Shown here: positions 1-64,000 of the stretch, in pieces
Position numbering within the stretch: the stretch's first letter is position 1
Layout: the number at the start of each line of letters is the position of its first letter
Assembly: GCA_040326155.1 (NCBI GenBank)
Contig: JBEQLE010000002.1
Coordinates: forward strand, 1-64,000
Reading direction: 5' to 3'
DNA from: Leptospirales bacterium
GTDB lineage: Bacteria > Spirochaetota > Leptospiria > Turneriellales > JAOUFE01
Length of the DNA: 64,000 bases
Program-made: the position numbers and the translations under genes
The notes under the pieces: model-generated
Database searches by the model: none
What the model saw: the letters and a program-made list of their open reading frames with translations, nothing else
What the model was told of the DNA's origin: nothing

Positions 1-123
1 GCTGATGCATGGAACAAGAAGAATAAAGCGAAATCAAAAAATGAATACCAAAAACATATTGAAATTGCGATCAAAAGAAAAAGCGATTATGAAACAAGAG
101 TCAACTCGAAAAAGGAATTGTAG
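1..123 (+). CDS. 3' end of a probable RelE/HigB-type toxin (truncated by the window edge)
   Basis: Hand-translated frame 1, ADAWNKKNKAKSKNEYQKHIEIAIKRKSDYETRVNSKKEL*, resembles the 'hAFxKK...EIEIAxxRxxDY' C-terminus of HigB/Gp49-type toxins. The stop abuts the ATG of an HTH gene. Confidence 0.55.
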   Translation, partial: ADAWNKKNKAKSKNEYQKHIEIAIKRKSDYETRVNSKKEL

Positions 124-411
124 ATGAGTAAATTCAAAGATCATTTAAAGCAAAAATTAAAAGACCCGGAATTCAAGGAAGAATTTGAGCGCCAGAGACA
201 ACTATCTGAATTAGCAATTAAGATTCAGAAAGAGAGAACAAAAAAAGATTTAAGTCAATCTGCATTGGCCAAAATCGCAGGAATAACCCAGCAACAGTTG
301 TCCAAAATAGAGAACGCAGTAAACTCAAATATTGTAACTTATCTAAAAGTTCTTAACGCGCTAGATTACAGTCTTGGTGTTAAACCACAAAAGAAACTGG
401 CTCATGTCTAA
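124..411 (+). CDS. XRE-family HTH protein, probable HigA-like antitoxin
   Basis: N-terminal 'LKDPEFKEEFE' and HTH_3 motif LSQSALAKIAGITQQQLSKIEN; toxin-first gene order. Confidence 0.8.
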   Translation: MSKFKDHLKQKLKDPEFKEEFERQRQLSELAIKIQKERTKKDLSQSALAKIAGITQQQLSKIENAVNSNIVTYLKVLNALDYSLGVKPQKKLAHV

Positions 412-428
412 GGCAAGCCGACAACTCG

Positions 429-782
429 TCAGTGAGAATCCATTTTGGATAGTTTCTTTTTAGATTCTTCGTTACCCTGGGCGGCCGCTTTTTCATGCCA
501 TGCTCGACCGGTGGCGTGGTTGTGTTTTACACCCCATCCATTGTAGAACATTTTGCCGAGGTGCATCTGGGCGTCGGAGTGGCCTGCTTCGGCTGCTTTT
601 TTCAGATATGGATAGGCTTTCTTGTATTTTTTCTGGTCGTAAAGAGCCTTTCCTTTGGAGTAATTACTTTCAACTTCCGCTTGTTCGCTGGAATTTGTTT
701 TGGTGTAAACCTGAGACACCGAAACCGATGCAATGAATAAACATAATAAGAGTCTTATACCTGTACGCATTAATTTTTTCAT
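429..782 (-). CDS. Secreted Sel1-repeat (TPR-like) protein
   Basis: Signal-peptide-like N-terminus; Sel1 motif AAEAGHSDAQMHLGKMFYNGWGV...WHEKAAAQG. Confidence 0.85.
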   Translation of the reverse strand: MKKLMRTGIRLLLCLFIASVSVSQVYTKTNSSEQAEVESNYSKGKALYDQKKYKKAYPYLKKAAEAGHSDAQMHLGKMFYNGWGVKHNHATGRAWHEKAAAQGNEESKKKLSKMDSH

Positions 783-903
783 ATTGAAAGATAATAATCA
801 GCTGTGGAGTTGACAAGCAATTATTTTGCCTGCGTGCTCTTTGACACTTGGGAAAGATGAATTTGAACTTTACAGAATGATGAAAATTTAAATTGTATCT
901 CTA

Positions 904-1785
904 ATGGACCATTTAGAGAAACTTGAGAGCATATCTGTCTATATTTTGCGGGAAGCTTATGCGAATTTTAAAAATCTGGGCATGTTGTGGTCGATTGGCA
1001 AAGACAGCACTGTCATGTTATGGTTGGCCAGAAAGGCATTTTATGGTCACGTACCTTTTCCCCTGGTTCACGTTGACACGAATTTTAAGATACCTGAAAT
1101 GATTCGCTACCGTGATGAACTGACCCGAAAATGGAAGTTAAACATGGTTGTCGGACAAAATGAAGACGCCCTGGAGAAAAAACTTACTTTTCCTGATGGG
1201 AATGTAGACCGACTGACTTGCTGTGGTCATTTGAAAACTCAGGGTTTAAAAGATACTTTAAGCGGAAGCGGAAAACGGTATCGCTTTAACCACGACATAG
1301 ATCAATACGAAGTCGATAAAAGTACCGAAGCTTTTACCGGAGTTATTGCCGGTGTTCGCGCTGACGAAGAAGGTTCTCGTTCTAAAGAACGCTATTTTTC
1401 GCCACGAGATAAAAACAACGATTGGGACCTTGGCGACCAGCCCCCCGAATTCTGGAATTATTATAAAACTGATTTTGCCCCTGGCACTCACCTGCGCATT
1501 CATCCCCTGCTCGACTGGACTGAACTTAATGTATGGGAATATATTCAACGTGAAGAGATTCCCACGGTTTCTCTCTATTATGACCAGGGTGAAGGAACCC
1601 GCTATCGATCGCTTGGGTGCTACCCTTGCACGACTCCCATTGAGTCGAAGTCGACAAATGTGGCTGAAATTATTAAAGAGTTACAAAGTGGTGACCTGAA
1701 GAATATAGCCGAACGTTCCGGGCGAGCCCAGGACAAAGCGGGCGGCGGCGGCCTCGAAGATTTAAGAAAACAGGGATATATGTAA
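904..1785 (+). CDS. cysD: Sulfate adenylyltransferase subunit 2
   Basis: [21 protein letters not shown] and [10 protein letters not shown] motifs; C-terminal LRKQGYM. Confidence 0.96.
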
Positions 1786-1786
1786 G

Positions 1787-3592
1787 ATGTCTATAACCGA
1801 ACAAGATCAAATGAACATCGTAATTGTCGGGCATGTCGATCACGGTAAAAGCACCGTTATAGGTCGGTTGCTTGCAGATACCGGTTCTTTACCCGATGGT
1901 AAGCTAGAGTCTGTGAAAGAGAATTGCAAACGTAATTCTAAGCCCTTTGAATACGCTTTTTTGCTGGACGCTTTAAAAGACGAACAGGCCCAGGGAATTA
2001 CCATCGACGCGGCTCGTGTGTTTTTTAAAAGCGATAAACGCCATTATATCATTATTGACGCTCCCGGCCATATTGAATTTCTAAAAAATATGATTACCGG
2101 GGCTTCTCGCGCTGAGGCCGCTTTGCTGGTTATTGACGCAGCCGAAGGCGTTCAGGAGAATTCTCGCCGTCACGGATACATGTTGTCCATGCTTGGTATT
2201 AAACAGGTTGTTGTACTTGTGAATAAAATGGACCTTGTAGAGTACGATGAAAAAGTATTTAACGCCATTCAAAAAGAGTATAATGAATTTTTAAGTAAAA
2301 TCGGTCTTAAGCCCGCTGCGTATATCCCGGTTTCGGGAATGAACGGAGTGAATATAGCCGGCAAAAATTCCGAGACCTCCTGGTTCGATGGAATGAATGT
2401 TTTAGAGGCGCTCGATATGTTTCAAGTGGAAGCGGCCCCACACGATAAGCCTTTTCGAATGCCCGTTCAAGATGTGTACAAGTTTACCCGTTTTGGCGAT
2501 AATCGCAGAATTATAGCTGGCACTGTGGAAACCGGTCGTTTACATAAAGGCGACACGGTTATGTTTTTGCCTTCGGGTAAAAAGAGTGTTGTAGATTCCA
2601 TTGAAGCCGTACACAAAGATGGTCAGGACTTTATTGAGTCTGGAATGGCCGGCGGTTTTACCCTGGCCGAGCAGATTTATGTTACTCGCGGTGAAATGGC
2701 CGTTAAAGTCGGCGAGGCATATCCCGAAGTAAGTACAACGTTTCAGGTCTCTCTTTTCTGGCTTGCGCATCAACCCATGGTGGAGAAGAAAGAGTATTTT
2801 ATTAAAATCGGAACTTCAAAAGTTGCCGTTAAACTTGAAAAAATTAATGGTATTATTGACGCCTCAAATCTCGGGTCACTTGAAAAAAACCAGGTGGAAC
2901 GGCACGACGTGGCCGATTGTACTCTGGTAACGCAAAAAGCCCTGGCGTTTGACCTTTCCGACGAGATTTCAGCGACATCTCGTTTCGTAATTATTGACAA
3001 TTATGAAATTACCGGAGGGGGAATTATACGCAAATCTGTCGAGAACACAACCTCTGACATACGCAACCATATTCAGATTAGAAATTACAAATGGGAAAAA
3101 GGCAGTGTTACTATGGCCAGGCGCGCCGAAAGACTTTGCCAGCGCCCTACCCTTGTTATTATTACCGGCGGAAAAGAGCAAGATAAAAAAACCCTGGCGA
3201 AATCTCTCGAAGAAAAACTTTTTGAGGACGGGCGTTATGTCTATTACCTTGGCATAGGTAATGTAAAATATGGCGTGGACGCCGACCTTGTCGAGAATAA
3301 ACAAAATGGCCGAGAGCATGTGCGCCGACTGGCTGAAGTTGCACATATTGTACTCGACCTTGGAGCTGTTTTAATTGTTACCGCTTCGGACCTTGACCAG
3401 GAACATCTGGAAGTTATTAAAGCGTCTATAAACCCTGAAGTCATTCAAACCATATGGGTTGGTAACGAGGTTACAACTGATATACAAAATGACCTTCATA
3501 TTCTGGACGATGAACTTGAGACAACAGATTGTGTAGCCAGAATTAAAGAAAATCTGCAGGACATTGGTACCTTTTTCAAAGTCTGGAACTAA
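1787..3592 (+). CDS. cysN: Sulfate adenylyltransferase subunit 1 (GTPase) fused to a degenerate APS-kinase-like domain
   Basis: [23 protein letters not shown] and NKMD motifs. The C-terminal CysC-like domain has an altered P-loop ([10 protein letters not shown]). Confidence 0.93.
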
Positions 3593-3597
3593 AAAAT

Positions 3598-4383
3598 ATG
3601 AGCATAAAAATTGAAGATATAATTACCCTGGCTCGCGAAGCCGGAGAAGCCATACTTGAAGTCTACAAAAGGGACTTTGATGTTGAAATAAAAGATGACA
3701 AGTCTCCCCTTACCGAAGCAGACAAGAAAGCAAACGAAATTATCGTGGCTAAACTCAAAGAGCTCTACCCTGAAATTCCTATTTTATCGGAAGAAGAAAA
3801 GGCTGCCGCCTATGAAACCCGAAAACAGTGGGGAACTTTCTGGTTGGTAGATCCACTCGATGGCACAAAAGAGTTTATAAAAAAGAATGGGGAATTTACC
3901 GTTAATATTGCCTTAATTGAAAATCATACTCCGGTTCTTGGAGTCGTTTTTGCCCCTGTACTCGATAAAATGTATTATGGTACAACTGAAAATGGATCGT
4001 GGTTGAGTACCGAAAAAGCCGAACCGGTGAAATTACCGAGAATTACCAACGACGAAAAAGAGAAAGCCATGACCGTGGTGGCCAGTCGTTCTCATATGTC
4101 CGAAGAGACAGAGCAATTTATTGAAGCTTTAAAGTCGAAAACAGCATCCGTAAATACCATTTCTATTGGAAGTTCACTCAAGCTCTGCCTTGTTGCTGAA
4201 GGCGAAGCCGATGTGTACCCCCGCCTCGGACCTACTATGGAGTGGGACACTGCCGCTGCTCACGCTGTTGTGGTAAATGCTGGAAAAAAAGTTTTGGTAT
4301 ATGAAAATGGAGCAACAACTGAAACCTCACTCTCTTATAATAAAGAGAACTTGTTAAATCCTTTTTTCGTTGTTACTGAGTAG
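3598..4383 (+). CDS. cysQ: 3'(2'),5'-bisphosphate nucleotidase
   Basis: KDDKSPLTEAD, LSEE, WLVDPLDGTKEF, GSSLKLC and TMEWDTAAAHA motifs. Confidence 0.95.
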   Translation: MSIKIEDIITLAREAGEAILEVYKRDFDVEIKDDKSPLTEADKKANEIIVAKLKELYPEIPILSEEEKAAAYETRKQWGTFWLVDPLDGTKEFIKKNGEFTVNIALIENHTPVLGVVFAPVLDKMYYGTTENGSWLSTEKAEPVKLPRITNDEKEKAMTVVASRSHMSEETEQFIEALKSKTASVNTISIGSSLKLCLVAEGEADVYPRLGPTMEWDTAAAHAVVVNAGKKVLVYENGATTETSLSYNKENLLNPFFVVTE

Positions 4384-4480
4384 AAAAACACCAGAATTTA
4401 ATCTTTCCGTCCGGTTTTCTATACATTATATAACAGTTGACATCATGTTTTTAGACTCCAAAAAGGAGTGCGTTCACTCA

Positions 4481-5044
4481 ATGAACGCAGGAATTATGAA
4501 ATATTGGTACGCTATTCAATGCGCTTCCGGCAAAGAGTCGGTGGCTAGAAAAAAGATAGAAAATCTGTTTTCCGGGTATAAGACTTTCTTTCCCCGTAGA
4601 GAACTTGAGATTCGAAAATCAGGAAAAACCAGCCTGCAAGTAACGCCTTTGTTTAAAGGGTATTTTTTTATATCGTCCAAAAGCGGAATGTTGTACCGTG
4701 AAGCGGCAGAACTTGTTAAAAAGATAAACGACAATTCTGCAACGGCAATTTTGTATAATGTTGTTGGCATGAACGCAGCAGAAAGTTCCATTGGCAGCGA
4801 CACACTCGTCCCCGTTAAAAAAAACGAAATGGACAAGTTGTTTGAGCTCACGCAGGGAGAAGAGGTTGTCCCGTTTTCTTCTTATTTGAAAGAAGGATCC
4901 ATACTTAAAATTATTTCTGGCCCACTAAAGGGGCTTGAGGCTTTGCTTGTAAAAGTGAATTCTCGCAAAAGACGAATTCGAGTCGCCGTAGAACTTTTCG
5001 GAAAAAAACAATATGTCGACCTCGGCGCTTCGATGGTAAGTTAA
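4481..5044 (+). CDS. Specialised NusG paralog (LoaP/RfaH/UpxY-type antiterminator)
   Basis: NGN start WYAIQCASGKE, PLFKGYFFI, and KOW IISGPLKGLEA followed by a basic KVNSRKRRIRV patch as in LoaP. The start is probably 4481 or 4496, not 4370. Confidence 0.85.
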   Translation: MNAGIMKYWYAIQCASGKESVARKKIENLFSGYKTFFPRRELEIRKSGKTSLQVTPLFKGYFFISSKSGMLYREAAELVKKINDNSATAILYNVVGMNAAESSIGSDTLVPVKKNEMDKLFELTQGEEVVPFSSYLKEGSILKIISGPLKGLEALLVKVNSRKRRIRVAVELFGKKQYVDLGASMVS

Positions 5045-5055
5045 ACATAGAAACA

Positions 5056-5074
5056 CCGCATGTTTCGGCTGCGG
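5056..5074 (+). promoter_or_regulatory. UUCG-tetraloop hairpin with a bulged U; candidate LoaP-type recruitment element
   Basis: CCGCA-T-GT-TTCG-GC-TGCGG lies in the spacer between the NusG paralog and the first operon gene. Confidence 0.55.
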
Positions 5075-5186
5075 CGCTTCAACCTGTATTTAAAAAATAG
5101 TAAAAACCAAATGGGTGAGGTATGTCTAAGGAGCAACGGTGTTTCGGATTTTTCGCACGAAAACCCGATAAATTGAAATAAATATT

Positions 5187-5516
5187 ATGTACGAAGACGA
5201 AATTGAATATAGATTGTTAAAAACTCTGGAGGGGCAACCCGATTTAAGCCAGCGTGATCTGGCCGGGAAAATGAATTTAAGTCTCGGGAAAATTAATTTT
5301 TGCATTCAGGCTTTGGTAAAAAAAGGGTTGGTGAAAGCTAATAATTTTCGAAATTCAAAAAATAAAATTGCCTATTTTTATAAACTTACCCCTATTGGTA
5401 TTGAGCAAAAGACTCGTTTAACTGTCCGTTTCTTGCAGAAGAAAATGGTTGAGTACGATAGTTTAAAACTAGAAATTGATGAATTGCAAGAGGAAGTCAA
5501 TAGACTTTCCATTTAA
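5187..5516 (+). CDS. MarR-family EPS-associated transcriptional regulator
   Basis: LSQRDLAGKMNLSLGKINFCIQALVKKGLVKANNFRNSKNKIAYFYKLTPIG matches this family. Confidence 0.92.
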   Translation: MYEDEIEYRLLKTLEGQPDLSQRDLAGKMNLSLGKINFCIQALVKKGLVKANNFRNSKNKIAYFYKLTPIGIEQKTRLTVRFLQKKMVEYDSLKLEIDELQEEVNRLSI

Positions 5517-5534
5517 ATTTCTCCAGAATAAAAA

Positions 5535-6362
5535 ATGTCAACCATTCGAACATGTATCTTTCCCGCCGCTGGATATGGAACCCGGTTTTTACCGGCAACG
5601 AAATCTATGCCAAAAGAGATGCTTCCGATCTTAACAAAACCGTTAATTCAATATGGGGTTGAAGAGGCTGTAGAGGCTGGAGTTAAGAATATTGGTTTTA
5701 TTACAGGTCGAGGTAAAAGATCGCTCGAAGATCATTTCGATAAAAGTTATGAGCTCGAACATCAGATTAAAGGGACGGACAAAGAAAAGAGCTTAACCGG
5801 CATAAGAAATATTATTGAGCAATGCACAATTTCTTACACCCGCCAAAAAGAGATGAAAGGGCTTGGTCATGCGGTGTTATGCGGCGAACACTTTATTAAG
5901 ACTGAGGCTTTTTCTGTAATTCTGGCAGACGACTTGTGCGATAACGACGGTGACGGCGTGATGAAACAGATGGTTCAAATGTACGAAAAATATAAATGTT
6001 CCATTGTCGCTTGCATGGAGGTTCCCCGTGAAGATGCCCATCGCTATGGAATTATCAGTGGGACCGAAGAAGAACCGGGAGTAATACGGGCAAACGATCT
6101 GGTAGAAAAACCGAAACCTGGAACCGAACCATCCAATATGGCAGTAATCGGCAGGTACATACTTACATCCGATATTTTTAATATATTAAGAAAGCTACCT
6201 CCGGGTGCTAATAATGAAATTCAATTAACGGATGCTTTAAAAGAGCAGGCCAAGAATGGGCGTGTTATAGCCTACAAATTTAAAGGCAAACGTTACGACT
6301 GTGGCATTGTCGATGGTTTTGTACAAGCAACGGTTGACCTGTACGAAAAACAGAAATCATAG
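5535..6362 (+). CDS. galU: UTP-glucose-1-phosphate uridylyltransferase
   Basis: [33 protein letters not shown] and EIQLTDA motifs. Confidence 0.96.
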
Positions 6363-6388
6363 AACACAAAAAAGTAGCCAACATTATT

Positions 6389-7741
6389 ATGAAAATATCA
6401 ATAATAGGAACAGGGTATGTAGGTTTAGTTTCGGGAACTTGTTTTGCCGAAATGGGCAACAATGTCATTTGCGTCGATATTGACAAAGACAAAATAGAAG
6501 GGCTAAAGAAGGGTATTATACCAATATTCGAACCAGGTCTGGAAGAGATGGTTAAAGAAAACTATAAAAAAGAGACTCTTCACTTTTCTGTCGATATCGC
6601 TTCTGCTGTAAAAAATTCCGACATCTGCTTTATTGCCGTTGGAACTCCTCCGGGGGAAGACGGTAGCGCCGACCTTCAGTATGTGCTCGCAGTGGCTTCC
6701 GATATTGGAAAGCAGATGGAAGGTCCAATGATTGTTGTAGACAAATCAACCGTTCCCGTAGGCACAGCTAAGAAAGTAACTGAAACCGTGCAAACCGAAC
6801 TAGATAAAAGAGAAGTTACGGTGAAATTTCATGTCGTTTCGAACCCCGAATTTTTAAAAGAAGGCGCGGCCATCAGTGACTTTATGAAACCTGACCGAGT
6901 TGTTGTCGGAGCAGATGATGCCCAGGCAATGAACTCTATGCACGAACTCTATAAACCATTTATGCAAAATTACGACTCGTTCATCGGTATGGATGTACGC
7001 AGTGCTGAGATGACCAAATACGCGGCCAACTCGATGCTTGCCACAAAAATATCTTTCATGAATGAACTTTCAAATATCTGCGAACGCGTCGGAGCTGACA
7101 TCAATAAAGTACGAATCGGAATCGGAAGCGACAGTCGTATCGGATATTCTTTTATCTACCCCGGCTGCGGTTATGGGGGAAGTTGTTTTCCTAAAGATGT
7201 GCAAGCCCTCGCGAAAACGGCCAAAGAGTATGGTTATGAAGCTCGCATTTTAGACGCTGTCGAAGCTGTAAATTACGACCAGAAAGAAGTTCTCGTCAAC
7301 AAGGTTATAAAACGTTTTGGCGAAAACTTATCGGGAAAAACTTTTACAGTCTGGGGTTTAGCGTTTAAGCCTGAAACCGACGATATGAGAGAAGCCAGCT
7401 CTATTACAATTATTAACGGTTTAACTTCACGCGGTGCCAAAGTTCGGGCATATGATCCCAAGGCTCGCCATGAAGCTGAAAGTGTCTATTTAAAAGGTAA
7501 TATTAATGTAACATACTGCAACTCTGCAAATGAAGCTTTACTCGATGCTGACGCACTGATTCTGGTCACGGAATGGAAAGAGTTTCGAAGCCCAGATTTC
7601 AGCGAGATAAAAAAGCAACTGAAGTCTCCGATAATCTTTGACGGTAGAAACCAGTACGACTCGAAAAATCTTACAGATAAAGGATTTGAGTATTTTCAGA
7701 TTGGTGTTTCCGACAATTGGTATACTACTATAAGTATTTAA
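6389..7741 (+). CDS. ugd: UDP-glucose 6-dehydrogenase
   Basis: [25 protein letters not shown] and [12 protein letters not shown] motifs. Confidence 0.94.
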
Positions 7742-7743
7742 CA

Positions 7744-8613
7744 ATGAAAAACAAGAAAACTACTACTACTTTAGAAGAAACCTGGGATCTGGTAATAGAA
7801 CCTAAGACAAGTTGGTTTCAATTGCACTTGGCCGATCTGTGGCGATACCGCGATCTTGTGCTACTGTTTGTAAAAAGAGACCTGAGTGTTACCTATAAAC
7901 AGACTATACTGGGGCCAGTCTGGTTTTTAATTCAACCGCTTTTTTCGACAATTATTTTCACCGTTATTTTTGGAAAAATAGCCAAAATACCTACAGACGG
8001 AATTCCCCCGTTTTTATTTTACATGGCCGGAAATGTGGCATGGGGTTATTTTGCCAATAGTTTAAATGGCACATCGAATACCTTCGTCAAGAATTCTGGT
8101 ATTTTCGGGAAAGTGTATTTCCCTCGCCTGGCGATCCCCTTATCCATCGTTATCAGTAATCTTGCCAAGTTCGCCGTACAACTTCTACTTTTTGCAGGGT
8201 TTTATAGCTATTTTGCCCTGAGTGGCGCAGGCTTAAAAATAGATATCAATATTCTTTATTTACCCGTAATAATTCTGCAAATGGCTATTTTAGCCTTGGG
8301 AGTGGGTGTACTTATTTCTTCAATGGTTACCAAATACCGCGACTTGACCGTTTTAATGACTTTTGGTGTTCAATTATGGATGTATGCCACACCGGTTGTT
8401 TATCCGGTATCACAGGTCCCCGAAAAATATCAATTTTTCTATTTGTTGAATCCGATGGCGGTAATTATTGAGAACTTTAAATATATCTTTTTTCATAAAG
8501 GAACAATTTTACCCGATATGATTCTTATCTCGTGGATAACGACTGTTGTTATATTTTTTCTTGGCTTACTGGTGTTTAATAGAGTAGAAAAAGGATTTAT
8601 GGATACAGTATAG
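7744..8613 (+). CDS. wzm: Polysaccharide ABC transporter permease
   Basis: LWRYRDL, YKQTILGPVW, KVYFPRL, KYRDL and YATPVVYP motifs; multiple TM helices. Confidence 0.92.
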   Translation: MKNKKTTTTLEETWDLVIEPKTSWFQLHLADLWRYRDLVLLFVKRDLSVTYKQTILGPVWFLIQPLFSTIIFTVIFGKIAKIPTDGIPPFLFYMAGNVAWGYFANSLNGTSNTFVKNSGIFGKVYFPRLAIPLSIVISNLAKFAVQLLLFAGFYSYFALSGAGLKIDINILYLPVIILQMAILALGVGVLISSMVTKYRDLTVLMTFGVQLWMYATPVVYPVSQVPEKYQFFYLLNPMAVIIENFKYIFFHKGTILPDMILISWITTVVIFFLGLLVFNRVEKGFMDTV

Positions 8614-8675
8614 CGCATAATGGCTATCAGTAATTTATAATTTGATGACAAAATGAAATTAATAAGAAAAGAAAA

Positions 8676-9920
8676 ATGAGTACTATTATAAAAGTAGAAA
8701 ATCTTTCGAAAGAGTACCGCTTGGGTGTTTTAGATCATGGAGCAATGTATAAGGATTTGCAGGCATGGTGGGCAAAATTGCGAGGAAAAGAAGACCCAAA
8801 CTCATTAATAGGCGAGAATATTAAAAGTGAGTCCATGGAAGACCGATTTTGGGCATTGCAAGATCTGAATTTTGAAATCAAAGCAGGCGAAAGCGTAGGT
8901 ATTATAGGAAAAAACGGAGCTGGTAAGTCGACACTACTGAAGATCTTATCTCGTGTAACCACTCCAACCCAGGGTTCGGTAAAAATAAAAGGGCGCGTGG
9001 CCAGCCTTCTTGAGGTCGGAACAGGTTTTCATCCGGAGCTTACCGGGCGTGAAAATATATTTTTAAACGGTGCGATTATGGGATTATCCAAAATCGAAGT
9101 TAAAAAACGCTTTGATGCAATTGTCGATTTTTCCGGAGTGGAGAAGTTTATCGATACACCTGTAAAGCGCTACAGCAGTGGTATGAGAGTTCGTCTTGGT
9201 TTTGCGGTGGCAGCTCACCTGGAACCTGATATACTAATAGTTGATGAAGTACTGGCTGTTGGTGATTTGGAATTTCAAAAGAAATGTCTCGGGAAAATGG
9301 AGGATGTAGGTAAAGAAGGGCGAACTGTTATTTTTGTCAGCCATAATATGGGGGCGGTACAAACATTGTGCAAAAGAGGAATCTATTTGCATAAAGGCGC
9401 CGTCTCTCTCGATTCGAATATAAACGAGGTTGTTGGAAGCTATATGACGGTCGATGAAAAGCAGTACAAGTTTCCCATATCGAATGATAACGCAGGTATT
9501 ACGGTTGAATCTCTTCAAATTAAGATAATACAAAAAAAGAATTATATAAATCTTACACTGCTTGGCTTGGTATCGATACAAAAAAAAATGGGCAAATTGG
9601 CTTTTGCCATTCAAGTGAAAACCAAGGATGGATTGTTAGTATCTTCTATAGGTTCGAAAATATTCAACCAATATTTAAAGCAGAATAAAGGCAACCAGGA
9701 AATCTCGTTAACGTGTCCGGAGATAAACCGCTACCTCGTTCCAGGAATGTATTTATTATCGTTTATTATTTTTAAAGAGCCCAACAAAAGATTACTTGAG
9801 CTAGAAAATTTTGAGGCTATCGAAATCCCTTCCATTCGAACATATTATACTTTGGGAGCAATTCCGCGTCAACGTTTTCACGGCGTCACATTGCTACCTT
9901 GGCAGGTGAAAATACAATGA
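8676..9920 (+). CDS. wzt: Polysaccharide ABC transporter ATPase with a C-terminal extension (Wzt_C-like)
   Basis: [27 protein letters not shown] and DEVLAVGD motifs, plus a ~150-aa C-terminal domain. Confidence 0.93.
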
Positions 9921-10783
9921 AAGGTATTATTTTAGCGGGCGGAAGCGGGACGCGCTTATATCCAGTAACCAGAGCGATAAGCAAACAGTTACTGCCTATT
10001 TACGATAAGCCCATGATTTATTACCCGCTTTCCGTATTAATGCTCGCAGAAATTCGGGATATTTTAATTATCACAACGCCCCACGATATAGGGATGTATA
10101 AAGAAGTACTGGGGACTGGTGAAGAGTGGGGGGTGAAGTTTACCTACGCGGAACAACCCAAACCGGGCGGCCTTGCCGAAGCGTTTATAATTGGTAAAGA
10201 TTTTATTGGTAACGACAATGTATGTCTAATTCTTGGCGATAATGTTTTTTACGGGCCCGGATTAACAGCAAAGCTTAAACGCGCCGCATCGGTTAAATCG
10301 GGCGCCGTTGTATTTGCCTATCAGGTGAAAGATCCGGAACGCTTTGGCGTTGTCCAGTTTGATAAAACCCGAAAAGCGATCGGTATAGAAGAAAAACCTG
10401 ATAAACCCAAAAGTCATTATGCGGTAACAGGGCTCTATTTTTATGATAATTCAGTGGTTAAAATAGCTATGAGTCTGGCTCCCAGCGAGAGAGGAGAACT
10501 TGAAATTACGGATGTAAATCGCCAATATCTTGAAGAAGGTAAACTTCAAGTGGAGGTTCTAGGGCGCGGATTCGCCTGGCTTGATACCGGTACGCATGAT
10601 AGCCTGTTAGAAGCCTCGCAGTTTGTAGAAACAATAGAGAAACGGCAGGGATATAAAATTGCGTGTCCGGAAGAAATTGCCTATGGTAAAGGGTGGATTA
10701 ATCAGGAGCAGGTTAAAAAAATTGCGGATTCCTTGAAAAAGACCGGGTATGCCAAGTACCTGATGGAGATTATCAACGAGTGA
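9917..10783 (+). CDS. rfbA: Glucose-1-phosphate thymidylyltransferase
   Basis: [26 protein letters not shown] and [10 protein letters not shown] motifs; ATG overlaps the wzt stop (ATGA). Confidence 0.96.
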
Positions 10784-11784
10784 TGAAAAATCTTCTTATC
10801 ACAGGCGGTTGTGGTTTTATCGGTAGTAATTTATTATTGCATTTGCATGAAAAATATCCTGATTATCAACTTTTGAATCTGGATAAGCTGACCTATGCCG
10901 CTGATCCAAAACATTTGAGTGGCATTGATAGCTCCGAGCGATATACTTTTTTACAGGCTGATATCAGTAATTTTTCCCAGGTAGCTGACATATTTAAAAA
11001 CTATGATATCGAGGGTGTTATTCACCTGGCAGCGGAATCTCATGTAGATAATTCGATTGAGAGTCCTGATGAGTTCGTCCACACCAATGTTAACGGAACA
11101 TTTAATATGCTTAAGGCTGTGTATTTGAACTGGATGGATGCGCCGGGTCAAACAAAAAAAGGCTATGAACACCGGCGGTTTCATCATGTTTCAACGGATG
11201 AAGTGTATGGCTCTCTGGGGGAGACCGGATTATTTACCGAGTCTACACCTTATGCGCCCAACTCTCCTTACAGCGCAACCAAAGCGGCCAGCGATATGCT
11301 TGTCAGAAGTTATTTTCATACCTATGGATTGAATACTGTAATTACCAATTGTTCAAATAATTTTGGCCCAAGGCAGCACACAGAAAAGCTGATTCCGGTA
11401 ATTATTCGAAAAGCCGTTGCCGAAGAGCCTATACCGATTTATGGAGATGGAAGCAATGTTCGGGATTGGTTATATGTACGGGACCACTGTACGGCGCTCG
11501 ATCTGTCCTTCCATAAAGGGATTGCCGGAGAAACGTATAACATTGGCGGTGATAATGAAATGTCCAATAATCGCGTGGCAAAATATGTATGCGATATCCT
11601 GGATGAACTTCAACCGCGCAAGAATGGCAGAAGCTATAATGAGTTGATCGCCTTCGTTAAAGATCGTCCCGGCCACGACTGGCGTTACGCCATAGATTCA
11701 ACTAAAATAAATAATGACCTTGGCTGGCGCACTTTGGAAAAATTTGAAGAAAATCTAGCAGAAACTATAAAGTACTATATTTAA
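10780..11784 (+). CDS. rfbB: dTDP-glucose 4,6-dehydratase
   Basis: [29 protein letters not shown] and DRPGHD motifs. Confidence 0.96.
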
Positions 11785-11794
11785 TAATTTGCCA

Positions 11795-12880
11795 ATGAAT
11801 GAAAATATCAACGTAACCCGTCCCTACATTCCCGATCCAGACAAGTTTAAAAACTATGTAGATCAAATCTTTCAAAGCGGGATGTTAACGAATGGAGGTC
11901 CTCTGGTTCAGGAATTGGAGCAGCGGCTTGAACATTACCTCGGCGTAAAAAACTTATTGCTGGTGGCTAACGGTACTCTGGCTCTACAGATCGCTTATAA
12001 GGTTCTGGGACTTAAAGGCGAAGTGATTACCACCCCATTTAGTTTTATAGCCACAACCAGTTCACTGGTTTGGGAAGGCCTGACTCCGGTTTTTGCCGAC
12101 ATTGATGAACATACACTTTGTATAAATCCGCAGGAGATCGAAAAAGGAATTACCGAAAACACCAGTGCTATTTTGCCCGTTCATGTATACGGCAATGCAT
12201 GTGACATTGATGCGATTCAATCCCTTGCCAAAAAAAATACTCTTCCCGTTATTTATGACGCCGCGCATGCGTTTGCGGTAAACTATAAAGGTCAAAGTGT
12301 GTTAAACTATGGCGATATTTCCACATTAAGTTTTCATGCGACAAAACTTTTTCATACGATAGAGGGCGGAGCACTGATTATTAAGGATGATGAACTTTAC
12401 CGGAAAGCGCAGAGAATGATTAATTTTGGATTTGAAAAAGGGGAGATCGTTGATATCGGAATCAATGCAAAAATGAATGAGTTCGAAGCCGCAATGGGCT
12501 TATGTGTTTTGGATGACATGCAAGATATATTGGCAAAACGAAAATTCATATGGGAAACGTATAAAAATAATATATCCGAACAATTGCTGAAAGTAAACTG
12601 GAATGTTGATGGTGAACCAAACTATAGTTATTACCCCATCCTTTTTTCTAAAGAAGACAAGTTGCTCAAATCAATATCTCAGTTGAAAGATGTTAATATC
12701 CACCCACGTCGGTATTTTTATCCATCATTGGACCAACTTCATTCGATTGTAAAAGAAGGGAATTGTCCCATTTCTCATGCTTTATCGAAACGTGTTTTAT
12801 GTCTGCCTATCTACCCAGGCCTGGAACCTGAAGTAATAAAAACAATATCAGGTATTGTGAATAGTTGTGAGGGAAATTAA
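11795..12880 (+). CDS. vioA: DegT/DnrJ aminotransferase, VioA-like (dTDP-4-amino-4,6-dideoxyglucose)
   Basis: LTNGGPLV, YDAAHAF, SFHATKLFHTIEGG and NAKMNE motifs; follows rfbAB and precedes WbqC. Confidence 0.75.
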   Translation: MNENINVTRPYIPDPDKFKNYVDQIFQSGMLTNGGPLVQELEQRLEHYLGVKNLLLVANGTLALQIAYKVLGLKGEVITTPFSFIATTSSLVWEGLTPVFADIDEHTLCINPQEIEKGITENTSAILPVHVYGNACDIDAIQSLAKKNTLPVIYDAAHAFAVNYKGQSVLNYGDISTLSFHATKLFHTIEGGALIIKDDELYRKAQRMINFGFEKGEIVDIGINAKMNEFEAAMGLCVLDDMQDILAKRKFIWETYKNNISEQLLKVNWNVDGEPNYSYYPILFSKEDKLLKSISQLKDVNIHPRRYFYPSLDQLHSIVKEGNCPISHALSKRVLCLPIYPGLEPEVIKTISGIVNSCEGN

Positions 12881-12883
12881 CAG

Positions 12884-13588
12884 ATGAAAGTAGGCATTAT
12901 GCAACCTTATTTTTTTCCCTACATCGGGTATTTTCAATTGATACACGAAGTTGATATTTTTGTTGTTTATGATAATATTGAGTATACAAAAAAAGGGTGG
13001 ATAAATCGAAATCGTATTCAACAAAATGGACAAGAGAAAACTTTTTCTATTCCAATCAAAAAAGACTCAGATTACCTACAGATATCTGAGAGACTAATAT
13101 CCCCAGAGTTTAACCGGAAGAATTTATTAAACCAAATACGGGGAGCATACGGTAAAGCTCCGTATTTCAAAGAAATATTTCCGTTATTGCAGGAAATTAT
13201 TTTATTTTCTGAAAGTAATTTGTTTCCATATATATATAACAGTATTGTTTTATTAGCAGAGTTTCTTGAAATTGAGACTAAGATACGTATCTCTTCTCAA
13301 ATCGAAATGGATCACTCACTAAAAGGAGAGAACCGGGTAATAGCAACTTGTAAAGCTTTGAATGCTGATGTATATGTCAATTCTGCCGGAGGAGTAGACT
13401 TGTATAAACCTGCCCATTTTCAGAAAGAGGGAGTTGACCTTAAATTTCTTAAATCTGAATTACTGACTTATGAGCAATTTTCACAGAATTTCATACCTTC
13501 GCTCTCGATTATTGATGTACTGATGTTTAATGGCAAGAAAAAATTAATTGATACTTTGATAGAGCAGTATACTCAATTTGGTACTTAA
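12884..13588 (+). CDS. wbqC: WbqC-family protein (putative N-glycyl/acyl transferase)
   Basis: IMQPYFFPYIGYFQL, WINRNRI, YGKAPYF and LSIIDVL motifs. Confidence 0.88.
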   Translation: MKVGIMQPYFFPYIGYFQLIHEVDIFVVYDNIEYTKKGWINRNRIQQNGQEKTFSIPIKKDSDYLQISERLISPEFNRKNLLNQIRGAYGKAPYFKEIFPLLQEIILFSESNLFPYIYNSIVLLAEFLEIETKIRISSQIEMDHSLKGENRVIATCKALNADVYVNSAGGVDLYKPAHFQKEGVDLKFLKSELLTYEQFSQNFIPSLSIIDVLMFNGKKKLIDTLIEQYTQFGT

Positions 13589-13622
13589 GGTCGAGCAATA
13601 TAGTTAATTTAATGGAGAAAAA

Positions 13623-14327
13623 ATGGAAGATAAAACGTATAAAACTATGGATCATGACAAGCATGCAAAGTCTTGCGATCCAAATGATTTTTGGGGACAA
13701 ATAAAAAGAAGCGTAAATGGCCAACCGGTATCTGAAGAGCAGGTACAAATGATTGTAAAAGCAGTTACCGATGCTTTGTCTTTTGAAAAGAGCGATGTTT
13801 TGTTGGATTTGGCTTGTGGGAACGCTGCTTTGGCCAGTTATTTTTACGAATCCTGTAGTGAATACTTGGGGGTAGATTTTTCCGAAAGTTTAATCGAGGT
13901 TGCCAAGAAAAATTTTGAAAAACCAAATACTCATTCATTCTTAATGTCGGGAGCAGCTGAATATATTGTTTCAGAAAAAAAACCGGAACGCTTTACCAAA
14001 GTATTGTGCTATGGCAGTTTTCCTTATTTTTCATCAGAGGATGCCTTGACTGTTCTCAAATGTTTGTATACAAACTATAAAAATGTTAAAAAAGTTTTTA
14101 TCGGAAATCTTCCCGATAAAGATTTAGTTGATGAATTCTATTACAAGGATAGAGGGTATACCGAAGAAGAAATCAATGACCACCTTTCTTCGATTGGGAT
14201 CTGGAGAACCAAGGATGAGTTTGCTGAACTTGTGCAAAAGGCTGGTTGGAAAAATTTCAAGTTTTCTGGTATGCCCAAAGACTCCTACGCTCATAAATTT
14301 CGTTATGATATTCTCCTATGGAGATAA
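13623..14327 (+). CDS. Class I SAM-dependent methyltransferase
   Basis: Motif I LLDLACGNA, followed by GVDFS. Confidence 0.85.
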   Translation: MEDKTYKTMDHDKHAKSCDPNDFWGQIKRSVNGQPVSEEQVQMIVKAVTDALSFEKSDVLLDLACGNAALASYFYESCSEYLGVDFSESLIEVAKKNFEKPNTHSFLMSGAAEYIVSEKKPERFTKVLCYGSFPYFSSEDALTVLKCLYTNYKNVKKVFIGNLPDKDLVDEFYYKDRGYTEEEINDHLSSIGIWRTKDEFAELVQKAGWKNFKFSGMPKDSYAHKFRYDILLWR

Positions 14328-15532
14328 TGGCTAATTCGATGAATTTGAACAAAAAACAACCGGCGCTTTGGGGAGGTGAGCCCATATTCTCTGGACCAAA
14401 GCCCACATCGAACTTAGTGAAACCATCCGAAGAAACTTTCTTTCAGTATGCTTACAGGATTTTCGATAAAAAGCGATCTTTTACAAGAGGTGAGTTAGTT
14501 AGTGAATTGGAAGGGCGATTAAAAATACTTCATAATGTAGAATACTGTATTACATTTAATTCGGGATTTTGGGCTTTAGCTGCTTTGATTGATTCTGGGG
14601 TTTTAAAAGGAAAGAAAGAAGTTGTATTGCCTTCTCTTACCTATCGTCGAATGGGAGATATTATTTCTTGGGTGGGATTAATCCCTCATTTTAGTGACAT
14701 TAATCGGGAAACTCTAGCTATAGATTCGCAGTCAGCACGAAAATGCATTAATGATAATACTGGTTTGATTATTGGAGTCCACCCTGTTGGTGGTCACTGC
14801 GATATTGATGGATTGTTGCGCTTGTCTGAAGAAACCGGCGTACCGGTGATTTTTGATGGTGTGGAGTCTGTTGATGAAAAGCACAAAGGGAAGAAAATTG
14901 GTTCCTTCGGAGCTGGAGAGTTATTCTCACTGGGAGCCAGTAAGTTGGTCAATGGTTTTGAGGGTGGTTACATTACTACAAATGATCAAAGACTGGCAAT
15001 GGAATTACAAAAAATAAGAAGTGGAGATCAGAGTTTGGCTGATCTACGCGTAATGAAAGCTGAGTTAAATGAAGTGCATGCAGCCATGACTCTCGCAGGT
15101 CTAGATGATTTAGAGCAACAGTTAAATAGAAATCGAAACCGCTATAACGCTTACAAGCGTCATCTTGCTTGTGTCGAAGGCTTGGAATTGTTTCCCCATA
15201 TTGAAGAGAATGATCCCAGTTACAAAAATATTGTGGTGGAAGTGACCGAGGCTTGGCCTTATACTAGAGAGGAAACTATACAGTTGTTAAATGCCGAGAA
15301 TATTTTGGCAAGAGCCTATTATTATCCACCATTAACCCAAACGAATATTTCCTATTCATACAAAAGCTCTTCGATGACCTCTACAGATTACGTGGCAGGC
15401 CATTTTATTTCCATGCCATGTGGGCATTTCGTTGATTTGGGTGATATTCAAGTTATCATTGATTATTTGAAATACTTGAAAGAAAATGCCAGCGATTTTA
15501 AGAAAAAGCTACAAAGAGGTGGTACCCCATGA
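14327..15532 (+). CDS. Second DegT/DnrJ-family PLP aminotransferase
   Basis: FSLGASKLVNGFEGGYITTND retains the PLP Lys; also AELNEVHAA and ARAYY. Confidence 0.85.
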   Translation: MANSMNLNKKQPALWGGEPIFSGPKPTSNLVKPSEETFFQYAYRIFDKKRSFTRGELVSELEGRLKILHNVEYCITFNSGFWALAALIDSGVLKGKKEVVLPSLTYRRMGDIISWVGLIPHFSDINRETLAIDSQSARKCINDNTGLIIGVHPVGGHCDIDGLLRLSEETGVPVIFDGVESVDEKHKGKKIGSFGAGELFSLGASKLVNGFEGGYITTNDQRLAMELQKIRSGDQSLADLRVMKAELNEVHAAMTLAGLDDLEQQLNRNRNRYNAYKRHLACVEGLELFPHIEENDPSYKNIVVEVTEAWPYTREETIQLLNAENILARAYYYPPLTQTNISYSYKSSSMTSTDYVAGHFISMPCGHFVDLGDIQVIIDYLKYLKENASDFKKKLQRGGTP

Positions 15533-16194
15533 CCAATTTTCAAGTTAACTCAACTGACGATAATATGAAAAACCCTAATAAAAGTGATGAAGTTGGGTTG
15601 TGTATGGATGACTGGCCAAATTTTCGAAAGGCTTTTGAAGGAATATTTTCCCGACAGTATTATACTGACAATGGCCCCTTAGTTGTACAGTTGGAGTCTA
15701 CTTTAAAAGCAAGGTTAAACTACAGTAATGTTATTTGTGTTGGAAGTTCCTGGGTAAGTTGGTTAATGCTTTTTGATGCTGAGCCAACTGTGAATCATAT
15801 TCTGGTAAAAGGAAAATATAGTGAAAACTCAAGTGCACACCTTGCTGCAAATTATGTTGGTAAAAATATAAAATTCGTGGACGAAACAAATCCATCAGAA
15901 AAGCCGAGTGCATTTTTTGTTAAAGAATCTTATCATGATATTTTTGAAAATGATTATTCGGAAGGATCGAATAAAGCGACAGCCATTGTCGTTGAGTTCC
16001 CAGAGATTGATTGTTTGTCTGGTGAGTGGGGAGCATGTATTTGTACTAATAATGATGATATCGCCGACAATGTTCGTACTATGAGAAGCAGTAGTGGTGT
16101 AATTCGAAAAATGTCTGTGAAGAGAACTGTCAATGGTAGAATGTCTGAGGCTCAGGCTGCGGTAGTTTTAATGAATGTCGCTCCTGAGAGATAA
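15529..16194 (+). CDS. Truncated, degenerate DegT-like protein lacking the PLP lysine
   Basis: YYTDNGPLVVQLE, GEWGACICTNND and NGRMSEAQAA align with DegT motifs; there is no SFHATK lysine and no C-terminal domain. Confidence 0.6.
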   Translation: MTNFQVNSTDDNMKNPNKSDEVGLCMDDWPNFRKAFEGIFSRQYYTDNGPLVVQLESTLKARLNYSNVICVGSSWVSWLMLFDAEPTVNHILVKGKYSENSSAHLAANYVGKNIKFVDETNPSEKPSAFFVKESYHDIFENDYSEGSNKATAIVVEFPEIDCLSGEWGACICTNNDDIADNVRTMRSSSGVIRKMSVKRTVNGRMSEAQAAVVLMNVAPER

Positions 16195-16595
16195 GATATT
16201 AGAATAATGGTGTAATCAACTTTCTAAAAAAAGCAACAGGAAAGCAGAGTTCATAAAAAGTGTGATAAAACTATGGATGTCCGGTATTTGGTAATGAAGA
16301 TGGTTCGCTACCACTACCTGATCGAACATTTTATTAAAACGTTTCAAATATTAAAATAATCGCCATTTATCGCCACCATTGCGGGGTGATCAACTTTTAG
16401 TTAAAACCAGGGACGGGATGAAGAGTAATTTTTCTGACTTAATTGACTGAATGTATTAGCGCGATATATTCAAATATATACCATCAATCATTATATGAAA
16501 ATATATTTGCCAAAACCTCCGGAACCAGGTTTGGAGAATTAATCCTGAGTGATCTTGGTTAACATGTTTGAAAAAACATTTAAACGAAATATAAT

Positions 16596-17672
16596 ATGAA
16601 AGACTATAGTAAAAAACTATCCATCGTGATATCGGTACATACCCGGCAGTATTACCTTGACAGGGTTTGTGAATATTATAAGGATTTAATTCACGACTAT
16701 TCAATTCAAATACATATCATAGATTCAAGTGATGAGCCTTGGGAAAACCATACCAAATACCCCGAATTTAATTATACGTATTTCGGCCCAGAGAAAAATT
16801 TTCAGAAAATGCCATCAACACTGAGAAAGTTAAATACAGAATATTTTCTTATCGCTCCAGACGATGATTTTTATGTAAAACGTAGTATTATTCAATGTCT
16901 TGAGTTTTTACTGAAAAATCCAGATTATAGTGCTGCCCATGGTGAATTTCTTCGCTTTGATTCCAGGTTGGGTGAGCTAGTAGATTTGGCGTACGGGCGC
17001 AGCAATTATAAGTTATTTACTGAAAATAATTATCATTTTGAAAAAGCATCGGATCGCATATTGAATTATTTTGATGTAAAAAGATTTTTAATGATTAACC
17101 ATTCCATTAATAAACGAAAGGTATGGCTCGATATTTTTAATATAAGATTTGATAAAAAGAATAAACATTTATTACCGTATCGATTTTCTGATCAGCATCA
17201 AGCAATTCTTATATTATTGGAAGGCAATGTCAAGGTATTACCTTGTCTGTATGCATTGAGAGATGTAGATAGATTACTTAGTAAAGGAAGAGTCGATAAA
17301 AGCAGAAAACCCGACGTAACATTTGATGCCTTTCCCGACGCTATTTTGTCAAAAGAGAATCCGTACGCGCCGCTTCTTGCAAAAAAAGATAAAATATCTT
17401 TGGAAAAAGCGAGCTTTATTCTCGGCCTCGCGATTCAAAAATTGATAAGCGGAAGACTCTATCGAAAGTATATGCCGAGCGTAAAAATTACGGAATCATT
17501 TCCGTCACAAACCGGCGAATATAAAGCCGATATCGAAGAGGTTATGGGTCTGGTTAGAAAATACAGGGATTCTATTCCCGGTTCGGATCAGGCAAGGCAA
17601 ACACAAGGAAAAAAACATACGCTTAAAAAAATTATAAAGGCAATTTTTAAAAAAGTTTTTGGTAGAAAATAA
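16596..17672 (+). CDS. GT-A glycosyltransferase (TIGR00180-like)
   Basis: LSIVISVHTR, IIDSSD, APDDDF and NPDYSAAHG motifs. Confidence 0.75.
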   Translation: MKDYSKKLSIVISVHTRQYYLDRVCEYYKDLIHDYSIQIHIIDSSDEPWENHTKYPEFNYTYFGPEKNFQKMPSTLRKLNTEYFLIAPDDDFYVKRSIIQCLEFLLKNPDYSAAHGEFLRFDSRLGELVDLAYGRSNYKLFTENNYHFEKASDRILNYFDVKRFLMINHSINKRKVWLDIFNIRFDKKNKHLLPYRFSDQHQAILILLEGNVKVLPCLYALRDVDRLLSKGRVDKSRKPDVTFDAFPDAILSKENPYAPLLAKKDKISLEKASFILGLAIQKLISGRLYRKYMPSVKITESFPSQTGEYKADIEEVMGLVRKYRDSIPGSDQARQTQGKKHTLKKIIKAIFKKVFGRK

Positions 17673-17699
17673 TTCTTTCGCTCTTCGGTCAGATTCACT

Positions 17700-19712
17700 A
17701 TGTATAATACTAACCACAAAGATATTACAGGCTATCGTCCTCATATTGACGGCTTACGTGCTGTCGCTGTTTTAGCTGTAATCGTGTATCACTTTAGCAT
17801 GAAATTATTGCCCGGTGGTTTTGCTGGTGTAGATATTTTCTTTGTTATCTCCGGCTATGTCGTGACGGCCACAATTTTTCGCTACGAAAGCAACAGCCTG
17901 AAAGAGTACTTGCTCTCTTTTTATGCCAGGCGAGCGAAAAGAATTCTACCGAATTTAATTCTTGTAGTTCTGGTCTTTTCAGTGGTCAGTTTTTTGTTTA
18001 TTCCTCCGATCAAAACCGGAGTGATAATGAAAACGGCGTACTACTCGTTATTTGGCGTCAGCAATTTTTATCTGGCTCACACCAATTTTGATTATTTTGG
18101 TATAGGGGGTAACTTTAATCCGTTTACCCATACATGGTCTTTAGGAGTTGAAGAACAGTTTTATGTTATATACCCGTTAATTATATACGCAATTTATTTT
18201 TTCTTCAAAAAATCCCATAAGATCGGACTATCACTAATCATTTTCCTTGGAGCTCTGTCTATTGGCATTTCTTTGTATTTAGTGATGAATAATCCCACAA
18301 ATGCATACTATTATATGCCTAGCCGATTTTGGGAACTCCTCGCCGGGGGCGGTTTATTTTTAGCGAAGGCTGGCGGTTTTCAACCTGAAAAAAAGCTATC
18401 GTATAAGAGCGCTACCGCGTGGCAATTCATTGGCGCAGTGTTAATTGCACTTGGTCTTGTTTACGCTTCGCTTGACAACGGTTTTCCGTTACCGACAGTT
18501 TTGCCCTCCATAATCGGAACAATGATTGTAATAATGATCGGTACGGCAGGAAATAATCCGGTTGCCCGTTTTTTATCAGCAAAACCCATTGTATATATCG
18601 GGCTTTTATCGTATTCATTATATCTTTGGCATTGGCCGGTTTTTACCATATTTCGATGGTCAATCGGTTTGGATACTTTTGGCACAGCAGCGGCTGCTAT
18701 TATTTTGACATTTATTTTCGCGTGGTTGGCTTATACTTACATAGAACAGCCTTTTCGAAAAGTAAAGGTTGTGAATATTCAATATAAAGTGCTCGTAATT
18801 GCCGTCATCTCTTTGGTTTTCACCGGATTTATCGTTAAAAAGGGCCATAAGAAATTCAAGAGATTATCCAATAATGGATATAATCCCATTATTTTTCAGA
18901 ACATTGATGTTCCGACAAAGCAATGGCCCCCAAGTATTAAGGAATGTCATTATAAATACTATAAAGACTCTGAAGAAGATGCGATTAAACGATGTTTAAG
19001 TAGAAATATAAATCCTGAACCGTCCCGTACAGTTTTTTTGTTAGGCGATTCGCATGTTCAAGCTCTTTCGTTTATGGTCAACGATGCTTTTAAAGATTCA
19101 AAAACGCAAGTTAACCAGATGCATAATAATGACATCCCTAAGATTTTAAATAATGAAAGCCCGGAACCTCTCTCTTTTGAATTTGTAGCCAGACACGCCA
19201 AACAGGGCGATCTTGTAATCGTCAGTTATTTTCATGGAAAATATTTCAATACACAATACCATATACCATTGGATTTAGAACCGATGGAGCAGGATAAAGT
19301 ATATGCAAAGTATCAAAATAGTTTGCAGTATTTTACCGAATTTGCCAAAAAACTTTCAAAAAAAAAGGCAAATCTTCTACTGATTATTGACGTACCACAA
19401 ATGAAAAATCCCGTACGAGTACAGCAATGCATTGTTCAGAAAAAACTTGATTTACCAAATGCATGCGATGTATCATCAAAACAGGCCCTACATTCTCGTA
19501 AACCAATGACTTTGCTGATTAATGAATTATCCGGGACAATTGACAACATATACTCATGGGATCCTTTTCCTATTGTTTGTCCCGGCCCGGTATGCCGGTT
19601 CCATGATGAGCGCGGGTTCATCATGAGTGACCATAACCATATTTCAAGAGAAATGTCGGAGTCTATGGGTGGTGAATTTCGAAAATACTTGCTTCAAATA
19701 GATTTAATGTAA
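17700..19712 (+). CDS. OafA-like O-acyltransferase (Acyltransferase_3 + periplasmic SGNH)
   Basis: YRPHIDGLRAVAV, GVDIFFVISG, HTWSLGVEEQFY and SYSLYLWHWP; SGNH motifs GDSH and DHNH. Confidence 0.92.
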   Translation: MYNTNHKDITGYRPHIDGLRAVAVLAVIVYHFSMKLLPGGFAGVDIFFVISGYVVTATIFRYESNSLKEYLLSFYARRAKRILPNLILVVLVFSVVSFLFIPPIKTGVIMKTAYYSLFGVSNFYLAHTNFDYFGIGGNFNPFTHTWSLGVEEQFYVIYPLIIYAIYFFFKKSHKIGLSLIIFLGALSIGISLYLVMNNPTNAYYYMPSRFWELLAGGGLFLAKAGGFQPEKKLSYKSATAWQFIGAVLIALGLVYASLDNGFPLPTVLPSIIGTMIVIMIGTAGNNPVARFLSAKPIVYIGLLSYSLYLWHWPVFTIFRWSIGLDTFGTAAAAIILTFIFAWLAYTYIEQPFRKVKVVNIQYKVLVIAVISLVFTGFIVKKGHKKFKRLSNNGYNPIIFQNIDVPTKQWPPSIKECHYKYYKDSEEDAIKRCLSRNINPEPSRTVFLLGDSHVQALSFMVNDAFKDSKTQVNQMHNNDIPKILNNESPEPLSFEFVARHAKQGDLVIVSYFHGKYFNTQYHIPLDLEPMEQDKVYAKYQNSLQYFTEFAKKLSKKKANLLLIIDVPQMKNPVRVQQCIVQKKLDLPNACDVSSKQALHSRKPMTLLINELSGTIDNIYSWDPFPIVCPGPVCRFHDERGFIMSDHNHISREMSESMGGEFRKYLLQIDLM

Positions 19713-19916
19713 TATCTTATATTAACCGGAGTTTAAAATCGACGGTTTTTCGGTTATTACAAAAAAGTGTGTAAATAGAAATACTTATGAAACGAATAAA
19801 GAAGCGAACTCTATAATTATCATAACGATGAATCCGGAAACGCTCATCACTAAATCTATGGTTGACGAGATACGTTAATAGAGTGATTTGTAATTAATGA
19901 ATCATGAGGTAAAAAA

Positions 19917-20159
19917 ATGAGTAACGCAGATCAAATAATTAAATATATTACGGATGAGATTTTAGAGGATGAGGATCAAGTGATTGATGAGCAAACATCT
20001 CTTTTTGACGGGGGAGTTCTGGATTCTTTGAACCTAGTTACACTTATTTCATTCCTGGAAGATACTCATAAAATTAAAATAAAATCCTCAGAGGTAACTC
20101 TTGAAAATTTAAATACGGTTTCAAATATGATTAATTTTATTGATAAAAAATTAGCTTGA
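19917..20159 (+). CDS. Acyl carrier protein (DltC-like), cassette 1
   Basis: LFDGGVLDSLNLVTLISFLE contains the phosphopantetheine Ser; acidic 80-aa protein. Confidence 0.92.
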   Translation: MSNADQIIKYITDEILEDEDQVIDEQTSLFDGGVLDSLNLVTLISFLEDTHKIKIKSSEVTLENLNTVSNMINFIDKKLA

Positions 20160-21229
20160 GACAGATGAATAGACAATATCGAATATTACTTTGGTTCGTA
20201 TTCAGTTTTGTAACACTACAGGTTTTCGGGGAAGTACTTTTATCTATGGACTACCCATGGAAACTCAGTGTACTTGAACCATACCTGCTTCGGGGGAAGC
20301 AAGATGCATGGGTGCATAATGCATTTGAAATCCAAAGATTAAAGAAACTGGCTAAAACCGATAAAGAAATTAAATTAATCGTGTATTTGGGCGGCTCGGT
20401 TTGTGCTTCCGGAATAACCTCGGATGAAAAAGTCAGCAAACAACTTTCGACAGCACTTAAAAAGTCGGTTGTTTTTAGCCGACTTTGTTCCCCTTACAAG
20501 TCATTTGCCGATGAACTTAAAATAGTAGAAGAGCTTGGGGCAATCAATGCTACGATAATAATAAATACTGAAATTGGTAGATTTAGTCGGCCGAATGAAA
20601 AACAATTAGTAACTAGGAAGGATAAAAGTAAGTATTCATATAATAAATATTTCTACATACCTGTTACCGAAAGTATCAAAACTATATTTAAAGAATACAA
20701 TATTTCAATAGAGCTAAATCAGCATTTCAGATTATGGAAAACAGCTAAAGCATTGGGAATATCGATTCGAAAAAGATTTGTTAAACGTAAAAAATTGACC
20801 TATCATTATAATGGATACGTGTCGGGGACCCCTGTTAATGAAGACCATAAAACAGAGATAGAAGCTAGATTGACGGAAAGTAAAGGTAAATGGGGACAAA
20901 CTCAGGAATTTCAAGTTAATTTTTCACTCTTGAAAATGGCTATCGAAAAAGCCCAGTTGAATCAGAATCGTGTAATTTTAGTAGAGACTCCGGTGAACCC
21001 TTTGTTTGTTAAATATACCGAAGCAAACAGGTCTGAATATGAGAGTATTTTAAATCAAATTATAAAGTCACAAGGCCTGGGCTATCTCGATTTGCGGTAT
21101 GCTCTTAACTGGAAACCTGAAGAGTTTCGAGATTTGCATCATATGATTCATCCTGGCCCGGACCGATTTACCGCGATATTGGCCAAACGACTTAGTGAAA
21201 TTTTATTAAATATGGATTTACATAAATGA
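20156..21229 (+). CDS. Membrane-anchored SGNH/DltD-like acyltransferase, cassette 1
   Basis: N-terminal TM helix, VYLGGS (candidate catalytic Ser), ETPVNP, and C-terminal FRDLHHM (DxxH); lies between the ACP and the MBOAT. Confidence 0.7.
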   Translation: MRQMNRQYRILLWFVFSFVTLQVFGEVLLSMDYPWKLSVLEPYLLRGKQDAWVHNAFEIQRLKKLAKTDKEIKLIVYLGGSVCASGITSDEKVSKQLSTALKKSVVFSRLCSPYKSFADELKIVEELGAINATIIINTEIGRFSRPNEKQLVTRKDKSKYSYNKYFYIPVTESIKTIFKEYNISIELNQHFRLWKTAKALGISIRKRFVKRKKLTYHYNGYVSGTPVNEDHKTEIEARLTESKGKWGQTQEFQVNFSLLKMAIEKAQLNQNRVILVETPVNPLFVKYTEANRSEYESILNQIIKSQGLGYLDLRYALNWKPEEFRDLHHMIHPGPDRFTAILAKRLSEILLNMDLHK

Positions 21230-22404
21230 TTTTTTTTAACGAGTATTTTGTTTTGGCATTATTAGCCGCTCCCGTGATTTATTGGAAATTTGTACCTGAA
21301 AAGTATAGAAACCTGTTTATTATATTTTTTGGATTTATTGGTTTATCCTTTGTTCAGTTAAATTTCAGTATTTTCCTGATGTTAATCGTTGTGTTTGTAT
21401 TTTACGCGGCCCGCTTTATGCAACGATCCCATAAAGGCAGAGTATTAACTTTAATAATTATCGTCCTGACATTATTGCTTGCAGGTTTTAAATATTTTAA
21501 GGTTTTTTATCTAGCAATTTTTGAAGCTGAAACTGATTTTTCTAAAAGCTACCTGGTGCCGCTTGGTTTATCATATCTGATCTTTAAACTGATTGCCTAT
21601 GTTGTCGACATTTTTCGAGAAGAAATCAAAGAATCTAGTTTGCAAGGTTTACTTGCCTTTATCTTTTTCATACCAAGTTTTCCTGCCGGTCCGATTGAAA
21701 GATATCAACATTTTATTTCGGGAAGACGCAATAGCTTTGATTCCACGTTTTATCTCGCAGGCTTGAAGAGATTGACCATTGGCTATTTTAAAAAAGTTGT
21801 TCTTGTAAACTTTTTATTAACATACATCGTAAACACAAAGCTCTCCGGAATTCTGGATACAGACCAGGGAGCATTATATGGTTCTTTCATTGCATTGTCC
21901 TTTCTGGTAGGTTCTCTGGTTTACGCTTATATCGATCTGTCAGCCTATGCGGATATTGCCATAGGTTACGGGCAATTATATGGCTATCAAATATGTGAAA
22001 ATATGAATTATCCGTTATTTGCCCAAAACCTGAGTGAATACTGGCAGCGCTGGCACATGTCTCTATCCCAGTGGTGCCGCAATAATGTCTATTTCCCGAT
22101 GCTAGGGTCGACGCGTAACAATAATATTTCTTTATACGCTAGTTTTCTGGTAATGGGCTTATGGCATTATGCAAGTTTAAACTGGATATTGTGGGGTCTC
22201 TGGCATGCCAGCGGTATAATCATATATTCAAAATTGAATCGATTTCGAAAGAAGAAAAAGATTAAAAAACTTTTGCCAAAAAAAATTGGGTACGCTGTTG
22301 GCATGGCAATTACCGTTATCTATTCCGGTTTAGGTTTTGCCTTTATTACCCAGAAGACGACATCGGAAGCTTTAAAACTGCTTGGCAAAGTATTTGGTCT
22401 ATGA
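21226..22404 (+). CDS. MBOAT acyltransferase (DltB/AlgI family), cassette 1
   Basis: PLGLSYLIFK, AGPIER, YWQRWHMSLS and GLWH (catalytic His) motifs. Confidence 0.93.
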   Translation: MIFFNEYFVLALLAAPVIYWKFVPEKYRNLFIIFFGFIGLSFVQLNFSIFLMLIVVFVFYAARFMQRSHKGRVLTLIIIVLTLLLAGFKYFKVFYLAIFEAETDFSKSYLVPLGLSYLIFKLIAYVVDIFREEIKESSLQGLLAFIFFIPSFPAGPIERYQHFISGRRNSFDSTFYLAGLKRLTIGYFKKVVLVNFLLTYIVNTKLSGILDTDQGALYGSFIALSFLVGSLVYAYIDLSAYADIAIGYGQLYGYQICENMNYPLFAQNLSEYWQRWHMSLSQWCRNNVYFPMLGSTRNNNISLYASFLVMGLWHYASLNWILWGLWHASGIIIYSKLNRFRKKKKIKKLLPKKIGYAVGMAITVIYSGLGFAFITQKTTSEALKLLGKVFGL

Positions 22405-22411
22405 GGTTAAC

Positions 22412-22534
22412 ATGGTAGAAAGAATCAAAGAAGCAATGATAGGTTTTATTTGGGCACTGTTTGTGCTCTTTATCTTGTTTGTTCATTACACCTTATGTGA
22501 AGCAGTTCCGGTTTTTCGATATGAAGGTTTTTAG
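22412..22534 (+). CDS. DltX-like 40-aa membrane peptide (not in the ORF track)
   Basis: Hand translation: MVERIKEAMIGFIWALFVLFILFVHYTLCEAVPVFRYEGF*. GAGG RBS at 22403-22406, one TM helix, C-terminal FRYEGF; fills the MBOAT-VOC gap. Confidence 0.85.
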   Translation: MVERIKEAMIGFIWALFVLFILFVHYTLCEAVPVFRYEGF

Positions 22535-22537
22535 AAA

Positions 22538-22942
22538 ATGGAATTTCACCATATTGGAATCGCTGTAAAAAAATTAACGGAATCGTCCGTTTTGTTTGAA
22601 AATATTCTGGAAACTGCCTTTTCAAATACCGAAGATGTTGATTCACAAAAAGTTCAAGTGACTTTCGGCGGCGGAGTGGAATTATTGCAGGCGACGGATA
22701 TCCATTCCCCGCAATTTCCCATGATGAAACATCCCATTCTCAGCCATCTCGATAAGCACGGAGAGGGGATTCATCATATTTGTTTTTCAGTTGAAAATCT
22801 GGAAGCAAAAGTAAACGAACTGAAAAAATCCGGCATAAAACCATTGACCAATGATCCGATCATTGGGGCCGGCGGCAAAAAGGCAATTTTTCTACATCCG
22901 AAAGACTGTAATGGGACTTTAATAGAGTTGATGGAAAAGTAA
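22538..22942 (+). CDS. VOC-superfamily protein, methylmalonyl-CoA epimerase-like
   Basis: FHHIGIAV, VELLQ, GEGIHHICF and FLHPKDCNGTLIELME metal-ligand motifs. Confidence 0.85.
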   Translation: MEFHHIGIAVKKLTESSVLFENILETAFSNTEDVDSQKVQVTFGGGVELLQATDIHSPQFPMMKHPILSHLDKHGEGIHHICFSVENLEAKVNELKKSGIKPLTNDPIIGAGGKKAIFLHPKDCNGTLIELMEK

Positions 22943-24427
22943 ATGAGCGATATAATTAATTCCCCCCTCGATTTCTTAACGGAGCATTCATTGAAAAGCC
23001 CCGGAAAATGTGCTATAAGAATCAACAATATTGATTATACCTATGATATGTTTTCACGCGAAGTAGGACTTTTCGCGAAACTGTTCAAGTCGCACGGAAT
23101 CGGGCAAGGCAGTTTGGTTGCAGTATACTCTGATCATGAGTTTGACGTATTATGCACTATTTTTGCATTATGGACAATCGGTGCCGTTTGTATACCAATA
23201 AATCCAACTTATAAAACGGACAAATTACAGCAAATCGAATCGACAGTTCGGCCTGATTTTGGTTTTTATTCTGTTGATTATGATATAACATACGATCGCC
23301 AATATCCGATGTCTTTGATTGAAAAATCAAATGAACCCGGAAATGTGGAGGTTGTACACCCGAAAGCGGATGACCCGGCTATGATTATGTTTACTTCGGG
23401 AACATCGGGAGTTCCCAAAGCGGTCCCCATTACGCATGGTGCGATTGCAAGGAATTCACTGAGTACGGCAAGTCGGCTTGGTTTAACGAAGGAAGATGTT
23501 CTTTTTATTAATACGCCCCCTTATACGACTAGTTCAATTATTCATGTATTAACAATGATGTCACAAGGCGCTCAGACCGTTATTGATCGAAGTTTTTTAT
23601 TTGGCGCCGCCATTATCGATAAAATAGAAGAGCATCAATGTACTTGCTTTGGGGGAGTTCCGATTCATTTTACTCGATTACTTGCTGCCTTAGAAGAAAA
23701 AGATGCACCGAAAAAACTTCATAAGCTAATTAATTCAGGGGATCATTTATCTGTTCCTGTGCTGGAAAAACTACAAAAATTAATGCCGCAGGCCGCCATG
23801 TACTGCATTTACGGGCTTACTGAGGTAGCTGGCAGACTGTGTGTTTTACCTCCGGAACTCGTACGCAGCAAATCAGGTTCCGTTGGATTCCCTATTGAAG
23901 GGATGTCCGTAACGATTAGAGGTTCCAAGCTGGAGCTCCTTCCTGCCGGGGAAACAGGCGAGGTTTTTATTCAGGGCCCGAATTTAATGAAAGGTTACAT
24001 AAATAACCCGGAGGCTAATGAAAAATCGATGACCTCGGTGGGATTTGCCACCGGCGACTTCGGTTATTTGGACAGCGACGGTTGCCTTTATTTAAAAGGG
24101 CGGAAAGACGATATTTTTAAGGTTGGCGGTGAAAAAGTCAGCGTGAAAATGATAGAGGAAGCTCTTGTTGGTTACGAAGAATTTGCGGACGCAATGGTTG
24201 CTCCAGAATACGATGAACACATGGGTAATTACATACCCTGTCTTTATTATGTTCTAAAAAAAGATGCAACCTTTAGTCGTAAGAAACTATTGGGGATACT
24301 CAGGAAACGTCTTCCGCAAAACCATATACCCACAAAGTTTGTGGAACTCGAAGAAATACCGCGAACAAGCTCGGGTAAGTCCATCAGAAAAGTTCCTTCG
24401 CCGGGGCAACCATTGAAGCAACAATAA
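22943..24427 (+). CDS. ANL-superfamily adenylating enzyme (acyl-ACP/CoA ligase), cassette 1
   Basis: FTSGTSGVPK, YGLTE, ATGD, GRKDD.FKVGG and PRTSSGK motifs. Confidence 0.92.
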   Translation: MSDIINSPLDFLTEHSLKSPGKCAIRINNIDYTYDMFSREVGLFAKLFKSHGIGQGSLVAVYSDHEFDVLCTIFALWTIGAVCIPINPTYKTDKLQQIESTVRPDFGFYSVDYDITYDRQYPMSLIEKSNEPGNVEVVHPKADDPAMIMFTSGTSGVPKAVPITHGAIARNSLSTASRLGLTKEDVLFINTPPYTTSSIIHVLTMMSQGAQTVIDRSFLFGAAIIDKIEEHQCTCFGGVPIHFTRLLAALEEKDAPKKLHKLINSGDHLSVPVLEKLQKLMPQAAMYCIYGLTEVAGRLCVLPPELVRSKSGSVGFPIEGMSVTIRGSKLELLPAGETGEVFIQGPNLMKGYINNPEANEKSMTSVGFATGDFGYLDSDGCLYLKGRKDDIFKVGGEKVSVKMIEEALVGYEEFADAMVAPEYDEHMGNYIPCLYYVLKKDATFSRKKLLGILRKRLPQNHIPTKFVELEEIPRTSSGKSIRKVPSPGQPLKQQ

Positions 24428-24447
24428 GGTGAAAGTGATAAAATAGA

Positions 24448-25848
24448 ATGACTATGCAAAGAATAACAGTAATTGGCTTAAGCGGCTCAATACGTTCCAA
24501 TCACAACCATTTTAAAACATTGAATCAAATGATTGTAAAAGCAAAAGATCGTGCTGAATTTACCACCTTATTGAAAAATTCGGATTATGTCTACTCGAAT
24601 ACCGATATTGCGTTATCTGTAGCCCTTCTCGGAGCAAAACAAAACGATGCCGATGTAAAGATTATTTCTCTTACCGATTTATTCCGGCATAGAAATGAAA
24701 AGCTATACGAAAATCTGACGGAGATGGTAACCGTCAATGATATTGAAGAACTTGATACGTTGAGTATTGATCAAGAACATTTAAAAAATATTTCTAACGA
24801 CATTAATAAGGCCGATGGAATAATCATGGGGACCCCGGTATATTTTGGTGATCGTTCATCGGTTGCAAATAAAATATTACAATTAACCAGCATTCAAAAC
24901 CAACTGAGAAATAAGGCAATCGGCGTGGTATCGGTCGGAGCCAAACGCAATGGTGGTCAGGAAACTGCAATTATATATACTCTATACGAAGTCCTGATGC
25001 AAGGTAGTATTATTACGGGAAACGGTCCGAAAACCGCCCAGTATGGTGGAACGGTTGTGGCGGGTGATTCGGGTATGGCGATTGAAGATAACTTTGGTAT
25101 GGACACTTCTTACGGAACCGGGAAACAAGTGTCACAACTATCCAAAATATTAAAAGCGGGCCAAGAAAAATCCGGAGGTTCTCCCAGAGTAATATTTTTA
25201 CTTTCTATGGATACTCCAGAGAAAAAATATAACAAGATTTTAGATGAGTATATTTCACGCCAGCAAGAACTGACCAATTATGAGACTGTCGATTTAACTG
25301 ATAAAAATATATATCGTTGCATTGCATGTAATGTTTGTCCGTCCGTAACAGTTAAGAAAAGGAAGGAATCCGAAGTTTCTCCGTATACTTGTGTTATTCA
25401 AACGGAAAAAGATTACATGAAAGAGCTCCGTTTAAAGCTTATAGACGCTGATGTTATTATTATTGTCGGAGTAAATTCAAATGAGAACTTAACATATCGT
25501 TATCAGGCTTTTATGGAGAGAACCCGGTTTATTCGCAGGGAAGACTTCGAATTGACTAACAAAGTAATAACAAGTTTATTAATTAATGATGTTGGCTCCA
25601 TGCATAATCCGATCTTTGGAGTAAAAGTAGTTACTTCCTTTATTCGCCATAACACATTTATGACTACTCCCTTGCAAATTATGATGCATAATAATACAAT
25701 AATTAGAGAAGACTCTTTAGATGATTCTTTCCCAAATTTCAAGCAAATTCTAAACGGAAGAAAAATGGTACAACCGATCAAAGTAAGTTATAAAGCTACG
25801 GGATATGCAAATAAATCACTAGACAACTCGGAGACCAAACGCCAATAA
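24448..25848 (+). CDS. Tandem flavodoxin-like (FMN reductase/Isf-type) protein with a Cys cluster, cassette 1
   Basis: GLSGSIR, GTPVYFG and GAKRNGGQE in the N-domain; CIACNVC-x17-C in the second domain. Confidence 0.8.
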   Translation: MTMQRITVIGLSGSIRSNHNHFKTLNQMIVKAKDRAEFTTLLKNSDYVYSNTDIALSVALLGAKQNDADVKIISLTDLFRHRNEKLYENLTEMVTVNDIEELDTLSIDQEHLKNISNDINKADGIIMGTPVYFGDRSSVANKILQLTSIQNQLRNKAIGVVSVGAKRNGGQETAIIYTLYEVLMQGSIITGNGPKTAQYGGTVVAGDSGMAIEDNFGMDTSYGTGKQVSQLSKILKAGQEKSGGSPRVIFLLSMDTPEKKYNKILDEYISRQQELTNYETVDLTDKNIYRCIACNVCPSVTVKKRKESEVSPYTCVIQTEKDYMKELRLKLIDADVIIIVGVNSNENLTYRYQAFMERTRFIRREDFELTNKVITSLLINDVGSMHNPIFGVKVVTSFIRHNTFMTTPLQIMMHNNTIIREDSLDDSFPNFKQILNGRKMVQPIKVSYKATGYANKSLDNSETKRQ

Positions 25849-25924
25849 ACTTTCAGGAATGTTTTTAAAGGATATTAAACACCGGGATTTCAAAAAAGAT
25901 AACAATGAATCTAAAGGACATTAA

Positions 25925-26764
25925 ATGAAAAAATATGAATTTACAACAAAAAAGTCGGTTGATTCGGTAATCGAACAATTGAAACTAAACGGAATTGCCC
26001 ATATTCCCGGCTATCTAAAGAAAAATGTAATAACGAACTTAAACGCCGAGTTTGAAAGGTTGCTGACAGAAAAACTTCCATGTACATCAGCTCAAACTAA
26101 ACATCCGATTAATGTGGATGGCCGAGCTGCGCGATTTAATCCGTGGCATTCCAGCGCTGACAAAGAGTTTGCTACGACAACAGCTGTGTATAAGGATCCG
26201 TTTATGAAAGAGGTGTCAGAATCTTATTTCAGTCCTCACAAATATAATTTAAATGAGCAAGTATTTATAACACATGAATTGCCAAGTAAAGTTCCAATTT
26301 TACCCTGGCATATCGATCGTATACAATCATTAAAATTCTGGTTTTACTTGTTAGACACCACAGCTAAAGATGGAGCTTTCGAATATTGTCCTGGGACTCA
26401 TTGGGAAGGAAGATACCGGGCGGGATACCATATGCTCAGGGGAGTGGCCGTTAAAGATCTACCAAATGATATACAAGGTATGTCCATAAGAAATCCGGTT
26501 ACGGTTGAAGCTAATGCCGGTGATTTGTTGATTTTTGATCCTGATGGTTTTCACCGGGGGAGTATCGTGAAACCCGGTGGCGAAAGACGCGTAATGCGAG
26601 GGCATACTTACCCGAAAGAAGGTCGCAGGTATGAAGATAAGCGATTTACACCGGGCTGGTGGTTGAGTTCTCGATTTAATCTGGCCAAAAAATATGAAAA
26701 GCATGGCACACGTATCCTGGGCGATGCAGTAAAAGATGACACCTTAAACAGAAATGCATACTGA
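25925..26764 (+). CDS. PhyH-family Fe(II)/2-oxoglutarate dioxygenase
   Basis: PWHID (HxD), DGAFEYCPGTH and AGDLLIFD...FHRG motifs. Confidence 0.87.
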   Translation: MKKYEFTTKKSVDSVIEQLKLNGIAHIPGYLKKNVITNLNAEFERLLTEKLPCTSAQTKHPINVDGRAARFNPWHSSADKEFATTTAVYKDPFMKEVSESYFSPHKYNLNEQVFITHELPSKVPILPWHIDRIQSLKFWFYLLDTTAKDGAFEYCPGTHWEGRYRAGYHMLRGVAVKDLPNDIQGMSIRNPVTVEANAGDLLIFDPDGFHRGSIVKPGGERRVMRGHTYPKEGRRYEDKRFTPGWWLSSRFNLAKKYEKHGTRILGDAVKDDTLNRNAY

Positions 26765-26818
26765 TGCAATGCACTTTCAATACGATAAACTTAATAAAAT
26801 TATTCTATACCACTTCCC

Positions 26819-27763
26819 ATGAAAAAAATATTAATATTTGGTACGGGTTTTATCGCAAATGCGTTGATTCAGCACATAAATTCCGTTTATACCGGTACGA
26901 AAATCTCTGTTATTTATAACAAGACCAGAATAAAAGGAGAAAATGCCGAAGGGATAACTCAGTATTCCTTGGATGATAATTTGAAAAACGTTCTCTCTAT
27001 AGAAAAACCTTCGTATATTGTATGTTTATACGGAATATCGTTTGTACCATCTAATATTGATCCGATGGAGTCTATTGATAAAAATGTGTTAACTACGCTG
27101 AATTTTCTCGAAATTATATATCAAACTGGTTACGCAGAAAACCTGGAAAAAATACTAATTATCGGTTCTGCCAGCGAATATGGTAAATTTTACAAAGAAG
27201 CAATTTCAGAAGATTTCAAATTGCACCCCACTTCACTTTACGGATTATCTAAAATATTTTTATATAATACTGCACTTTATTATAAGGAAAGAGGGCTACC
27301 AATTGTTTATGGAAGGCAATACAATACTATTGGAGTTGATCAACGTGATGTTTTTGCGCTACCTTCTTTTGCCCGGCAAGTGGCCAAAATAGAAAAAGGA
27401 CTTCAAGAACCCATTATGGACGTAGGTGATTTAACTCAGGAAAGAGACCTTCTAGATGTAAGAGACACAGTTTTGGCATATACTTTACTACTTAAAAAAG
27501 GGGAAATTGGCGAGGTTTACAATATTGCCTCGGGTAATTATACATCAATGGAAAATGTAGTAAATATTTTACTGGAACAATCGAGCATAGCAATGGCCGA
27601 TATAAAAATTGAATCGAATGTGAAAAAATTTTCCGAAAATAATAGTCTGAGCAAAAGATTATGGGGTGATATAAGTAAATTACGATCACTCGGTTTTAAA
27701 CCAAAGTATACGTTAAAAGAAACAACTTTGGATATTTTGAATTACTGGAGAGCGAATGTTTGA
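26819..27763 (+). CDS. NDP-sugar reductase/epimerase (extended SDR, RMD-like)
   Basis: GTGFIA, GSASEYG, PTSLYGLSK, SFARQVAKIE and RDLLDVRD motifs. Confidence 0.8.
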   Translation: MKKILIFGTGFIANALIQHINSVYTGTKISVIYNKTRIKGENAEGITQYSLDDNLKNVLSIEKPSYIVCLYGISFVPSNIDPMESIDKNVLTTLNFLEIIYQTGYAENLEKILIIGSASEYGKFYKEAISEDFKLHPTSLYGLSKIFLYNTALYYKERGLPIVYGRQYNTIGVDQRDVFALPSFARQVAKIEKGLQEPIMDVGDLTQERDLLDVRDTVLAYTLLLKKGEIGEVYNIASGNYTSMENVVNILLEQSSIAMADIKIESNVKKFSENNSLSKRLWGDISKLRSLGFKPKYTLKETTLDILNYWRANV

Positions 27764-29663
27764 CAGCGGAGAAATACGTACTCTATTTAAAGAGAAGCAT
27801 AAATATAAAAAAACTTATATTATAGCTGAAGTGGGAATTAATCATAATGGGGACTTAAACAAAGCTCTGAATTTAATTAAAGCCGCAAAAGAATCCGGAG
27901 TAAACGCAGTCAAATTTCAAAAACGAGATTTAAAAAGTATTTATTCTGAAAATGTACTGAACGATGCAAATGCTTCTGAGTGGACTTTTGAATACCTTAT
28001 TCCACTATTGAAAGAATTTGAACTATCAGAAGATGATTATCTAAAAATAAGAAATTATTGCGATACATTGAAGATTGACCTGATTATTACTCCATTTGAT
28101 GAAAAGTCTGCGGAATTTGTAGCAAATTTGGGTATTAGTGCCTTTAAAATAGCTTCGGCAGATATGACGAATATCCCTCTCGTAAAGAAATGCGCTGGAT
28201 ATAATATTCCGTTATTGATTTCTACGGGAATGTGGAATGACGAAGATATTGAAAAGTGTGCCAACATCTATAAAACTGAGCGTATAGATTTTGCCTTTCT
28301 CCTGGCCCAATCAACATATCCCGCGCCATTTGAATCTTTGAAGCTTGATTATATTAATCGGTTGAAAGAATTTTCAGATGTCGTTGGATATTCTGGACAT
28401 GAACGAGGCACTTTTATTCCGGTCGCGGCTACGGCGATGGGGTGTCAGATTATTGAAAAACATATTACCTTTGATAAAAATGAAAAAGGTCCAGATCATA
28501 AGGCATCCATGTTGCCGGCAGAATGGAATGAAATGGTATATCAGTTGCGTACTTTGGAGAAAGCAAGAGGTTCGCAGAAGAGAGTAAATCAGGCAGAGAT
28601 ACAGAACAAGGAGGCGTTTGCAAAATCTGCCGTACCAATTAGAGATTTGCCCGAAGGACATGTTTTAATCAAATCTGATATTATATTTAAAGCTCCCGGA
28701 AAAGGGATATTTCCACATGACATAGCAAATTACTTTGGGAAAGTATTAAAAAAAACCGTAAAAAAAGAACACTATATTAACACGACCGACTTTGAGGATA
28801 CCATTGAAATTTCTCAATGGGAAAGTTTCCAGTTTTCCAAGCAGTGGGGAATAAAATGCCGCTTTCATGATTTTGAAGAGTATAATATACTAAACAGTCC
28901 GTGCGTAGAGTTTCATTGTTCTCAGACAGATCTCGATATCGATTTTAAACCTGGTGAAGTTTCGAAATCTGAGTTAATCGTTCATGCCCCGGAAATTTAC
29001 GACAGAAAACTTGTGGATATATGTGTAGAAGATGAAACTAGTGTTAAACAATCTTTAGATATTCTTCAGCGGTCTATCGATAAGACGCTGTCTCTGTCTA
29101 AGTATTTTTCGAAAGAGAAAAAACCCAAACTGGTCATCCATGCGGGTGGCATGTTCTTAAATACGGCCAATCTAGTAGACACGGAAGAACTTACCAATAG
29201 GGCAATTGAAAATTTTAAATTGCTTAAATTCAATTCCGATGATATAGATATATTACCCGAGAACTTGCCGCCACGACCGTGGTACTTAGGCGGAGAATGG
29301 TTTCAGCACGGATTTATGCTGGCAAAAGATATGATTCATTTTTGCGACAGTTTAGGTCTGGGCATGACATATGATATATGCCATGCTAGTTTATATTGCA
29401 ACGAATACGACATTGATCTTGCGAGCTATACAAAAGAAGTCATGCCTTTTACAAAACATATCCATATCTCCGATGCATACGGAATTAATGGGGAAGGCGT
29501 ACAAATTGGCGAAGGACATATTGATTTCGAAAAAGTTCTAAAAGAGGTTGAACCTTATCAGTTTACATGGGTGCCGGAAATTTGGAGTGGTCATTTACAC
29601 TACGGCGCAGGTACTTATAAATGTATGCAAATATTAAATTCAAAGTTCTTTAAAGCCTTATAG
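27756..29663 (+). CDS. neuB: NeuB-family nonulosonate synthase fused to SAF and a C-terminal sugar-isomerase-like TIM barrel
   Basis: IIAEVGINHNG, KFQKR, KIASAD, GYSGHE, IEKHIT and GPDH motifs; C-terminal ENLPP, DICH, HIHISDA and VPEIW. Confidence 0.85.
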   Translation: MFDSGEIRTLFKEKHKYKKTYIIAEVGINHNGDLNKALNLIKAAKESGVNAVKFQKRDLKSIYSENVLNDANASEWTFEYLIPLLKEFELSEDDYLKIRNYCDTLKIDLIITPFDEKSAEFVANLGISAFKIASADMTNIPLVKKCAGYNIPLLISTGMWNDEDIEKCANIYKTERIDFAFLLAQSTYPAPFESLKLDYINRLKEFSDVVGYSGHERGTFIPVAATAMGCQIIEKHITFDKNEKGPDHKASMLPAEWNEMVYQLRTLEKARGSQKRVNQAEIQNKEAFAKSAVPIRDLPEGHVLIKSDIIFKAPGKGIFPHDIANYFGKVLKKTVKKEHYINTTDFEDTIEISQWESFQFSKQWGIKCRFHDFEEYNILNSPCVEFHCSQTDLDIDFKPGEVSKSELIVHAPEIYDRKLVDICVEDETSVKQSLDILQRSIDKTLSLSKYFSKEKKPKLVIHAGGMFLNTANLVDTEELTNRAIENFKLLKFNSDDIDILPENLPPRPWYLGGEWFQHGFMLAKDMIHFCDSLGLGMTYDICHASLYCNEYDIDLASYTKEVMPFTKHIHISDAYGINGEGVQIGEGHIDFEKVLKEVEPYQFTWVPEIWSGHLHYGAGTYKCMQILNSKFFKAL

Positions 29664-29828
29664 GATTTGCAGAATTATAATATCATTATTCAAGAAAATT
29701 ACTTGACCGGGAATTTTAACTGACGGGTTAATCTATTACAAACACTTAATGCAGCCGTTTTAATATAAAAAGAATCTGTAAAGTTATAAAGATAAGTCAA
29801 TACTTTTAAAAGTAAAAGAGAGTTCATT

Positions 29829-30515
29829 ATGAAAGCACTAGCGATAGTTCCAGCCAGAGGGGGGTCCAAGCGACTACCCAAAAAAAATTTACGTCATCTT
29901 GGCGGTAAACCACTGGTTTGTCACACGCTCGATGCTGTTCAAGAATCCGAAAAGTTTGCAAAAGTAATTTTGTCTTCCGACGATTCGGACCTTCTCGCTT
30001 TAGCAGAAAACTATGAAATCGTTATACCTGAAAAAAGAGAGGAAAGGCTCTCGGGTGATAAAGTTACCGTACTCACACTGATTAATGAAATCGCCGCACG
30101 TCCTGATATAAAAGATGAATTTGACGTTATTTCTCTTTTACTGCCAACATGCCCTTTTCGAAACGCCTCTCATATTCAAGGCGGCATGGATTTACTCGAC
30201 AAGGATGTCGACGGTGTTATCAGTGTAACTGAATACGAATTTCCCCCTCAGCTTGGCATTACACTCGATAACAATATTATAAAACCCGTTTTCGAACCCT
30301 GTCCTTTAATCACGGGCAACACAAGATCACAAGACCAGGATGTGATATATCGACCAAACGGGGGTTTTTATATTCAATGGATGGAGAAATTTTTAATAAA
30401 TCAAAATTTCTGGAAAGGAAAAGTAAAAGGGTACGCTATGGGTAGAATGGATTCACTGGATATTGATACGGAACTGGATCTTGAATATGCTGAATTTGTT
30501 TATAATAAGAAATAA
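29829..30515 (+). CDS. neuA: Acylneuraminate cytidylyltransferase family protein
   Basis: AIVPARGGSKRLPKKN, PTCPFR, PNGGFY and SLDIDT motifs. Confidence 0.88.
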   Translation: MKALAIVPARGGSKRLPKKNLRHLGGKPLVCHTLDAVQESEKFAKVILSSDDSDLLALAENYEIVIPEKREERLSGDKVTVLTLINEIAARPDIKDEFDVISLLLPTCPFRNASHIQGGMDLLDKDVDGVISVTEYEFPPQLGITLDNNIIKPVFEPCPLITGNTRSQDQDVIYRPNGGFYIQWMEKFLINQNFWKGKVKGYAMGRMDSLDIDTELDLEYAEFVYNKK

Positions 30516-30579
30516 AGTAATAACCGGGCAATCCAATTTCACGCATTATAAAAATTGAGAGCATATCAAGGAGTAATAA

Positions 30580-31536
30580 ATGAACCACTTAGAAAATCTT
30601 CGCAGTAAAATCAAAGGACCAGTCTTTTCTATTGTGACTCCTTTTCGAGAAAAGGACGATGAAATTGATTTCGATGCACTGGAAAAATATATTAATTATG
30701 CATACGAGGCGGGGGCTAGAATATTCTATGTTATGGCTTATAACAGTAGATTTAGCGAATTATCATGGGAAGAGATTAAGGTACTAAATACGTTTGTTAC
30801 GAAAACCGTAAAAGGGATCGATTCAAACTGCATAATGATTACTGCCGATCCGCTACATTGTTCCACTGAGGTTTCCGTCGAGTTTGCCCGACACTCCGAG
30901 CTGATTGGCGCCGATTTAATATCTTTGATATTCAGGGAGAAAGTCTATAGCGACGATCAGGTTTATAACCACTTTAAAAAAATTAACGATTCTACCGGTA
31001 TCGGAATTTTAATCCATGAAATGAAACTGATTTCGGGTTACGGGGATTTTAGTTACAATTGGCCAGTAGAGTCTCTCGACCGCTTGGTTGATCTGTCGAA
31101 TGTTATTGCGATTAAAGAGGATGCAAAAGAAGATGACTTTACTCGAAACGTGATAAACACGATAAAAGACCGTGCCTCCATAGTTCTTGCGGGTGGTGGT
31201 AAATCACAATGGTTGCGATTTGCCGATGACGGTTGCCAGGCATATTTAAATGGAATCGGCGTTTTCGAGCCGAAACTTGCGATCAGGTTTCGGGAGCATT
31301 ATCTAAATGGTAATACGGATGCTTATATGCGAATTGTAAACGAAATTGAAGCTCCGTTTTTTGCGGAAACTGTAAAAAAATTCGGATGGCACCTGACAAT
31401 TAAGGCCGCTATGGAAGCCAGAGGACATATGTCTCGCTATGAACGCATGCCGTTGCAAGCTCTAGACGATGAGAAAGCAAATATTGTAGCCTCGGTATTG
31501 GATAAACTTCCTATTGATGAGCTGTCCGAAAAATAA
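30580..31536 (+). CDS. DHDPS/NAL-family class I aldolase
   Basis: SIVTPF, IDFDALEKY and NVIAIKED (Schiff-base Lys); the usual GTTGE is replaced by AYNS. Confidence 0.8.
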   Translation: MNHLENLRSKIKGPVFSIVTPFREKDDEIDFDALEKYINYAYEAGARIFYVMAYNSRFSELSWEEIKVLNTFVTKTVKGIDSNCIMITADPLHCSTEVSVEFARHSELIGADLISLIFREKVYSDDQVYNHFKKINDSTGIGILIHEMKLISGYGDFSYNWPVESLDRLVDLSNVIAIKEDAKEDDFTRNVINTIKDRASIVLAGGGKSQWLRFADDGCQAYLNGIGVFEPKLAIRFREHYLNGNTDAYMRIVNEIEAPFFAETVKKFGWHLTIKAAMEARGHMSRYERMPLQALDDEKANIVASVLDKLPIDELSEK

Positions 31537-31635
31537 TCCTGAGTCGCTTTATTAATATTTTATCGTTCCATCGATATTCGATAAACAGAAGTTTAAAAAT
31601 TCTGTATATATAAAAAGTACATTTGAACTAACAAT

Positions 31636-33141
31636 ATGCAGTCAAAAGAAATTTGTGATTTAATAGTAAAAATCGAAAATCAATTGGATGTAAATGCAAT
31701 TAAACTGAACGAAGTTCATGCCTGGCCTGTTATTCGTTTGACTCTATGGAGCAAATTAAGTCAAGTTCAAGATCAAGTTGCTCAAATTGGAAACGGTGAT
31801 GCCAGCTTTATTGAAGATTCGAAATTTAACATATTTCATTTTATCTTTAGTAAATTAATATATAGAACATACCGCTTTATTAAAGCCAAAGCCTTGCGCG
31901 TAAAAGATTTTTTATTACAAATAGTAAATCAAACAACACTGATATTCACAGGTACAAAGGATATTTTATTTGTCAGCCATATGGCCTATTATTCGGAGAT
32001 TGTCGATGGTAAGCGCTTCAGCAGAATTATTGACCCGGTTTATGAAGAAATTTCAAAAGAATATTCCTGCCTTAAAATATCGTTTGATAAATTTTCGGTA
32101 CCGAAGCGTTATCGTAGTTATTTTTTTGCGCCCCTACGTGATAATAAGACACATTTTTCAGAACAAGAACATGTTGAAATAGAAAACTTTTTGAGGCAGA
32201 TTTCTCGTATTGATAAGCGTATTAATATTGACATTCGGAAGGATATAATCAATCGTTTACAAAAAATTGCTGCGTATAAAGACCTGTCAAAAAAAATCCT
32301 CCTTCAGTTTCGCCCCAGAGCAATTATATTGTCCGTTTACTATGACAATAGACACCTGGGGATGTTATGGGCAGCATACGATATGCATATTCCGACCATC
32401 GATTTACAGCATGGAAAGCAAGGTAAATATCAAGCAATGTATAGCCATTGGACAAAAATACCAAAGGAAGGTTATAAGACTATACCAACCTGGTTTTGGA
32501 ACTGGGGTGAGGCATCGGCAGATCATATAATGAAATGGCAGCCGCATAGATCTACTCATCGAAGTATGGTTGCCGGATTTCCCTGGATGAATAAATGGAA
32601 ATCATTAAATACAAATGGTGTTCTTCAAAAAAAAATAAATCGGAAGTATATTGTCTTAATCACATTACAAGGACCTACTGCAGGCAATCCCGATATACTA
32701 CCCAATTTTATTGTCAGAGCAATAGAGGAATCGAGCGATGAATATTTTTGGATTATCAGGCCGCATTATAATTCACAGGTTTCCAAACGTGTGGCTGTAG
32801 ATAAACTAGTTGATGTGGATAGTAAAAAATATAGCATTAATATTGGTGAAAATGCACAACTTTATGAATTATTGTCAATATCAAACTTACATATGACAGC
32901 TTTTTCATCAGTTTGTTACGAAGCCACAGGTTTTAATGTTCCTACTATTATATGGAGTAAAGAAGGGCAAGAAATATACTCTGAAGAGATTTTAAACCAT
33001 ATATTCTTTTATGCAAATAATTATAAAGCCCTGTTGCATAGCATGGAAAAAGCTTTAGCTATGGAAAAAGTTTTACAGCATGGCTATATAAACAGTAGCA
33101 GTATCCGTTTGGCGGAGTTAGTTAAAGCAGCATTAATTTAG
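31636..33141 (+). CDS. GT-B-fold protein, putative nonulosonate transferase
   Basis: IDLQHG, WNWG, IIRPH and SSVCYEA resemble motifs in sialyl/Kdo-type transferases; follows neuB and neuA. Confidence 0.55.
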   Translation: MQSKEICDLIVKIENQLDVNAIKLNEVHAWPVIRLTLWSKLSQVQDQVAQIGNGDASFIEDSKFNIFHFIFSKLIYRTYRFIKAKALRVKDFLLQIVNQTTLIFTGTKDILFVSHMAYYSEIVDGKRFSRIIDPVYEEISKEYSCLKISFDKFSVPKRYRSYFFAPLRDNKTHFSEQEHVEIENFLRQISRIDKRINIDIRKDIINRLQKIAAYKDLSKKILLQFRPRAIILSVYYDNRHLGMLWAAYDMHIPTIDLQHGKQGKYQAMYSHWTKIPKEGYKTIPTWFWNWGEASADHIMKWQPHRSTHRSMVAGFPWMNKWKSLNTNGVLQKKINRKYIVLITLQGPTAGNPDILPNFIVRAIEESSDEYFWIIRPHYNSQVSKRVAVDKLVDVDSKKYSINIGENAQLYELLSISNLHMTAFSSVCYEATGFNVPTIIWSKEGQEIYSEEILNHIFFYANNYKALLHSMEKALAMEKVLQHGYINSSSIRLAELVKAALI

Positions 33142-33194
33142 ATGCGCAAGTCCAATGAAGTTATCAATAATTGTAAGAACTGAAAAATCAAGGT

Positions 33195-33851
33195 ATGAAT
33201 AGATTTATAATGAATAGAATGAAAAAAATAATAAAAAAATTATTAATTAAACCTCTAAGGCTTTTAATCAGCAGACCCTCTGAAGTAAAAACATTTAAAG
33301 AAAGAATTGCCAACGAGAAAGTACTGAAATTGGTATTAGGAGCGGGCAACGAATATCAAACAGGTTGGATTCCTACGGAACAGAGAATATTGGATGTTAC
33401 AAAGGAAGCGAGCTGGAAAACATATTTGAAGGAAAACTCCATACAGGTGATGCTGGCCGAACATGTATGGGAACACCTTACTGAAACGGAAGCGGAGAAA
33501 GCGGCGATACTGTGTTATAAGTTTTTAAAACCCGAAGGTTATATTCGAATTGCCGTGCCGGACGGCTATCATCAATCACAAGATTATATAGACGCCGTAA
33601 AACCCGGCGGGAGCGGTTCGGGTTCGCATGATCATAAGGTATTGTATAATTACGAGACCATCTGTAGCCAATTTGAAAATGCGGGATTTAAAGTAGAACT
33701 TCTCGAATATTTCGATAAACAAAATAATTTTCAGTCTACTCCCTGGGATATTGAAAAAGGATTAATTCGCCGCTCTATGCGATTTGATGAGCGAAACAGC
33801 GACGGTAAACCAAACTATACGTCTTTGATTATTGACGCGATAAAATTCTGA
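33195..33851 (+). CDS. SAM-dependent methyltransferase (type 11-like)
   Basis: LVLGAG, AEHVWEHL and LKPEGYIRIAVPD motifs. Confidence 0.85.
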   Translation: MNRFIMNRMKKIIKKLLIKPLRLLISRPSEVKTFKERIANEKVLKLVLGAGNEYQTGWIPTEQRILDVTKEASWKTYLKENSIQVMLAEHVWEHLTETEAEKAAILCYKFLKPEGYIRIAVPDGYHQSQDYIDAVKPGGSGSGSHDHKVLYNYETICSQFENAGFKVELLEYFDKQNNFQSTPWDIEKGLIRRSMRFDERNSDGKPNYTSLIIDAIKF

Positions 33852-33936
33852 GACGATAATCCGGTGTGTGGGTAAACATCGAAGCCGGGAAAATTTACCA
33901 AAGATACGACCTTTGCTAACGAAACGAAATAGACCT

Positions 33937-34896
33937 ATGAAAAAATCTTTGACTTCACATTCAAAAGTAGCACCCGTTGTTTTATTCGTCTACAATCGAC
34001 CCGATCATGTAGAAAAAACGATAGAAGCTCTGCGTAAAAACCGACTGGCCAAGCAAAGCGATCTTTTTATTTTCAGTGATGGGGTTAAAAAACCGGAGGA
34101 TGCAGCTCAGGTAGAGCTAGTTCGAAATTATATTAAAACGATCCAGGGCTTTAAGAATATTACCATTGTAGAGCGTGAAAAAAACTATGGACTGGCAAAT
34201 TCGATCATAGATGGCGTTACAAATATCTTAAATCAATACGGGAAAATTATTGTTCTTGAAGATGATTTGATTACTTCGCCTTATTTTCTGGAATTTATGA
34301 ATTCGGCTTTATCAAAATATGAAAATGAATCTCGCGTTATGCAGGTTTCGGGGTATATGTTTCCGGTAAATGTGGCTATTGATGAAGATGCCTTTTTTCT
34401 ACCCCTGACGACATCCTGGGGGTGGGGGACATGGAAACGGGCCTGGGAACATTTTGATGCAGAAGCTAAAGGTTACGAACTACTTCGCCGCGATAAGAAA
34501 TTACGAAAGCGATTTAATCTTGACGGGGCTTATGATTACTATACTATGCTGGAAAAACATTTTGCGGGAAAAGTGGATTCCTGGGCAGTGCGCTGGTATT
34601 TAAGCGTATTCATACAAAATGGATTTACATTATATCCGGTCAAAACTCTCGTCGCCAACACTGGTTTTGACGGTAGTGGTACTCACTCTGGAACTCCAAA
34701 CTGGGAAAGAAGCCATGAAAAATCGACTTATCGAGTTGAAAAGTTACCGGAAAGTATAAATGTGATTGAAAACCTGTTTGAATTGGTTATATCGGAGATC
34801 TCTCGACCAGGCCTGTTCACGTCTGCCGGGACAATAAAATTGATATTTATTCGCCTGCGAAGGTTGATACATAAAATAATTAGGAGTAAAGCATGA
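33937..34896 (+). CDS. GT-A glycosyltransferase
   Basis: APVVLFVYNRP, FSDG, IVLEDDL and SWGWGTWKRAW motifs; start chosen at the in-frame ATG. Confidence 0.88.
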   Translation: MKKSLTSHSKVAPVVLFVYNRPDHVEKTIEALRKNRLAKQSDLFIFSDGVKKPEDAAQVELVRNYIKTIQGFKNITIVEREKNYGLANSIIDGVTNILNQYGKIIVLEDDLITSPYFLEFMNSALSKYENESRVMQVSGYMFPVNVAIDEDAFFLPLTTSWGWGTWKRAWEHFDAEAKGYELLRRDKKLRKRFNLDGAYDYYTMLEKHFAGKVDSWAVRWYLSVFIQNGFTLYPVKTLVANTGFDGSGTHSGTPNWERSHEKSTYRVEKLPESINVIENLFELVISEISRPGLFTSAGTIKLIFIRLRRLIHKIIRSKA

Positions 34897-35711
34897 GAGC
34901 GGTTTTGAGAAATTGGTTTAAAAGAAAGATATTCAAACTCAAAGGTCAGAAACCCTGGAGCTACGGTTATATAAATTATAAAGTACATACGATTAAATCT
35001 ATTTTAAAAAAAGATGATTTTAATTCGAATAAATTACCTGACAATTATGGTTTTAGAATAGATGAACGTGTCATTGAGTATCCATGGTTATTCAGTAAGC
35101 TTTCCGAAAAAGAAGGTAATTTGTTGGATGCGGGTTCTATATTGAACTTTAAATATATTATTGCGCGAGAGAAACTTCAAAATAAGAATATTTTTATATC
35201 AACTTTGGCTCCAGAAGGACGGGCCTTTTGGCAAAACAAAGTTTCCTATGTCTATGAAGATTTACGAAACACATGTTATCGCGATGCCTATTTTGATTGG
35301 GTCGTTAGCTTATCTACCATTGAACATATCGGGCTTGATAATACTAAACTCTACACCGATGACTCCAGCAAAGCGGAATCCAGTCCTGATGGATATTTGA
35401 AAGCAATTCAGGAATACCATCGAGTATTGAAACCTGGTGGCATTTGTTATCTCAGTGTTCCATATGGTAAAAAGTCGGTTAAAGAGTGGTATCAGGTTTT
35501 TGATGCACAGATGATTGAAGATATTATCTCGGTATTTAAACCGACATCGTACAATACGAACTACTATCAATATTTATCCAGTGGGTGGGTCGTTTCAAAC
35601 CAGGAAACTGCAAAAGAAGCGACCTATTTTGATATACACGAAAAGAAACAATACGATACTGATTACGCAGCTGCGTCCCGGGCGGTTGTCTGTCTTGAAC
35701 TGATAAAATGA
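34893..35711 (+). CDS. SAM-dependent methyltransferase-like protein
   Basis: ERVIEYPW, LLDAGS, LSTIEHIG and VLKPGG motifs. Confidence 0.8.
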   Translation: MRAVLRNWFKRKIFKLKGQKPWSYGYINYKVHTIKSILKKDDFNSNKLPDNYGFRIDERVIEYPWLFSKLSEKEGNLLDAGSILNFKYIIAREKLQNKNIFISTLAPEGRAFWQNKVSYVYEDLRNTCYRDAYFDWVVSLSTIEHIGLDNTKLYTDDSSKAESSPDGYLKAIQEYHRVLKPGGICYLSVPYGKKSVKEWYQVFDAQMIEDIISVFKPTSYNTNYYQYLSSGWVVSNQETAKEATYFDIHEKKQYDTDYAAASRAVVCLELIK

Positions 35712-36304
35712 AAAGAAAGATTATTCAATTGTACCGTAGGTATCGGAAGAAGCGGTTATGGAATCGTATGAATAGAAAAATTGTATTATCACAGAGTACT
35801 TCGGTTCATTCATCAGCCAATATTTTTAATATTAGGAAGAAGCGATCGTCCATTTCTCTGGGAAGTCACACCACTGTTTTAGGAGAATTGTTGACTTTTC
35901 GCCATGGTGGTAAAATTACGATGGGAGACTATTGTTATGTTGGTGAAAATGCAAGAATTTGGTCTGCTGAAAACATTAAAATAGGCAACTTTGTTTTAAT
36001 ATCGCATGATGTGAATATCTTTGACAGTGATACTCATCCAATTCGCGCCAAAGAGCGCAGAAAGCATTATAAGTCGATCATAACAACAGGTCATCCCGAT
36101 GAGATTGATTTAAATGAAAAGGCGATCTGTATTCAAGACGATGCCTGGATAGGTGCAAAATCTATCATCCTAAAAGGTGTCACCATCGGAGAAGGTGCTA
36201 TTGTAGGAGCGGGTAGTGTAGTAACAAAAGATGTGCCAGCCTGGACGATTGTTGCCGGTAACCCCGCTAAAGTTATTCGAAAACTAAAAAAAAATGAAAG
36301 ATAA
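35708..36304 (+). CDS. Left-handed beta-helix acyl/acetyltransferase
   Basis: Hexapeptide repeats; WIGAKSIILKGVTIGEGAIVGAGSVVTKDV and AGNPAK. Confidence 0.92.
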   Translation: MKRKIIQLYRRYRKKRLWNRMNRKIVLSQSTSVHSSANIFNIRKKRSSISLGSHTTVLGELLTFRHGGKITMGDYCYVGENARIWSAENIKIGNFVLISHDVNIFDSDTHPIRAKERRKHYKSIITTGHPDEIDLNEKAICIQDDAWIGAKSIILKGVTIGEGAIVGAGSVVTKDVPAWTIVAGNPAKVIRKLKKNER

Positions 36305-37106
36305 AAAACTTACCTGGGAAGAGTCTGTGCTGTGGTTACGTAATCAGCCGGATAAGAGTGATCTGGTAAAATACTGCTTTTACGATGATCCGCTGATTGA
36401 CGCCGCAAAGAGATATTATAACAGTTCCGAATGGGACGCTGTTCGAAATTTATTGCCAAAAACCTTAGGCAAAGCTCTCGACCTCGGAGCAGGCCGCGGT
36501 ATTTCTTCTTATTCACTGGCAAAAGACGGCTGGGAAGTAACCGCTTTAGAACCTGATTCCAGCGAGGTTGTCGGGGCCGGAGCCATTAGATCGCTGGCAC
36601 GTCTTGAAAATCTGAATATTACCATATCGGAAGAAAAAGGAGAAATTCTGCCTTTTGAAGAAAACAGTTTTGACCTGGTTTACGGAAGAGCTGTTATGCA
36701 CCACGCAGATGACCTGCAACGTTTTTGTGAACAGATAAGCAGGGTATTAAAACCGGGCGGCGTTATGTTTATTTCGAGGGAACATGTAATCGATAAAAAA
36801 GAGGACCTTCAAAAATTTCTAGACTCACACCCACTACACCACCTCTATGGCGGGGAGAACGCCTATTTGGTGGACGAGTATTTAAGCGCAATGAAAAACG
36901 CCGGACTTAAAGTTACAAAAGTGTTAAATCCTTATCAATCAAACGTAAACCTTTTTCCTTCTAATACCCGCGGAATTAAAAGGAGAGTCGCTAGAAAGTA
37001 TAAATTGCGTTTTCTGTCCCCGTTCATACCAAAGCTGCTTATAAAGTTTCTGGGTGATCGCTTAAAAACTCCCGGGCGACTCTATACATTTTCAGGCGTA
37101 AAATAA
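36294..37106 (+). CDS. Class I SAM-dependent methyltransferase
   Basis: ALDLGAGRG, LPFEENSFDLV and RVLKPGG motifs. Confidence 0.9.
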   Translation: MKDKKLTWEESVLWLRNQPDKSDLVKYCFYDDPLIDAAKRYYNSSEWDAVRNLLPKTLGKALDLGAGRGISSYSLAKDGWEVTALEPDSSEVVGAGAIRSLARLENLNITISEEKGEILPFEENSFDLVYGRAVMHHADDLQRFCEQISRVLKPGGVMFISREHVIDKKEDLQKFLDSHPLHHLYGGENAYLVDEYLSAMKNAGLKVTKVLNPYQSNVNLFPSNTRGIKRRVARKYKLRFLSPFIPKLLIKFLGDRLKTPGRLYTFSGVK

Positions 37107-37108
37107 TC

Positions 37109-38032
37109 ATGATGGGAAAAAGAGCTTTAATAACGGGAGCAGCCGGTTTCATCGGAAAAAACTTAACAAAGTTATTATTGGCAAAAGATTACAATGTAAC
37201 GGCAATGGGTTCGGGAAAATCCCAAGAGGATGAATTAAAAAAAATCGGAGTAAATGCCCACATTGCGGGGCCCGTCACACAAACGGCCCTGATGCAACTA
37301 AAGGACAAACCTGAATACATTTTCCATTGCGCGGGCAGCGGTTCAGTCGGCTTTTCCATTGAAAATCCGTATGTCGATTTTCAAAGTAACGTTTCTTCTT
37401 TAGCGCAATTATTGGAATATGTACGCACTCATTGTCCCGAGTCAAAAGTTGTCTATCTTTCCAGCGGAGCCGTGTATGGTTCAAGCCCGAAAATACCTAT
37501 GATGGAAAGCGATACTCCATCGCCGGTTTCTCCTTATGGATATCATAAGTTCATTGGTGAAACATTATGCAAGTCTTATTCTCAACAATATGGAATTCAA
37601 ACTCTATCTTTGAGGCTCTTTTCAATTTATGGCGAAGGATTAAAAAAACAGCTATTATGGGACGCATGCAATAAAATATCAAACGGAAAATTTGACTTCT
37701 TTGGAACAGGGAATGAAATTCGAGATTGGCTGCATGTCGATGATGCTATAAATCTTATTGAGCTGGCTGCGGAGAATGCAAACGATACTTCTCCGGTTGT
37801 GAACGCAGGCACGGGGTTCAAAATAACCATCCGCGAAGTTATTGAAACAATAATAAAGAATTTTAATAAAGATGATAAACCCTCATTTCTAGGGAAATCC
37901 CGTGCAGGAGATCCTCACCACTTTTTAGCCGATATAAAAATAGCACAAAATTTTCAATGGTACCCACAAATCGATGTTGTTCAAGGTATAGCCCGTTATG
38001 TGAACTGGTTTTGCAGCTCTCAAATAAAGTAA
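37109..38032 (+). CDS. NAD-dependent sugar epimerase/dehydratase
   Basis: TGAAGFIG, SSGAVYG and SPYGYHK motifs. Confidence 0.9.
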   Translation: MMGKRALITGAAGFIGKNLTKLLLAKDYNVTAMGSGKSQEDELKKIGVNAHIAGPVTQTALMQLKDKPEYIFHCAGSGSVGFSIENPYVDFQSNVSSLAQLLEYVRTHCPESKVVYLSSGAVYGSSPKIPMMESDTPSPVSPYGYHKFIGETLCKSYSQQYGIQTLSLRLFSIYGEGLKKQLLWDACNKISNGKFDFFGTGNEIRDWLHVDDAINLIELAAENANDTSPVVNAGTGFKITIREVIETIIKNFNKDDKPSFLGKSRAGDPHHFLADIKIAQNFQWYPQIDVVQGIARYVNWFCSSQIK

Positions 38033-38033
38033 C

Positions 38034-39215
38034 ATGGAATATATTAGAATAGGCTTTGTAAATGTTCCCGACCAGAGTTGGATGGGCGGCGTTAATTACT
38101 TAAAAAACATATTGTATGCCATTGAATTAAATGAGCATAGTTGTTTAAAACCTTATGTTTTTTTAGACAAAAAGTTCTCCGCCGATATCCGAAAAGAATA
38201 TGGAGAGCGTGCAAAAGTCGTAGAAAGTTTTCTGTTAAATAAAACGGGTCTATTTGCATACGCGAGTCGAAACATACGGCGTGTATTTAAAAATTTTTTT
38301 CCTTTTAACACCGTTCTGGGTAAATCAAATATAAAGGTATTATCGCACTTTTCAAATGAATTTGGTCGAGGTACGATTAAACAAGTCGGATGGATTCCAG
38401 ATTTTCAGCATGTGCATTTACCGCAAATGTTTTCGGAAAAAGTTAAAAAAAGAAGAGATCAAAATTTTCTGGAAAAAATCTCAAATTCCAGCCTGGTGAT
38501 ACTCAGCAGTAGACAGGCTTATGAAGATTTCAAACAATTTGCCCCCGACTTTGCGAATAAAGGCAGAATATTAAATTTTGTTTCGCAACCCGATTCAAGT
38601 TTGTATAATTTACCCGCAGATTATACCCGACAGGTGATGGAAAAATATTCCATTCAAAAAAAATTCTTTTTCCTTCCCAACCAGTTCTGGAAGCATAAGA
38701 ACCACTTAAGTGTGTTTAAGGCACTGGAAATATTGAAAAATAAAGGCGTCAAAATCAAATTGGTGTGTAGTGGAAAAATGGACGGACCGACCGTTACTGA
38801 ACATTCAAAAGAGTTAATCGAATATATTGACAAAGCAGGGTTGGACTCCCAGGTTACTTTTCTAGGTTTAATTGATTATAAAGAACTCATGGTTTTAGCT
38901 CGAAATTGCATTTCTGTCATTAACCCGTCGTTGTTTGAAGGGTGGAGCTCGACGGTAGAAGAATGCAAAAGTATGGGGAAAAATATGTTATTATCAAATA
39001 TACCCGTTCACCTGGAACAATCTCCCCCCGGATCAATATATGTTGACCCGGAAGATCCGGAGGATATAGCACGAGCACTGCACAAAAACTGGGAAGATTT
39101 AATCCCCGGGCCGGATTATGAACTGGAGAAAAAAGCCAAACTGACGCTGAAAAGTCGAACTCTGGAGTTTGCAATGCAATATGAAAATATTGTAAATGAA
39201 GTGTTATCGCAATGA
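38034..39215 (+). CDS. GT4 glycosyltransferase
   Basis: WIPDFQH, PNQFWKHKNH and PSLFEGWSSTVEE motifs. Confidence 0.9.
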   Translation: MEYIRIGFVNVPDQSWMGGVNYLKNILYAIELNEHSCLKPYVFLDKKFSADIRKEYGERAKVVESFLLNKTGLFAYASRNIRRVFKNFFPFNTVLGKSNIKVLSHFSNEFGRGTIKQVGWIPDFQHVHLPQMFSEKVKKRRDQNFLEKISNSSLVILSSRQAYEDFKQFAPDFANKGRILNFVSQPDSSLYNLPADYTRQVMEKYSIQKKFFFLPNQFWKHKNHLSVFKALEILKNKGVKIKLVCSGKMDGPTVTEHSKELIEYIDKAGLDSQVTFLGLIDYKELMVLARNCISVINPSLFEGWSSTVEECKSMGKNMLLSNIPVHLEQSPPGSIYVDPEDPEDIARALHKNWEDLIPGPDYELEKKAKLTLKSRTLEFAMQYENIVNEVLSQ

Positions 39216-39276
39216 CGGATGATACTCTTCGAACCCGGACATTCGATTTTATTTAAACAGAAGGATCATACATCTT

Positions 39277-40056
39277 ATGAAAAACATAAAATTTTCCATT
39301 ATAACGGTTTGCTTTAACAGTGAAGCAACCATCGAACGAACCTTAATCAGTGTTCAAAAGCAAAATTATTCCAATGTTGAGCATGTCATTATTGATGGCG
39401 GTTCAAAAGACAGCACTCTGGCGATAATAAAAAAGCATAGAAAATCAATTGCTTATTTTGTCAGCGAACCGGATAAAGGTATTTATGACGCCATGAATAA
39501 GGGCGTCGCTGCAGCTAAAGGCGATGTGCTGTTATTTTTAAATTCAGATGATTCTCTAGTAGATAATGATGTTTTAACAGATGTAGCCAATCAATATGAA
39601 GAGGACAGCGCCACGGATGTCGTCTATGGAGATGTAATATACACGTCACCAAGATATGAAAAATATCGCAAGCAGTCCAATAAATCCGCGACTCGCTGGG
39701 GTTTAGCCAAAAAAATTGTCCAGCACCAGACGTTGTTTGTGAAAAAACAGACATTTCTAGATTCGGGCGGATATGATCTTAAATACAGGATCATTGCTGA
39801 TTATGATTGGGAATTAAAATTATTCATTCTTATGAGATGCAAATATCAATATATTCCAACACCTATTGCCTACGTACAAAGAGGCGGGGAGAGCTCAAAA
39901 TTTTCAACAACGGTAGATCGCTTGGATGTTATGCAAAAAGTATTTAGCCCGTTGGAAATAATTATTTTTTATCGTATGCGGAAATTCTTCAGGAAAAAGA
40001 TACTGACACCCAGTGTAAGAGTATTGGTTCTAGTAAGAAATCTTTTCCGGCTTTAA
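39277..40056 (+). CDS. GT2 glycosyltransferase (WcaE/WfgS-like)
   Basis: FSIITVCFN, IDGGSKD, GIYDAMNKG and FLNSDD motifs. Confidence 0.92.
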   Translation: MKNIKFSIITVCFNSEATIERTLISVQKQNYSNVEHVIIDGGSKDSTLAIIKKHRKSIAYFVSEPDKGIYDAMNKGVAAAKGDVLLFLNSDDSLVDNDVLTDVANQYEEDSATDVVYGDVIYTSPRYEKYRKQSNKSATRWGLAKKIVQHQTLFVKKQTFLDSGGYDLKYRIIADYDWELKLFILMRCKYQYIPTPIAYVQRGGESSKFSTTVDRLDVMQKVFSPLEIIIFYRMRKFFRKKILTPSVRVLVLVRNLFRL

Positions 40057-40097
40057 TATTTTGATTTTAGTATGTCTGATTTATAGTTACGGTTATT

Positions 40098-40790
40098 ATG
40101 AAAATTTATCGAAAAGCAAGAAGTGTAATTAAAAGGTCGCTGGGATTAACATACCCGCCCGGGCTGGCTCATGAAAAGGTAGTCTCTGATGAATATAAAT
40201 TCATTTGGTTTCCCATACCTAAAGTGGCATCTTCAAGTTTAAGATTGCTTTATTATAACCACCCAGACATACATGATATTCAAGTATTAAACGTACCAAA
40301 CTCGAAAGTGAATCGGTTATATGGAGAATTTTACAAGTTTGCCTTTGTAAGAAATCCATGGGCCAGAGTGGTCAGTTGTTATAAAAATAAGATTTGCCAC
40401 CCGAATTATGATATGGTTAAACTATACTTTCGGTTTAAAGGTTTATATCATAATATGCCTTTTAAAGAGTTTGTCCATTTTTTGTTGGAAGGACCGGGTT
40501 CCGATCGAAAGGGTAATACCCATTGGATATCGCAACATAAATTTTTATATCATAAAGAAAATTGCCTGGTTGATTTTATAGGAAAATTTGAAAACTTAAA
40601 TGAGGATTATCTGAAAGTAATGAAACAGATTGGATTAAACGCTGCGGACCTTCCCTATGTCGACCCCGCCGGTAAAAGTAAAATAAAACATGATCCGTAT
40701 AGTTACCGGAAACACTATACCGATGAGACGAGAGATATTGTGGCAATGCGCTACGCCAAAGATATTGATTTGTTTTCTTACACCTTCTAG
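40098..40790 (+). CDS. Sulfotransferase family 2
   Basis: IPKVASSS (5'-PSB), FAFVRNPWARVVSCY (3'-PB), HW.SQ and FIGKFENL motifs. Confidence 0.88.
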   Translation: MKIYRKARSVIKRSLGLTYPPGLAHEKVVSDEYKFIWFPIPKVASSSLRLLYYNHPDIHDIQVLNVPNSKVNRLYGEFYKFAFVRNPWARVVSCYKNKICHPNYDMVKLYFRFKGLYHNMPFKEFVHFLLEGPGSDRKGNTHWISQHKFLYHKENCLVDFIGKFENLNEDYLKVMKQIGLNAADLPYVDPAGKSKIKHDPYSYRKHYTDETRDIVAMRYAKDIDLFSYTF

Positions 40791-40821
40791 AGTACGTAAT
40801 TATTTTTATTGGAATACATCA

Positions 40822-41787
40822 ATGGTTCACAAGGCAGAAAATAAAATGGTATCAGTGATTATACCAACTTTTAATGATAGTTCGGATCGACTGTCCAGGT
40901 CAATATTCAGTGTTATCAACCAGACATATCGTAAAATAGAAATATTTATTATTGATGATGGTAGCAAACTGCCTTTTGCCGGTTTAAATAAAACAATAAA
41001 AGATAAAAGAATATCATGGCTGCCCTTGAAAAAAAACTCCGGAGTAGCCAAGGCAAGAAATCATGCGTTGACAAAAGCAAAAGGTAAGTACGTTGCTTTT
41101 TTAGATACGGGGGACTGGTGGGAAAAGGATAAGCTGTCGGAACAACTTAAAGTTTTTGCAAGTACGCAATTTAAAGATTGTATTCTTACGTACTCCGATG
41201 CACAAACTCACTTTCCAGATGGTTCTATTGGGAAGATGGTCGCGAAGAATAAAGGCCGCTTGTACCCGCAAGCACTCGTAAATGTTCCTGTTTCGGGCTC
41301 CTGCTCTTCAGCTTTGCTTTTAACGGAAGTGCTTCTAGGAGTCGGCGGTTTTTATGAATCGGAGGATATTCCGGAAGATAAAGAACTTTGGGTGCAGCTA
41401 TCGAAAGTCGGTTCTTTTGATTACATATCGAATTTATTAGTTCATATAGAAGTGCATTTGCCCTCTTCACGAAGTTTTTCTGCAGAAAAAAAGAAGAAAC
41501 CATACCTCAAATTTATCGAGTTACATGAAACTGAATTAAAAAGTTATCGATTATACAAAAAAGCTATTGCCAATTATCATGAGCAAATAGGCATGAAATA
41601 TTACCTTTCAGGTGATAATAAACAATCTATTGTAAATTGGTTAAAACGTATTTGTTACAATCCATCATTTACTTCCTTTTTGGATTTAATTATTTTGATA
41701 TGGTCGGCTCTTACCAAAAAGGAATATAGAGTCATTAGAAGCAAAGTATATAAAACAATCAATAAAATCCGTGGAAAGAAAATATAA
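40822..41787 (+). CDS. GT2 glycosyltransferase
   Basis: VSVIIPTFN, IDDGS, ARN, FLDTGD and EDKELW motifs; start placed after the upstream stop. Confidence 0.9.
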   Translation: MVHKAENKMVSVIIPTFNDSSDRLSRSIFSVINQTYRKIEIFIIDDGSKLPFAGLNKTIKDKRISWLPLKKNSGVAKARNHALTKAKGKYVAFLDTGDWWEKDKLSEQLKVFASTQFKDCILTYSDAQTHFPDGSIGKMVAKNKGRLYPQALVNVPVSGSCSSALLLTEVLLGVGGFYESEDIPEDKELWVQLSKVGSFDYISNLLVHIEVHLPSSRSFSAEKKKKPYLKFIELHETELKSYRLYKKAIANYHEQIGMKYYLSGDNKQSIVNWLKRICYNPSFTSFLDLIILIWSALTKKEYRVIRSKVYKTINKIRGKKI

Positions 41788-41788
41788 A

Positions 41789-42916
41789 ATGAAGGTGTTA
41801 TATATTTTTAGAAAATGTCCGGTCAGTATAGGCCAAGGAGGTGTGATTATGCCGCCATATTTTTTGTCTAATAGAAACGGCTATCAAGTTGTTACAATAG
41901 CGCCCGAATGCGATAATAATAATGAAGTAACATTTCAATTTCCCGATAACGTATGTACTTATCATTACAACAAGGATATAAATCATTTTAGAAAAGTGCA
42001 ATTTATAATGAATATTCTCAAGCGGGAAAAGCCGGATATTGTTCATGTCTTTATCGCAAAATCATATTATTGGTTACCGGTATTCATATCCTTGTTTAAA
42101 TTTGGAAAAAAGGAAGAGGCATGGTTACTTGATATACAATCACCCGCGATAAGCCAGAAAAAAAAAGCTAAATGGAGATCATTGATAAAACCGATTAAAC
42201 AAATTGGTTACGATGCAGTGTGTACTCTTAACAGGGCTTCTGCCTTGTCCCATTTAGGACATATTTTTAAACCAGTTTTTATAGTTAGACTCGGTTATTC
42301 TCCAGAAATAAGCTGCAAGAAACTCAGTAAAAAAAATACCGAGGTCAAACCGGTAAAATTTCTATATATGGGTGCCATATCAAAAGCCAGGAAATTAGAA
42401 GGTTTGTTAGAATCAATATTGATTCTAAAGGAAAAATATCATATTACAAATGTAATTCAGTTTGACTTTTATGGAAATGGAGATTATGTTAATGAATTAG
42501 TTGACTTTGTAAAACAGAAAAAACTGATTAACATTGTTAAATATAAAGGCGTGCTATCATATGAAAATATAATTGTCAAGATGAAAGATTATGACGTCGG
42601 CTTTTCTTATCTGCCTATTAACACTTTTTATAACAAATCACCAGTTTCAAAAACTATCGAGTACATTGCTGCTGGTTTATATGTTATCGCCAGTAACACC
42701 TGGGCAAACCGAGAGATCATCGTTCATGGAAAAAATGGTTTACTTACTGACAATGATCCTGAGCAATTAGCGCAGGTAATTAACGATTTAATTACGAAGG
42801 GGATTAGTTCGAAATACATTCTCAATTCCGGTGATTTATTAAAAGAATACTCTTGGGAACATATTGTTCAATCCCAGTATATTCCCATGTACAAAAGTAT
42901 TCTTGAACATACATGA
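41789..42916 (+). CDS. GT4 glycosyltransferase
   Basis: YMGAISKARKL, KTIEYIAAG and EIIVHGKNGLL motifs. Confidence 0.87.
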   Translation: MKVLYIFRKCPVSIGQGGVIMPPYFLSNRNGYQVVTIAPECDNNNEVTFQFPDNVCTYHYNKDINHFRKVQFIMNILKREKPDIVHVFIAKSYYWLPVFISLFKFGKKEEAWLLDIQSPAISQKKKAKWRSLIKPIKQIGYDAVCTLNRASALSHLGHIFKPVFIVRLGYSPEISCKKLSKKNTEVKPVKFLYMGAISKARKLEGLLESILILKEKYHITNVIQFDFYGNGDYVNELVDFVKQKKLINIVKYKGVLSYENIIVKMKDYDVGFSYLPINTFYNKSPVSKTIEYIAAGLYVIASNTWANREIIVHGKNGLLTDNDPEQLAQVINDLITKGISSKYILNSGDLLKEYSWEHIVQSQYIPMYKSILEHT

Positions 42917-43003
42917 ATTTTATATGAGATAAATTCGCAATCAGGTTTATTAAAAGAAATCAGCACAGCTTTACTTGCACCGATATTAAGGAAATATATT
43001 GCC

Positions 43004-44146
43004 ATGAAAAAAACAGCTCTAATTACAGGTGTCACCGGCCAGGACGGCGCCTATCTTTCAGAATTTCTATTGAATAAAGGTTATGATGTACACGGGATTA
43101 AAAGACGCAGTTCCCTGTTTAACACGGACCGAATCGACCACCTTTATCAGGATCCCCATGAGAGTAATGTAAAGTTTGCACTACATTATGGCGATATGAC
43201 TGATTCAACGAATTTACTTAGCATTATACAGAAGGTGCAACCTGATGAAATTTATAATTTGGCTGCGATGTCCCATGTTGCAGTTTCGTTTGAGACGCCT
43301 GAATATACGGCGAACGCGGATGGAACTGGTTCTTTGAGAATATTGGACGCTGTTCGTTTGCTTGGTTTAACTGAAAAAACCAGAATATACCAGGCCTCAA
43401 CCAGTGAACTGTATGGATTGGTGCAAGAAGTACCGCAAACTGAAAAAACACCTTTTTATCCACGCAGTCCTTATGCTGTGGCAAAGCTCTATGCTTACTG
43501 GATAACCGTTAATTATCGTGAAGCGTATAACATGTTTGCATGTAACGGAATTTTATTTAATCATGAAAGCCCGGTTCGAGGGGAAACTTTTGTAACTCGA
43601 AAAATTACCAGGGCTGCTTCAAAAATTTCATTGGGCCTTCAAGAGAAACTATTTCTGGGAAATCTTAATGCTAAACGAGACTGGGGTCATGCAAAAGACT
43701 ATGTGGAAATGATGTGGTTGATTTTGCAACATGATGCCCCCGAAGATTGGGTTATTGCTACTGGTAAAACTACCCCGGTTCGGGATTTTGTGAAAATGGC
43801 CTTTTCTTTTACTGGTATTGAACTGGAGTTTTCTGGTGAAGGGGTCGATGAGAAAGGTATTATCTCAAACATTGATGTCGATAAGTTCACTTCAGTAGTA
43901 GGTAAACCTCCAACCAGTTTATCACAAGGGCAAACGCTTGTTGAGGTGGATTCTCGTTATTTTCGACCCACTGAAGTGGATCTGTTAATTGGCGATGCTA
44001 CCAAGGCTAAAGAAAAACTGGGTTGGGTACCGAAATTTTCATTGGATGAACTTGTGACCGATATGATGAAATCGGATATTCATTTAATGAAAAAAGATAA
44101 GTATTTAGCGGAAGGCGGATTTGACATTCTAAATTATTATGAATAA
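43004..44146 (+). CDS. gmd: GDP-mannose 4,6-dehydratase
   Basis: [30 protein letters not shown] and [17 protein letters not shown] motifs. Confidence 0.97.
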
Positions 44147-45185
44147 AAACAGTAAAATATACATAGCTGGACACGGCGGGCTGGTCGGCGGGGCCATTTT
44201 ACGTAATCTGCAAAGTCAAGGGTATGAAAACATAATTACCCGTACAAGCAAAGAGCTTGACTTGAAAAACCAGTTGGAAACGACACAGTTTTTTGAAGAG
44301 AATAAACCTGAATTTGTTTTTTTGGCAGCGGCAAAGGTCGGGGGAATTATTGCAAATAATATGTACAGAGGTGAGTTTATTTATGACAATATTCTCATTC
44401 AATCGAATGTCATTCACAATGCATATAAGAATTCGGTCAAAAAACTTTTGTTTTTAGGAAGTAGCTGTATTTACCCAAAGATGGCACCACAGCCGATGCC
44501 TGAAAACGCATTACTTACAGGTGAGTTGGAATATACGAATGAACCTTACGCGATAGCAAAAATTGCGGGTATAAAAATGTGTGAAAGTTATAATCTGCAA
44601 TATGGAACAAACTTTATTTCGGCGATGCCTACTAATCTGTACGGCCCAGGTGATAATTTTGATTTAGATAAATCACATGTTTTGCCAGCGATTGTTCGTA
44701 AGGTTTATCTTGCCAGTTTGATGAGAGAAAAAAAATATGATATAATACGCCAAGATCTGGCAGTTTCAACTGACGTGGAAGCGCGTCAAATATTGGATGA
44801 ACATGGGGTTTGTGCAAAGAAAATAACATTATGGGGTAGCGGAAGACCACTACGTGAGTTTTTGTGGTCAGAAGATCTGGCCAAGGCCTGTATATTCTTA
44901 ATGAACAGTGTCAATTTTTCGGATTTGAGTAAAAATATGAAAGAGGTTCGAAATACTCACATAAATATCGGGTCGGGTATAGATTTATCTATACGTGAAC
45001 TTGCTCATCTTGTTAAAGAGATAATTGGGTATACTGGAGATATTCTATTTGATGAAACCAAACCGGATGGCACACCACGGAAACTTACCGATGTCACAAA
45101 AATCCATAATTTGGGTTGGAGGCATAAAGTTGAACTTCCCGAAGGTATAGAAAAGTTGTATAATTTATATAGGGGTGATATTTAG
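44139..45185 (+). CDS. fcl: GDP-L-fucose synthase
   Basis: [33 protein letters not shown] and KPDGTPRK motifs. Confidence 0.96.
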
Positions 45186-45258
45186 TTCATCCTGAGATTG
45201 TTTATGTCGGGTTTCTTTGGGTTGACCCCACTGAGGCCAGTGAATATAGGACTACGGA

Positions 45259-45287
45259 TGCACTTTCACCTTGAAGGTGAAAGTGCA
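45259..45287. repeat. 29-bp near-perfect palindrome (14-bp arms, 1-nt centre)
   Basis: TGCACTTTCACCTT-G-AAGGTGAAAGTGCA in the spacer after fcl. Confidence 0.9.
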
Positions 45288-45343
45288 GAGGCTTACTCGA
45301 GTATTTTAAATGGTTTGAAATTTTTATAGAGTAAAGGAAAAGC

Positions 45344-46267
45344 ATGAATATATTAGTTACCGGCGGTGCTGGATTTATTGGATCACACATCGTTGATTAC
45401 TTGGTTGAAGATGGGCACAAGGTAGCCGTCCTTGATAATCTTTCTGCCGGCATGGAAAAAAATGTGAATTCGGCAGCCATGTTTTTTAAAGCGGACATTA
45501 ACGATGTTTCGTTCGTAAACAAGGTTTTTTCGGACTGGAAACCGGATATTGTTTACCATATGGCTGCCCAGATTGATGTACGCATATCGATGAACGACCC
45601 GGTATTCGATGCCGATCAAAATATTTTAGGTTCCCTTCGATTACTCGAATGTTGTAAAAAGCATAAAGTTAAAAAGGTAATTTTTGCATCTACCGGTGGA
45701 GCAATTTACGGAGAACAGGAATATTATCCTGCAAATGAGAATCATCCGGTAAATCCTGTCTCGCCGTACGGAATAGCCAAATTAACTGTTGAAAAATATC
45801 TGTATTATTATAAAGTTCAATATGGATTATCGTATGTCTCTTTGCGATATGCAAATGTCTACGGGCCGCGTCAAAACTCAAAAGGTGAAGCCGGAGTTGT
45901 GGCAATATTTGCACAAAAATTACTTAATAAAGAACCGGCGGTTATTAACGGGGATGGAAAACAAACTCGTGATTTTGTTTTTGTTCATGATATCGCAAAG
46001 TATAACAGACTGGCTATTCAACATGACATTGAGGGTATTTTCAATATTGGCACAGGCGTTGAAACCACTGTAAATGAGATTTACACTGAAATTGCCGCTG
46101 CAGCCGGTATCGACACACCCCCCCAGCACGCAAAAGCGATACCTGGAGAACAAGAACGCAGCTCAATAAATGGAGACAGGGCGGTGGTTCGCTTTGGAGT
46201 GAAACCTGAAGTTTCGGTCAGCGAAGGTATTGAAAATACCGTACAATGGTTTAAGTTGAACCGTTGA
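45344..46267 (+). CDS. UDP-glucose/GlcNAc 4-epimerase-like SDR
   Basis: TGGAGFIG, AAQIDVR, STGGAIYG, SPYGIAK and NVYGPRQ motifs. Confidence 0.88.
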   Translation: MNILVTGGAGFIGSHIVDYLVEDGHKVAVLDNLSAGMEKNVNSAAMFFKADINDVSFVNKVFSDWKPDIVYHMAAQIDVRISMNDPVFDADQNILGSLRLLECCKKHKVKKVIFASTGGAIYGEQEYYPANENHPVNPVSPYGIAKLTVEKYLYYYKVQYGLSYVSLRYANVYGPRQNSKGEAGVVAIFAQKLLNKEPAVINGDGKQTRDFVFVHDIAKYNRLAIQHDIEGIFNIGTGVETTVNEIYTEIAAAAGIDTPPQHAKAIPGEQERSSINGDRAVVRFGVKPEVSVSEGIENTVQWFKLNR

Positions 46268-46309
46268 CAGGAAAATCGGATGAATTATAATTAACATTTT
46301 GGAGTATAC

Positions 46310-47359
46310 ATGAATAACTATTTTAGCAATAAAAAGATTTTAATTACCGGTGCTGCGGGTACAATTGGAAGAGAGCTGATCAAACAGTTGCTTGAATTTG
46401 AAGTGCGCGAAATAAAAGCCATTGATAATAATGAAGCGGAACTGTTTTATTTAAATGAGAAGTACCGCAACGAAACACGAATGAACGGTTTTTTCTGTGA
46501 TATTCGTGATTTAAGTCGCCTTTCATACCTGTGTAAAGATGTCGAAATTATTTTACACACGGCGGCCATGAAACATGTTATTATCAGTGAAATTGCTCCG
46601 CTTGACGCTGTTAAAACCAACGCAACCGGAACTTCCAATGTAATTGAGGCGGCTCTGAATTCCGAGTGTATGGAGCGTGTAATTTACACCAGCAGCGATA
46701 AAGCTGTAAACCCTACAAACGTGATGGGTACGACCAAACTGCTCGGTGAAAGGCTGATGACGTCGGCTCTGAACATTCGAGGTTCACGAAATATAATTTT
46801 CAGCAGCACGCGTTTTGGTAATGTTATCGGTTCGAAAGGATCGGTTGTTCCGATTTTTTATAAGCAGGTTCGCGATGGTAATAAAATAACACTGACCGAT
46901 GAAAACATGACTCGCTTTATAATGACTATTCCAGAAGCTACGTCGCTCGTTTTAAGGGCTTCGATTCTAGCGAAAGGTGGGGAAGTTTTTGTAACGAAGA
47001 TGCCTGTTATGAAAATTGTTGACCTGGCCCATGCAATGATCGATCTTGCGGCTCCTCTATTCGGGAAAAAACCGGAAGATATTGGTATTGATATTATAGG
47101 TAAAAAACCGGGTGAAAAAATATACGAAGAGTTGATGACAGAAGAAGAGACGCACCGTGCGATTGAATTAAACGAGATGTTTGTGGTTAAACCTGCTTTT
47201 CCCCCCATCTATGAAAACATTGATTATCATGCATATTCGGACATTAAAAGCCTGAATGTTACCAATCCATACTTGAGTTCAGAAGAACCGGCAATGACAG
47301 TCGAACAGGTAAAAAAGTATTTACAAGAAAATCGAATTATTGAACTGATTTCGGAATAA
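46310..47359 (+). CDS. UDP-GlcNAc 4,6-dehydratase family (Polysacc_synt_2; CapE/PseB/FnlA-like)
   Basis: AAMKHV, SSDKAVNPTNVMGTTK, RFGNVIGS.GSV and GEKIYEEL motifs. Confidence 0.88.
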   Translation: MNNYFSNKKILITGAAGTIGRELIKQLLEFEVREIKAIDNNEAELFYLNEKYRNETRMNGFFCDIRDLSRLSYLCKDVEIILHTAAMKHVIISEIAPLDAVKTNATGTSNVIEAALNSECMERVIYTSSDKAVNPTNVMGTTKLLGERLMTSALNIRGSRNIIFSSTRFGNVIGSKGSVVPIFYKQVRDGNKITLTDENMTRFIMTIPEATSLVLRASILAKGGEVFVTKMPVMKIVDLAHAMIDLAAPLFGKKPEDIGIDIIGKKPGEKIYEELMTEEETHRAIELNEMFVVKPAFPPIYENIDYHAYSDIKSLNVTNPYLSSEEPAMTVEQVKKYLQENRIIELISE

Positions 47360-47394
47360 GCCCGGCCTGCATTCAATCAGCAAGTGCAAATATA

Positions 47395-48447
47395 ATGTTT
47401 GAACTAACAGAATTAAGAATATTTGGTTTATTGATTGGAGTAATCGTGCTGCTATTTGTTTTCAGTAAGTTGCGAGTACACTCCGAAAGCCGTAAGGGTG
47501 TATGGACGCTGATTTTATTTGCTTTTACCGTAGCGGTGGTATCCGTTTTCCCGTCCATCGTTAACATCCCGGCTGATCTGTTCTCGTTGGACAACCATCC
47601 TTCGGGAAGACTGATAACCTTGTTGATATTATCTACACTGCTTTTATGGCTAACCGTATTGTACGAGAGAGGAAAGCTTGCAGCTGTTCGTGGCCAGATG
47701 GACCGCTTTACCAGGAATGTCGCTCTAAAAGATTTTCATGATCAATATCAAAGTGTAACTATAAAAAACAGAATATTGATTTTAATTCCTGCTTTTGATG
47801 AAGCTGAAAACCTGTCTTCTTTACTACCAGGAATTCCCGATAAAATTCTTGGTAGAAAGGTAACGGTCATTGTCATTGATGATGGTAGCAAAGATGGAAC
47901 GGAGGCCGTCGCTAAAAAAGAGAAAGCAATGGTGGTCAGCCATCCGGTAAACAGAGGTGGAGGCGCCGCGTTAAAAACGGGATATGCTATTACCAGAGCC
48001 ATGGAAAATTGTATTATTGTTACGATGGATGGCGATGGCCAGCATGATCCATCCGAACTTGAGTCCCTTATAGAGCCGATCATTAAATCGGAAGCAGACT
48101 TTACAATTGGTTCTCGGGTACTCGGTGGAATGGACCGCTATTCCACCCTCCGGTTTGTTGGAGTGCACGTATTTAATTTCTTGATCAACAGAATGATGGG
48201 TGCAAAAATAACTGATTGCGCAAGTGGATATCGAGCATTTACCAGTAAACTTTTATTGGCGTGCGTATTGCAAGAAGAGCAATACCATACATCCGAGTTG
48301 ATCATTGAAGCATTGAAAAAAAAATTCAGAGTCAAAGACATACCTGTCCATATCGCAGCCCGTAAATTCGGACACAGTAAAAAAGGACACTCAATAAAGT
48401 ATGCATTTCTTTTCTTGAAAACAATAATAAAGACATGGTTGCGATAA
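47395..48447 (+). CDS. DUF2304-like membrane domain fused to a DPM1/GtrB-like polyprenyl-phosphate glycosyltransferase
   Basis: Three N-terminal TM helices; IPAFDE, IDDGSKD, NRGGGAA, MDGDGQHDP and ITDCASGYR motifs. Confidence 0.8.
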   Translation: MFELTELRIFGLLIGVIVLLFVFSKLRVHSESRKGVWTLILFAFTVAVVSVFPSIVNIPADLFSLDNHPSGRLITLLILSTLLLWLTVLYERGKLAAVRGQMDRFTRNVALKDFHDQYQSVTIKNRILILIPAFDEAENLSSLLPGIPDKILGRKVTVIVIDDGSKDGTEAVAKKEKAMVVSHPVNRGGGAALKTGYAITRAMENCIIVTMDGDGQHDPSELESLIEPIIKSEADFTIGSRVLGGMDRYSTLRFVGVHVFNFLINRMMGAKITDCASGYRAFTSKLLLACVLQEEQYHTSELIIEALKKKFRVKDIPVHIAARKFGHSKKGHSIKYAFLFLKTIIKTWLR

Positions 48448-48453
48448 AATAGC

Positions 48454-49377
48454 ATGAGCAATGAAATTGATACAAAAGTCGCTTTTATAGTCGGATCGCC
48501 CCGATCAGGGACGACGATATTAGGGGAAATACTTAATGAACACCCCCGTATGGCGCAATGGTATGAGCCTTATTTTATCTGGGATAAACATTTTCGAAAT
48601 GCGGAAAATGACCGGCGCACCCCGGAAGACGCGGAAATAAAAGTAGTCGATCAAATTCGAAAAGATTTCAGTCGTTATGCAAAAAACAGAGTAGTGGATG
48701 TTGTCATTGACAAGTCGCCGCGCAACAGTTTAACTATTGAATTCATCCTCGAGATCTTCCCGAACGCAAAATTTATTCATATATTACGCGACGGACGCGA
48801 TGTAACCAGTTCCATTCACCGGGAATGGAACAAAAGAATAAGTATTTTTAATAAAAATAATCGAGAACAAAAATTTGATTATAAGGCCGCTTTTTTAACT
48901 CTAAAAACATGGTTAGATCGACAACCCTTTTTGAGAGACAAATTGCGTGCATTTTGGCATGAAACGAACGGGCATTTATTCAATAAAGGAAAAACTTTAA
49001 ACAGGACGCGTTGGCATGGAAGAGTCGGATGGGGTCCACGCTATCAAAACTGGGAAGAAGATTTAATATCCGGAGAATTGATTGAGTTCAATGCAAGGCA
49101 ATGGTTGAACTGTGTTGATTCCATATTCAAGTCATGGCCGAAAATAAAAAAAGAAAACAAGCTTCTCATTAGATATGAAAATATGTTAATAAATCCGGAG
49201 AAAACTCTTTCTCAAGTCACAGAATTTCTCGGACTGGAGCCGTGCGTTGAGGTGACTGAAGCCGGTAAAGTTTTACGTCCCGGTAATACCGGGAAATGGG
49301 CCAAAGATTTATCGTCTGAAGATGTGAAATTGATTACACCGATTATTAAACCTATGCTGAAAAAAATCGGCTACTGA
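48454..49377 (+). CDS. Sulfotransferase
   Basis: IVGSPRSGTT, DKSP, IHILRDGRDV and IRYEN motifs. Confidence 0.9.
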   Translation: MSNEIDTKVAFIVGSPRSGTTILGEILNEHPRMAQWYEPYFIWDKHFRNAENDRRTPEDAEIKVVDQIRKDFSRYAKNRVVDVVIDKSPRNSLTIEFILEIFPNAKFIHILRDGRDVTSSIHREWNKRISIFNKNNREQKFDYKAAFLTLKTWLDRQPFLRDKLRAFWHETNGHLFNKGKTLNRTRWHGRVGWGPRYQNWEEDLISGELIEFNARQWLNCVDSIFKSWPKIKKENKLLIRYENMLINPEKTLSQVTEFLGLEPCVEVTEAGKVLRPGNTGKWAKDLSSEDVKLITPIIKPMLKKIGY

Positions 49378-49394
49378 ACTTAAAACCGGATTAT

Positions 49395-50378
49395 ATGAAA
49401 CTCCTGAAAATCCTTATCTCGGTCCTGGTTCTCGTATATCTGTTTTTTTTGATATCCTGGGAGCAGCTCTTACTGGCTTTGGAAAATTCGTCGCCAGGTT
49501 ATTACGTTTTTTCAGCTGCTATTGCAATGCTTGGTCCAATTGTTATGGGCCTGAAATATTATTATTTATTGAAAGGAACCGAGATACAAAAAAAAGCCGG
49601 TTTTATGGTGCGCGTAAATTACATCAGCAGGTACTATTCAATTTTACTTCCGAGCGGCGTGGGTCAACTGGCTGTTCGTTGGTACCAGGTCACCCGAAAT
49701 GAAACGGGCCGACTTCTCTTTTTCATGCTGAGCGTTTATGAACGAGTCTCTTTTATTTTGGTGGTGTGCATAATTTACTTCGCCACCGCCATGGTATATA
49801 AAAATGACAACAGGTTGTTTTTCAGCAGTGATTATGTCTTAACAGTTGTTTCTCTCGTACTTGCCTTTACAGTGGCGGTAATCCTGTATTTTAGATTAAA
49901 ATCTTTCCGAGCGCTGGTTTATAGACCGCTATCAAAGGTTTTCTCTTATGTACCTTTTGTTCACAAATTTTTCGAAAAAGTCAGCAAAAATGTATCCGAA
50001 GCCGCAGAAAAAACGATGGTTAATAATAAAAAAAATACCATTGAATCGATATTCAGTTTAATTTGGATATTGATATTTTTTATTAGATATTATTTCATTG
50101 CACAATCACTCCATCTAAATATCTCTTTTGTGGATATGTTTTTAGTCAGTATGGTGCTTATAGTTATCCAGATGCTGCCCATTTCGTTTTCCGGTGTCGG
50201 AGTCAGAGAGGGTGGTTTAATCCTCATGTACCAGACTCTGGGCGAAAGTCAGGAGGCAGCTGTATTAAGCGGTATAATGTTTTTCTCCCATATCCTTTTT
50301 ATTGCTTTATTCGGTATGGTGTTTTTGATACTCGGTAAATACGTTGATGGTAATGAAAAATCTAATATTACTGAATAG
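49395..50378 (+). CDS. LPG_synthase_TM (UPF0104) flippase-like membrane protein
   Basis: Multiple TM helices; LLPSGVG and LPISFSGVGVREG motifs. Confidence 0.8.
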   Translation: MKLLKILISVLVLVYLFFLISWEQLLLALENSSPGYYVFSAAIAMLGPIVMGLKYYYLLKGTEIQKKAGFMVRVNYISRYYSILLPSGVGQLAVRWYQVTRNETGRLLFFMLSVYERVSFILVVCIIYFATAMVYKNDNRLFFSSDYVLTVVSLVLAFTVAVILYFRLKSFRALVYRPLSKVFSYVPFVHKFFEKVSKNVSEAAEKTMVNNKKNTIESIFSLIWILIFFIRYYFIAQSLHLNISFVDMFLVSMVLIVIQMLPISFSGVGVREGGLILMYQTLGESQEAAVLSGIMFFSHILFIALFGMVFLILGKYVDGNEKSNITE

Positions 50379-50404
50379 CCCGGTTTGTCTCGTCAGGAAA
50401 TTCG

Positions 50405-52201
50405 ATGTACCTCGATAAATATAACAAATTTAATGATCTTGTTTTTTCCCGAAAGTATTTAACGTTTACTTTCGCCGTTGCCGTATCGATGCTGGTCGCA
50501 CTCTATAATCTTAATCTGAATTTCTCGAGAGATGGCCTGTTCTATTTATCCATGACCGTAGATCCTCAAGGGTTTAACAATATTCGGCCAGGGTATATTT
50601 TTTTCTCAAGTATTTTTAATTCATTTATAACAGATCCATTATATTCTGCCATTGTATTTCAAACCGCTCAGGAATTTATTTTTTTTCTATGTCTGACTTT
50701 ATTTTTTCTTGTTCAACGAAATATTACGGGACTATTGATTTCGCTGGTGTTGGCAACATTTTCCTCATTCCATTTTAAGATATACACGCACTTCCTGATT
50801 GACAGTTTTGTAGCAACACAGGCCTCCGCAGTACTTTTGAGTGCATGGGTGTATTATTTTCGGAAGCCCTCCAAGACTATAAAATATACATCTCTGATAC
50901 TGTATACGGCCGTATTGCCGGTTATTGCTGCTCTGGGCAAGCCGTTGGTTATAAGCATTTACGTTGGCGTTCTTTTCTACGTAGTTTTAGAAATTATTTA
51001 CGATCGTATAAAAAATGGTAAATTCAAGAATTTGCAAAACTTTTTGTTCTCTTTAATTCCAATTATAATAATTATTGTCTTAATTAAAATCAGCTCTTCC
51101 GAGCGAGCGGTTGGTAAACATTCATCAAATGTTTTAGAATATTACCAGTCGGTGCTATCTGCGGGTTCAATCTCTCAGTTATTCAAACCTGTAATAAATT
51201 TTTTTCATTCTTATATTATTGAAATTTTCGGTACGGTCCAAATATTTATTTTGCCTGTAATCTTGTTAATTATTGCCTCCTTTAAATCAAAAAAGTCTCG
51301 GTTTTTTCTTTGTATTCTTGCAGGACATCTGCCTATAGTTTTTATCCTGGGCACTTCTGGCCTCCGGGCGGGCCAGGCAGTTACACTGTTTGTAAGCTGG
51401 GTTTTTATGTTTGGTTTCGTCGCTGTGGAAACCTATAATCAGTGGAAGCCGAAACTCGAGAAGTTGAGTAAAAACCAATCTCGTTGGGGGGGAGCTTCTT
51501 TAATCTTGATATTAATTTTATTTCTACCAGGTTCGAAGTTCGATGGGAGGATATTGTCGAGAGCTAAACCGTTTACCGTCTCAAGTAAATTGTTGAAAGT
51601 TAAAGAAAATCTTTATCAATTGGATATGGCGGATAATACCGTAATTTATTACGATTATCCGATTGCGCCATACCTTAAGTCTTTTACAAAAGTGTATTCA
51701 AAAGGTTTCAAACATTTTACATCCATGTATCGGGTGGACAATGTCTCCTTAAAAGAAAATGCGCCGGAAAATTATGTTACCCCGGGTATTCTTTTTCAAA
51801 AATGGTGGCCAAACAGTGAGAGTCAGAACCTGTTGTACTTTAGAGGTCAATCGCCCAGGCACGAGACATTTTTCATAGATTTATGTAAGTGGAATGATCG
51901 TTCAAATATTGGTGATATTGTAGTTTTGCATAAGAGTAGGTGGAAGCATCTTGTTCCGATCTTAGAAAAACAATTTGCACTAATAAAAGTAAATGAGTTT
52001 ACGGGCTTCAACGTTTATAAAATTCAGAAAAAAAGGGAGTGTCTCGTTCAAGGAAATTTATTGATTCATAATAGTATTGCCAAAACAGTGCGTAAGAACG
52101 CAATTTACGATTTCAGTCAAATGAATGGATTTAAAAATAACGGTTGGGAAGAGTTTAAAAATCTCTCTTTTTCCGGTTATTATACCGTCCCGCTACGATA
52201 A
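50405..52201 (+). CDS. Polytopic membrane protein with a soluble C-domain; putative GT-C glycosyltransferase
   Basis: Many TM helices; early-loop SRDGLFYL...IRPGY is typical of GT-C; adjacent to a DPM-like GT and a flippase-like gene. Confidence 0.5.
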   Translation: MYLDKYNKFNDLVFSRKYLTFTFAVAVSMLVALYNLNLNFSRDGLFYLSMTVDPQGFNNIRPGYIFFSSIFNSFITDPLYSAIVFQTAQEFIFFLCLTLFFLVQRNITGLLISLVLATFSSFHFKIYTHFLIDSFVATQASAVLLSAWVYYFRKPSKTIKYTSLILYTAVLPVIAALGKPLVISIYVGVLFYVVLEIIYDRIKNGKFKNLQNFLFSLIPIIIIIVLIKISSSERAVGKHSSNVLEYYQSVLSAGSISQLFKPVINFFHSYIIEIFGTVQIFILPVILLIIASFKSKKSRFFLCILAGHLPIVFILGTSGLRAGQAVTLFVSWVFMFGFVAVETYNQWKPKLEKLSKNQSRWGGASLILILILFLPGSKFDGRILSRAKPFTVSSKLLKVKENLYQLDMADNTVIYYDYPIAPYLKSFTKVYSKGFKHFTSMYRVDNVSLKENAPENYVTPGILFQKWWPNSESQNLLYFRGQSPRHETFFIDLCKWNDRSNIGDIVVLHKSRWKHLVPILEKQFALIKVNEFTGFNVYKIQKKRECLVQGNLLIHNSIAKTVRKNAIYDFSQMNGFKNNGWEEFKNLSFSGYYTVPLR

Positions 52202-52303
52202 GGATATAGTCTGCGGTTGTAAAAAAGGTTTACAGGGAATTTGCTTTATTGAAACTATTAAAGAGCAACTCTGAAATACGGAGTTTGCTAATAAGGAGAA
52301 ATT

Positions 52304-53491
52304 ATGTCACATGTATTAATTTTAGGCGGAGACGGTTATTTAGGCTGGCCCACGGCAATGTACTTTTCGGAACGAGGTTATGAAGTTACTGTAGTGGATA
52401 ATTATCTGCGCCGTTTCGGAAGCCAGAGGCTTGACACGGGACTTTTATTCGATGTTCCAAACTTGATACAACGAGCGACGCTCTGGTATGAGAAAACCGG
52501 AAAAGAGATTAAAGTTGTCATTGGCGACCTGGCTGATGCAGAAATAACTCGATCACTGTTCGACGGGCGTATTAAATACCATTGGTCTCATAACAAAAAG
52601 TTTACAGGTATTCCTGATACAATTATCCATTATGCTGAACAACCTTCGGCTCCTTATTCGATGATCGATTATAAACATTCTAATTTTACCATTCAAAATA
52701 ATTTACTGGTTACGAACAACATTATGTATGCTGTACGTGATTTTGCTCCGAAATCTCATATTATTAAACTGGGAACAATGGGAGAGTACGGAACTCCGAA
52801 TATCGATATTGAAGAGGGCTGGATAGAGATTGAGCATAAAGGACGAAAAGGAAAGTTTTTATACCCTCGTCAGGCTGGTTCCATTTACCACACATCAAAG
52901 ATTATGGATACGGATTTATTGTGGTTTGGCGTACGCATGTGGGACCTGAAAGTTACCGACTTGATGCAGGGACCGGTGTATGGAATTGAGACGGAAGAAT
53001 CGATTATCGATAAACGACTCAGGACGCTTTTTAATTATGATGAAATTTACGGAACAATTGTAAATCGCTTTATTACCCAGGCGGTAGTCGGTTATCCTTT
53101 GACGGTTTATGGTAAAGGTGGACAGACTCGTGGTTATCTTCATATTGAAGATACGTTGCAGTGCGTTCATAAATCGGAACAGACCCCGGCGAAAGAAGGT
53201 GAGCTGCGAATTTTCAACCAGATTATGGAAATGTTTTCAGCAAATGAACTTGCTGAAAAAACTCAAAAAATCGGCAAGCAGCTGGGATATGATGTTAAAA
53301 TAGAATCTATAGAAAACCCGCGTAAAGAGCAGGAAGAACACTACTACAATCCAACCTACCAGGGGCTGCTTGACCTTGGAGTAAAACCGCATTATTTAAA
53401 AGACGATTTAATGATCGATATGTTCCGGGTTGTGGAAGAGTATAAAGAGAATATTAGAAAAGAAGTTATCTTTCGAGGAATTAAATGGTAA
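52304..53491 (+). CDS. sqdB: UDP-sulfoquinovose synthase (SqdB/Agl3)
   Basis: GGDGYLGWPTA, AEQPSAPYSM, KLGTMGEYGTP, GSIYHTSK and NPRKEQEEHYY motifs. Confidence 0.9.
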   Translation: MSHVLILGGDGYLGWPTAMYFSERGYEVTVVDNYLRRFGSQRLDTGLLFDVPNLIQRATLWYEKTGKEIKVVIGDLADAEITRSLFDGRIKYHWSHNKKFTGIPDTIIHYAEQPSAPYSMIDYKHSNFTIQNNLLVTNNIMYAVRDFAPKSHIIKLGTMGEYGTPNIDIEEGWIEIEHKGRKGKFLYPRQAGSIYHTSKIMDTDLLWFGVRMWDLKVTDLMQGPVYGIETEESIIDKRLRTLFNYDEIYGTIVNRFITQAVVGYPLTVYGKGGQTRGYLHIEDTLQCVHKSEQTPAKEGELRIFNQIMEMFSANELAEKTQKIGKQLGYDVKIESIENPRKEQEEHYYNPTYQGLLDLGVKPHYLKDDLMIDMFRVVEEYKENIRKEVIFRGIKW

Positions 53492-54465
53492 AAAATTGGT
53501 TAATTACAGGCGGGTGCGGTTTTATCGGAACCGCCCTCATCACTAGAATTTTAAAAGAGAATCCAGAAGCGGGAATTCGCGTACTGGATAATCTATCGGT
53601 TGGGTCCAGAAACGACCTATCGGCAGTAGGGGAATTTAAAGAAATTATTGTTGCAGATACAAATGGTTCACCACAAGGCATTGAACTTCTCGTTGGCGAT
53701 ATTCGAGATATTTTTGAATGTAAAACCGCTGCAACGGGAGTTGACGTAATTGTACACCTGGCCGCAAATACAGGGGTCGGGCCGTCGGTTGAAAACCCCG
53801 TTTTTGACATGGAGTGTAACGTAAATGGTACGCTCAATATGCTGGAGGCAGCGCGTGAGAAAAGTATTGCGCAGTTTGTTTTTGCATCATCGGGAGCCCC
53901 GGTCGGTGAAGTTGAACCTCCTATTCATGAAGAGATCGCACCTCATCCGGTTTCGCCCTATGGGGCCAGTAAACTTGCCGGTGAAGGATATTGTTCAGCG
54001 TATTTTCAAACTTTCGAGGTGCGTACCGTTGCTTTGCGTTTTGGAAATGTCTATGGACCCGGCTCGAAACATAAGTCCAGCGTTGTGGCAAAATTTATAA
54101 GGCAGGCTCTGGAAGGAGAGACTTGTGAAGTATACGGCGACGGAAAACAAACTCGCGACTTTATCTATATAGACGATTTACTCGAAGCCGTTATACTAGC
54201 AGCCGAATTTGAAGATGGCGGCGAGGTGTTTCAAATTGCCACCAGCCGGGAAAGCACCGTAAACGAAGTCGTTGAAATGATTAAGCAAGAGCTAAAAGAA
54301 ATTGGCAACATCGATATGAAATTAGTATACGGAGAACGCCGGTTAGGCGATGTCTTGCGTAATTTTTCCGACACAACGAAAGCAAAAAATGTACTGGGCT
54401 GGGACCCTGAACACACTTTAAAAGACGGAATTCAAAAAACCGTTCGGTACTTTTTACCAGAATAG
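53485..54465 (+). CDS. NAD-dependent sugar epimerase/dehydratase
   Basis: [20 protein letters not shown] and RFGNVYGP motifs. Confidence 0.9.
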   Translation: MVKNWLITGGCGFIGTALITRILKENPEAGIRVLDNLSVGSRNDLSAVGEFKEIIVADTNGSPQGIELLVGDIRDIFECKTAATGVDVIVHLAANTGVGPSVENPVFDMECNVNGTLNMLEAAREKSIAQFVFASSGAPVGEVEPPIHEEIAPHPVSPYGASKLAGEGYCSAYFQTFEVRTVALRFGNVYGPGSKHKSSVVAKFIRQALEGETCEVYGDGKQTRDFIYIDDLLEAVILAAEFEDGGEVFQIATSRESTVNEVVEMIKQELKEIGNIDMKLVYGERRLGDVLRNFSDTTKAKNVLGWDPEHTLKDGIQKTVRYFLPE

Positions 54466-54746
54466 ATTGAAACGGATTTTTTTGTCCGCTCTTTATACCT
54501 GACAAAAAAAATAACATACCTCAGGATAGTAAAATTATACGCGGATGAGCCGAGAACGGAAAAATTGTACCAACCGCAATGTCGAAATATTATTTTCGTA
54601 TCGGCAGACAATATGATATTGCCAGGCAAAAGTGATCTGCCATAAAGTGTTTCTGATTAAGCTTTACTCAAAAACGAAACAGCGCTAAATACGATTAACA
54701 AGATGATTTTAAACTCCACCCCCGAATAATCAGATCTTGAATATTT

Positions 54747-55853
54747 ATGAATAAAAGAATTAAAACGCTCTTTATACGGCCCAACGCGATAAATGATCAC
54801 CAACTTTCTGCGATGGATCACTTTGCGATTGAAGCCTCAAAATCTGGTAAGTATGAAATTTATTTTCGAGGCTCCAGGCCGACGAAAACGGAAAATTTGA
54901 ATATTAAATACCTGGGTAATTATCCGGTTCGAAAAACTCCGGTGTCCGCTCTGAATTATTTTCTCAGCGCTATATCTGTCGCTTCCCAATGCAAAAATAT
55001 CGGCCCCGATCTTGTCCATATTAAATATCACAGAGCTGCCAGATTTCTTGCTCAGTTAATTCGCTGGAAAGTTCCCAAAGCTAAAATTGTACTGGATATT
55101 CGAACCTTACACACAACGCAAAAGATTTATGAGAAAATGAAACAAAGCGTCATAAAAACCAGTCGTTTGTTTGATTATATATTTGCTCTGAACCAGGATA
55201 TTCTGGATGAATATACGGACTCTTCGGTACCGGCGTCGCTTTTACCGCTTGGTTATGATCCTGCTGTTTTCTTTCTTCCCGATAAACCGCTTAAACGAAA
55301 AAAACTTTCTACTTTAAAATGTATCTATTATGGTTCGATGAATCGGCAAAGGACTCTGGAGGTTCTTATTTTCGGACTTTTGTATGCGCTGGAGCAAGGC
55401 GCTTTGGTTGAAGCCTCTTTTTTTGGTGGAGGAGACGACAAAAGTCGGTTGGAATCGTTGGTACCGGAGAAATATGCCAATTGTATAACATTTCATAAAT
55501 CAATACCTGCTGAACAACTTACGTCTTTTATGCACCAGTCTCATGTCGGGTTAGCGTATGTTCCCGTGAATAATTTGTTTGACCCGAATTTGCCTTTGAA
55601 AACAATCGAGATGGCAGCCACCGGAATTCCAATTCTGGCAACTGGTACAAGGGGCAATTCTTTGATTATAAGGCAGAATATAAATGGCAGGCTGGTCGAT
55701 GACAATGCAAAGGCAATCGGCAAAGAATTGCTGAATATTTATAAGACTGGTTTTTCTTTACGGGGAGAAACCGTGAATTTAAAAGAGTATCAATGGGCGG
55801 CATTAACTGAAACGTATTTATTGCCCGTTTACAAAAAATTAGTTAAGGAATAA
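54747..55853 (+). CDS. GT4 glycosyltransferase
   Basis: YYGSMN..R and PLKTIEMAATGIPILAT motifs. Confidence 0.85.
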   Translation: MNKRIKTLFIRPNAINDHQLSAMDHFAIEASKSGKYEIYFRGSRPTKTENLNIKYLGNYPVRKTPVSALNYFLSAISVASQCKNIGPDLVHIKYHRAARFLAQLIRWKVPKAKIVLDIRTLHTTQKIYEKMKQSVIKTSRLFDYIFALNQDILDEYTDSSVPASLLPLGYDPAVFFLPDKPLKRKKLSTLKCIYYGSMNRQRTLEVLIFGLLYALEQGALVEASFFGGGDDKSRLESLVPEKYANCITFHKSIPAEQLTSFMHQSHVGLAYVPVNNLFDPNLPLKTIEMAATGIPILATGTRGNSLIIRQNINGRLVDDNAKAIGKELLNIYKTGFSLRGETVNLKEYQWAALTETYLLPVYKKLVKE

Positions 55854-55866
55854 TGTTAATATCAGC

Positions 55867-56757
55867 ATGAAACTATATAAGTATTATAATTTATTTTCAC
55901 GATGGAGCTTCAGCAAAAAGGTATTCAATTTTTTAATACGGCGTACTTTTTTTCAAAAAGTAATCGGATTATTTTCAAAACCTGTTGAGCCTGAGAAATG
56001 GGTTTTTATTTTGGGTTGTTATAACTCTGGAAGTACTTTATTAAGTCAAATTCTCGGTGCTCACGATTCGATGTCCAGCCTGCCGATTGAAGGAGTTTTT
56101 TTAACGGAACAACTGCCTTCGCCTGAAGATTACGGGTGGCCTCGAATGTGGATAAAGTGCAGCGACAAAGTCGGTTTGTCCGGTTTTTCCGAAGAGCAGT
56201 TGGCCCAAAAAGCCCGGAAAGTAAAAAAGCAGTGGTCGAGTTGGTTCAACCCATCCAAAAAAATCTACGTAGAAAAATCAATCGCAAACGCAGCGCGAAT
56301 CGGTTTTTTCAACAAACAGTTTAGTTCGGCATATTTTATACATATAGTCAGAAACGGTTACGCTGTATCCAGGGGCATACAAAAAAAAGCGAATCCCGCA
56401 AAGTGGGGAAATCGTGAATTTGGCGACTCCTACCCACTGGATATGTGTGCCAGACAGTGGGCTGAAACCGACGAGACAATTCGAAAAGCAAAACCAGAGC
56501 TTAATCACTATTTGCAGATCTCTTATGAAGATTTAAGTGACCGTTCCATGGAGACGCTGAATAAAATTACGAAATTTTTAGGCGTGGGGCCGTTCGATAA
56601 ATCGGTTCTGGAGGTAGAGTGGAATTTTGGCTCTGTTACATCAAAGTTGAAAAACATGAATTTTCTGGTTCTCGATAAGATTTCGCCAGAGGAAAAAAGG
56701 GAAGTCCGAAAAGAGGGCAAAGAGATTCTAAAAAAGTATGGCTACGAAAAAAAGTAA
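55867..56757 (+). CDS. Sulfotransferase
   Basis: FILGCYNSGST, VEKS, HIVRNG and ISYEDL motifs. Confidence 0.87.
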   Translation: MKLYKYYNLFSRWSFSKKVFNFLIRRTFFQKVIGLFSKPVEPEKWVFILGCYNSGSTLLSQILGAHDSMSSLPIEGVFLTEQLPSPEDYGWPRMWIKCSDKVGLSGFSEEQLAQKARKVKKQWSSWFNPSKKIYVEKSIANAARIGFFNKQFSSAYFIHIVRNGYAVSRGIQKKANPAKWGNREFGDSYPLDMCARQWAETDETIRKAKPELNHYLQISYEDLSDRSMETLNKITKFLGVGPFDKSVLEVEWNFGSVTSKLKNMNFLVLDKISPEEKREVRKEGKEILKKYGYEKK

Positions 56758-57670
56758 AAAACAGGTTTTTATAACAGGCGATGTTCACGATTCGCAGTTG
56801 CGAGGCTATGACAGCAAATGGTTAAAACGTTATCACAAGATGGACGAAATCGACTGCGCCTTGAAATATGGAGAATTGGCAGAAAAATATAAAATTCCGG
56901 TTACGCTTTTTTTTACCGGCAGATGTTTATCAGAACAAAAACGGATGCAATCTTTGCAGTTAAATTCATTCGTTGAATTCGGAGCTCATACATACAACGC
57001 ACTCCAACCATCCTGGCTGCACCTGATATTCAAATTATTTCTAAAGTCTTATTACGGTCCGCTTAAATTCCAGCTTCGGGACATTCTAAAAACACAAAAA
57101 ATATTCCGGAATTTCAACGGCGATAATATTCAACTGTGGCGAACACACGCCTACCAGTCAAACAACAATACATTAGACATATTGCGCGATCAAAGTTTTA
57201 AGGTCATCTCGGATGACGTTCGCTTGGACGGATCTGAAATATCACAAGTTCGAAACGGGTTGTACTCTGTGCCGATTAACACTCCGCCCGATCATGAGAA
57301 TCTATACCATGGTTTTTTTAATGAGACAAGATTAAAAGAGAACAAAATGTTGATGCATAGCCTCGGGTCAATATTTCGTGTAAGTCCCACTGCGGCAAAT
57401 GGTATACGTTTCACAAAAGAGCTCATTAAAAAATTGCTCGGACGTCGTCCGAAAGTCGATTTGACCAAACCTGTCGCTTACAGTGTTACGGACTATTTTT
57501 CCCACTTGAAAAAAGAAACAGAAGAGGCCCTGGCGCGCGACGGGTATGCCATGATTTTACTGCATCCGGGTTGTATGGAAATCGCCGATAAAATGAACGG
57601 TTTAGAAGATTTTTTTCTATACCTGGGAAAATTCAATGTCTCTTTTTTAGGCGACGCTGAATTGCGTTGA
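56738..57670 (+). CDS. Polysaccharide deacetylase (CE4/NodB-like)
   Basis: TGDVH, VTLFFTG, EFGAHTY and LLHP motifs. Confidence 0.7.
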   Translation: MATKKSKKQVFITGDVHDSQLRGYDSKWLKRYHKMDEIDCALKYGELAEKYKIPVTLFFTGRCLSEQKRMQSLQLNSFVEFGAHTYNALQPSWLHLIFKLFLKSYYGPLKFQLRDILKTQKIFRNFNGDNIQLWRTHAYQSNNNTLDILRDQSFKVISDDVRLDGSEISQVRNGLYSVPINTPPDHENLYHGFFNETRLKENKMLMHSLGSIFRVSPTAANGIRFTKELIKKLLGRRPKVDLTKPVAYSVTDYFSHLKKETEEALARDGYAMILLHPGCMEIADKMNGLEDFFLYLGKFNVSFLGDAELR

Positions 57671-58114
57671 AGTAATTTGCAATCCAATCTCCTTTGGCTT
57701 GATTCGTCTTAAAGCGAAATCAACTTTATGAATTATTTCCTGAATATTTAAACCGTTTCTAATTTGAACAATCGAATGAATACTGATCTCGATAGTTACG
57801 ACTAGACCGTGTATCCTGTAATGATTATTTGATTTAGTGCGCATGGTAACCCTTGCATCGCTGTTTCATGGGCAATGGATATTACCGGAAAAACCTGGCC
57901 GTAGAATATCTTTTTCCGGTTTACGAAAAATTGGTCTCTTCTCAGTGAATATGAAGTTTGGAACCAATGAATAAAATAGACTTAAAAAATAAATCGCTCC
58001 TGGTTGTTGTCAACCACCATTTGCTCTATAATGGGACTAGCTACTACTCTTCGAATTCACTGTTCTTTAAGTTTTTGAATCAGTTGTATCGATAGCCTGA
58101 ACCACGATCTTGTT

Positions 58115-58823
58115 TTATAAGTTCTGTTTCAGAAGTTTAAGAACATAAGGCATATAATAAGCGCGACCATTATCATTTAAATGAGCTTGGTCTGCAAAAT
58201 AAATATCATTTTTAATAAGCATGTTTTCGGGAATTCGTATATGAGCTAAATTCATATATTTCTCTTCCAGCTCTGCCATTTTTTTGTTAATAACAGGGTT
58301 ATACTGGGGTTGGGGTAAATCCAGAATGATCAGTTTAATTCCTTTTTGTTCACATAACAAGTACAACTCTTCGAGTAAATGGAAACTTATGTCCGTCCAA
58401 TTCTGGTCGGAAGTTATCGATTTTTTTTCTTTGTAGCTGATTTGACCAAGCTTGTTTTGTTAAATCATCCCACGTTTCCGTGCGAACTTTATTTCGATAT
58501 CTTTTCTTGTTTTGTGGCATTACCTCTGTGTTGTGCGGCAAGTTTTGAGACTTAGCATATGGAAAATTTCGTTTTATAAATTTAGTGGAACTTTTTAGAT
58601 AGTATATATACGGATTTATTAGCCGGACTATTTTGTAGGATAGTTTAATATCGTCTTTTTTCAATCCGTATAATTCCGTGAATCTATTTTGCCTCAAATT
58701 GGGTATATCTTTTGAACTTTTTTCCGGTGTTTGTTCTTTTTGTCGAGTGGTTGTTTTATAGAGGTAAAAAACAAAAGATGAAAATAATAGAAATATGAAA
58801 ACATGAATGACAGTAGATAACAT
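58115..58823 (-). pseudogene. Frameshifted, internally shortened DltD-like/SGNH paralog
   Basis: ORFs 58350-58823 and 58115-58366 both align with the 63349-64000 protein (INPYIY/INPYVY; LYLLCEQKG..IILDLPQ; YFADxxHLND.GRAYY). Removing one base from the T8 run at 58421-58428 joins them. Confidence 0.75.
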
Positions 58824-58976
58824 AATAGTTATAGTTCACGCGATAGAATGATAAAACAACCTGTACTGTTAAGTGGCTCGTTTATGGAAGGGGGCGGGTA
58901 TTTTTCCTTCGTACTCTTGCCGCTCAAACTCCTGAACTATGTATTGACAACATGATCCCAAAAGGAATAAGTTCAT

Positions 58977-60377
58977 ATGAATACCGTTGTTAAAATTATA
59001 GGTCTAGTCGGTTCCATTCGTTCAAACCACAATCATTTGGATGAGCTTTCTCAGATCATCCATGTGTCTGCAGATCTTGATACGCTTTTGAAAAACATCA
59101 AGGCTTGCCCTCATGTGTTTTCAAATACCGATATTGCTGTAGCAGCAGCACTCATGGGGGCAAAAAGTAACGGCGCCGCCGTTGAAATTATTTCTCTCGT
59201 TGATTTGTTCCGCCACCGGAGCGAAGATTTATACAAAGAACTGGATAGCTTTGCGACGATCGATGATCTTGATGAAATTGACACGTTATCCATTAATGAT
59301 AAAGCCCTTGTTTCGATTATGCAATCCCTGACAGAGTGTCATGGTATCATCCTCGGGTCTCCCGTTTATTTCGGAGATCGTTCTTCGGTCGCGAATAAAA
59401 TTCTTCAACTGACCGGTAAATCTGATATTTTGAAAGATAAAGCTTTTGGGTCGGTTGCCACCGGTGCGAAGCGAAATGGGGGTCAGGAGACGACAATTAT
59501 TTACACGCTATACGAAGCCATCCTTCAAGGAGCAGTTGCCGTGGGCAATGGGCCAAAAACAGCTCAGTACGGTGGGACCGTATATGCCGGCGATGTCGGT
59601 AAGGCCGTTGAAGACGTCTTCGGTATGGATACCTCTTTTGGAACGGGTCGTCAGGTCGCGCAGCTGGCAAAAATTATTCAAGCCGGTACGATCAGTCCGG
59701 CAAAGCGAAAACCCAAAACCCTGTTTTTAGTAACTATGGACAATGCCGAAAAAAAATATCAGAAAACTCTGGAAGATTATATTAAAAAGCAAAAACATGA
59801 GTTTGACCATGAAGTTGTTAACCTGACTACGGAAAATATTTATCGGTGTATTGCCTGCAGTGCCTGTCCCTCGCCTGCTTTAACCGAAAAGTATAAAGAT
59901 CAGGAAAATCCATATACTTGTGTCGTCCAAACTTCGAAAGATAATATGAAGTATCTGCGGGAAAAAATGGTAGATGTCGACGTTATCGTTCTAGTTGGAG
60001 TAAATACCAATGAACCGCTTACATATCGCTACCAGGCTTTTATGGAGAGGACCAGGTTTATACGACGTAACGATTTCGAGCTTACGAATAAAATTATTCT
60101 GAGTTTAAATATTGAGGAAGTCGGGGCGACTAAGAACAATATTTTTGACGTTAAGGCAATTACGTCTTTTATTCGTCATAATACCGTCATTGTGAAACCG
60201 TTACAGTTGATTTTTCACAAGGGTAAAATTCTGGTAGAACCTGATTTCGCAGAATATTTCCCCATTTTTGATAAAATTGTAAATGGACGTTTTGAAATCG
60301 ATCCTTTTGAAGTGAGTTATAAAGCGACAGGGTATGATAACAAAACACTGGACCATACTGCGGCAATCCGAAGGTAA
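58977..60377 (+). CDS. Tandem flavodoxin-like Fe-S protein, paralog of 24448-25848 (cassette 2)
   Basis: Same length (466 aa); shares GSIRSNHNH, PVYFGDRSSVANKILQLT, GAKRNGGQE, CxxCxxC-x17-C and YRYQAFMERTRFIRR. Confidence 0.85.
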   Translation: MNTVVKIIGLVGSIRSNHNHLDELSQIIHVSADLDTLLKNIKACPHVFSNTDIAVAAALMGAKSNGAAVEIISLVDLFRHRSEDLYKELDSFATIDDLDEIDTLSINDKALVSIMQSLTECHGIILGSPVYFGDRSSVANKILQLTGKSDILKDKAFGSVATGAKRNGGQETTIIYTLYEAILQGAVAVGNGPKTAQYGGTVYAGDVGKAVEDVFGMDTSFGTGRQVAQLAKIIQAGTISPAKRKPKTLFLVTMDNAEKKYQKTLEDYIKKQKHEFDHEVVNLTTENIYRCIACSACPSPALTEKYKDQENPYTCVVQTSKDNMKYLREKMVDVDVIVLVGVNTNEPLTYRYQAFMERTRFIRRNDFELTNKIILSLNIEEVGATKNNIFDVKAITSFIRHNTVIVKPLQLIFHKGKILVEPDFAEYFPIFDKIVNGRFEIDPFEVSYKATGYDNKTLDHTAAIRR

Positions 60378-60381
60378 TTGT

Positions 60382-60504
60382 TTAGAAACCCATATAACGA
60401 AACGGGCGAAAACCGGCATTTTTCATGAGTACAACGATGAGAACTACCCAGTATAAGATAGAAAAAAGAAATCCGTAAAACAATGACCTGAATAATAATT
60501 TCAT
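60382..60504 (-). CDS. DltX-like 40-aa membrane peptide (not in the ORF track), cassette 2
   Basis: Hand translation of the reverse strand: MKLLFRSLFYGFLFSILYWVVLIVVLMKNAGFRPFRYMGF*. AGGAGA RBS at 60509-60514, one TM helix, C-terminal FRYMGF; directly follows the MBOAT. Confidence 0.87.
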   Translation of the reverse strand: MKLLFRSLFYGFLFSILYWVVLIVVLMKNAGFRPFRYMGF

Positions 60505-60513
60505 AGTTTCTCC

Positions 60514-61728
60514 TTAATTAAACAGAATTGCAAACGCGTAAGAATACAACTTTACTACAACCTGAAAATCGTGTACGGCTACCATCACAAACACAAATGA
60601 AACAAAATATATTGTAATTATATTACCGGTAATGCGCAGGAACAATGCGCCTGCCTTGTTGTTTTTCATCCGTTTAAACCATCTCATTTCCCGAATTTTA
60701 CCGTAAAAGTTGATTCCAGTTGCATGTAATATTGCCCAGGTTATCCAGTTTAATGTTAATGCGTGCCATATTCCGATGGTCAACATGCTCAGGTAGGTCG
60801 ATATCCAGGCTTTTTTAGTTTTAATTAAGGCTGGAAAAAAAACATAGTCTCGTGTCCAGTTTGATAAAGACATGTGCCACCTTTGCCAGAACATGGAAAG
60901 GTTGCTTGCCAACAGAGGTTTGTTAAAATTTTCCTGATGGGTAAAACCCAGTAATTTAGAAAAAGATTTACTGATTTCCGTATACAACATTAAATCGAAG
61001 TAGGCATGGATGAAAGCGCTAAAACCAAAAAGTGAGAGTTTCAGAAAAAACAAATGGTCTTTCCCACTATCCATATTTTGCATTAGTAAAGGTAACGTTT
61101 TCTCGTATGTGTATTGGTATAAATAATTATCGATAAGCAAAAATTTCACACTTATGGCGGTAAATAGTAAAAGGTAAATATTACGACGGGGCTTTCCGGA
61201 AAACTGTGTTTCGAGATATTTAAAGTCACGAAATCTTTGAATAGGGCCGGCCAGTATTATTGGGAAGAAAAAGACGTATGAATAATAATCTATCGGGTTT
61301 ATATTTTCGAACTCCTTCGGACGATTCGCATAATCAATCATCATCGATAATAACCTGAAATAGTAATAAGAGACGCCTAAAGGTATATATGGATTTTCAA
61401 TGTTCAGAAAATACTGGTAATCTTTTATCAGTAACAAGAGCCCGATGGAGCATAAGACAAACAGAGATAACTTTTTTTTAATCTGTATTTTTTTGTATAT
61501 AAGAATATAAACAATGGTTGATAATAACAGCAGTTGAAAAAATGACCCTACGTCGAGCCAGATTAGAAGTCCACCGGAGATGATAATGATAAGGGACTTT
61601 TTTTTATGGATATTTTCATTTTTAAAAGACCATTCAAGAAAAATGATAATAGATATTACAATAATGATAAAAAAGATTATAAGGTTATCGCCCAGAAAAT
61701 CTGCAATTTCTAAAATAGTTTCCAGCAT
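60514..61728 (-). CDS. MBOAT acyltransferase (DltB/AlgI family), cassette 2
   Basis: PLGVSYYYFR, AGPIQR, ENFNKP, FWQRWHMSLS and GIWH motifs. Confidence 0.93.
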   Translation of the reverse strand: MLETILEIADFLGDNLIIFFIIIVISIIIFLEWSFKNENIHKKKSLIIIISGGLLIWLDVGSFFQLLLLSTIVYILIYKKIQIKKKLSLFVLCSIGLLLLIKDYQYFLNIENPYIPLGVSYYYFRLLSMMIDYANRPKEFENINPIDYYSYVFFFPIILAGPIQRFRDFKYLETQFSGKPRRNIYLLLFTAISVKFLLIDNYLYQYTYEKTLPLLMQNMDSGKDHLFFLKLSLFGFSAFIHAYFDLMLYTEISKSFSKLLGFTHQENFNKPLLASNLSMFWQRWHMSLSNWTRDYVFFPALIKTKKAWISTYLSMLTIGIWHALTLNWITWAILHATGINFYGKIREMRWFKRMKNNKAGALFLRITGNIITIYFVSFVFVMVAVHDFQVVVKLYSYAFAILFN

Positions 61729-61734
61729 AATTTT

Positions 61735-63075
61735 CTATAACGGTTTTAAGTCTTTTAAAAGCCGACCAATTTCCTTTCTATCAATTTTCATCGTCTGGGT
61801 AAAAGGAAAATTTTCCATGGTGTAATATTTATGCGGCAACTCGTTATTTTCAAGTTTACCCTTAAGTTTTTTAATAAGTTCTGAGCGTCCTATTCCGCAA
61901 TCTCCTTCAAACACAAGGCAGATTAAATTTCCCAAGGTGGGGTGTTCCTGCGGGACCACAGCGATGCCGGTCTCGGGAAAAATTTCCGTTACCTTGCCCT
62001 CGATGTGTTTCAAAGAGACTTTATTGCCCCCGACTTTTATTTCATCGTCGCTTCGACCTGCCAGGACCATCACCCCATGGTCTGTTTTAACAATGTCGCC
62101 AGTTGCATGCCACTGTATGGATTTGTCAAAAATGCCGTTGCGAATATATCCCTGGAACAGGAAATCTGACTTTACGTACAACTGCCCTTCTCTGGTCTCG
62201 TACTCCATTCCCTCTATGCAATTGCCGATTCCGTCAATAAGTTCGGGAGCCATCGACGAGTTTACCGGTTGAATAAAAAAGCGACCACCGAGTTCGGCCA
62301 GCCCGTAGACTTTGAAAAAAACAGCTTCGGGAAATTTTGACAGAATACTTGTGATGGAATTTTTATAAATAAAATCTCCGGATGTAAAAAAGAATGCCGG
62401 TTTATAATTCGGTTTGATTTTCGCCAGCGACATTAGTATGTGCATGGGAGAACCCAAAATGGAACAATTTTCATTTTTTTCCAGTATTTCGGGAAGAGAA
62501 TCAATATGATCGAAATCGGAAAAAATTAAAAAACTTTCGGTAATATAATGAACAAGAAAATGACTCAATGCACTCATCAGGTAAGGTTTAAGCATGGTAA
62601 TTCCGGTGAAACCCGAAAGGCCCATCGCGCTTGCCGTTTCTCTGGCATTGTCAAAAAAGTGTTTTTTTACATGGACAATCCCTTTGGGGGTTCCCGTGCT
62701 TCCGGATGAAAAGATGATGGTATCAAAATCTATTTTTTCCATTGCCTCGACTTCCGTGAAATCGGGGTTTTCAGTGATTTGAATTTTTTCATCATTGTAT
62801 TGTATAACGTGAGTGTAGTGTGGAAATATTTTTTTTCCCTGAAAGTGATCTCTTGTCGGGAAAATGACTTTGGCATCGGCTTTCCACGCGGCAAATAATA
62901 TTGTATATAACTCTATTGGGTTTTCAGTGGCGATTAAATAAAAACGTTCGGGAGCCGACGGTATGGCTCCGGTCAATAGGTTGACACGTTCGGAAAACTC
63001 GGTGTCAGTCATCGATGTATCACGATACTGAATCAGTTTCCGGTTTTCGTGTTTGCTTAACAGTTGATCAAGCAT
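61735..63075 (-). CDS. ANL-superfamily adenylating enzyme, cassette 2
   Basis: FSSGSTGTPKG, YGLAE, ATGD, GRSDDEIKVGG and PFTQTMKIDR motifs. Confidence 0.9.
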   Translation of the reverse strand: MLDQLLSKHENRKLIQYRDTSMTDTEFSERVNLLTGAIPSAPERFYLIATENPIELYTILFAAWKADAKVIFPTRDHFQGKKIFPHYTHVIQYNDEKIQITENPDFTEVEAMEKIDFDTIIFSSGSTGTPKGIVHVKKHFFDNARETASAMGLSGFTGITMLKPYLMSALSHFLVHYITESFLIFSDFDHIDSLPEILEKNENCSILGSPMHILMSLAKIKPNYKPAFFFTSGDFIYKNSITSILSKFPEAVFFKVYGLAELGGRFFIQPVNSSMAPELIDGIGNCIEGMEYETREGQLYVKSDFLFQGYIRNGIFDKSIQWHATGDIVKTDHGVMVLAGRSDDEIKVGGNKVSLKHIEGKVTEIFPETGIAVVPQEHPTLGNLICLVFEGDCGIGRSELIKKLKGKLENNELPHKYYTMENFPFTQTMKIDRKEIGRLLKDLKPL

Positions 63076-63328
63076 TGTTATTATTCAACTTGGTTTCAAG
63101 ATAATCGACGATACGATTCACCGTTCCGAGTGTATCAAGTGTAAGGTCGAAAGGGTCGATCGATATGGAAAACTCAGTTTCCATGAACATGATAACCTGC
63201 AGAACATTGATTGAATCGAGAAAGTCATTTTTAAATATTTCTTCATCAACACTTGTCAGTGTTTTTCCAGCGAGAGTTTCCACCTCTCCTTTTATTTTGT
63301 TTATTAGTTTCGCTCTTTCTATGGCCAT
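63068..63328 (-). CDS. Acyl carrier protein (DltC-like), cassette 2
   Basis: FLDSINVLQVIMFMETEF contains the phosphopantetheine Ser. Confidence 0.9.
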   Translation of the reverse strand: MAIERAKLINKIKGEVETLAGKTLTSVDEEIFKNDFLDSINVLQVIMFMETEFSISIDPFDLTLDTLGTVNRIVDYLETKLNNNNA

Positions 63329-63348
63329 TTTATACTCTCTGTTTTATT

Positions 63349-64000
63349 TTAATTCCCAAGCAGGGGTTTTAGTGACTTTACTATATAAGGAAAATAATAG
63401 GCACGACCTTGATCATTCAAATGGTTTGTATCCGCAAAATAATTTTGATTTCCTTTCATCATGTACGGTGGTATTTCGATATGGACTATGTTATTATATT
63501 TATTTTCCAGATTTTTCATCTTTGCCATAATCAAACTACTTTCATTGCGTTGGGGCAGATCGAGAATAATGAATTGATACCCTTTTTGCTCGCATAACAA
63601 ATAGAGTTGTTCAAGAAAATAAAAGTTGATTTCTATAGACCGGCGCACTATCTCTTTTTTCTCCTCGCTATTCCTCCCTTTCTTGTGTTTTTTGCGCTTT
63701 AAAGATGTTGGTCGAACTTTATTGCGATATTCCTTCATGTTTTGTATAATAGGACGCTCATCATGGAATAAATTATTCAGTCCTGTTCGATTCAATTTCC
63801 ATTTAACAAATATGATTGCATCCTTAAGTGCATATACGTATGGATTGATTTTAGCGGCAAATCGATAAGAAAACTTTGGCTTGTTCCCATGGTTCCCGTA
63901 TTTGTTTTTATAATCTTCCATTACTTCAAGTACTTTATTCGATTCTAAAAAATAAGGATAATCACTGCCGTTCAAATAATTTACTTTGGATATTCTGCTT
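63349..64000 (-). CDS. SGNH/DltD-like protein, cassette 2 (5' end beyond the window)
   Basis: Frame stays open to the window edge; IILDLP and YFADTNHLNDQG (DxxH); upstream of ACP, ligase and MBOAT. Confidence 0.7.
   Translation of the reverse strand, partial: SRISKVNYLNGSDYPYFLESNKVLEVMEDYKNKYGNHGNKPKFSYRFAAKINPYVYALKDAIIFVKWKLNRTGLNNLFHDERPIIQNMKEYRNKVRPTSLKRKKHKKGRNSEEKKEIVRRSIEINFYFLEQLYLLCEQKGYQFIILDLPQRNESSLIMAKMKNLENKYNNIVHIEIPPYMMKGNQNYFADTNHLNDQGRAYYFPYIVKSLKPLLGN

What the first reader, a model, noticed from the sequence alone, without database searches (positions are those of the whole stretch)
19917..26764. Dlt-like carrier-protein acylation cassette with added redox/tailoring enzymes inside a Wzm/Wzt glycan locus
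Seen: contiguous ACP, SGNH (DxxH), MBOAT, 40-aa Tyr-motif peptide, VOC epimerase-like protein, adenylating ligase, tandem flavodoxin/Fe-S protein and PhyH dioxygenase. Established: DltA/C/B/X/D form a five-part relay with this architecture that D-alanylates teichoic acids; the VOC, Isf-like and PhyH proteins are not part of dlt operons. Inference: this is a small assembly line that activates and tailors (epimerises, oxidises or reduces) an unusual acyl group on the ACP. It then passes it across the membrane onto the surface polysaccharide. I do not know of a characterised system with this composition.
Basis: partly seen in the sequence, partly recalled or inferred. Interest (0 to 1): 0.9.

Follow-up and report, generated by a model that had tools for sequence, protein, structure and literature searches.

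The report
Dlt-like relay for an anionic acid
These genes look like a Gram-negative reuse of the D-alanine export relay that hangs a small negatively charged acid, possibly a sulfonate made by an unstudied flavin/iron-sulfur enzyme, onto a surface polysaccharide instead of alanine.

Summary
All eight genes are real. ACP, DltD-like SGNH, DltB-like MBOAT, a 40-aa membrane peptide ending FRYEGF and an adenylating ligase form a Dlt-type relay. A second, diverged copy lies at 58977-64545. The ligase cannot be DltA: 41 of 41 clade members lack the amino-binding Asp and keep Ser/His/Ser/Arg, a pocket for an anionic non-amino acid.

The tandem flavoprotein (FLV, a split iron-sulfur flavoprotein) is the informative accessory. 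Among 133 non-redundant FLV loci from many phyla it sits with an adenylating ligase (49) or an ATP-grasp ligase (50), rarely both (2). Each route has its own optional epimerase: methylmalonyl-CoA-epimerase-like VOC or enolase-family. FLV therefore most likely makes a free acid upstream, not on the ACP. In two genomes a second cysH sits beside it, and in a third the only cysH does. This points to sulfite and a sulfonated acid (about 0.38), with a dicarboxylate close behind (about 0.32).

Against: PhyH co-occurs in 0 of 160 loci and VOC in 4; FLV was not found in 4 of 9 genomes found through the ligase. No chemistry is shown. Verdict: new variant of a known relay, with an uncharacterised enzyme worth testing.

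The parts
19917..20159 (+). Acyl carrier protein (DltC role), Ser37 in DSL
   Evidence: PF00550; PDB hits to PCPs and DltC
20156..21229 (+). DltD-like membrane-anchored SGNH transferase (Ser81, Asp326, His329)
   Evidence: PF04914 over cut-off; Gx-S and DxxH kept in 22 of 22 aligned relatives
21226..22404 (+). DltB-like short MBOAT without a fused FxYxxF tail (His314)
   Evidence: PF03062; only PDB hits of its profile are DltB 6bug/8jem, E 4e-46
22412..22534 (+). DltX-like 40-aa membrane microprotein, acyl-shuttle Tyr37 in FRYEGF
   Evidence: predicted complex with the MBOAT 0.59 vs best control 0.00, weak support
22538..22942 (+). Methylmalonyl-CoA-epimerase-like VOC enzyme (His5, Gln37, Glu48, His80, Glu130); optional
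   Evidence: in 4 of 160 related loci, all with an adenylating ligase
22943..24427 (+). Adenylating ligase for an anionic non-amino acid (Thr196 at the Asp235 site; Ser197, His201, Ser265, Gly297, Arg298)
24448..25848 (+). Tandem FMN/[4Fe-4S] flavoprotein (FLV): N-half keeps the FMN loops, C-half keeps C291/C294/C297/C315; proposed maker of the acid
   Evidence: neighbourhood census
25925..26764 (+). PhyH-family Fe(II)/2-oxoglutarate oxygenase; real gene, not part of the conserved system
   Evidence: PF05721, atlas; 0 of 160 loci
58977..60377 (+). Second FLV, 57% identical, convergent on cassette 2
60382..60504 (-). Second DltX-like peptide, ends FRYMGF
60514..61728 (-). Second DltB-like MBOAT
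61735..63075 (-). Second ligase, same Ser/His/Ser/Gly/Arg set, Leu instead of Gly at position 278 (tighter pocket, inferred)
63068..63328 (-). Second ACP
63349..64000 (-). Second SGNH (398 aa; starts at 64545 on the contig, beyond the window)

Best explanation
Step 1 (inferred): FLV, an FMN/[4Fe-4S] enzyme, makes a small free anionic acid, most likely a sulfonated short carboxylate built with sulfite (sulfolactate-, sulfoacetate- or 2-sulfo-acid type). Step 2 (pocket shown, substrate inferred): the ligase adenylates its carboxyl, holding the far anion with Arg298/Ser/His, and loads the ACP. Step 3 (inferred): the VOC sets the alpha-carbon stereochemistry of the thioester; it is optional. Step 4 (by analogy to DltB/X/D, catalytic residues present): the MBOAT passes the acyl group to Tyr37 of the peptide, the SGNH takes it on Ser81 and esterifies the exported Wzm/Wzt glycan in the periplasm, adding negative charge where Dlt removes it. 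Elsewhere the same acid is delivered as an amide on amino sugars, by ACP plus an AAC(3)-fold or hexapeptide transferase, or by an ATP-grasp ligase with an enolase-family epimerase. My odds: relay architecture 0.85; FLV supplies the free acid 0.7; the whole statement including sulfonate 0.38.
For: Relay; weak complex support 0.59 vs 0.00, contacts of the runs agree at least 94%, partner pLDDT at least 75; the mark was met by 116 of 157 solved and 2 of 215 mismatched pairs, but at 0.60 or under by only 18 solved pairs and both mismatches, and the likeness to DltB-DltX may drive it. Pocket: no Asp235 and invariant S236/H240/S301/G330/R331 in 41 of 41; in VinN Ser299/Arg331 bind the distal carboxylate (PMC7756342, PMC12186527 passages). 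FLV as acid supplier: ligase-only 49, ATP-grasp-only 50, both 2, neither 32 of 133 (Fisher p 5e-12, kin not independent); only 8 of the 50 ligase-free loci have 3 kb of flank on both sides. Epimerase swap: enolase with ATP-grasp 39, with ligase 2; VOC with ligase 4, with ATP-grasp 0. Sulfite: cysH next to FLV in 3 unrelated loci; a second copy besides the canonical cysI-linked one in G1966 and G1962, and the only copy in G1965, which has no sulfite-reductase match; TauE 29 bp downstream in L152/L153; cysteine dioxygenase 3.1 kb away in L068.
Against: No biochemical data. cysH is beside FLV in only 3 of 133 loci and was noticed after the fact; one apparent CysN (L064) was LepA. No co-substrate gene is conserved, so the C-S chemistry is a guess. 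A true malonyl-CoA synthetase (672 bits, cut-off 558) follows FLV in L045 and two like loci, and the VOC is epimerase-like for methylmalonyl, both fitting a plain diacid. Of 9 ligase-clade loci found independently, FLV was adjacent in 2, elsewhere in the genome in 3 (one of these is the L064 stretch already held) and not found in 4, including the two closest cassettes; these genomes may be incomplete. The acceptor glycan is inferred from position only.
Confidence: 0.38

Rival explanations
1. Same relay, but the acid is a dicarboxylate (2-substituted malonate such as methylmalonate or tartronate, or a hydroxy-diacid such as malate); FLV is a redox enzyme on an oxo/hydroxy or ene diacid.
For: Arg331 binds a carboxylate in VinN; bona fide MatB next to FLV in L036/L045/L046; epimerase-like VOC; a BioC/Tam-like carboxyl methyltransferase follows FLV in 10 Scalindua-type loci; sCache sensors follow FLV in L055/L074/L138; cassettes without FLV could draw a diacid from ordinary metabolism.
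Against: Does not explain the extra cysH/cysDN copies beside FLV; three extra polar invariants suit a tetrahedral oxyanion (inference); common diacids need no dedicated synthase.
Confidence: 0.32
2. FLV is only an electron-transfer or oxidant-detoxifying Isf/WrbA that hitchhikes in glycan loci; the ligase uses an ordinary metabolite.
For: Fold and motifs are WrbA/Isf; not found in 4 of 9 ligase genomes; stand-alone in L001 and Scalindua-type loci.
Against: Almost every locus with enough flank has a carboxylate-activating ligase, usually within 3 kb (43 of 53 and 57 of 59); both window cassettes have their own copy; FLV is otherwise rare (1 of 60 relatives); K166, N192, Q198 are invariant in 150 aligned rows.
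Confidence: 0.15
3. One reading: an assembly line in which VOC, FLV and PhyH all tailor the ACP-bound acyl group.
For: Contiguity in this window; VOC only occurs in ACP/ligase loci.
Against: PhyH in 0 of 160 loci; ACP hit in only 3 of 59 ATP-grasp loci; FLV and ligase lie on different contigs in G1211.
Confidence: 0.1
4. A true dlt operon adding D-alanine.
For: Five matching parts; MBOAT profile hits only DltB.
Against: No Asp235 in 41 of 41; DltA model 146 bits vs cut-off 560, DltB 146 vs 375, DltC 34 vs 68; peptide lies after, not before, the MBOAT.
Confidence: 0.03

Closest known systems
Dlt pathway (DltA/C/B/X/D) of Gram-positive teichoic acid D-alanylation
   Same: Adenylating ligase, carrier protein, short MBOAT, separate FxYxxF membrane microprotein, SGNH; mechanism as described in PMC12148441 and PMC13721041 (passages).
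   Different: Gram-negative Wzm/Wzt glycan locus; ligase lacks the amino-binding Asp and has Arg331; the motif is FRYxxF; linked to a flavoprotein and an optional epimerase; all family scores far below cut-offs. Gram-negative dlt operons that add D-Ala exist (recalled, not checked).
PatA/PatB and AlgI-type MBOAT-SGNH O-acetyltransferases
   Same: MBOAT plus SGNH plus Tyr shuttle motif.
   Different: They use acyl-CoA, have the motif fused to the MBOAT and, per PMC12148441, lack a carrier protein and a microprotein. This genome has two such fused MBOATs elsewhere (C33, C171).
Iron-sulfur flavoprotein (Isf)/WrbA family
   Same: Flavodoxin fold (Z 18-19, rmsd 2.3-3.0 A over 154-176 residues); both halves align to a single-domain Isf-like protein of L210 (98.5% and 87% probability).
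   Different: Fused pseudo-dimer with FMN loops in one half and the Cys cluster in the other, insertions, invariant K166/N192/Q198; tied to acid-activating ligases.
VinN/BolO/AfcQ stand-alone adenylation enzymes
   Same: Arg at position 331 for a distal anion; load a free-standing carrier.
   Different: They need Asp230 for an amino group and activate aspartate types; this clade has Thr/Val-Ser-His there and feeds a glycan.
Methylmalonyl-CoA epimerase
   Same: E 9e-20 to human MCEE; metal and acid-base residues kept (roles recalled).
   Different: Just under the family cut-off; no mutase match in the genome (94.7% complete); has an insertion shared with L022 and L024.

Membership tests
Dlt D-alanylation system | Ligase with amino-acid-binding Asp235, DltA model above cut-off | tested here: not met
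   Thr196 aligns to the Asp; 0 of 41 have Asp; TIGR01734 146 vs 560
Dlt D-alanylation system | Carrier protein with phosphopantetheine Ser | tested here: met
   PF00550, DSL Ser37; DltC model itself under cut-off
Dlt D-alanylation system | Short MBOAT with catalytic His and no fused motif | tested here: met
Dlt D-alanylation system | Separate membrane microprotein ending FxYxxF | tested here: met
Dlt D-alanylation system | SGNH with Ser and DxxH | tested here: met
Dlt D-alanylation system | Transfers D-Ala to teichoic acid or LPS | not testable with these tools
   needs assay; pocket argues against
PatA/AlgI-type MBOAT-SGNH | FxYxxF fused to the MBOAT C-terminus, no carrier protein | tested here: not met
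   MBOAT ends without the motif; ACP present
Isf/WrbA flavoproteins | Flavodoxin fold with FMN loops | tested here: met
   N-half:
Isf/WrbA flavoproteins | CxxCxxC...C cluster motif in the same domain as the FMN site | tested here: not met
   motif is in the C-half only, invariant in 150 of 150 rows
Isf/WrbA flavoproteins | Binds FMN and [4Fe-4S]; reduces O2, H2O2 or quinones | not testable with these tools
   cofactors inferred from motifs
Methylmalonyl-CoA epimerase | TIGR03081 above cut-off | tested here: inconclusive
   107 vs 115 bits; the relative in L009 passes with 125
Methylmalonyl-CoA epimerase | Works with methylmalonyl-CoA mutase | tested here: not met
   no PF01642 match in G000, 94.7% complete; control rang in 8 of 14

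The most novel reading that the evidence does not exclude
FLV is a new kind of FMN/[4Fe-4S] enzyme that forms a carbon-sulfur bond from sulfite. Its sulfonated acid is attached to surface glycans of bacteria from many phyla, an archaeon and viral contigs by three interchangeable routes, one being a Dlt-type Tyr-shuttle relay: a sulfo-acyl glycan modification for which my searches found no report.
Probability: 0.33. Interest if true: 0.9.

Novelty: new variant of a known kind. Interest (0 to 1): 0.72.

Why it matters
PMC12148441 (passage) states that MBOAT-SGNH pathways other than Dlt lack a carrier protein and a DltX-like microprotein. This family has both, outside Dlt and without D-Ala, so the relay is a general exporter of unusual acyl groups. 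It would add negative charge to the surface, the reverse of Dlt. The flavoprotein defines a widespread, unnamed acid-making step that can be tested in vitro with three small soluble proteins; if sulfite is its substrate it is a new route to organosulfonates, relevant to marine sulfur cycling and phage-receptor masking. Limit: the original DltX paper (Schultz 2023) could not be read and may already list Gram-negative microprotein systems.

Tried and rejected
PhyH and the upstream AT3-SGNH as members: 0 of 160 loci each; no viral relative of PhyH. L064 'CysN' was LepA. The L080 PAPS-reductase-domain ORF did not pass CysH models at 1e-40 and APS-kinase-like neighbours (L002, L128) need not be sulfur enzymes; neither is counted. 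P0173 (FLV joined to an enolase) has a junk-like linker and is not used. FLV had no match in plasmids or phages, nor the ligase in plasmids. The C-half alone found no solved relative by sequence, and no solved Isf was listed among the fold hits. Promoter scan at chance level (57 vs 49.7). Ligase searches in 351 and 401 genomes around G063 and G065 rang nothing. No sequencing run was listed. Earlier findings: nothing shown. Literature searches with no describing paper: (listings and abstract starts only). Schultz 2023 and the VinN structure paper were not held. The careful ligase tree did not finish; the quick tree was used.
Full report
Observation. The whole 64-kb window is a glycan locus with Wzm/Wzt, glycosyl-, methyl- and sulfotransferases. 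A same-family genome (G001) carries the stretch also returned as L001, whose record is filed under Turneriellaceae, so the host is probably a Leptospiria bacterium (inference). A second cassette lies at 58977-64545: FLV2 (57% identical), peptide, MBOAT (37%), ligase (28%), ACP (33%) and SGNH.

The relay. The MBOAT profile hits only DltB in the PDB, keeps His314 and has no fused tail, unlike the genome's two AlgI-type MBOATs. The SGNH keeps Gx-Ser and DxxH in 22 of 22 relatives. The peptide ends in the FxYxxF acyl-shuttle motif described in PMC12148441 (passages read). Among 30 FLV loci with an MBOAT, 24 have a FRYxxF peptide; of the six without, two have only a fused-type MBOAT. F35, R36, Y37 and F40 are invariant in 25 aligned peptides, which were selected on that pattern. 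A predicted MBOAT-peptide complex scored 0.59 against a best control of 0.00: weak support, possibly from likeness to DltB-DltX. So it works like Dlt.

Not DltA. By alignment to gramicidin synthetase modules (GrsA numbering recalled), Thr196 stands at the amino-binding Asp235. In 41 of 41 clade members (32 picked from FLV loci and the window, 9 found independently) there is no Asp, and Ser236, His240, Ser301, Gly330 and Arg331 are invariant. In VinN, Ser299/Arg331 hold the distal carboxylate (passages of PMC7756342 and PMC12186527). The substrate is therefore a small non-amino acid with a second anion. Ligase 1 has Gly278, ligase 2 Leu278. Other FLV loci use unrelated ligases: a true malonyl-CoA synthetase (L045) or FadD7/oxalate-ligase-like ones.

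The flavoprotein. It has over 1,000 relatives (1019; 160 representatives at 1e-30). The model (pLDDT 92) shows two flavodoxin domains. Both halves align to a single-domain Isf-like protein; the N-half keeps the FMN loops, the C-half the four Cys, invariant in 150 rows. I fetched the best 80 of 180 genome loci and the best 80 of 276 metagenome loci; the rest were not seen. After collapsing at 90% identity (133 clusters): adenylating ligase only 49, ATP-grasp only 50, both 2, neither 32; enolase-family (MLE subgroup) 43, of which 39 with ATP-grasp and 2 with a ligase; VOC 4, all with a ligase; MBOAT 29; AAC(3)-fold 13; PhyH 0. Only 8 of 50 ligase-free loci have 3 kb of flank on both sides. The two contexts switch about 8 times on the FLV tree (shuffled mean 36; kin share labels, so this is descriptive). 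FLV1 groups with FLV2 and L001, while ligase 1 groups with L022-L024, so FLVs look interchangeable. Reading: FLV makes a free acid; two ligase families activate it; two unrelated epimerase folds optionally fix an alpha-carbon.

Reverse test. A ligase profile was run on five genome samples of 351-401 genomes each, only 4 candidates scored per genome. In one search I kept the 2 new hits near 495 bits and dropped 30 hits at 315 bits or less as generic ligases without examining them. Nine loci resulted. FLV was adjacent in 2, elsewhere in the genome in 3 (G826 is the L064 stretch; G1211 has FLV with ACP/SGNH/MBOAT on another contig; G1287 has it with enolase and ATP-grasp), and not found in 4. Against a background of 1 of 60 relatives this is strong enrichment, but FLV is not obligatory: G190 and G340 have ACP-SGNH-MBOAT-peptide-ligase with neither FLV nor VOC.

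Which acid. For a sulfonate: cysH directly beside FLV in L052 and L062 and an FLV-cysD-cysN-cysH run in L074; two of these genomes have a separate canonical set with sulfite reductase and the third has no sulfite-reductase match; TauE and cysteine dioxygenase neighbours. A private PAPS reductase is the pattern of the Bacillus sulfolactate genes (recalled). The window's genome has cysH-cysI-cysD-cysNC on C162 and a second cysD-cysNC in the window, though its sulfotransferases explain the latter. For a diacid: MatB, the epimerase, a BioC/Tam-like methyltransferase and sCache sensors. Sulfonates are isosteres of these diacids (general chemistry; sulfonate analogues binding this epimerase is recalled, and one search found no paper). 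Only 3 of 133 loci carry cysH, noticed post hoc. I put sulfonate at 0.38 and diacid at 0.32.

Known versus new. The relay logic is known; its use in a Gram-negative glycan locus with a non-amino anionic acid and an FLV partner was not found in searches (open-access library only). Schultz 2023 was seen only as a reference entry; its text and supplements may bear on novelty. PMC13721041 was read in three passages. Verdict: new variant of a known kind; interest 0.72.

Noticed in passing
window 58977-64000 (contig to 64545): Second complete cassette with its own FLV, lacking VOC and PhyH; ligase from a different subclade.
   Followed up: yes
window 58115-58823 (-): Degraded duplicate of SGNH2: two frames, 35-55% identity to residues 216-393, the catalytic Ser region not matched.
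   Followed up: partly
window 26819-33141: NeuB fused to a xylose-isomerase-like barrel (635 aa), CMP transferase, DHDPS-like aldolase and a glycosyltransferase: an unusual ulosonic-acid pathway; PhyH may belong here.
   Followed up: no
window 904-4383: cysD-cysNC-cysQ copy additional to the assimilatory set on C162; several sulfotransferases in the locus.
   Followed up: partly
window 11789-16194: Two DegT aminotransferases, WbqC, a methyltransferase and a 221-aa DegT-like ORF with only a weak C-terminal match.
   Followed up: no
window 17700-19712: AT3-SGNH acetyltransferase just upstream; a third acylation system, absent from all 160 FLV loci.
   Followed up: partly
L215-L222 (viral contigs): FLV, down to 313-325 aa minimal forms, mostly with an ATP-grasp ligase and in several with a PIG-L-type de-N-acetylase-like ORF: possible swap of N-acetyl for the new acyl group. 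Some contigs may be cellular.
   Followed up: partly
L117:4765-6903 and L146:5105-7807: Natural fusions: ATP-grasp with enolase-family domain; adenylating ligase with AAC(3)-fold transferase.
   Followed up: no
L036, L045, L046: Non-glycan operon: aldehyde dehydrogenase, PPOX-type flavoprotein, FLV, malonyl-CoA synthetase.
   Followed up: partly
L015, L017, L093-L104: Scalindua-type loci pair FLV with a BioC/Tam-like methyltransferase and no ligase; unexplained.
   Followed up: no
L043, L055, L074, L138: One FLV clade sits with sCache sensors or chemoreceptors; L043 adds a dihydroorotate-dehydrogenase-B/glutamate-synthase-like oxidoreductase.
   Followed up: no
G000 contig C20 near 4490 (-): Third short hydrophobic ORF ending F-x-Y-x-x-F, no MBOAT on that contig.
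   Followed up: no

Follow-up and report, generated by a model that had tools for sequence, protein, structure and literature searches.

A DltX-like 40-residue peptide encoded beside a short MBOAT, a candidate acyl shuttle of a Dlt-type relay in a Leptospirales surface-glycan locus

We describe a 40-codon open reading frame (ORF) in the genome of a Leptospirales bacterium (GenBank assembly GCA_040326155.1) which, by analogy with known systems, very likely encodes the acyl-shuttle subunit of a Dlt-type relay. The peptide is DltX-like in build and most likely works like DltX, but it stands outside the DltX Pfam family; its translation and acylation are proposed here. Evidence for such a relay includes a pattern of gene pairing, in which short MBOATs are accompanied by a separate peptide and fused MBOATs are not. 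The ORF lies in a stretch of 64,000 nucleotides (contig JBEQLE010000002.1, positions 1 to 64,000), referred to below as the window. It belongs to a gene cassette, cassette 1, set in a surface-glycan locus of ~60 kb that encodes an ABC exporter (Wzm/Wzt-type), many nucleotide-sugar enzymes, glycosyltransferases, sulfotransferases and NeuB/NeuA-like genes. LpxC and three matches to FlaA are present in the host genome, indicating a diderm of the spirochaete type that has lipid A. The features of cassette 1 are as follows.

19917..20159, + strand: stand-alone acyl carrier protein (ACP), 80 aa, with Ser37 in DSL (PF00550)
20156..21229, + strand: DltD-like SGNH transferase, 357 aa, with an N-terminal membrane helix and Ser81/Asp326/His329 (PF04914, 25 bits against a cut-off of 22.7)
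21226..22404, + strand: short (DltB-length) MBOAT, 392 aa, without a fused motif, ending LLGKVFGL (PF03062, E 2.7e-21)
22165-22167, + strand: codon of MBOAT His314, which aligns with DltB His336 (DltB chains 6bug/8jem)
22403..22406, + strand: GAGG overlapping the MBOAT stop codon, Shine-Dalgarno-like in sequence and putatively in function
22412..22534, + strand: ORF of the DltX-like peptide, ATG start, 40 codons; a one-helix membrane peptide and proposed acyl shuttle
22520-22522, + strand: codon of Tyr37, within the C-terminal tail F35-R-Y37-E-G-F40
22538..22942, + strand: methylmalonyl-CoA-epimerase-like VOC protein, a candidate cargo-tailoring enzyme (TIGR03081, 107 bits against a cut-off of 115)
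22943..24427, + strand: AMP-forming ligase, 494 aa, with Thr196 at the DltA Asp site and the A10 Lys479 present (PF00501/PF13193)
24448..25848, + strand: tandem flavodoxin-fold (FMN_red) protein with a Cys cluster, accessory (PF03358)

An initial annotation of this DNA had proposed a 40-codon ORF with its own ribosome-binding site, one transmembrane helix and the tail FRYEGF, and each of these elements was found. The ATG lies 7 nt past the MBOAT stop codon (22402-22404) and 5 nt beyond the GAGG stretch, and the ORF ends 3 nt ahead of the next gene. The best 19-residue mean hydropathy is 2.33, corresponding to one hydrophobic helix in a 40-aa protein, and the distance from this helix to Tyr37 is 11 residues (11 and 15 in two DltX controls). 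Charges flanking the helix are +2/-2 on the N side and +1/-2 on the C side, a weak bias of one charge; across 31 peptides the N side is the more positive in 22, the bias expected for an N-in, C-out topology. Just past the helix, a His-Tyr-x-x-Cys stretch (22484-22498) is common to the closest peptides (L101, P0163, P0165, P0166, P0168 and P0213), and its Cys29 would provide a second thiol near the peptide tail.

The same annotation called the peptide unannotated, and neither the 40-aa form nor the 50-aa form that would arise from an alternative upstream TTG start is present in a collection of about 15 billion predicted proteins. The MBOAT upstream of it is present in that collection (P0001), and we therefore conclude that gene callers missed the peptide here. 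Close relatives called in other assemblies (P0163, P0166, P0168, P0213) are 40-42 aa long and start at a position identical to that of the ATG form; peptide relatives in other genomes are annotated as hypothetical proteins. DltX, too, is often missed by annotation, according to passages of PMC5541007.

Within the genome, 40,371 short ORFs of 25-100 aa were counted, of which 17 end in FxYxxF and only four of these 17 also have a transmembrane helix; two of the four directly follow the genome's only two short MBOATs, 7 and 9 nt past their stops. When a leave-out profile built from 14 outside peptides was run against 41,241 short ORFs, the peptide of cassette 1 ranked first (E 8e-9, or 2e-4 after removal of its closest relative), while the second peptide of the window (60382-60504) was not among the top five. 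A broader profile was built from 28 outside peptides, leaving out both window peptides and their closest relative; it placed the two window peptides first and second among the 41,241 (E 9e-5 and 0.004; the next at 0.06). Mismatches fall on codon positions in the order 3 > 1 > 2 in all five homologous gene pairs (for the peptide gene against L101, 21 third-, 14 first- and 9 second-position mismatches). On sequence grounds, the 40-codon ORF is a conserved coding gene. No match to Rfam was found. The peptide gene contains a terminator-like hairpin (22452-22468), but such hairpins are no more frequent than chance would give (6 found against 4.4 +/- 2.4 expected), and a YlaC match of the peptide (E 0.048, 13.9 against a cut-off of 27.5) was rejected as a hydrophobic match.

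Short ORFs are common, and a helix followed by the motif also terminates fused MBOATs, so one could imagine a chance ORF or the severed end of a recently broken AlgI/PatA-type MBOAT. We regard either as next to negligible. The peptide frame differs from that of the MBOAT (offset 1186 nt), and read-through of the stop would therefore not join the two; the motif is missing at the end of all 54 close homologues of the MBOAT; in other loci the peptides lie upstream, downstream or genes away from the MBOAT; fused MBOATs occupy one side of a starred branch in the MBOAT tree, apart from all short ones; and the substitution pattern is of the coding type. His314 is invariant in the same 54 homologues (54/54, aligned). 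That the MBOAT ends LLGKVFGL, with no motif of its own, agrees with the initial annotation.

From this missing motif the initial annotation had expected a separate peptide, and it had set beforehand that conservation next to homologous MBOATs be looked for; the expectation held both here and beside such homologues, where a peptide is present. A protein search with the MBOAT returned 638 relatives, among which those of about 390-405 aa form a separate set. We scored 227 MBOAT rows taken from genome and metagenome loci, and 37 were dropped (23 duplicates, 9 open-ended and 7 without a readable His motif; the sets overlap). The remaining 190 non-redundant, complete rows comprise 167 motif-fused MBOATs, none of which has a separate peptide (0/167), and 23 unfused ones, of which 13 have a separate peptide under a strict filter, one of the 13 being a true dltXABCD control. 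Five of the ten unfused MBOATs missing a peptide were recovered through variant tails or wider flanks; among the remaining misses, L102, L106 and L174 lie at contig ends, whereas L060, a full-length MBOAT ending without the motif, and L120, a motif-less MBOAT on a 3-kb contig without peptide, ACP or ligase, are without explanation. Past the His motif, fused MBOATs extend for 139-228 aa and short ones for 63-88 aa.

The pairing was also seen in 18 widened genome loci, taken from separate searches (1/15, 6/9 with the rest fused, and 11/11 matches) of four other phyla, those of KSB1, Acidobacteria, Paracoccaceae and Bdellovibrionota. Here, 15 of the 16 unfused MBOATs have a peptide (14 by a relaxed filter and one, with a hydropathy of 1.31, by hand), the single miss being cut at a contig start, and neither of the two fused MBOATs has one. 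It should be noted that the filter was relaxed after variant tails had been seen. Its background amounts to 12 matches in the 167 mostly fused loci (1.5 Mb) and 33 in the host's own genome; 10 of those 12 are cut ends of longer edge genes, which we read as neighbouring fused MBOATs. ACP genes lie near 11 of the 167 fused MBOATs, and carrier use is thus not exclusive to the split type. In L228 and L229, the peptide and ACP are present and the ligase is absent within about 8 kb.

The cassette is sparse, occurring in at least 1 of 151, at least 6 of 251, at least 4 of 401 and at least 5 of 251 genomes searched. Within the phylum of the host, a cut of E 1e-60 gave a match in 1 of 301 genomes, but the same cut failed to recover the window's second MBOAT, so this figure is no count of range. 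No close match was found among 60 relatives searched, a genome-contig scan with a single protein found only distant, fused MBOATs, and the plasmids searched yielded no close MBOAT and no flavoprotein match.

The motif proposed initially for the tail was F-x-Y-x-x-F. Its Tyr is present in all 31 peptides, but its last Phe is not fixed, and the tail of the family is better written F-R-Y-x-G-F. Across the 31 peptides the counts are F 30, R 25, Y 31, x, G 21 and F 23; the relaxed filter required F-6 and Y-4, so their invariance is partly built in, while Arg at -5 (25/31) and Gly at -2 (21/31) are kept though absent from the filter. Strict FxYxxF is passed by 22 of the 31 and failed by 9, the last position also being L, Y, M or N. 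When 1.84 billion representatives were searched with a profile, 69 matches were obtained, 68 of which are 33-74 aa long with an FRYxGF-type tail; the other, P0157 (1053 aa, 14 stretches), was dropped as a repeat-helix match. A Pfam scan of 66 profile matches matched no family, and no description of the FRYxGF family was found in the literature searched, which consisted of main texts, largely of open-access papers.

Whether these peptides are DltX-like, as first proposed, depends on the level of comparison: the likeness stands for the build (helix, tail and Tyr at -4) and fails for membership of the DltX family, PF12459. No match to PF12459 was found in 16 peptides, in 28 at E up to 1, or in 66 at E up to 0.01, while the control DltX of L171 matched at E 1e-19. 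Profile comparison of the peptide family gave probabilities of 49.5% to DltX and 57.7% to fused tails, in both cases over the tail only, and the nearest ESM Atlas clusters of the peptide are DltX-rich (0.88-0.89), which is a lead only. The sequence link to DltX is limited to the helix and tail. DltX (formerly DUF3687), which serves teichoic-acid D-alanylation in Firmicute dltXABCD operons, likewise has ~40-50 aa, one transmembrane helix and a C-terminal hexapeptide with Tyr at -4, and is likewise encoded alongside a ligase, a carrier protein, a short MBOAT and a DltD-fold protein. Its tail, its frequent omission from annotation and the occurrence of dlt genes in a few Gram-negatives are between them confirmed in passages of PMC13653941, PMC5541007, PMC3544676, PMC4079955 and PMC13721041. 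The differences are the tail itself (FRYxGF here, FIYNEF in DltX), the diderm host, the variable gene order, the tailoring genes alongside and a ligase without the DltA Asp.

The other parts of cassette 1 show the same relation. Against the Dlt family models, their scores and cut-offs in bits are 146 and 560 for DltA, 146 and 375 for DltB (TIGR04091), 34 and 68 for DltC, and 18 and 150 for DltD; as judged from these scores, analogues of DltA, DltB, DltC and DltD are all present and orthologues are not, all being far below the Dlt cut-offs. The model of the DltD-like protein has a pLDDT of 83.6 and its ten best Foldseek matches are all DltD, at a modest TM of 0.38-0.45; its Ser81/Asp326/His329 triad is invariant in 13/13 rows. 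The ACP is below the cut-off of every named ACP family, and the genome encodes two phosphopantetheinyl transferases.

We propose that the ligase would activate a small carboxylic acid and load it on the ACP as a thioester, that His314 of the short MBOAT would move the acyl group to an ester on Tyr37 in the outward-facing tail of the peptide, that the tail would pass it to Ser81 of the DltD-like protein, and that the latter would esterify a surface glycan (O-antigen or capsule type) made by the surrounding locus. These transfer steps and the topology are modelled on Dlt and PatAB chemistry, and Tyr-relay chemistry is described in parts of PMC12148441 and PMC13653941. PatA/PatB, AlgI/AlgJ and WssH/WssI share the same proposed His-Tyr-Ser relay and hexapeptide position (sections of PMC12148441); they differ in carrying the motif on extra MBOAT helices and in using an acyl-CoA donor, whereas here the motif is a separate gene accompanied by an ACP and a ligase.

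A two-chain prediction of the MBOAT-peptide complex scored 0.47, compared with 0.00 for the best of three controls. The mark used for such scores is reached by 116 of 157 solved pairs and 2 of 215 mismatched ones, but only 18 of the 157 solved pairs, and both of those mismatched ones, reach it with a score of 0.60 or under. The runs agree in at least 50% of contacts, with a partner pLDDT of at least 71. The predicted complex gives weak support to the pairing, and its score may reflect likeness to solved MBOAT structures. A real peptide might also serve only to hold the MBOAT and the SGNH protein together, with Tyr as a docking residue that is never acylated; the DltX tail binds DltD directly (a passage of PMC13653941), so docking alone could conserve a tail. 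We nevertheless consider this improbable, as every one of the 31 peptides has its Tyr at -4, matching DltX and PatA, in which it is acylated (part of PMC12148441), and neither L226 nor the hand-found peptides replace it with Phe, though the filters required Tyr. An acylated Tyr37 remains our preferred reading.

In adenylation domains, the DltA-type Asp binds the alpha-amino group. The ligase of cassette 1 has Thr196 where DltA of L171 has the Asp of its SFD motif, and a DltA-type Asp is absent from all cassette ligases (0/15). This replacement makes an alpha-amino acid cargo unlikely, and from the ligase sequences we think there is a good likelihood that the cargo is something else, and so probably not D-alanine. 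The best NCBIfam matches of the ligase are acyl-CoA ligases, and its PDB and NCBIfam matches name no substrate. A diverged but true D-alanylation system (dltXABCD) in a diderm would be consistent with the presence of all five Dlt functions and with the occurrence of dlt genes in some Gram-negatives (passages of PMC3544676, PMC5541007 and PMC4079955). We find it very improbable, since every part scores far below its Dlt family cut-off, the Asp is replaced as described, and the MBOAT groups apart from the four DltB rows of the tree. The precedent would be Dickeya and Pectobacterium, which, together with Photorhabdus, are also diderms with Dlt-type genes and an acceptor described as unidentified (a section of PMC3544676); unlike the cassettes here, theirs are annotated DltA/B/C/D homologues for alanine, a comparison made by annotation and not by sequence.

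For a cargo other than an alpha-amino acid, the neighbouring genes offer some leads. The VOC protein has human MCEE as its best PDB match (E 9e-20), and its gene is the only epimerase-like copy in the genome and recurs only in the L103 cassette. Methylmalonyl-CoA mutase was not found in the genome, which is 94.7% complete; with a single epimerase-like gene and no mutase, a housekeeping role is doubtful. The flavodoxin-fold protein has one paralogue, and the two copies, the only ones in the genome, each abut a cassette of the window; related genes also lie beside the cassettes of L103, L104 and L225. These proteins carry their Cys cluster in the second half, and their ESM Atlas clusters, with 121 and 52 members, resemble each other. 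Past the flavodoxin-fold gene, a PhyH-type dioxygenase gene also lies downstream of cassette 1. In other cassettes, TauD-family genes follow the ACP in all three tested (L107, L109 and L112), and a PLP decarboxylase (L223), two ligases (L208, L226) or an acetate-ligase-like enzyme (L205) are found. The epimerase-like gene and the varied tailoring genes suggest that custom acyl groups may be tailored on the carrier.

The acceptor of the acyl group is probably a glycan. The same relay might serve a lipid or a glycoprotein instead of the locus polysaccharide, as the best match of the ACP is an ornithine-lipid ACP model (far below cut-off, 46 against 130) and the cassettes of L112, L113 and L227-L229 lie outside obvious glycan loci. 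We judge this rather unlikely, given that the two cassettes of the window are located inside a glycan locus or at its edge and that DltD-type enzymes act on polymers (part of PMC12148441). Sulfate-activation genes (PAPS-reductase-domain, GTPase/APS-kinase and inositol-monophosphatase family) and three sulfotransferases (904-4383, 40098-40790, 48454-49377, 55867-56757) make sulfation of the glycan probable. An AT3-SGNH fused acyltransferase (OafA/OatA type, 17700-19712) is encoded immediately upstream of cassette 1, and with this gene beside the cassettes at least three routes of transmembrane acylation are encoded in the locus.

The second cassette lies inside the same glycan locus or at its edge and comprises the following features.

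58977..60377, + strand: second tandem FMN_red protein, converging on the second peptide
60382..60504, - strand: second peptide, 40 aa, ending FRYMGF, 9 nt past the second short MBOAT
60514..61728, - strand: second short MBOAT, 404 aa, with His322 and without a fused motif
61735..63075, - strand: second AMP-forming ligase, 446 aa, likewise lacking the DltA Asp
63068..63328, - strand: second ACP, 86 aa
63349..64000, - strand: second DltD-like protein, 398 aa, with its start at contig position 64545, beyond the window

The genome has four MBOATs, two of them long and motif-terminated and two short, each followed by a peptide. The second MBOAT is distant, forming a long branch in the tree, and the second ligase has the C-terminal motif TQTMK instead of the usual SGK. 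Nearby, two ORFs of 157 and 83 aa (58115-58823, - strand) match both ends of the second DltD-like protein and may be a split or decayed duplicate.

A quick, unrooted tree was made of 48 MBOATs. In it, a starred branch (98) sets the 21 fused rows apart from the rest, the four DltB rows form a starred branch of their own (100), and 21 short rows fall between DltB and the fused MBOATs, such that split against fused needs one change. For speed, nine rows were omitted from the tree (seven fused, L114 and P0098), and its fused rows are unnamed search matches. Some loci of the family depart from the usual layout. In L206 (5106-8543) and L207 (1760-8646), the MBOAT is encoded on the other strand and runs towards the ligase, DltD-like and peptide genes, and the tails end in Leu. 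In L230 (508-1884) and L231 (10288-11871), a translation-GTPase-like gene, putatively release factor 3-like, is inserted in the cassette, separating the DltD-like gene from the ligase; L104 (3212-9981) has tandemly duplicated DltD-like, MBOAT and peptide genes that share one ACP and one ligase. L224 (3815-11436) and L225 encode longer unfused MBOATs (555-573 aa, with an extra N-terminal part), and in L224 a fused MBOAT immediately follows the cassette.

The relay chemistry is already known, and what is gained here concerns its range and cargo, not its principle. In the prevailing picture, Dlt, with its carrier protein and microprotein, transfers D-alanine in Gram-positives, whereas all other systems use acyl-CoA and a fused motif; the FXYXXF relay is described in sections of PMC12148441 (2025), where other MBOAT/SGNH pathways are said to have neither a carrier protein nor a microprotein of the DltX type. 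The FRYxGF family has both, outside Firmicutes and apparently without D-alanine, and since its cassettes carry an ACP and a peptide, that generalization, as worded in those sections, is breached. With the FRYxGF tail as a simple tag, as yet undescribed acyl modifications of surface glycans can be searched for by sequence. A separate peptide would also account for short 'AlgI' genes that seemingly have no shuttle, and it is a part needed for reconstituting such cassettes.

More tentatively, and with somewhat less than even confidence, we propose that the FRYxGF peptides define a third branch of MBOAT relays, spread over several phyla. It would be a modular export platform in which every cassette assembles an acyl group of its own on an ACP, using interchangeable enzymes, and exports it through a common Tyr relay to the surface glycans of diderms; the split state, which DltB also has, could predate the fused AlgI/PatA state. 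If this is true, the host would place two different non-amino-acid acyl groups, one of them possibly a chiral methylmalonyl-type group, on its surface polysaccharide.

Follow-up and report, generated by a model that had tools for sequence, protein, structure and literature searches.

The window, i.e. the whole stretch of 64,000 nucleotides analysed here, contains two paralogous genes, FLD1 and FLD2, each next to one of two cassettes for acyl transfer within a gene cluster for a cell-surface sugar polymer. The following features are referred to in the text.

19917..20159, + strand: carrier protein of cassette 1 (ACP/DltC-like, with the invariant Ser of the LDS motif)
20156..21229, + strand: DltD-like protein of cassette 1 (Pfam DltD E 1.5e-5; own family HMM E 2e-93)
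21226..22404, + strand: MBOAT of cassette 1 (DltB-like, under the equivalog cut-off)
22538..22942, + strand: protein of the VOC/glyoxalase fold, similar to methylmalonyl-CoA epimerase (107 bits against a cut-off of 115)
22943..24427, + strand: AMP-forming ligase of cassette 1, 494 aa
24448..25848, + strand: FLD1, tandem flavodoxin-like protein of 466 aa, starting 21 nt 3' of the AMP-ligase
24448..25167, + strand: N-domain of FLD1, residues 1-240, flavodoxin-like of the WrbA/FMN_red type (Pfam FMN_red E 5.5e-22; WrbA by PDB profile E 3e-7)
25180..25848, + strand: C-domain of FLD1, residues 245-466, divergent flavodoxin-like, without FMN loops (model pLDDT 95.5; Foldseek)
25318..25392, + strand: Cys motif of FLD1, R-C291-x2-C294-x2-C297-P-x16-C315, predicted [4Fe-4S] ligands
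25925..26764, + strand: PhyH-family Fe(II)/2-oxoglutarate dioxygenase, adjoining FLD1
58977..60377, + strand: FLD2, paralogue of 466 aa, 57% identical to FLD1, convergent with cassette 2
59847..59921, + strand: Cys motif of FLD2, C291..C315
60514..61728, - strand: MBOAT of cassette 2
61735..63075, - strand: AMP-forming ligase of cassette 2, 446 aa, with an A4-region sequence type unlike that of ligase 1
63068..63328, - strand: carrier protein of cassette 2
63349..63999, - strand: DltD-like protein of cassette 2, C-terminal part, truncated where the window stops (E 1.8e-15 with a DltD-family HMM made from the loci; no Pfam hit)

FLD1 and FLD2 are identical at 266 of 465 positions over the full length, and the identical blocks common to both include PVYFGDRSSVANKILQLT, GAKRNGGQET and YRYQAFMERTRFIRR. 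Between the two cassettes the AMP-ligases are 28%, the MBOATs 37% and the ACPs 33% identical, which bears out the statement of an initial annotation that the two 466-aa paralogues are better conserved than the ligases and MBOATs. GSIRSN, PVYFGD and KRNGGQET (in general form GSxR and PxYFGD for the first two) are found in the N-half of both copies, together with no conserved cysteine. Cysteines 291, 294, 297 and 315, present in both, form a C-x2-C-x2-C-x17-C motif in the C-half, which also has an invariant YQ..ER.R..R helix. FLD1 has zero cysteines outside the motif, and the two extra ones in FLD2 (C44 and C121) lie outside the conserved alignment columns. The annotation had described an N-domain with FMN-binding motifs and without a Cys cluster, the same cysteine spacing in both C-domains, and a function split between the two halves; as far as the motifs are concerned this description was correct, the FMN motifs being confined to the N-half and the four-Cys motif to the C-half.

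Relatives were collected from species-representative genomes, and the best 80 of 180 were kept as loci, so that the tallies are biased to closer relatives. Most counts below refer to 77 genome loci, and the alignment has 79 rows, i.e. the two window copies and the 77 loci. The family proteins have a length of about 420-530 aa and occur in archaea as well as in at least 15 phyla of bacteria. Cultivable organisms with a relative include Roseivirga sp. E12, Curvivirga aplysinae, Sedimenticola hydrogenitrophicus and a Cellvibrio. In 78 of the 79 rows the four cysteines are retained together with the FMN-type motifs; the remaining gene is truncated where its contig stops. Such retention is far beyond chance. 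The family is widespread but unnamed: a literature search returned no paper on its tandem architecture or glycan context, the C-half has no Pfam model, and the family has no NCBIfam equivalog and no solved structure. Stand-alone C-domain proteins were considered as well and rejected; all 16 of the 16 short matches checked align collinearly with the middle or end of the family proteins and look like truncated gene calls.

The term tandem flavodoxin used in the annotation was confirmed by Foldseek on predicted models, in which full-length FLD1 and the C-half alone both have the three-layer alpha/beta flavodoxin-like fold. The AF2 model of full-length FLD1 (pLDDT 91.8) matches the WrbA family with E ~1e-7. 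The C-half modelled alone (pLDDT 95.5) gave 138 matches in the PDB at E<=1e-3 with SP1951, WrbA and YhdA at the top, and the PDB structure matches listed are all flavodoxin-like reductases of the FMN reductase type. The PF03358 (FMN_red) model scores 78.4 and 58.5 bits on the two N-halves against a gathering cut-off of 24, and 18.3 and 16.9 bits, under this cut-off, on the C-halves alone. The NCBIfam WrbA equivalogs do not reach their cut-offs (NF002999, 35.4 bits versus 141; TIGR01755, 27.5 versus 132.5), and matches in the ESM Atlas were to generic 'flavodoxin / NAD(P)H oxidoreductase' clusters only. An hhalign comparison of the N-half with the C-half was weak (probability 9%), yet in register (N104-129 with C316-341), and the case for an internal duplication is built on the common fold and the sub-threshold FMN_red match of the C-half. 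It seems that the family began with the tandem duplication of a flavodoxin-like domain of the Isf/WrbA type and that the two copies then took on separate tasks.

Isf (prototype from Methanosarcina thermophila; COG0655) resembles FLD in the flavodoxin-like fold, in the CX2CX2C start and in combining FMN and a predicted [4Fe-4S] cluster. The RNGGQE-type flavin loop is also present in Isf. However, Isf is a single domain of ~190 aa with both cofactor sites, whereas in FLD these are on separate fused domains, the FMN motifs within residues 1-240 only and the Cys motif within residues 291-315 only. The contexts differ as well, Isf belonging to methanogen electron transport and stress and FLD to glycan acylation. 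The motif of Isf is compact, CX2CX2CX5-7C as given in PMC3164229. Compared with a compact CX2CX2CX4-7C, the first three cysteines of FLD fit, and the fourth comes x17 later in the window copies and x7-19 after the third in 78 of the 79 family rows (family motif CX2CX2CP..C, with x7 in 3 rows only). No Isf chain was matched by the N-half or C-half profile in PDB sequence searches.

WrbA and other PF03358 proteins resemble the N-half of FLD by profile and fold and the C-half by fold. WrbA is, however, a single-domain homotetramer without an Fe-S cluster, whereas the C-half of FLD is without the FMN loops. The only significant PDB sequence match of the C-half profile was the flavone reductase FLR (PDB 7d38, E 6e-6; two others had E 2.7 and 4.7), and it spans the N-terminal CxxCxxC..C and the next helix-strand. 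According to PMC7862272, FLR is a flavin ene-reductase of WrbA-like fold with a flavone substrate and with FMN at the subunit interface; by word search, 'iron-sulfur' and 'cysteine' occur 0 times in the main text and '4Fe-4S' once, on enoate reductases. FLR has its Cys motif and FMN site in one domain followed by a C-terminal tail, whereas FLD has a second flavodoxin-like domain. From the motifs we infer one FMN in the N-half and one [4Fe-4S] cluster in the C-half, although the four cysteines could instead hold Zn or another cluster type.

The complete set of AMP-ligase, carrier, MBOAT and DltD-like protein is present in cassette 1 (19917-24427) and in cassette 2 (60514-63999, - strand, with the DltD-like gene cut). 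This arrangement resembles the Dlt system (DltA/DltC/DltB/DltD) in its AMP-ligase, the serine of the LDS motif in the carrier, a DltB-like MBOAT and a DltD-like protein. The Dlt system is not known to include a flavoprotein, and the window cassettes fall under the cut-off in all NCBIfam Dlt models; the DltA models, with cut-offs of 476-560, gave 146 bits. By PDB search, NRPS adenylation domains (E 3.5e-55) and MenE (1.5e-49) are nearer to the window ligase than DltA is (3e-26). An FDxS-type Asp at A4 marks alpha-amino-acid substrates; it is missing in 34 of the 36 aligned AMP-ligases, both window copies included, which argues against a plain D-alanyl unit. These ligases fall into at least four A4-region sequence types. 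Regarding other genes of the window, relatives of the VOC protein were found in 5 of the 80 loci using its own HMM. The PhyH protein was rejected as a constant partner, with relatives in 0 of the 80 loci by phmmer, and so was a link to sulfation, as PAPS/sulfotransferase genes are present in the window and several loci, yet only in ~7 of the 80 (phmmer with the window proteins).

The annotation had further proposed FLD as the best marker gene of an MBOAT/ACP system. In the window the linkage to an acyl-activation and transfer cassette is tight, but an MBOAT or ACP gene lies within 5 kb of FLD in only 30 of the 77 loci (19 of the 44 with at least 5 kb on both sides), and the full set of ligase, ACP, MBOAT and DltD is present in 18 of 77. 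Most homologues are thus located away from MBOAT/ACP genes, the outcome that the annotation itself had named as refuting its claim, and as worded the marker claim is supported only in part. Another 30 of the 77 loci carry a dipeptide-epimerase-like enzyme of the enolase superfamily and/or an ATP-grasp ligase instead, and for this reason the FLD gene is a marker of a wider class of 'acid-onto-glycan' modules of two types. The first type has an AMP-forming ligase and a carrier, often with MBOAT and DltD, and the second an ATP-grasp ligase and an epimerase-like enzyme, which most resembles dipeptide epimerases (MR_MLE). A gene of either module is found within 5 kb of FLD in 63 of the 77 loci, and in 59 it lies at most 300 bp away on the same strand. 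An AMP-ligase or ATP-grasp ligase is present in 38 of the 44 loci having at least 5 kb on both sides. The linkage is further shown by the overlap of the FLD and AMP-ligase genes in five loci and by natural proteins that join FLD to the epimerase, both detailed below.

Neither module was found in the remaining 14 of the 77 loci. Three of these are on contigs shorter than 3.1 kb (L004, L021, L060) and in two more the gene borders the edge of its contig (L020, L025). There is enough flanking sequence in the Scalindua clade and in the clade of L043, L055 and L074, which are nevertheless without a module. For the loci designated 'lacking' in the search for partner genes, the neighbours comprised 272 ORFs, whereof 146 were scanned with Pfam, 122 were covered by our own MR_MLE and ATP-grasp HMMs, and 4 were dropped.

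Conservation was compared across the two module types at 38 conserved FLD positions. At 27 of them the residue is identical or deviates in at most one row across both types, and these include all four cysteines, PxYF.D, KRNGGQET and YQ..ER.R..R; the other positions vary by clade and not by module type. The module type switches at least five times on the FLD tree. Together with the varied ligase types, these patterns in the sequences suggest that the same FLD chemistry is used in both contexts.

In our interpretation FLD probably has the task of preparing the acid with which the polymer is decorated. The specific form of this reading, to which we assign a little less than an even chance, is an Isf-like 'fused dimer' in which a cluster/FMN electron relay serves one constant redox step on an acid that is later activated by ATP and attached to the glycan. 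Judging from the quaternary geometry of Isf, the two FLD domains would be arranged as neighbouring subunits are in an Isf/WrbA oligomer, placing the cluster within electron-transfer distance of the flavin. The electron donor would be external, either a ferredoxin at the cluster or NAD(P)H at the flavin. A small anionic substrate may sit at the interface of flavin and C-domain, among invariant Arg, Tyr, Gln and Glu residues. The reaction would be a constant two-electron step on a carboxylic-acid building block, the likeliest being reduction of a 2-oxo or 2-enoyl acid, after which the acid would be activated by ATP and joined to the polysaccharide. In the window it would be loaded on the ACP and then transferred extracytoplasmically by the MBOAT/DltD pair. 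Enolase-superfamily enzymes such as the dipeptide epimerases need a free carboxylate, and the epimerase-like partner thus counts for a carboxylic acid as the substrate of FLD.

Some points stand against this reading. If one common acid were made, a single FLD copy per cluster should suffice; our proposal is that each cassette has its own copy because each handles its own acid. That the active site is constant while the ligases differ widely may also indicate that the acid is not a target of FLD at all. Furthermore, reduction of 2-oxo acids is normally the work of ordinary NAD(P)H dehydrogenases, which leaves the need for an Fe-S flavoprotein unexplained and counts against redox chemistry on the acid.

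Tailoring of the acyl group after its activation would account for a separate FLD in each window cassette (57% identical) despite identical catalytic residues. FLD would then act on an acyl-S-carrier or ligase-bound adenylate in cassettes of the window type and on a ligated amide in the ATP-grasp/epimerase loci, which needs cassette-specific recognition. Translational coupling to the ligase agrees with this, the FLD and AMP-ligase genes overlapping by 4-10 nt in five loci (L027, L036, L037, L053, L057), and so does the natural fusion of FLD with the epimerase in P0124 (922 aa), a partial one being present in P0231. The PhyH-type dioxygenase adjoining FLD1 fits too, acyl groups bound to a carrier being frequent substrates of this kind of enzyme. 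We consider this alternative unlikely: the ATP-grasp/epimerase loci have the same invariant FLD residues without any carrier protein, the free carboxylate required by the enolase superfamily speaks against it, and a search for longer proteins gave the epimerase fusion only and none to a ligase or carrier, a blank that is weak evidence. Less likely again is that FLD has no small-molecule substrate of its own and serves solely to pass electrons to a different redox enzyme encoded in the cluster, for instance a B12-radical SAM enzyme or an Fe(II)/2-oxoglutarate dioxygenase. Electron transfer is typical of the Isf/flavodoxin superfamily, B12-binding radical SAM genes lie at most 6 kb away in 7 loci, the PhyH gene neighbours FLD1, and a 995-aa Fer4_20/Pyr_redox_2 protein follows FLD in L043. 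None of these redox partners is constant, however, given the absence of PhyH relatives from the loci and radical SAM in ~7 of 77, whereas the constant partners (ligases, epimerase, ACP and MBOAT) use no electrons, and the invariant Arg, Tyr, Gln and Glu of the C-half seem to resemble a substrate site more than a docking face.

It is also improbable that FLD works on the sugar side, on a nucleotide-sugar or uronic-acid amide intermediate, and shapes the acceptor rather than the acyl donor. Clusters with DegT aminotransferases (16 loci), GFO_IDH_MocA (8), CMP-transferases and NeuB (5 loci, or 9 by phmmer) would agree with such a role, and the invariant basic residues could fit a nucleotide-diphosphate substrate. 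No sugar enzyme is constant or adjacent, though, in contrast to the ligation module adjacent in 59 of the 77 loci, and acylation by MBOAT/DltD, as established for Dlt, is extracytoplasmic and modifies a polymer that is already complete. The same adjacency over at least 15 phyla and archaea, with the fusion and translational coupling, is unlike a housekeeping stress enzyme; hence a generic WrbA/Isf-like quinone or oxygen/peroxide reductase carried in surface-glycan islands by chance is very improbable, even though the nearest relatives of solved structure are NAD(P)H:quinone oxidoreductases of the WrbA type and a few clades have no nearby module.

Extended to the family, the acid-preparing reading takes a more tentative form, which we hold to be possible but on the doubtful side: an undescribed Fe-S/flavin redox step, carried out by FLD as a covalent 'Isf dimer' holding a single flavin and a single cluster, would make a non-standard acyl donor common to two unrelated attachment routes, Dlt-like O-acylation by carrier and MBOAT and amidation by ATP-grasp/epimerase modules. 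Bacteria and archaea would then share a widespread and hitherto unrecognised kind of glycan decoration. One such donor might be a D-configured or reduced 2-substituted acid derived from a 2-oxo or dehydro precursor. The non-sugar substituents of O-antigens, capsules and surface glycans govern charge, antigenicity and recognition by phages and the immune system, and the suppliers of unusual acyl groups are mostly unknown enzymes. FLD is a compact, highly conserved signature gene that flags such modules across these phyla and ties together two ligation routes previously unconnected. Within the Isf/WrbA superfamily it furthermore appears to be a clean natural case in which a domain was duplicated and the copies then underwent cofactor subfunctionalisation, and its structure would reveal how an inter-subunit [4Fe-4S]-to-FMN relay becomes hard-wired in a single chain. 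Once the reaction of FLD is defined, the glycan acyl chemistry of many uncultured organisms would become predictable from sequence.

Two open reading frames in the window encode tandem flavodoxin-like paralogues of 466 aa apiece, FLD1 and FLD2 (FLD for the whole family), each beside a Dlt-like set of acyl-transfer genes (cassette 1 and cassette 2, respectively):

24448-25848, plus strand, FLD1
58977-60377, plus strand, FLD2

The two proteins are 57% identical (266/465) with only 7 gap positions and share long identical blocks, whereas identity between the cassettes is far lower for the AMP-ligases (28%), the MBOATs (37%) and the carrier proteins (33%). The initial annotation, which described paralogues better conserved than the ligases and MBOATs, is borne out by these figures, and the motif anatomy it claimed is correct throughout. 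In both proteins residues 1-175 contain the FMN-type motifs GSIRSN, PVYFGD and KRNGGQET of the N-half (residues 1-240, FLD1 numbering), and four cysteines are found in the C-half (residues 245-466) at positions 291, 294, 297 and 315, the only cysteines of FLD1.

When the ORFs are scanned with Pfam and NCBIfam, almost the entire 64 kb proves to be a single surface-glycan cluster, having sugar-nucleotide enzymes of the rml and DegT types, a NeuB-like synthase with a PseF-like cytidylyltransferase, an ABC-2 exporter and many glycosyltransferases. Its product is probably a sulfated glycan. The following features belong to the cluster:

904-5044, cysD, cysN/cysC fusion, cysQ and NusG-like genes at the cluster start
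40098-40790, 48454-49377 and 55867-56757, three sulfotransferases inside the cluster
Cassette 1, in order: ACP (19917), DltD-like, MBOAT, VOC protein (methylmalonyl-CoA-epimerase-like), AMP-ligase, FLD1, PhyH-family dioxygenase
Cassette 2, minus strand: DltD-like (cut by the window end), ACP, AMP-ligase, MBOAT
63349-63999, minus strand, DltD-like C-terminal part (E 1.8e-15 against a DltD HMM made from related loci)
14318-15532, plus strand, DegT-family aminotransferase, 404 aa
15529-16194, plus strand, 221-aa ORF overlapping the aminotransferase
27756-29663, plus strand, NeuB-like nonulosonic-acid synthase fused to an AP_endonuc_2 (xylose-isomerase-like TIM barrel) domain
29829-30515, PseF-like cytidylyltransferase
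30580-31536, DHDPS-family aldolase or dehydratase

FLD1 starts 21 nt past the AMP-ligase of cassette 1, and FLD2 is convergent with cassette 2. A Pfam scan of ORF 63349-63999 gave no match; since this ORF encodes the C-terminal portion of a DltD-like protein, cassette 2 is a full four-gene Dlt-like set as well. The cassettes are like Dlt in composition, but their members are not DltA/DltB equivalogs. The 221-aa ORF matches nothing but a short DegT-like stretch (residues 164-215) and could be a remnant or part of a split gene. In other genomes, stand-alone AP_endonuc_2 genes lie beside FLD in loci L001, L017 and L035. Sulfation genes are near FLD in some loci, e.g. an APS kinase directly 3' of FLD in L002, amounting to only about 7/80 (phmmer).

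The only Pfam family matched by FLD is FMN_red (PF03358), in the N-half alone, and NCBIfam gives only WrbA/SsuE matches far below threshold. With a single sequence as well as a 38-sequence profile, PDB sequence matches are WrbA-type reductases only, through residues about 97-230. A full-length AlphaFold2 model from the 38-sequence alignment (pLDDT 91.8, pTM 0.92) has two consecutive beta-alpha-beta domains and matches the WrbA family (Foldseek). The C-half was also modelled alone, using 44 sequences drawn from the window and the loci (pLDDT 95.5); this model resembles the flavodoxin-like FMN reductases SP1951, WrbA, YhdA/AzoR and SsuE, with 138 matches at E<=1e-3. Against FMN_red the C-half scores 17-18 bits, under the cut-off of 24, and the sole significant PDB sequence match of its profile is the flavone reductase FLR (7d38; E 6e-6), in an alignment spanning exactly CxxCxxC..C and the next helix-strand. 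Aligned profile to profile, the two halves match weakly (probability 9%) but in a homologous register. Taken together, the fold and sequence comparisons of both halves therefore identify FLD as two Isf/WrbA-type domains in tandem.

Conservation was scored over 38 diverse FLD relatives. Invariant in the N-half are G13, S14, R16, P130, Y132, F133, G134, D135, S137, S138, G164 and K166-T173 (KRNGGQET), and in the C-half R290, C291, C294, C297, P298, C315, D322, N343, Y352, Q353, E357, R358, R360, R363, S397, R400, N402, Y448 and Y453. The spacing from third to fourth cysteine is 7-19 residues; the commonest value is 11 among the genome loci and 17 for the clade that includes the window copies. 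A GSxR-type phosphate loop is missing from the C-half, whose equivalent segment carries a nearly invariant Asp, and this would argue against a second FMN site there. We consider it likely that FLD has this architecture together with its predicted cofactors, one FMN bound by the N-half plus a single [4Fe-4S] cluster on the four cysteines of the C-half. The CxxCxxC...C stretch of FLR aligns to the FLD cysteine motif; a word search of the main text of the FLR paper found no mention of iron-sulfur or cysteine (PMC7862272), and FLR purified anaerobically may carry an unreported Fe-S cluster.

Genomic neighbourhoods were collected by a scan of one genome per species, giving 180 relatives; the best 80 of 180 loci were used, and the FLD ORF was found in 77. 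Neighbours were called with HMMs seeded by the window proteins. A second set of partners emerged from Pfam, and HMMs grown from those proteins were then added.

Module genes near FLD, in all 77 loci and in the subset of 44 with >=5 kb on each side of FLD
AMP-ligase, <=5 kb: 32/77; 22/44
ACP, <=5 kb: 30/77; 19/44
MBOAT, <=5 kb: 19/77; 12/44
DltD-like, <=5 kb: 20/77; 12/44
MBOAT or ACP, <=5 kb: 30/77; 19/44
Full four-gene set near FLD: 18/77; 12/44
Enolase-superfamily MR_MLE protein, <=5 kb: 29/77; 18/44
ATP-grasp ligase, <=5 kb: 26/77; 16/44
AMP-ligase or ATP-grasp, <=5 kb: 57/77; 38/44
Any tallied module gene, <=5 kb: 63/77; 40/44
Any tallied module gene, <=300 bp, same strand: 59/77; 37/44

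The gene orders typically seen are FLD-DltD-ACP-MBOAT-ligase, FLD-ACP-ligase-DltD-MBOAT, ATP-grasp-MR_MLE-FLD and FLD-MR_MLE-ATP-grasp. The proposal that FLD marks an MBOAT/ACP system is partly right but too narrow: MBOAT or ACP lies within 5 kb in 30/77 loci, while others often have MR_MLE/ATP-grasp and 63/77 have a module of any kind. The FLD gene is a marker for acid-onto-glycan modules of two kinds, and we hold its linkage to ligation modules with high confidence. The MR_MLE partner is nearest to the dipeptide epimerases 3q45 and 1jpm, with sub-cut-off NCBIfam matches to MenC, N-acyl-amino-acid racemase and L-Ala-D/L-Glu epimerase models. For the ATP-grasp partner (L047, 7509-8699), PDB sequences yielded no relative at E<=1e-3, and NCBIfam only sub-cut-off matches to 'carbamoyl phosphate synthase-like protein' or 'hypothetical protein' models. 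Other recurrent neighbours are glycan enzymes throughout: DegT (16 loci), left-handed beta-helix acyltransferases (11), Asn-synthase-like amidotransferases (about 10), GFO_IDH_MocA (8), B12-radical SAM (7), DUF4910 (5) and NeuB (5, or 9 by phmmer).

Neither module was found in 14 loci, three of them on contigs <3.1 kb and two more with FLD at the contig end. Two clades are genuine exceptions, one of Scalindua and one comprising L043/L055/L074. The Scalindua/Planctomycetota clade (L015, L017, L020, L021), with near-identical FLD and no ligase or epimerase nearby, is outside the glycan-module rule; a UbiE-type methyltransferase lies 3' of FLD in L015 and L017, and a glyoxalase-fold gene 5' in L017. 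In L043, with no ligation module near, FLD is followed by a 995-aa DHODB_Fe-S_bind/Fer4_20/Pyr_redox_2 protein (11692-14679), a possible NAD(P)H-linked donor of electrons to FLD. In all 3/3 loci of a Rhodoferax/Giesbergeria/Sedimenticola clade, a PNPOx-like flavoprotein gene is directly 5' and an AMP-ligase directly 3' of FLD; MBOAT/ACP were not detected in these three loci:

L036, 4208-4843, PNPOx-like gene upstream of FLD
L045, 9010-9654, PNPOx-like gene upstream of FLD
L046, 4277-4930, PNPOx-like gene upstream of FLD

The enzyme is the same beside both module types. Among 38 conserved positions checked, 27, including all four cysteines, PxYF.D, KRNGGQET and YQ..ER.R..R, are identical or have at most one deviating row irrespective of the adjacent module; at the others, e.g. 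G/A13, S/G137, N/S343 and N/H402, variation tracks clade and not module type. In a maximum-likelihood tree of 76 FLD proteins, at odds with taxonomy in its topology, module type switches at least 5 times (8 with each label taken against all other rows). FLD1 and FLD2 group with a Turneriellaceae homologue in a single clade (support 99%). By their A4 region, the partner AMP-ligases divide into at least 4 sequence types, with a different type in each window cassette. The Asp of an FDxS-type A4 motif is the mark of alpha-amino-acid substrates; an FDxS-like motif occurs in only 2/36 aligned AMP-ligases. In a PDB search, the ligase of cassette 1 is nearer to an NRPS adenylation domain and MenE than to DltA.

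A word-indexed search gave 1019 clusters at E<=1e-3 among 7702 candidates. Nearly all of the 120 clusters listed are 420-490 aa, under generic source names only ('multimeric flavodoxin WrbA', 'NADPH-dependent FMN reductase', 'flavodoxin family protein'). The C-half profile, run as an exhaustive search, matched 623 representatives at E<=1e-3, of which 196 reach <=1e-10 and 118 reach <=1e-30. In these proteins of 385-515 aa the matched domain nearly always starts at residue about 200-290; 16/16 short matches checked as stand-alone C-half proteins look like cut-off pieces of the two-domain form. FLD is fused to an enolase-superfamily (MR_MLE_C) dipeptide-epimerase-like domain in P0124 (922 aa; 'L-alanine-DL-glutamate epimerase-like ... 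/ multimeric flavodoxin WrbA') and P0231 (461 aa, partial). As a lead only, the ESM Atlas clusters nearest to protein P0001 include three sets of 234-278 aa, 97-100% viral (Uroviricota; scores 0.84), of flavodoxin-family or unnamed proteins.

The two domains may pack like adjacent subunits of an Isf/WrbA oligomer, giving a relay from cluster to flavin; in Isf the relay runs between subunits. A small anionic substrate would sit at the flavin, beside the invariant Arg/Tyr/Gln/Glu helix of the C-half. Because the only constant companions are enzymes activating or attaching carboxylates and an epimerase, we propose a constant two-electron step on a carboxylic-acid building block before activation; this type of epimerase requires a free carboxylate. 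Reduction of a 2-oxo or 2-enoyl group is the most plausible reaction, as it would hit a constant functional group while the side chain may differ with the ligase. In Dlt systems, MBOAT/DltD-type transfer onto a polymer takes place outside the membrane. For the window's cassettes, the ligase would adenylate the product, which would then be put on the ACP and handed by the MBOAT/DltD pair to a polymer outside the membrane. FLR, the one solved sequence relative of the cysteine-bearing domain, is described as a flavin ene-reductase (PMC7862272). The whole chain, from cofactors and relay through the redox step on the acid to activation and polymer attachment, is offered tentatively, at somewhat short of an even balance.

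Action on a carrier-bound or ligated acyl group is unlikely, yet such tailoring would suit the separate FLD copy in each cassette, the translational coupling and the fusion to an MR_MLE enzyme (P0124/P0231). Less likely again is a role as dedicated electron donor to another enzyme, against which the absence of a constant redox-enzyme partner speaks, and action on the sugar acceptor is given slightly less credence still. A generic WrbA/Isf-like stress reductase is highly improbable; the role of FLD is clearly pathway-specific.

No Pfam model was found for the C-half, nor an NCBIfam family or a solved structure for FLD, and a literature search found no paper on the two-domain architecture or its glycan context. 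FLD can be likened to Isf in its working, with cofactors predicted, but two defining Isf features fail: Isf has both sites on a single domain and compact spacing to the fourth cysteine, whereas FLD has them on two domains and its fourth cysteine after 7-19 residues. The N-half is a bona fide member of PF03358 but not a WrbA equivalog. FLD is a real, strongly conserved and new architectural variant of the Isf/WrbA superfamily.

Follow-up and report, generated by a model that had tools for sequence, protein, structure and literature searches.

A tyrosine-tailed microprotein encoded with a short DltB-type MBOAT in a Leptospirales polysaccharide locus: a probable stand-alone counterpart of DltX

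Introduction

In the D-alanylation of teichoic acids in Firmicutes, which is encoded by dltXABCD, the microprotein DltX hands the acyl group to the serine of DltD and carries the motif FXYXXF, according to the parts of PMC12148441 covered here; the DltX family is described in PMC5541007, likewise covered in part. The same parts of PMC12148441 state that other MBOATs carry this hexapeptide fused on two extra helices, that the hexapeptide is acylated in DltX and PatA, and that MBOAT pathways other than Dlt have no DltX-like microprotein. In the literature searched (titles, the beginnings of abstracts, and parts of PMC12148441 and PMC5541007), no such microproteins were found outside the Dlt pathway. 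The kind of molecule and the chemistry discussed below are already known, and what is new relative to this partly covered literature is the probable occurrence of stand-alone shuttles with short MBOATs outside the Dlt pathway.

Here we describe two cassettes with such microproteins in a Leptospirales bacterium, within a stretch of 64,000 nucleotides that we call the window. Like DltX, the window peptides have about 40-50 residues, one transmembrane helix, a C-terminal FxYxxF and an invariant tyrosine, and their partners are also a motif-less short MBOAT, a carrier protein, an AMP-ligase and an SGNH protein with a predicted DltD fold. Unlike DltX, they end in FRYxGF rather than FIYNEF, and their genes follow the MBOAT gene, whereas the DltX gene comes first in its operon. 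They belong to a host outside the Firmicutes, and they are encoded among polysaccharide genes, which include those for an ABC-2 exporter and sulfotransferases, rather than among teichoic acid genes. A 466-aa FMN_red-like protein beside each cassette is a further difference from the Dlt operon. The tail of the long MBOATs (PatA, AlgI-type; PMC12148441, in the parts covered) has the same hexapeptide and the same tyrosine, but in the window a gene of its own encodes the tail, which sits on one helix, and the acyl group presumably comes from an acyl carrier protein and not from acyl-CoA. The dlt(X)ABCD genes of Dickeya and Pectobacterium, known here from their description in the covered parts of PMC5541007, which cites them, also combine Dlt-type machinery with a diderm host and a surface glycan as the supposed target, but the window has two cassettes in a single locus, both of them much more divergent.

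Two cassettes in one polysaccharide locus

Cassette 2 is an operon in the order DltD-like SGNH protein, carrier protein, AMP-ligase, MBOAT and peptide, with all genes on one strand and neighbouring genes either overlapping or at most 20 nt apart. Its features, and the neighbouring gene on the opposite strand, are as follows.

58977..60377, plus strand: FMN_red-like protein beside cassette 2, 466 aa (Pfam FMN_red, E 7.6e-16)
60382..60504, minus strand: microprotein 2, 40 aa plus stop, read directly from the sequence
60509..60514, minus strand: AGGAGA ribosome-binding site of microprotein 2, with a 4-nt spacer to the ATG, read from the sequence
60514..61728, minus strand: short DltB-type MBOAT 2, 404 aa, no tyrosine tail at the C terminus (Pfam MBOAT, E 9.7e-13)
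61735..63075, minus strand: AMP-forming ligase 2, putatively in a DltA-like role, 446 aa (Pfam AMP-binding, E 2.6e-11)
63068..63328, minus strand: carrier protein 2, putatively in a DltC-like role, 86 aa (Pfam PP-binding, 20.9 bits against a cut-off of 20.8 bits)
63349..64000, continuing to position 64545 of the contig, minus strand: DltD-like SGNH protein 2, 398 aa, membrane-anchored, ORF taken from the contig

The translation of microprotein 2 is MKLLFRSLFYGFLFSILYWVVLIVVLMKNAGFRPFRYMGF. It has lysine and arginine residues at the N terminus, a hydrophobic helix at approximately residues 8-27, and the end ...FRPFRYMGF, in which the tyrosine is Tyr37. The start codon is an ATG (60504..60502) located 9 nt after the stop of MBOAT 2 (TAA, 60516..60514), and the AGGAGA site overlaps the final base of this stop. 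The two frames are in phase, with the TAA and three codons between them (60505-60516, minus strand), a phase not shared by the metagenome contig L111, which is described below. The first-pass annotation, made from the sequence of the window, had reported a 40-aa ORF on the minus strand after the second MBOAT with an AGGAGA site, and its coordinates, sequence and description are all correct. Microprotein 2 has the architecture of a DltX-type shuttle, that is, about 40-60 residues, a single transmembrane helix, an FXYXXF end and an invariant tyrosine, and it is encoded together with a tailless MBOAT, a carrier protein, an adenylating ligase and a DltD-type SGNH protein.

Cassette 1 spans 19917..25848 and contains the same parts as cassette 2 in another order, plus a VOC-fold protein.

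19917..20159, plus strand: carrier protein 1, 80 aa (Pfam PP-binding, E 1.4e-7)
20156..21229, plus strand: DltD-like protein 1, 357 aa (Pfam DltD, E 1.5e-5, 25.0 bits against a cut-off of 22.7 bits)
21226..22404, plus strand: short DltB-type MBOAT 1, 392 aa (Pfam MBOAT, E 2.7e-21)
22412..22534, plus strand: microprotein 1, 40 aa plus stop, with the end ...VPVFRYEGF, read from the sequence
22538..22942, plus strand: Glyoxalase/VOC-fold protein within the cassette (Pfam Glyoxalase_4, E 1.1e-15)
22943..24427, plus strand: AMP-forming ligase 1, 494 aa (Pfam AMP-binding, E 1e-62)
24448..25848, plus strand: FMN_red-like protein of cassette 1, 466 aa (Pfam FMN_red, E 5.5e-22)

Microprotein 1 starts 7 nt after the stop of MBOAT 1 and has a GAGG sequence 5 nt upstream of its start; its length of 40 aa presumes the ATG at 22412. 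The two peptides were noted earlier to be of equal length, with mostly different transmembrane segments and a shared tail, and the alignment bears this out, since both have 40 residues, of which 10 are identical, five of these within the tail.

Both short MBOATs belong to Pfam family PF03062, with 48.5 and 76.7 bits against a cut-off of 27 bits, and the residues His285, His322 and His335 of MBOAT 2 are invariant across 20 short MBOATs. In NCBIfam, MBOAT 2 matches only DltB (TIGR04091), over its full length (E 4.3e-36), and DltB is also the sole significant match of MBOAT 1, again over the full length (E 1.8e-42). However, the scores of the two proteins, 124.9 and 145.9 bits, are under the cut-off of 375 bits. 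The ligases reach 55.2 and 146.4 bits against the 559.85 bits set for DltA (TIGR01734), and the NCBIfam matches of ligase 2 are acyl-CoA ligases and DltA, every one of them far under its cut-off. The best match of carrier protein 2 is DltC (NF003464, E 5.2e-7), with the two carrier proteins at 29.6 and 33.9 bits against a cut-off of 68 bits. Since ligase, MBOAT and carrier protein all fall under the cut-offs for DltA, DltB and DltC, D-alanine as the cargo is not supported. The low Dlt scores and the accompanying FMN_red-like and VOC-fold proteins are arguments that D-alanine is not necessarily the cargo.

The DltD-like protein 2 has no match to the Pfam DltD family, and only one homologue, with 53% identity, was retrieved when it was used as a homology query. 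An alignment with 14 other neighbours of short MBOATs shows no variation at Asp372 and His375 and almost none at Gly119 in the GGSS sequence. An AlphaFold2 model of the protein (mean pLDDT 68, pTM 0.64) was compared with the PDB, and the eight best matches were DltD chains from four entries (E 2e-4 to 2e-2), followed by ordinary SGNH hydrolases. The TM-scores of 0.31-0.35 are low because much of the model is of low confidence. The comparison supports a DltD fold for the modelled protein. A degenerate second copy of the gene is found at 58115-58823 on the minus strand. It consists of a 157-codon frame with a similar N-terminal helix and the blocks INPYIYYLK and YRNKVR, and an 83-codon frame in another phase with the C-terminal Asp-x-x-His block (FADQAHLN), while the GGSS serine region is missing.

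The FMN_red-like gene beside cassette 2 is convergent with micro-ORF 2 and ends 4 nt from the stop of the peptide. The FMN_red domain is located in the N-terminal part of the 466-aa protein, and the C-terminal half is cysteine-rich. Copies are also found beside short MBOATs in L111 (605-2005, 84% identity) and in the Pseudodesulfovibrio MAG loci L031 (499-1902) and L032, with 35-36% identity. It may serve the cassettes as a conserved accessory enzyme for tailoring the acyl group.

The remainder of the window constitutes a surface-polysaccharide locus with genes for sulfate activation, a NusG-like factor, an ABC-2 exporter pair, nucleotide-sugar enzymes, NeuB, glycosyltransferases, three sulfotransferases and an AT3-SGNH acyltransferase. 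At its start (904-4383) are genes for a PAPS_reduct/CysD-like protein, a GTPase-APS-kinase fusion and a CysQ-like phosphatase, and sulfotransferase genes are placed at 48454-49377 and 55867-56757. The product of the locus is probably a surface glycan that is sulfated as well as acylated. The AT3-SGNH fusion acyltransferase, of 670 residues, is encoded directly before cassette 1 (17700-19712, plus strand), so that both known routes for the O-acylation of envelope glycans, AT3-SGNH and MBOAT-SGNH, are present in one locus.

Fused tails and stand-alone peptides

The genome contains four MBOAT genes. Two of them encode long proteins (487 and 471 aa) that end in FIYAQF and FIYFQF, and the other two are the short MBOATs without a tyrosine tail, each followed by one microprotein. 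A survey of public genomes, performed as a pattern scan with one genome per species and an alignment of both MBOATs as the query, identified 80 loci from many phyla with 26-39% identity. A complete MBOAT frame is present in 77 of these, while L050, L074 and L101 were dropped because the frame is cut.

The fused tyrosine hexapeptide is present in 52 of the 77 MBOATs, which have about 455-680 residues, in a count with a relaxed pattern, in which the first position may also be A or C (for example AIYLNF). None of these 52 loci contains a further ORF with both helix and motif, and a motif-only ORF was found in two of them. Class-level kin, whose genomes have 9-13 MBOAT matches each, show the same arrangement, with a fused tail in all 29 loci examined, two motif-only ORFs and no extra helix-plus-motif ORF, these loci not being mutually independent.

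The other 25 MBOATs are tailless, and most of them have 370-460 residues, with four longer proteins and one fragment. A one-helix micro-ORF with a tyrosine tail is present in every one of the 25 loci. The tail follows the strict motif, [FYW]xYxx[FYW]-stop, in 18 loci and is a variant in seven (FLYLNFK, IIYWDKP, FRYMY, FIYWDQ, FRYILI, IYYLHG and FIYWDM); the latter were recognised by eye just after the MBOAT, outside the strict motif. Most of the micro-ORFs directly precede or follow the MBOAT gene, and five are separated from it by 1.2-1.5 kb. A positive control is included among the 25, namely the dlt operon of Lacticaseibacillus, in which the ORF found is the annotated DltX. When this DltX was used as a homology query it found itself alone. 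Of 20 short-MBOAT loci scanned with Pfam, at least 12 have an AMP-binding enzyme within 4 kb and at least three a PP-binding protein (E <= 1e-4), and these are lower bounds because the picking of ORFs is crude in G+C-rich loci. A lack of enrichment of the motif beside related MBOATs had been named in the first-pass annotation as the finding that would speak against the peptides, and the counts at the 25 tailless and the 52 plus 29 fused loci point the other way.

The micro-ORFs in the seven loci with variant tails (L033, L040, L045, L047, L061, L064 and L089) have the form M..(Y/L)..L...LP..(V/A)A... and keep the tyrosine alone, so that this branch does not depend on the final residue of the motif. 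Two AMP-binding genes are present in each of the five loci scanned with Pfam (L033, L040, L045, L047 and L061), and a radical-SAM gene is found in L033 and L040, both with a SPASM domain, and in L045.

Evidence that micro-ORF 2 is a gene

Among 60 class-level and closer relatives there is no close homologue of MBOAT 2; the best matches have 27-36% identity and almost all are 450-520 aa long. These genomes provide no orthologue for a test of selection. The metagenome contig L111 does contain an orthologue of cassette 2, in which the MBOAT's C-terminus is 87% and the FMN_red-like gene 84% identical to the sequences in the window. Its micro-ORF (477-599) has the same 40 codons without any indel, while the spacers on both sides carry indels. 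According to the Nei-Gojobori method, the two micro-ORFs have 16.5 synonymous differences over 26.3 sites and 10.5 non-synonymous differences over 93.7 sites. The resulting dN/dS is 0.09 for the peptide, while the MBOAT C-terminus has 0.058 and the FMN_red-like gene 0.056. There are 28 nucleotide differences, distributed as 8, 2 and 18 over the three codon positions, and nine amino-acid changes, mostly between similar residues, with the final ten residues identical. Judged by this comparison, micro-ORF 2 is a real gene under purifying selection.

The relatives of microprotein 1 among public predicted proteins have 40-57 residues and 47-59% identity, and two of them have exactly 40 residues; they include P0073 (57% identity, 40 aa), P0005, P0008 and P0072. 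The exact sequences of microproteins 1 and 2 and of the L111 peptide are absent from a collection of 15 billion proteins, and four relatives that were looked up are unnamed or called 'hypothetical protein'. A peptide with the end ...DFRYVGF in L035 sits after an MBOAT that is 51% identical to MBOAT 1. The sole close relative of microprotein 2 is the L111 peptide (78%), the next best having 38-40% identity over 30-37 residues, and a search for homologous proteins with microprotein 2 as the query gave no candidate with shared words. The earlier proposal that both peptides are real genes is borne out for the second by the dN/dS value and for the first by its relatives among public proteins.

The frequency of the tail was examined in the whole genome (4.26 Mb, 39.6% G+C, 171 contigs), where 117 of 413,072 stop-terminated frames end in FxYxxF. 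Of the 72,396 frames with at least 30 codons, 34 have this end, and a hydrophobic stretch resembling a helix is located near the end of 1,236. Both features occur together in four frames, compared with about 0.6 expected under independence, and these four are the two microproteins, one long MBOAT with a fused tail and one DUF5989 protein. A chance origin of the helix-plus-tail peptides beside the short MBOATs is excluded.

It is exceedingly improbable that micro-ORF 2 is an untranslated chance frame in AT-rich DNA. The ORF is indeed short, its exact sequence is missing from the 15-billion-protein collection and the +2 frame over the same stretch is open too, but this reading is contradicted by the dN/dS value, the third-position bias and the indel-free orthologue, by the genome-wide rarity of the helix-plus-tail combination and by the association with tailless MBOATs in 25 of 25 loci, and it was rejected.

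The peptide could also be a C-terminal extension of MBOAT 2 made by read-through of the single TAA, given that the stop-to-stop frame (GET-M...) prolongs the MBOAT 2 frame past this one codon. However, a 1-nt indel in the spacer puts the MBOAT and peptide frames of L111 out of phase, and the frames in cassette 1 differ too, so that a read-through fusion is not the conserved state and was rejected on these grounds. Microprotein 2 also has a strong ribosome-binding site of its own, and in other phyla the micro-ORF is often located upstream of the MBOAT gene or more than 1 kb away, all of which makes an extension very unlikely.

Relation of the microproteins to DltX

The tail tyrosine, Tyr37 in microprotein 2, is the sole invariant column in an alignment of 28 microproteins. 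A profile of this alignment gave 100 matches at E <= 1e-3 among 1.84 billion representative proteins, none of them below 1e-10. As many as 98 of the matches have 38-73 residues and are aligned to the last residue, and 90 end in the strict motif. The most frequent tails are FRYQGF (32), WIYQGF (10) and FKYQGF (8), and 55 have the form F.Y.GF. The commonest tail of the stand-alone relatives is FRYxGF, with 42 of the 98 small matches. The first-pass annotation had regarded FRYxGF as a variant of the shuttle motif. This holds in that the tail recurs; it is, however, no departure from the motif, since it fits the FXYXXF published in PMC12148441, in the parts covered. In these alignments, FRYxGF is a recurrent sub-consensus of stand-alone microproteins from non-Firmicutes, inside FXYXXF.

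Neither of the window peptides matches the DltX family in Pfam (PF12459, formerly DUF3687) at E <= 1, and neither is therefore a member. The same family matches only one of the 28 aligned microproteins, the Lacticaseibacillus control (5.8e-20), and a search of NCBIfam with microprotein 2 gave nothing. A profile-profile comparison with hhalign of 30 non-Firmicute microproteins against six Pfam-positive DltX sequences produced a weak match (probability 21%, E 0.001, 19 columns), in which the end of the helix and the tail are in register without a gap. The alignment indicates that the spacing from the helix end to the tyrosine is the same in the microproteins and DltX. Since the match is weak, shared descent with DltX is not established, and convergence on a short tail is possible. 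We therefore file microprotein 2 as a putative functional counterpart of DltX, expected to work like it while belonging to a distinct sequence family, and not as a member of PF12459.

Alternatively, the place of microprotein 2 in the operon might be incidental, and this small membrane peptide might serve as a toxin, as a regulator, as the precursor of a modified peptide or in some other unrelated role. Nothing specific speaks for such a role except weak Pfam matches at the level of noise. We consider it very improbable, as there is no pattern of genes for modifying enzymes or immunity and the conserved partner across phyla is the short MBOAT.

A proposed role as acyl shuttle

We consider it likely that microprotein 2 is a stand-alone tyrosine acyl shuttle of the DltX type, which would carry its cargo from the short MBOAT to the DltD-like SGNH protein. 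In this route, the AMP-ligase of the cassette would act in the cytoplasm, where it would activate a carboxylic acid and load the small carrier protein with it. Next, the short MBOAT would move the acyl group through the membrane onto Tyr37 of the FRYMGF tail at the outer face. From there, the tail could swing to the predicted catalytic serine of the DltD-like SGNH protein, which would put the acyl group on the surface glycan of the surrounding polysaccharide locus. We infer that the tyrosine is acylated, and we likewise infer the topology, cargo and target of this route. A prediction of the complex from alignments of the MBOAT and the peptide, run without controls, scored 0.02 compared with a mark of 0.32, and we give it no weight for or against the shuttle.

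A role of microprotein 2 in which it only scaffolds or stabilises the MBOAT-SGNH complex, with no acyl group on the tyrosine, is unlikely in our view. It would be compatible with the weak homology signal to DltX and with evidence that is all genomic. However, the residue that is invariant among the 28 relatives is the tail tyrosine and none is located in the helix, the tail is the hexapeptide that is acylated in DltX and PatA (PMC12148441, in the parts covered), and the stand-alone peptide and the fused tail are mutually exclusive.

Implications and related small proteins

The finding that short MBOATs from many phyla always occur with a microprotein points in the opposite direction to the statement on non-Dlt pathways in the covered parts of PMC12148441. 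The model of an acyl-tyrosine shuttle would extend to a broad class of uncharacterised systems for the acylation of surface glycans. The window adds a clean case of two cassettes in one locus and a quantified test of the complementarity between tail and peptide. Gene callers miss such micro-ORFs, and annotators could follow the rule that a tyrosine-tailed micro-ORF is to be expected in the operon of an MBOAT that lacks an [FW]xYxxF end.

A wider generalisation, which we put forward as a tentative and rather doubtful one, is that stand-alone tyrosine shuttles are not peculiar to Firmicutes and belong, as a rule, to every bacterial MBOAT without a fused tail. Such MBOATs would then belong to a large, unannotated family of carrier-fed cassettes for the O-acylation of glycans, spread over many phyla and with a cargo other than D-alanine. 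The window would hold two lines of this kind, each with a private shuttle whose divergent helix sets its specificity for the cassette, and the FMN_red-like enzyme may tailor the acyl group.

The DUF5989 protein among the four helix-plus-tail frames has 56 residues (Pfam E 7.2e-11) and is encoded directly after a carbamoyltransferase gene elsewhere in the same genome (L117; C20:4487-4657, minus strand). It has one helix and the end ...APFVYSLF, which follows the FxYxxF pattern. A literature search for DUF5989 found no paper. These features raise the question of whether DUF5989 could be a tyrosine shuttle for carbamoyl groups. A similar peptide, with the end ...APFIYTIF, adjoins a carbamoyltransferase on the minus strand of L031, beside L031:6691-8547.
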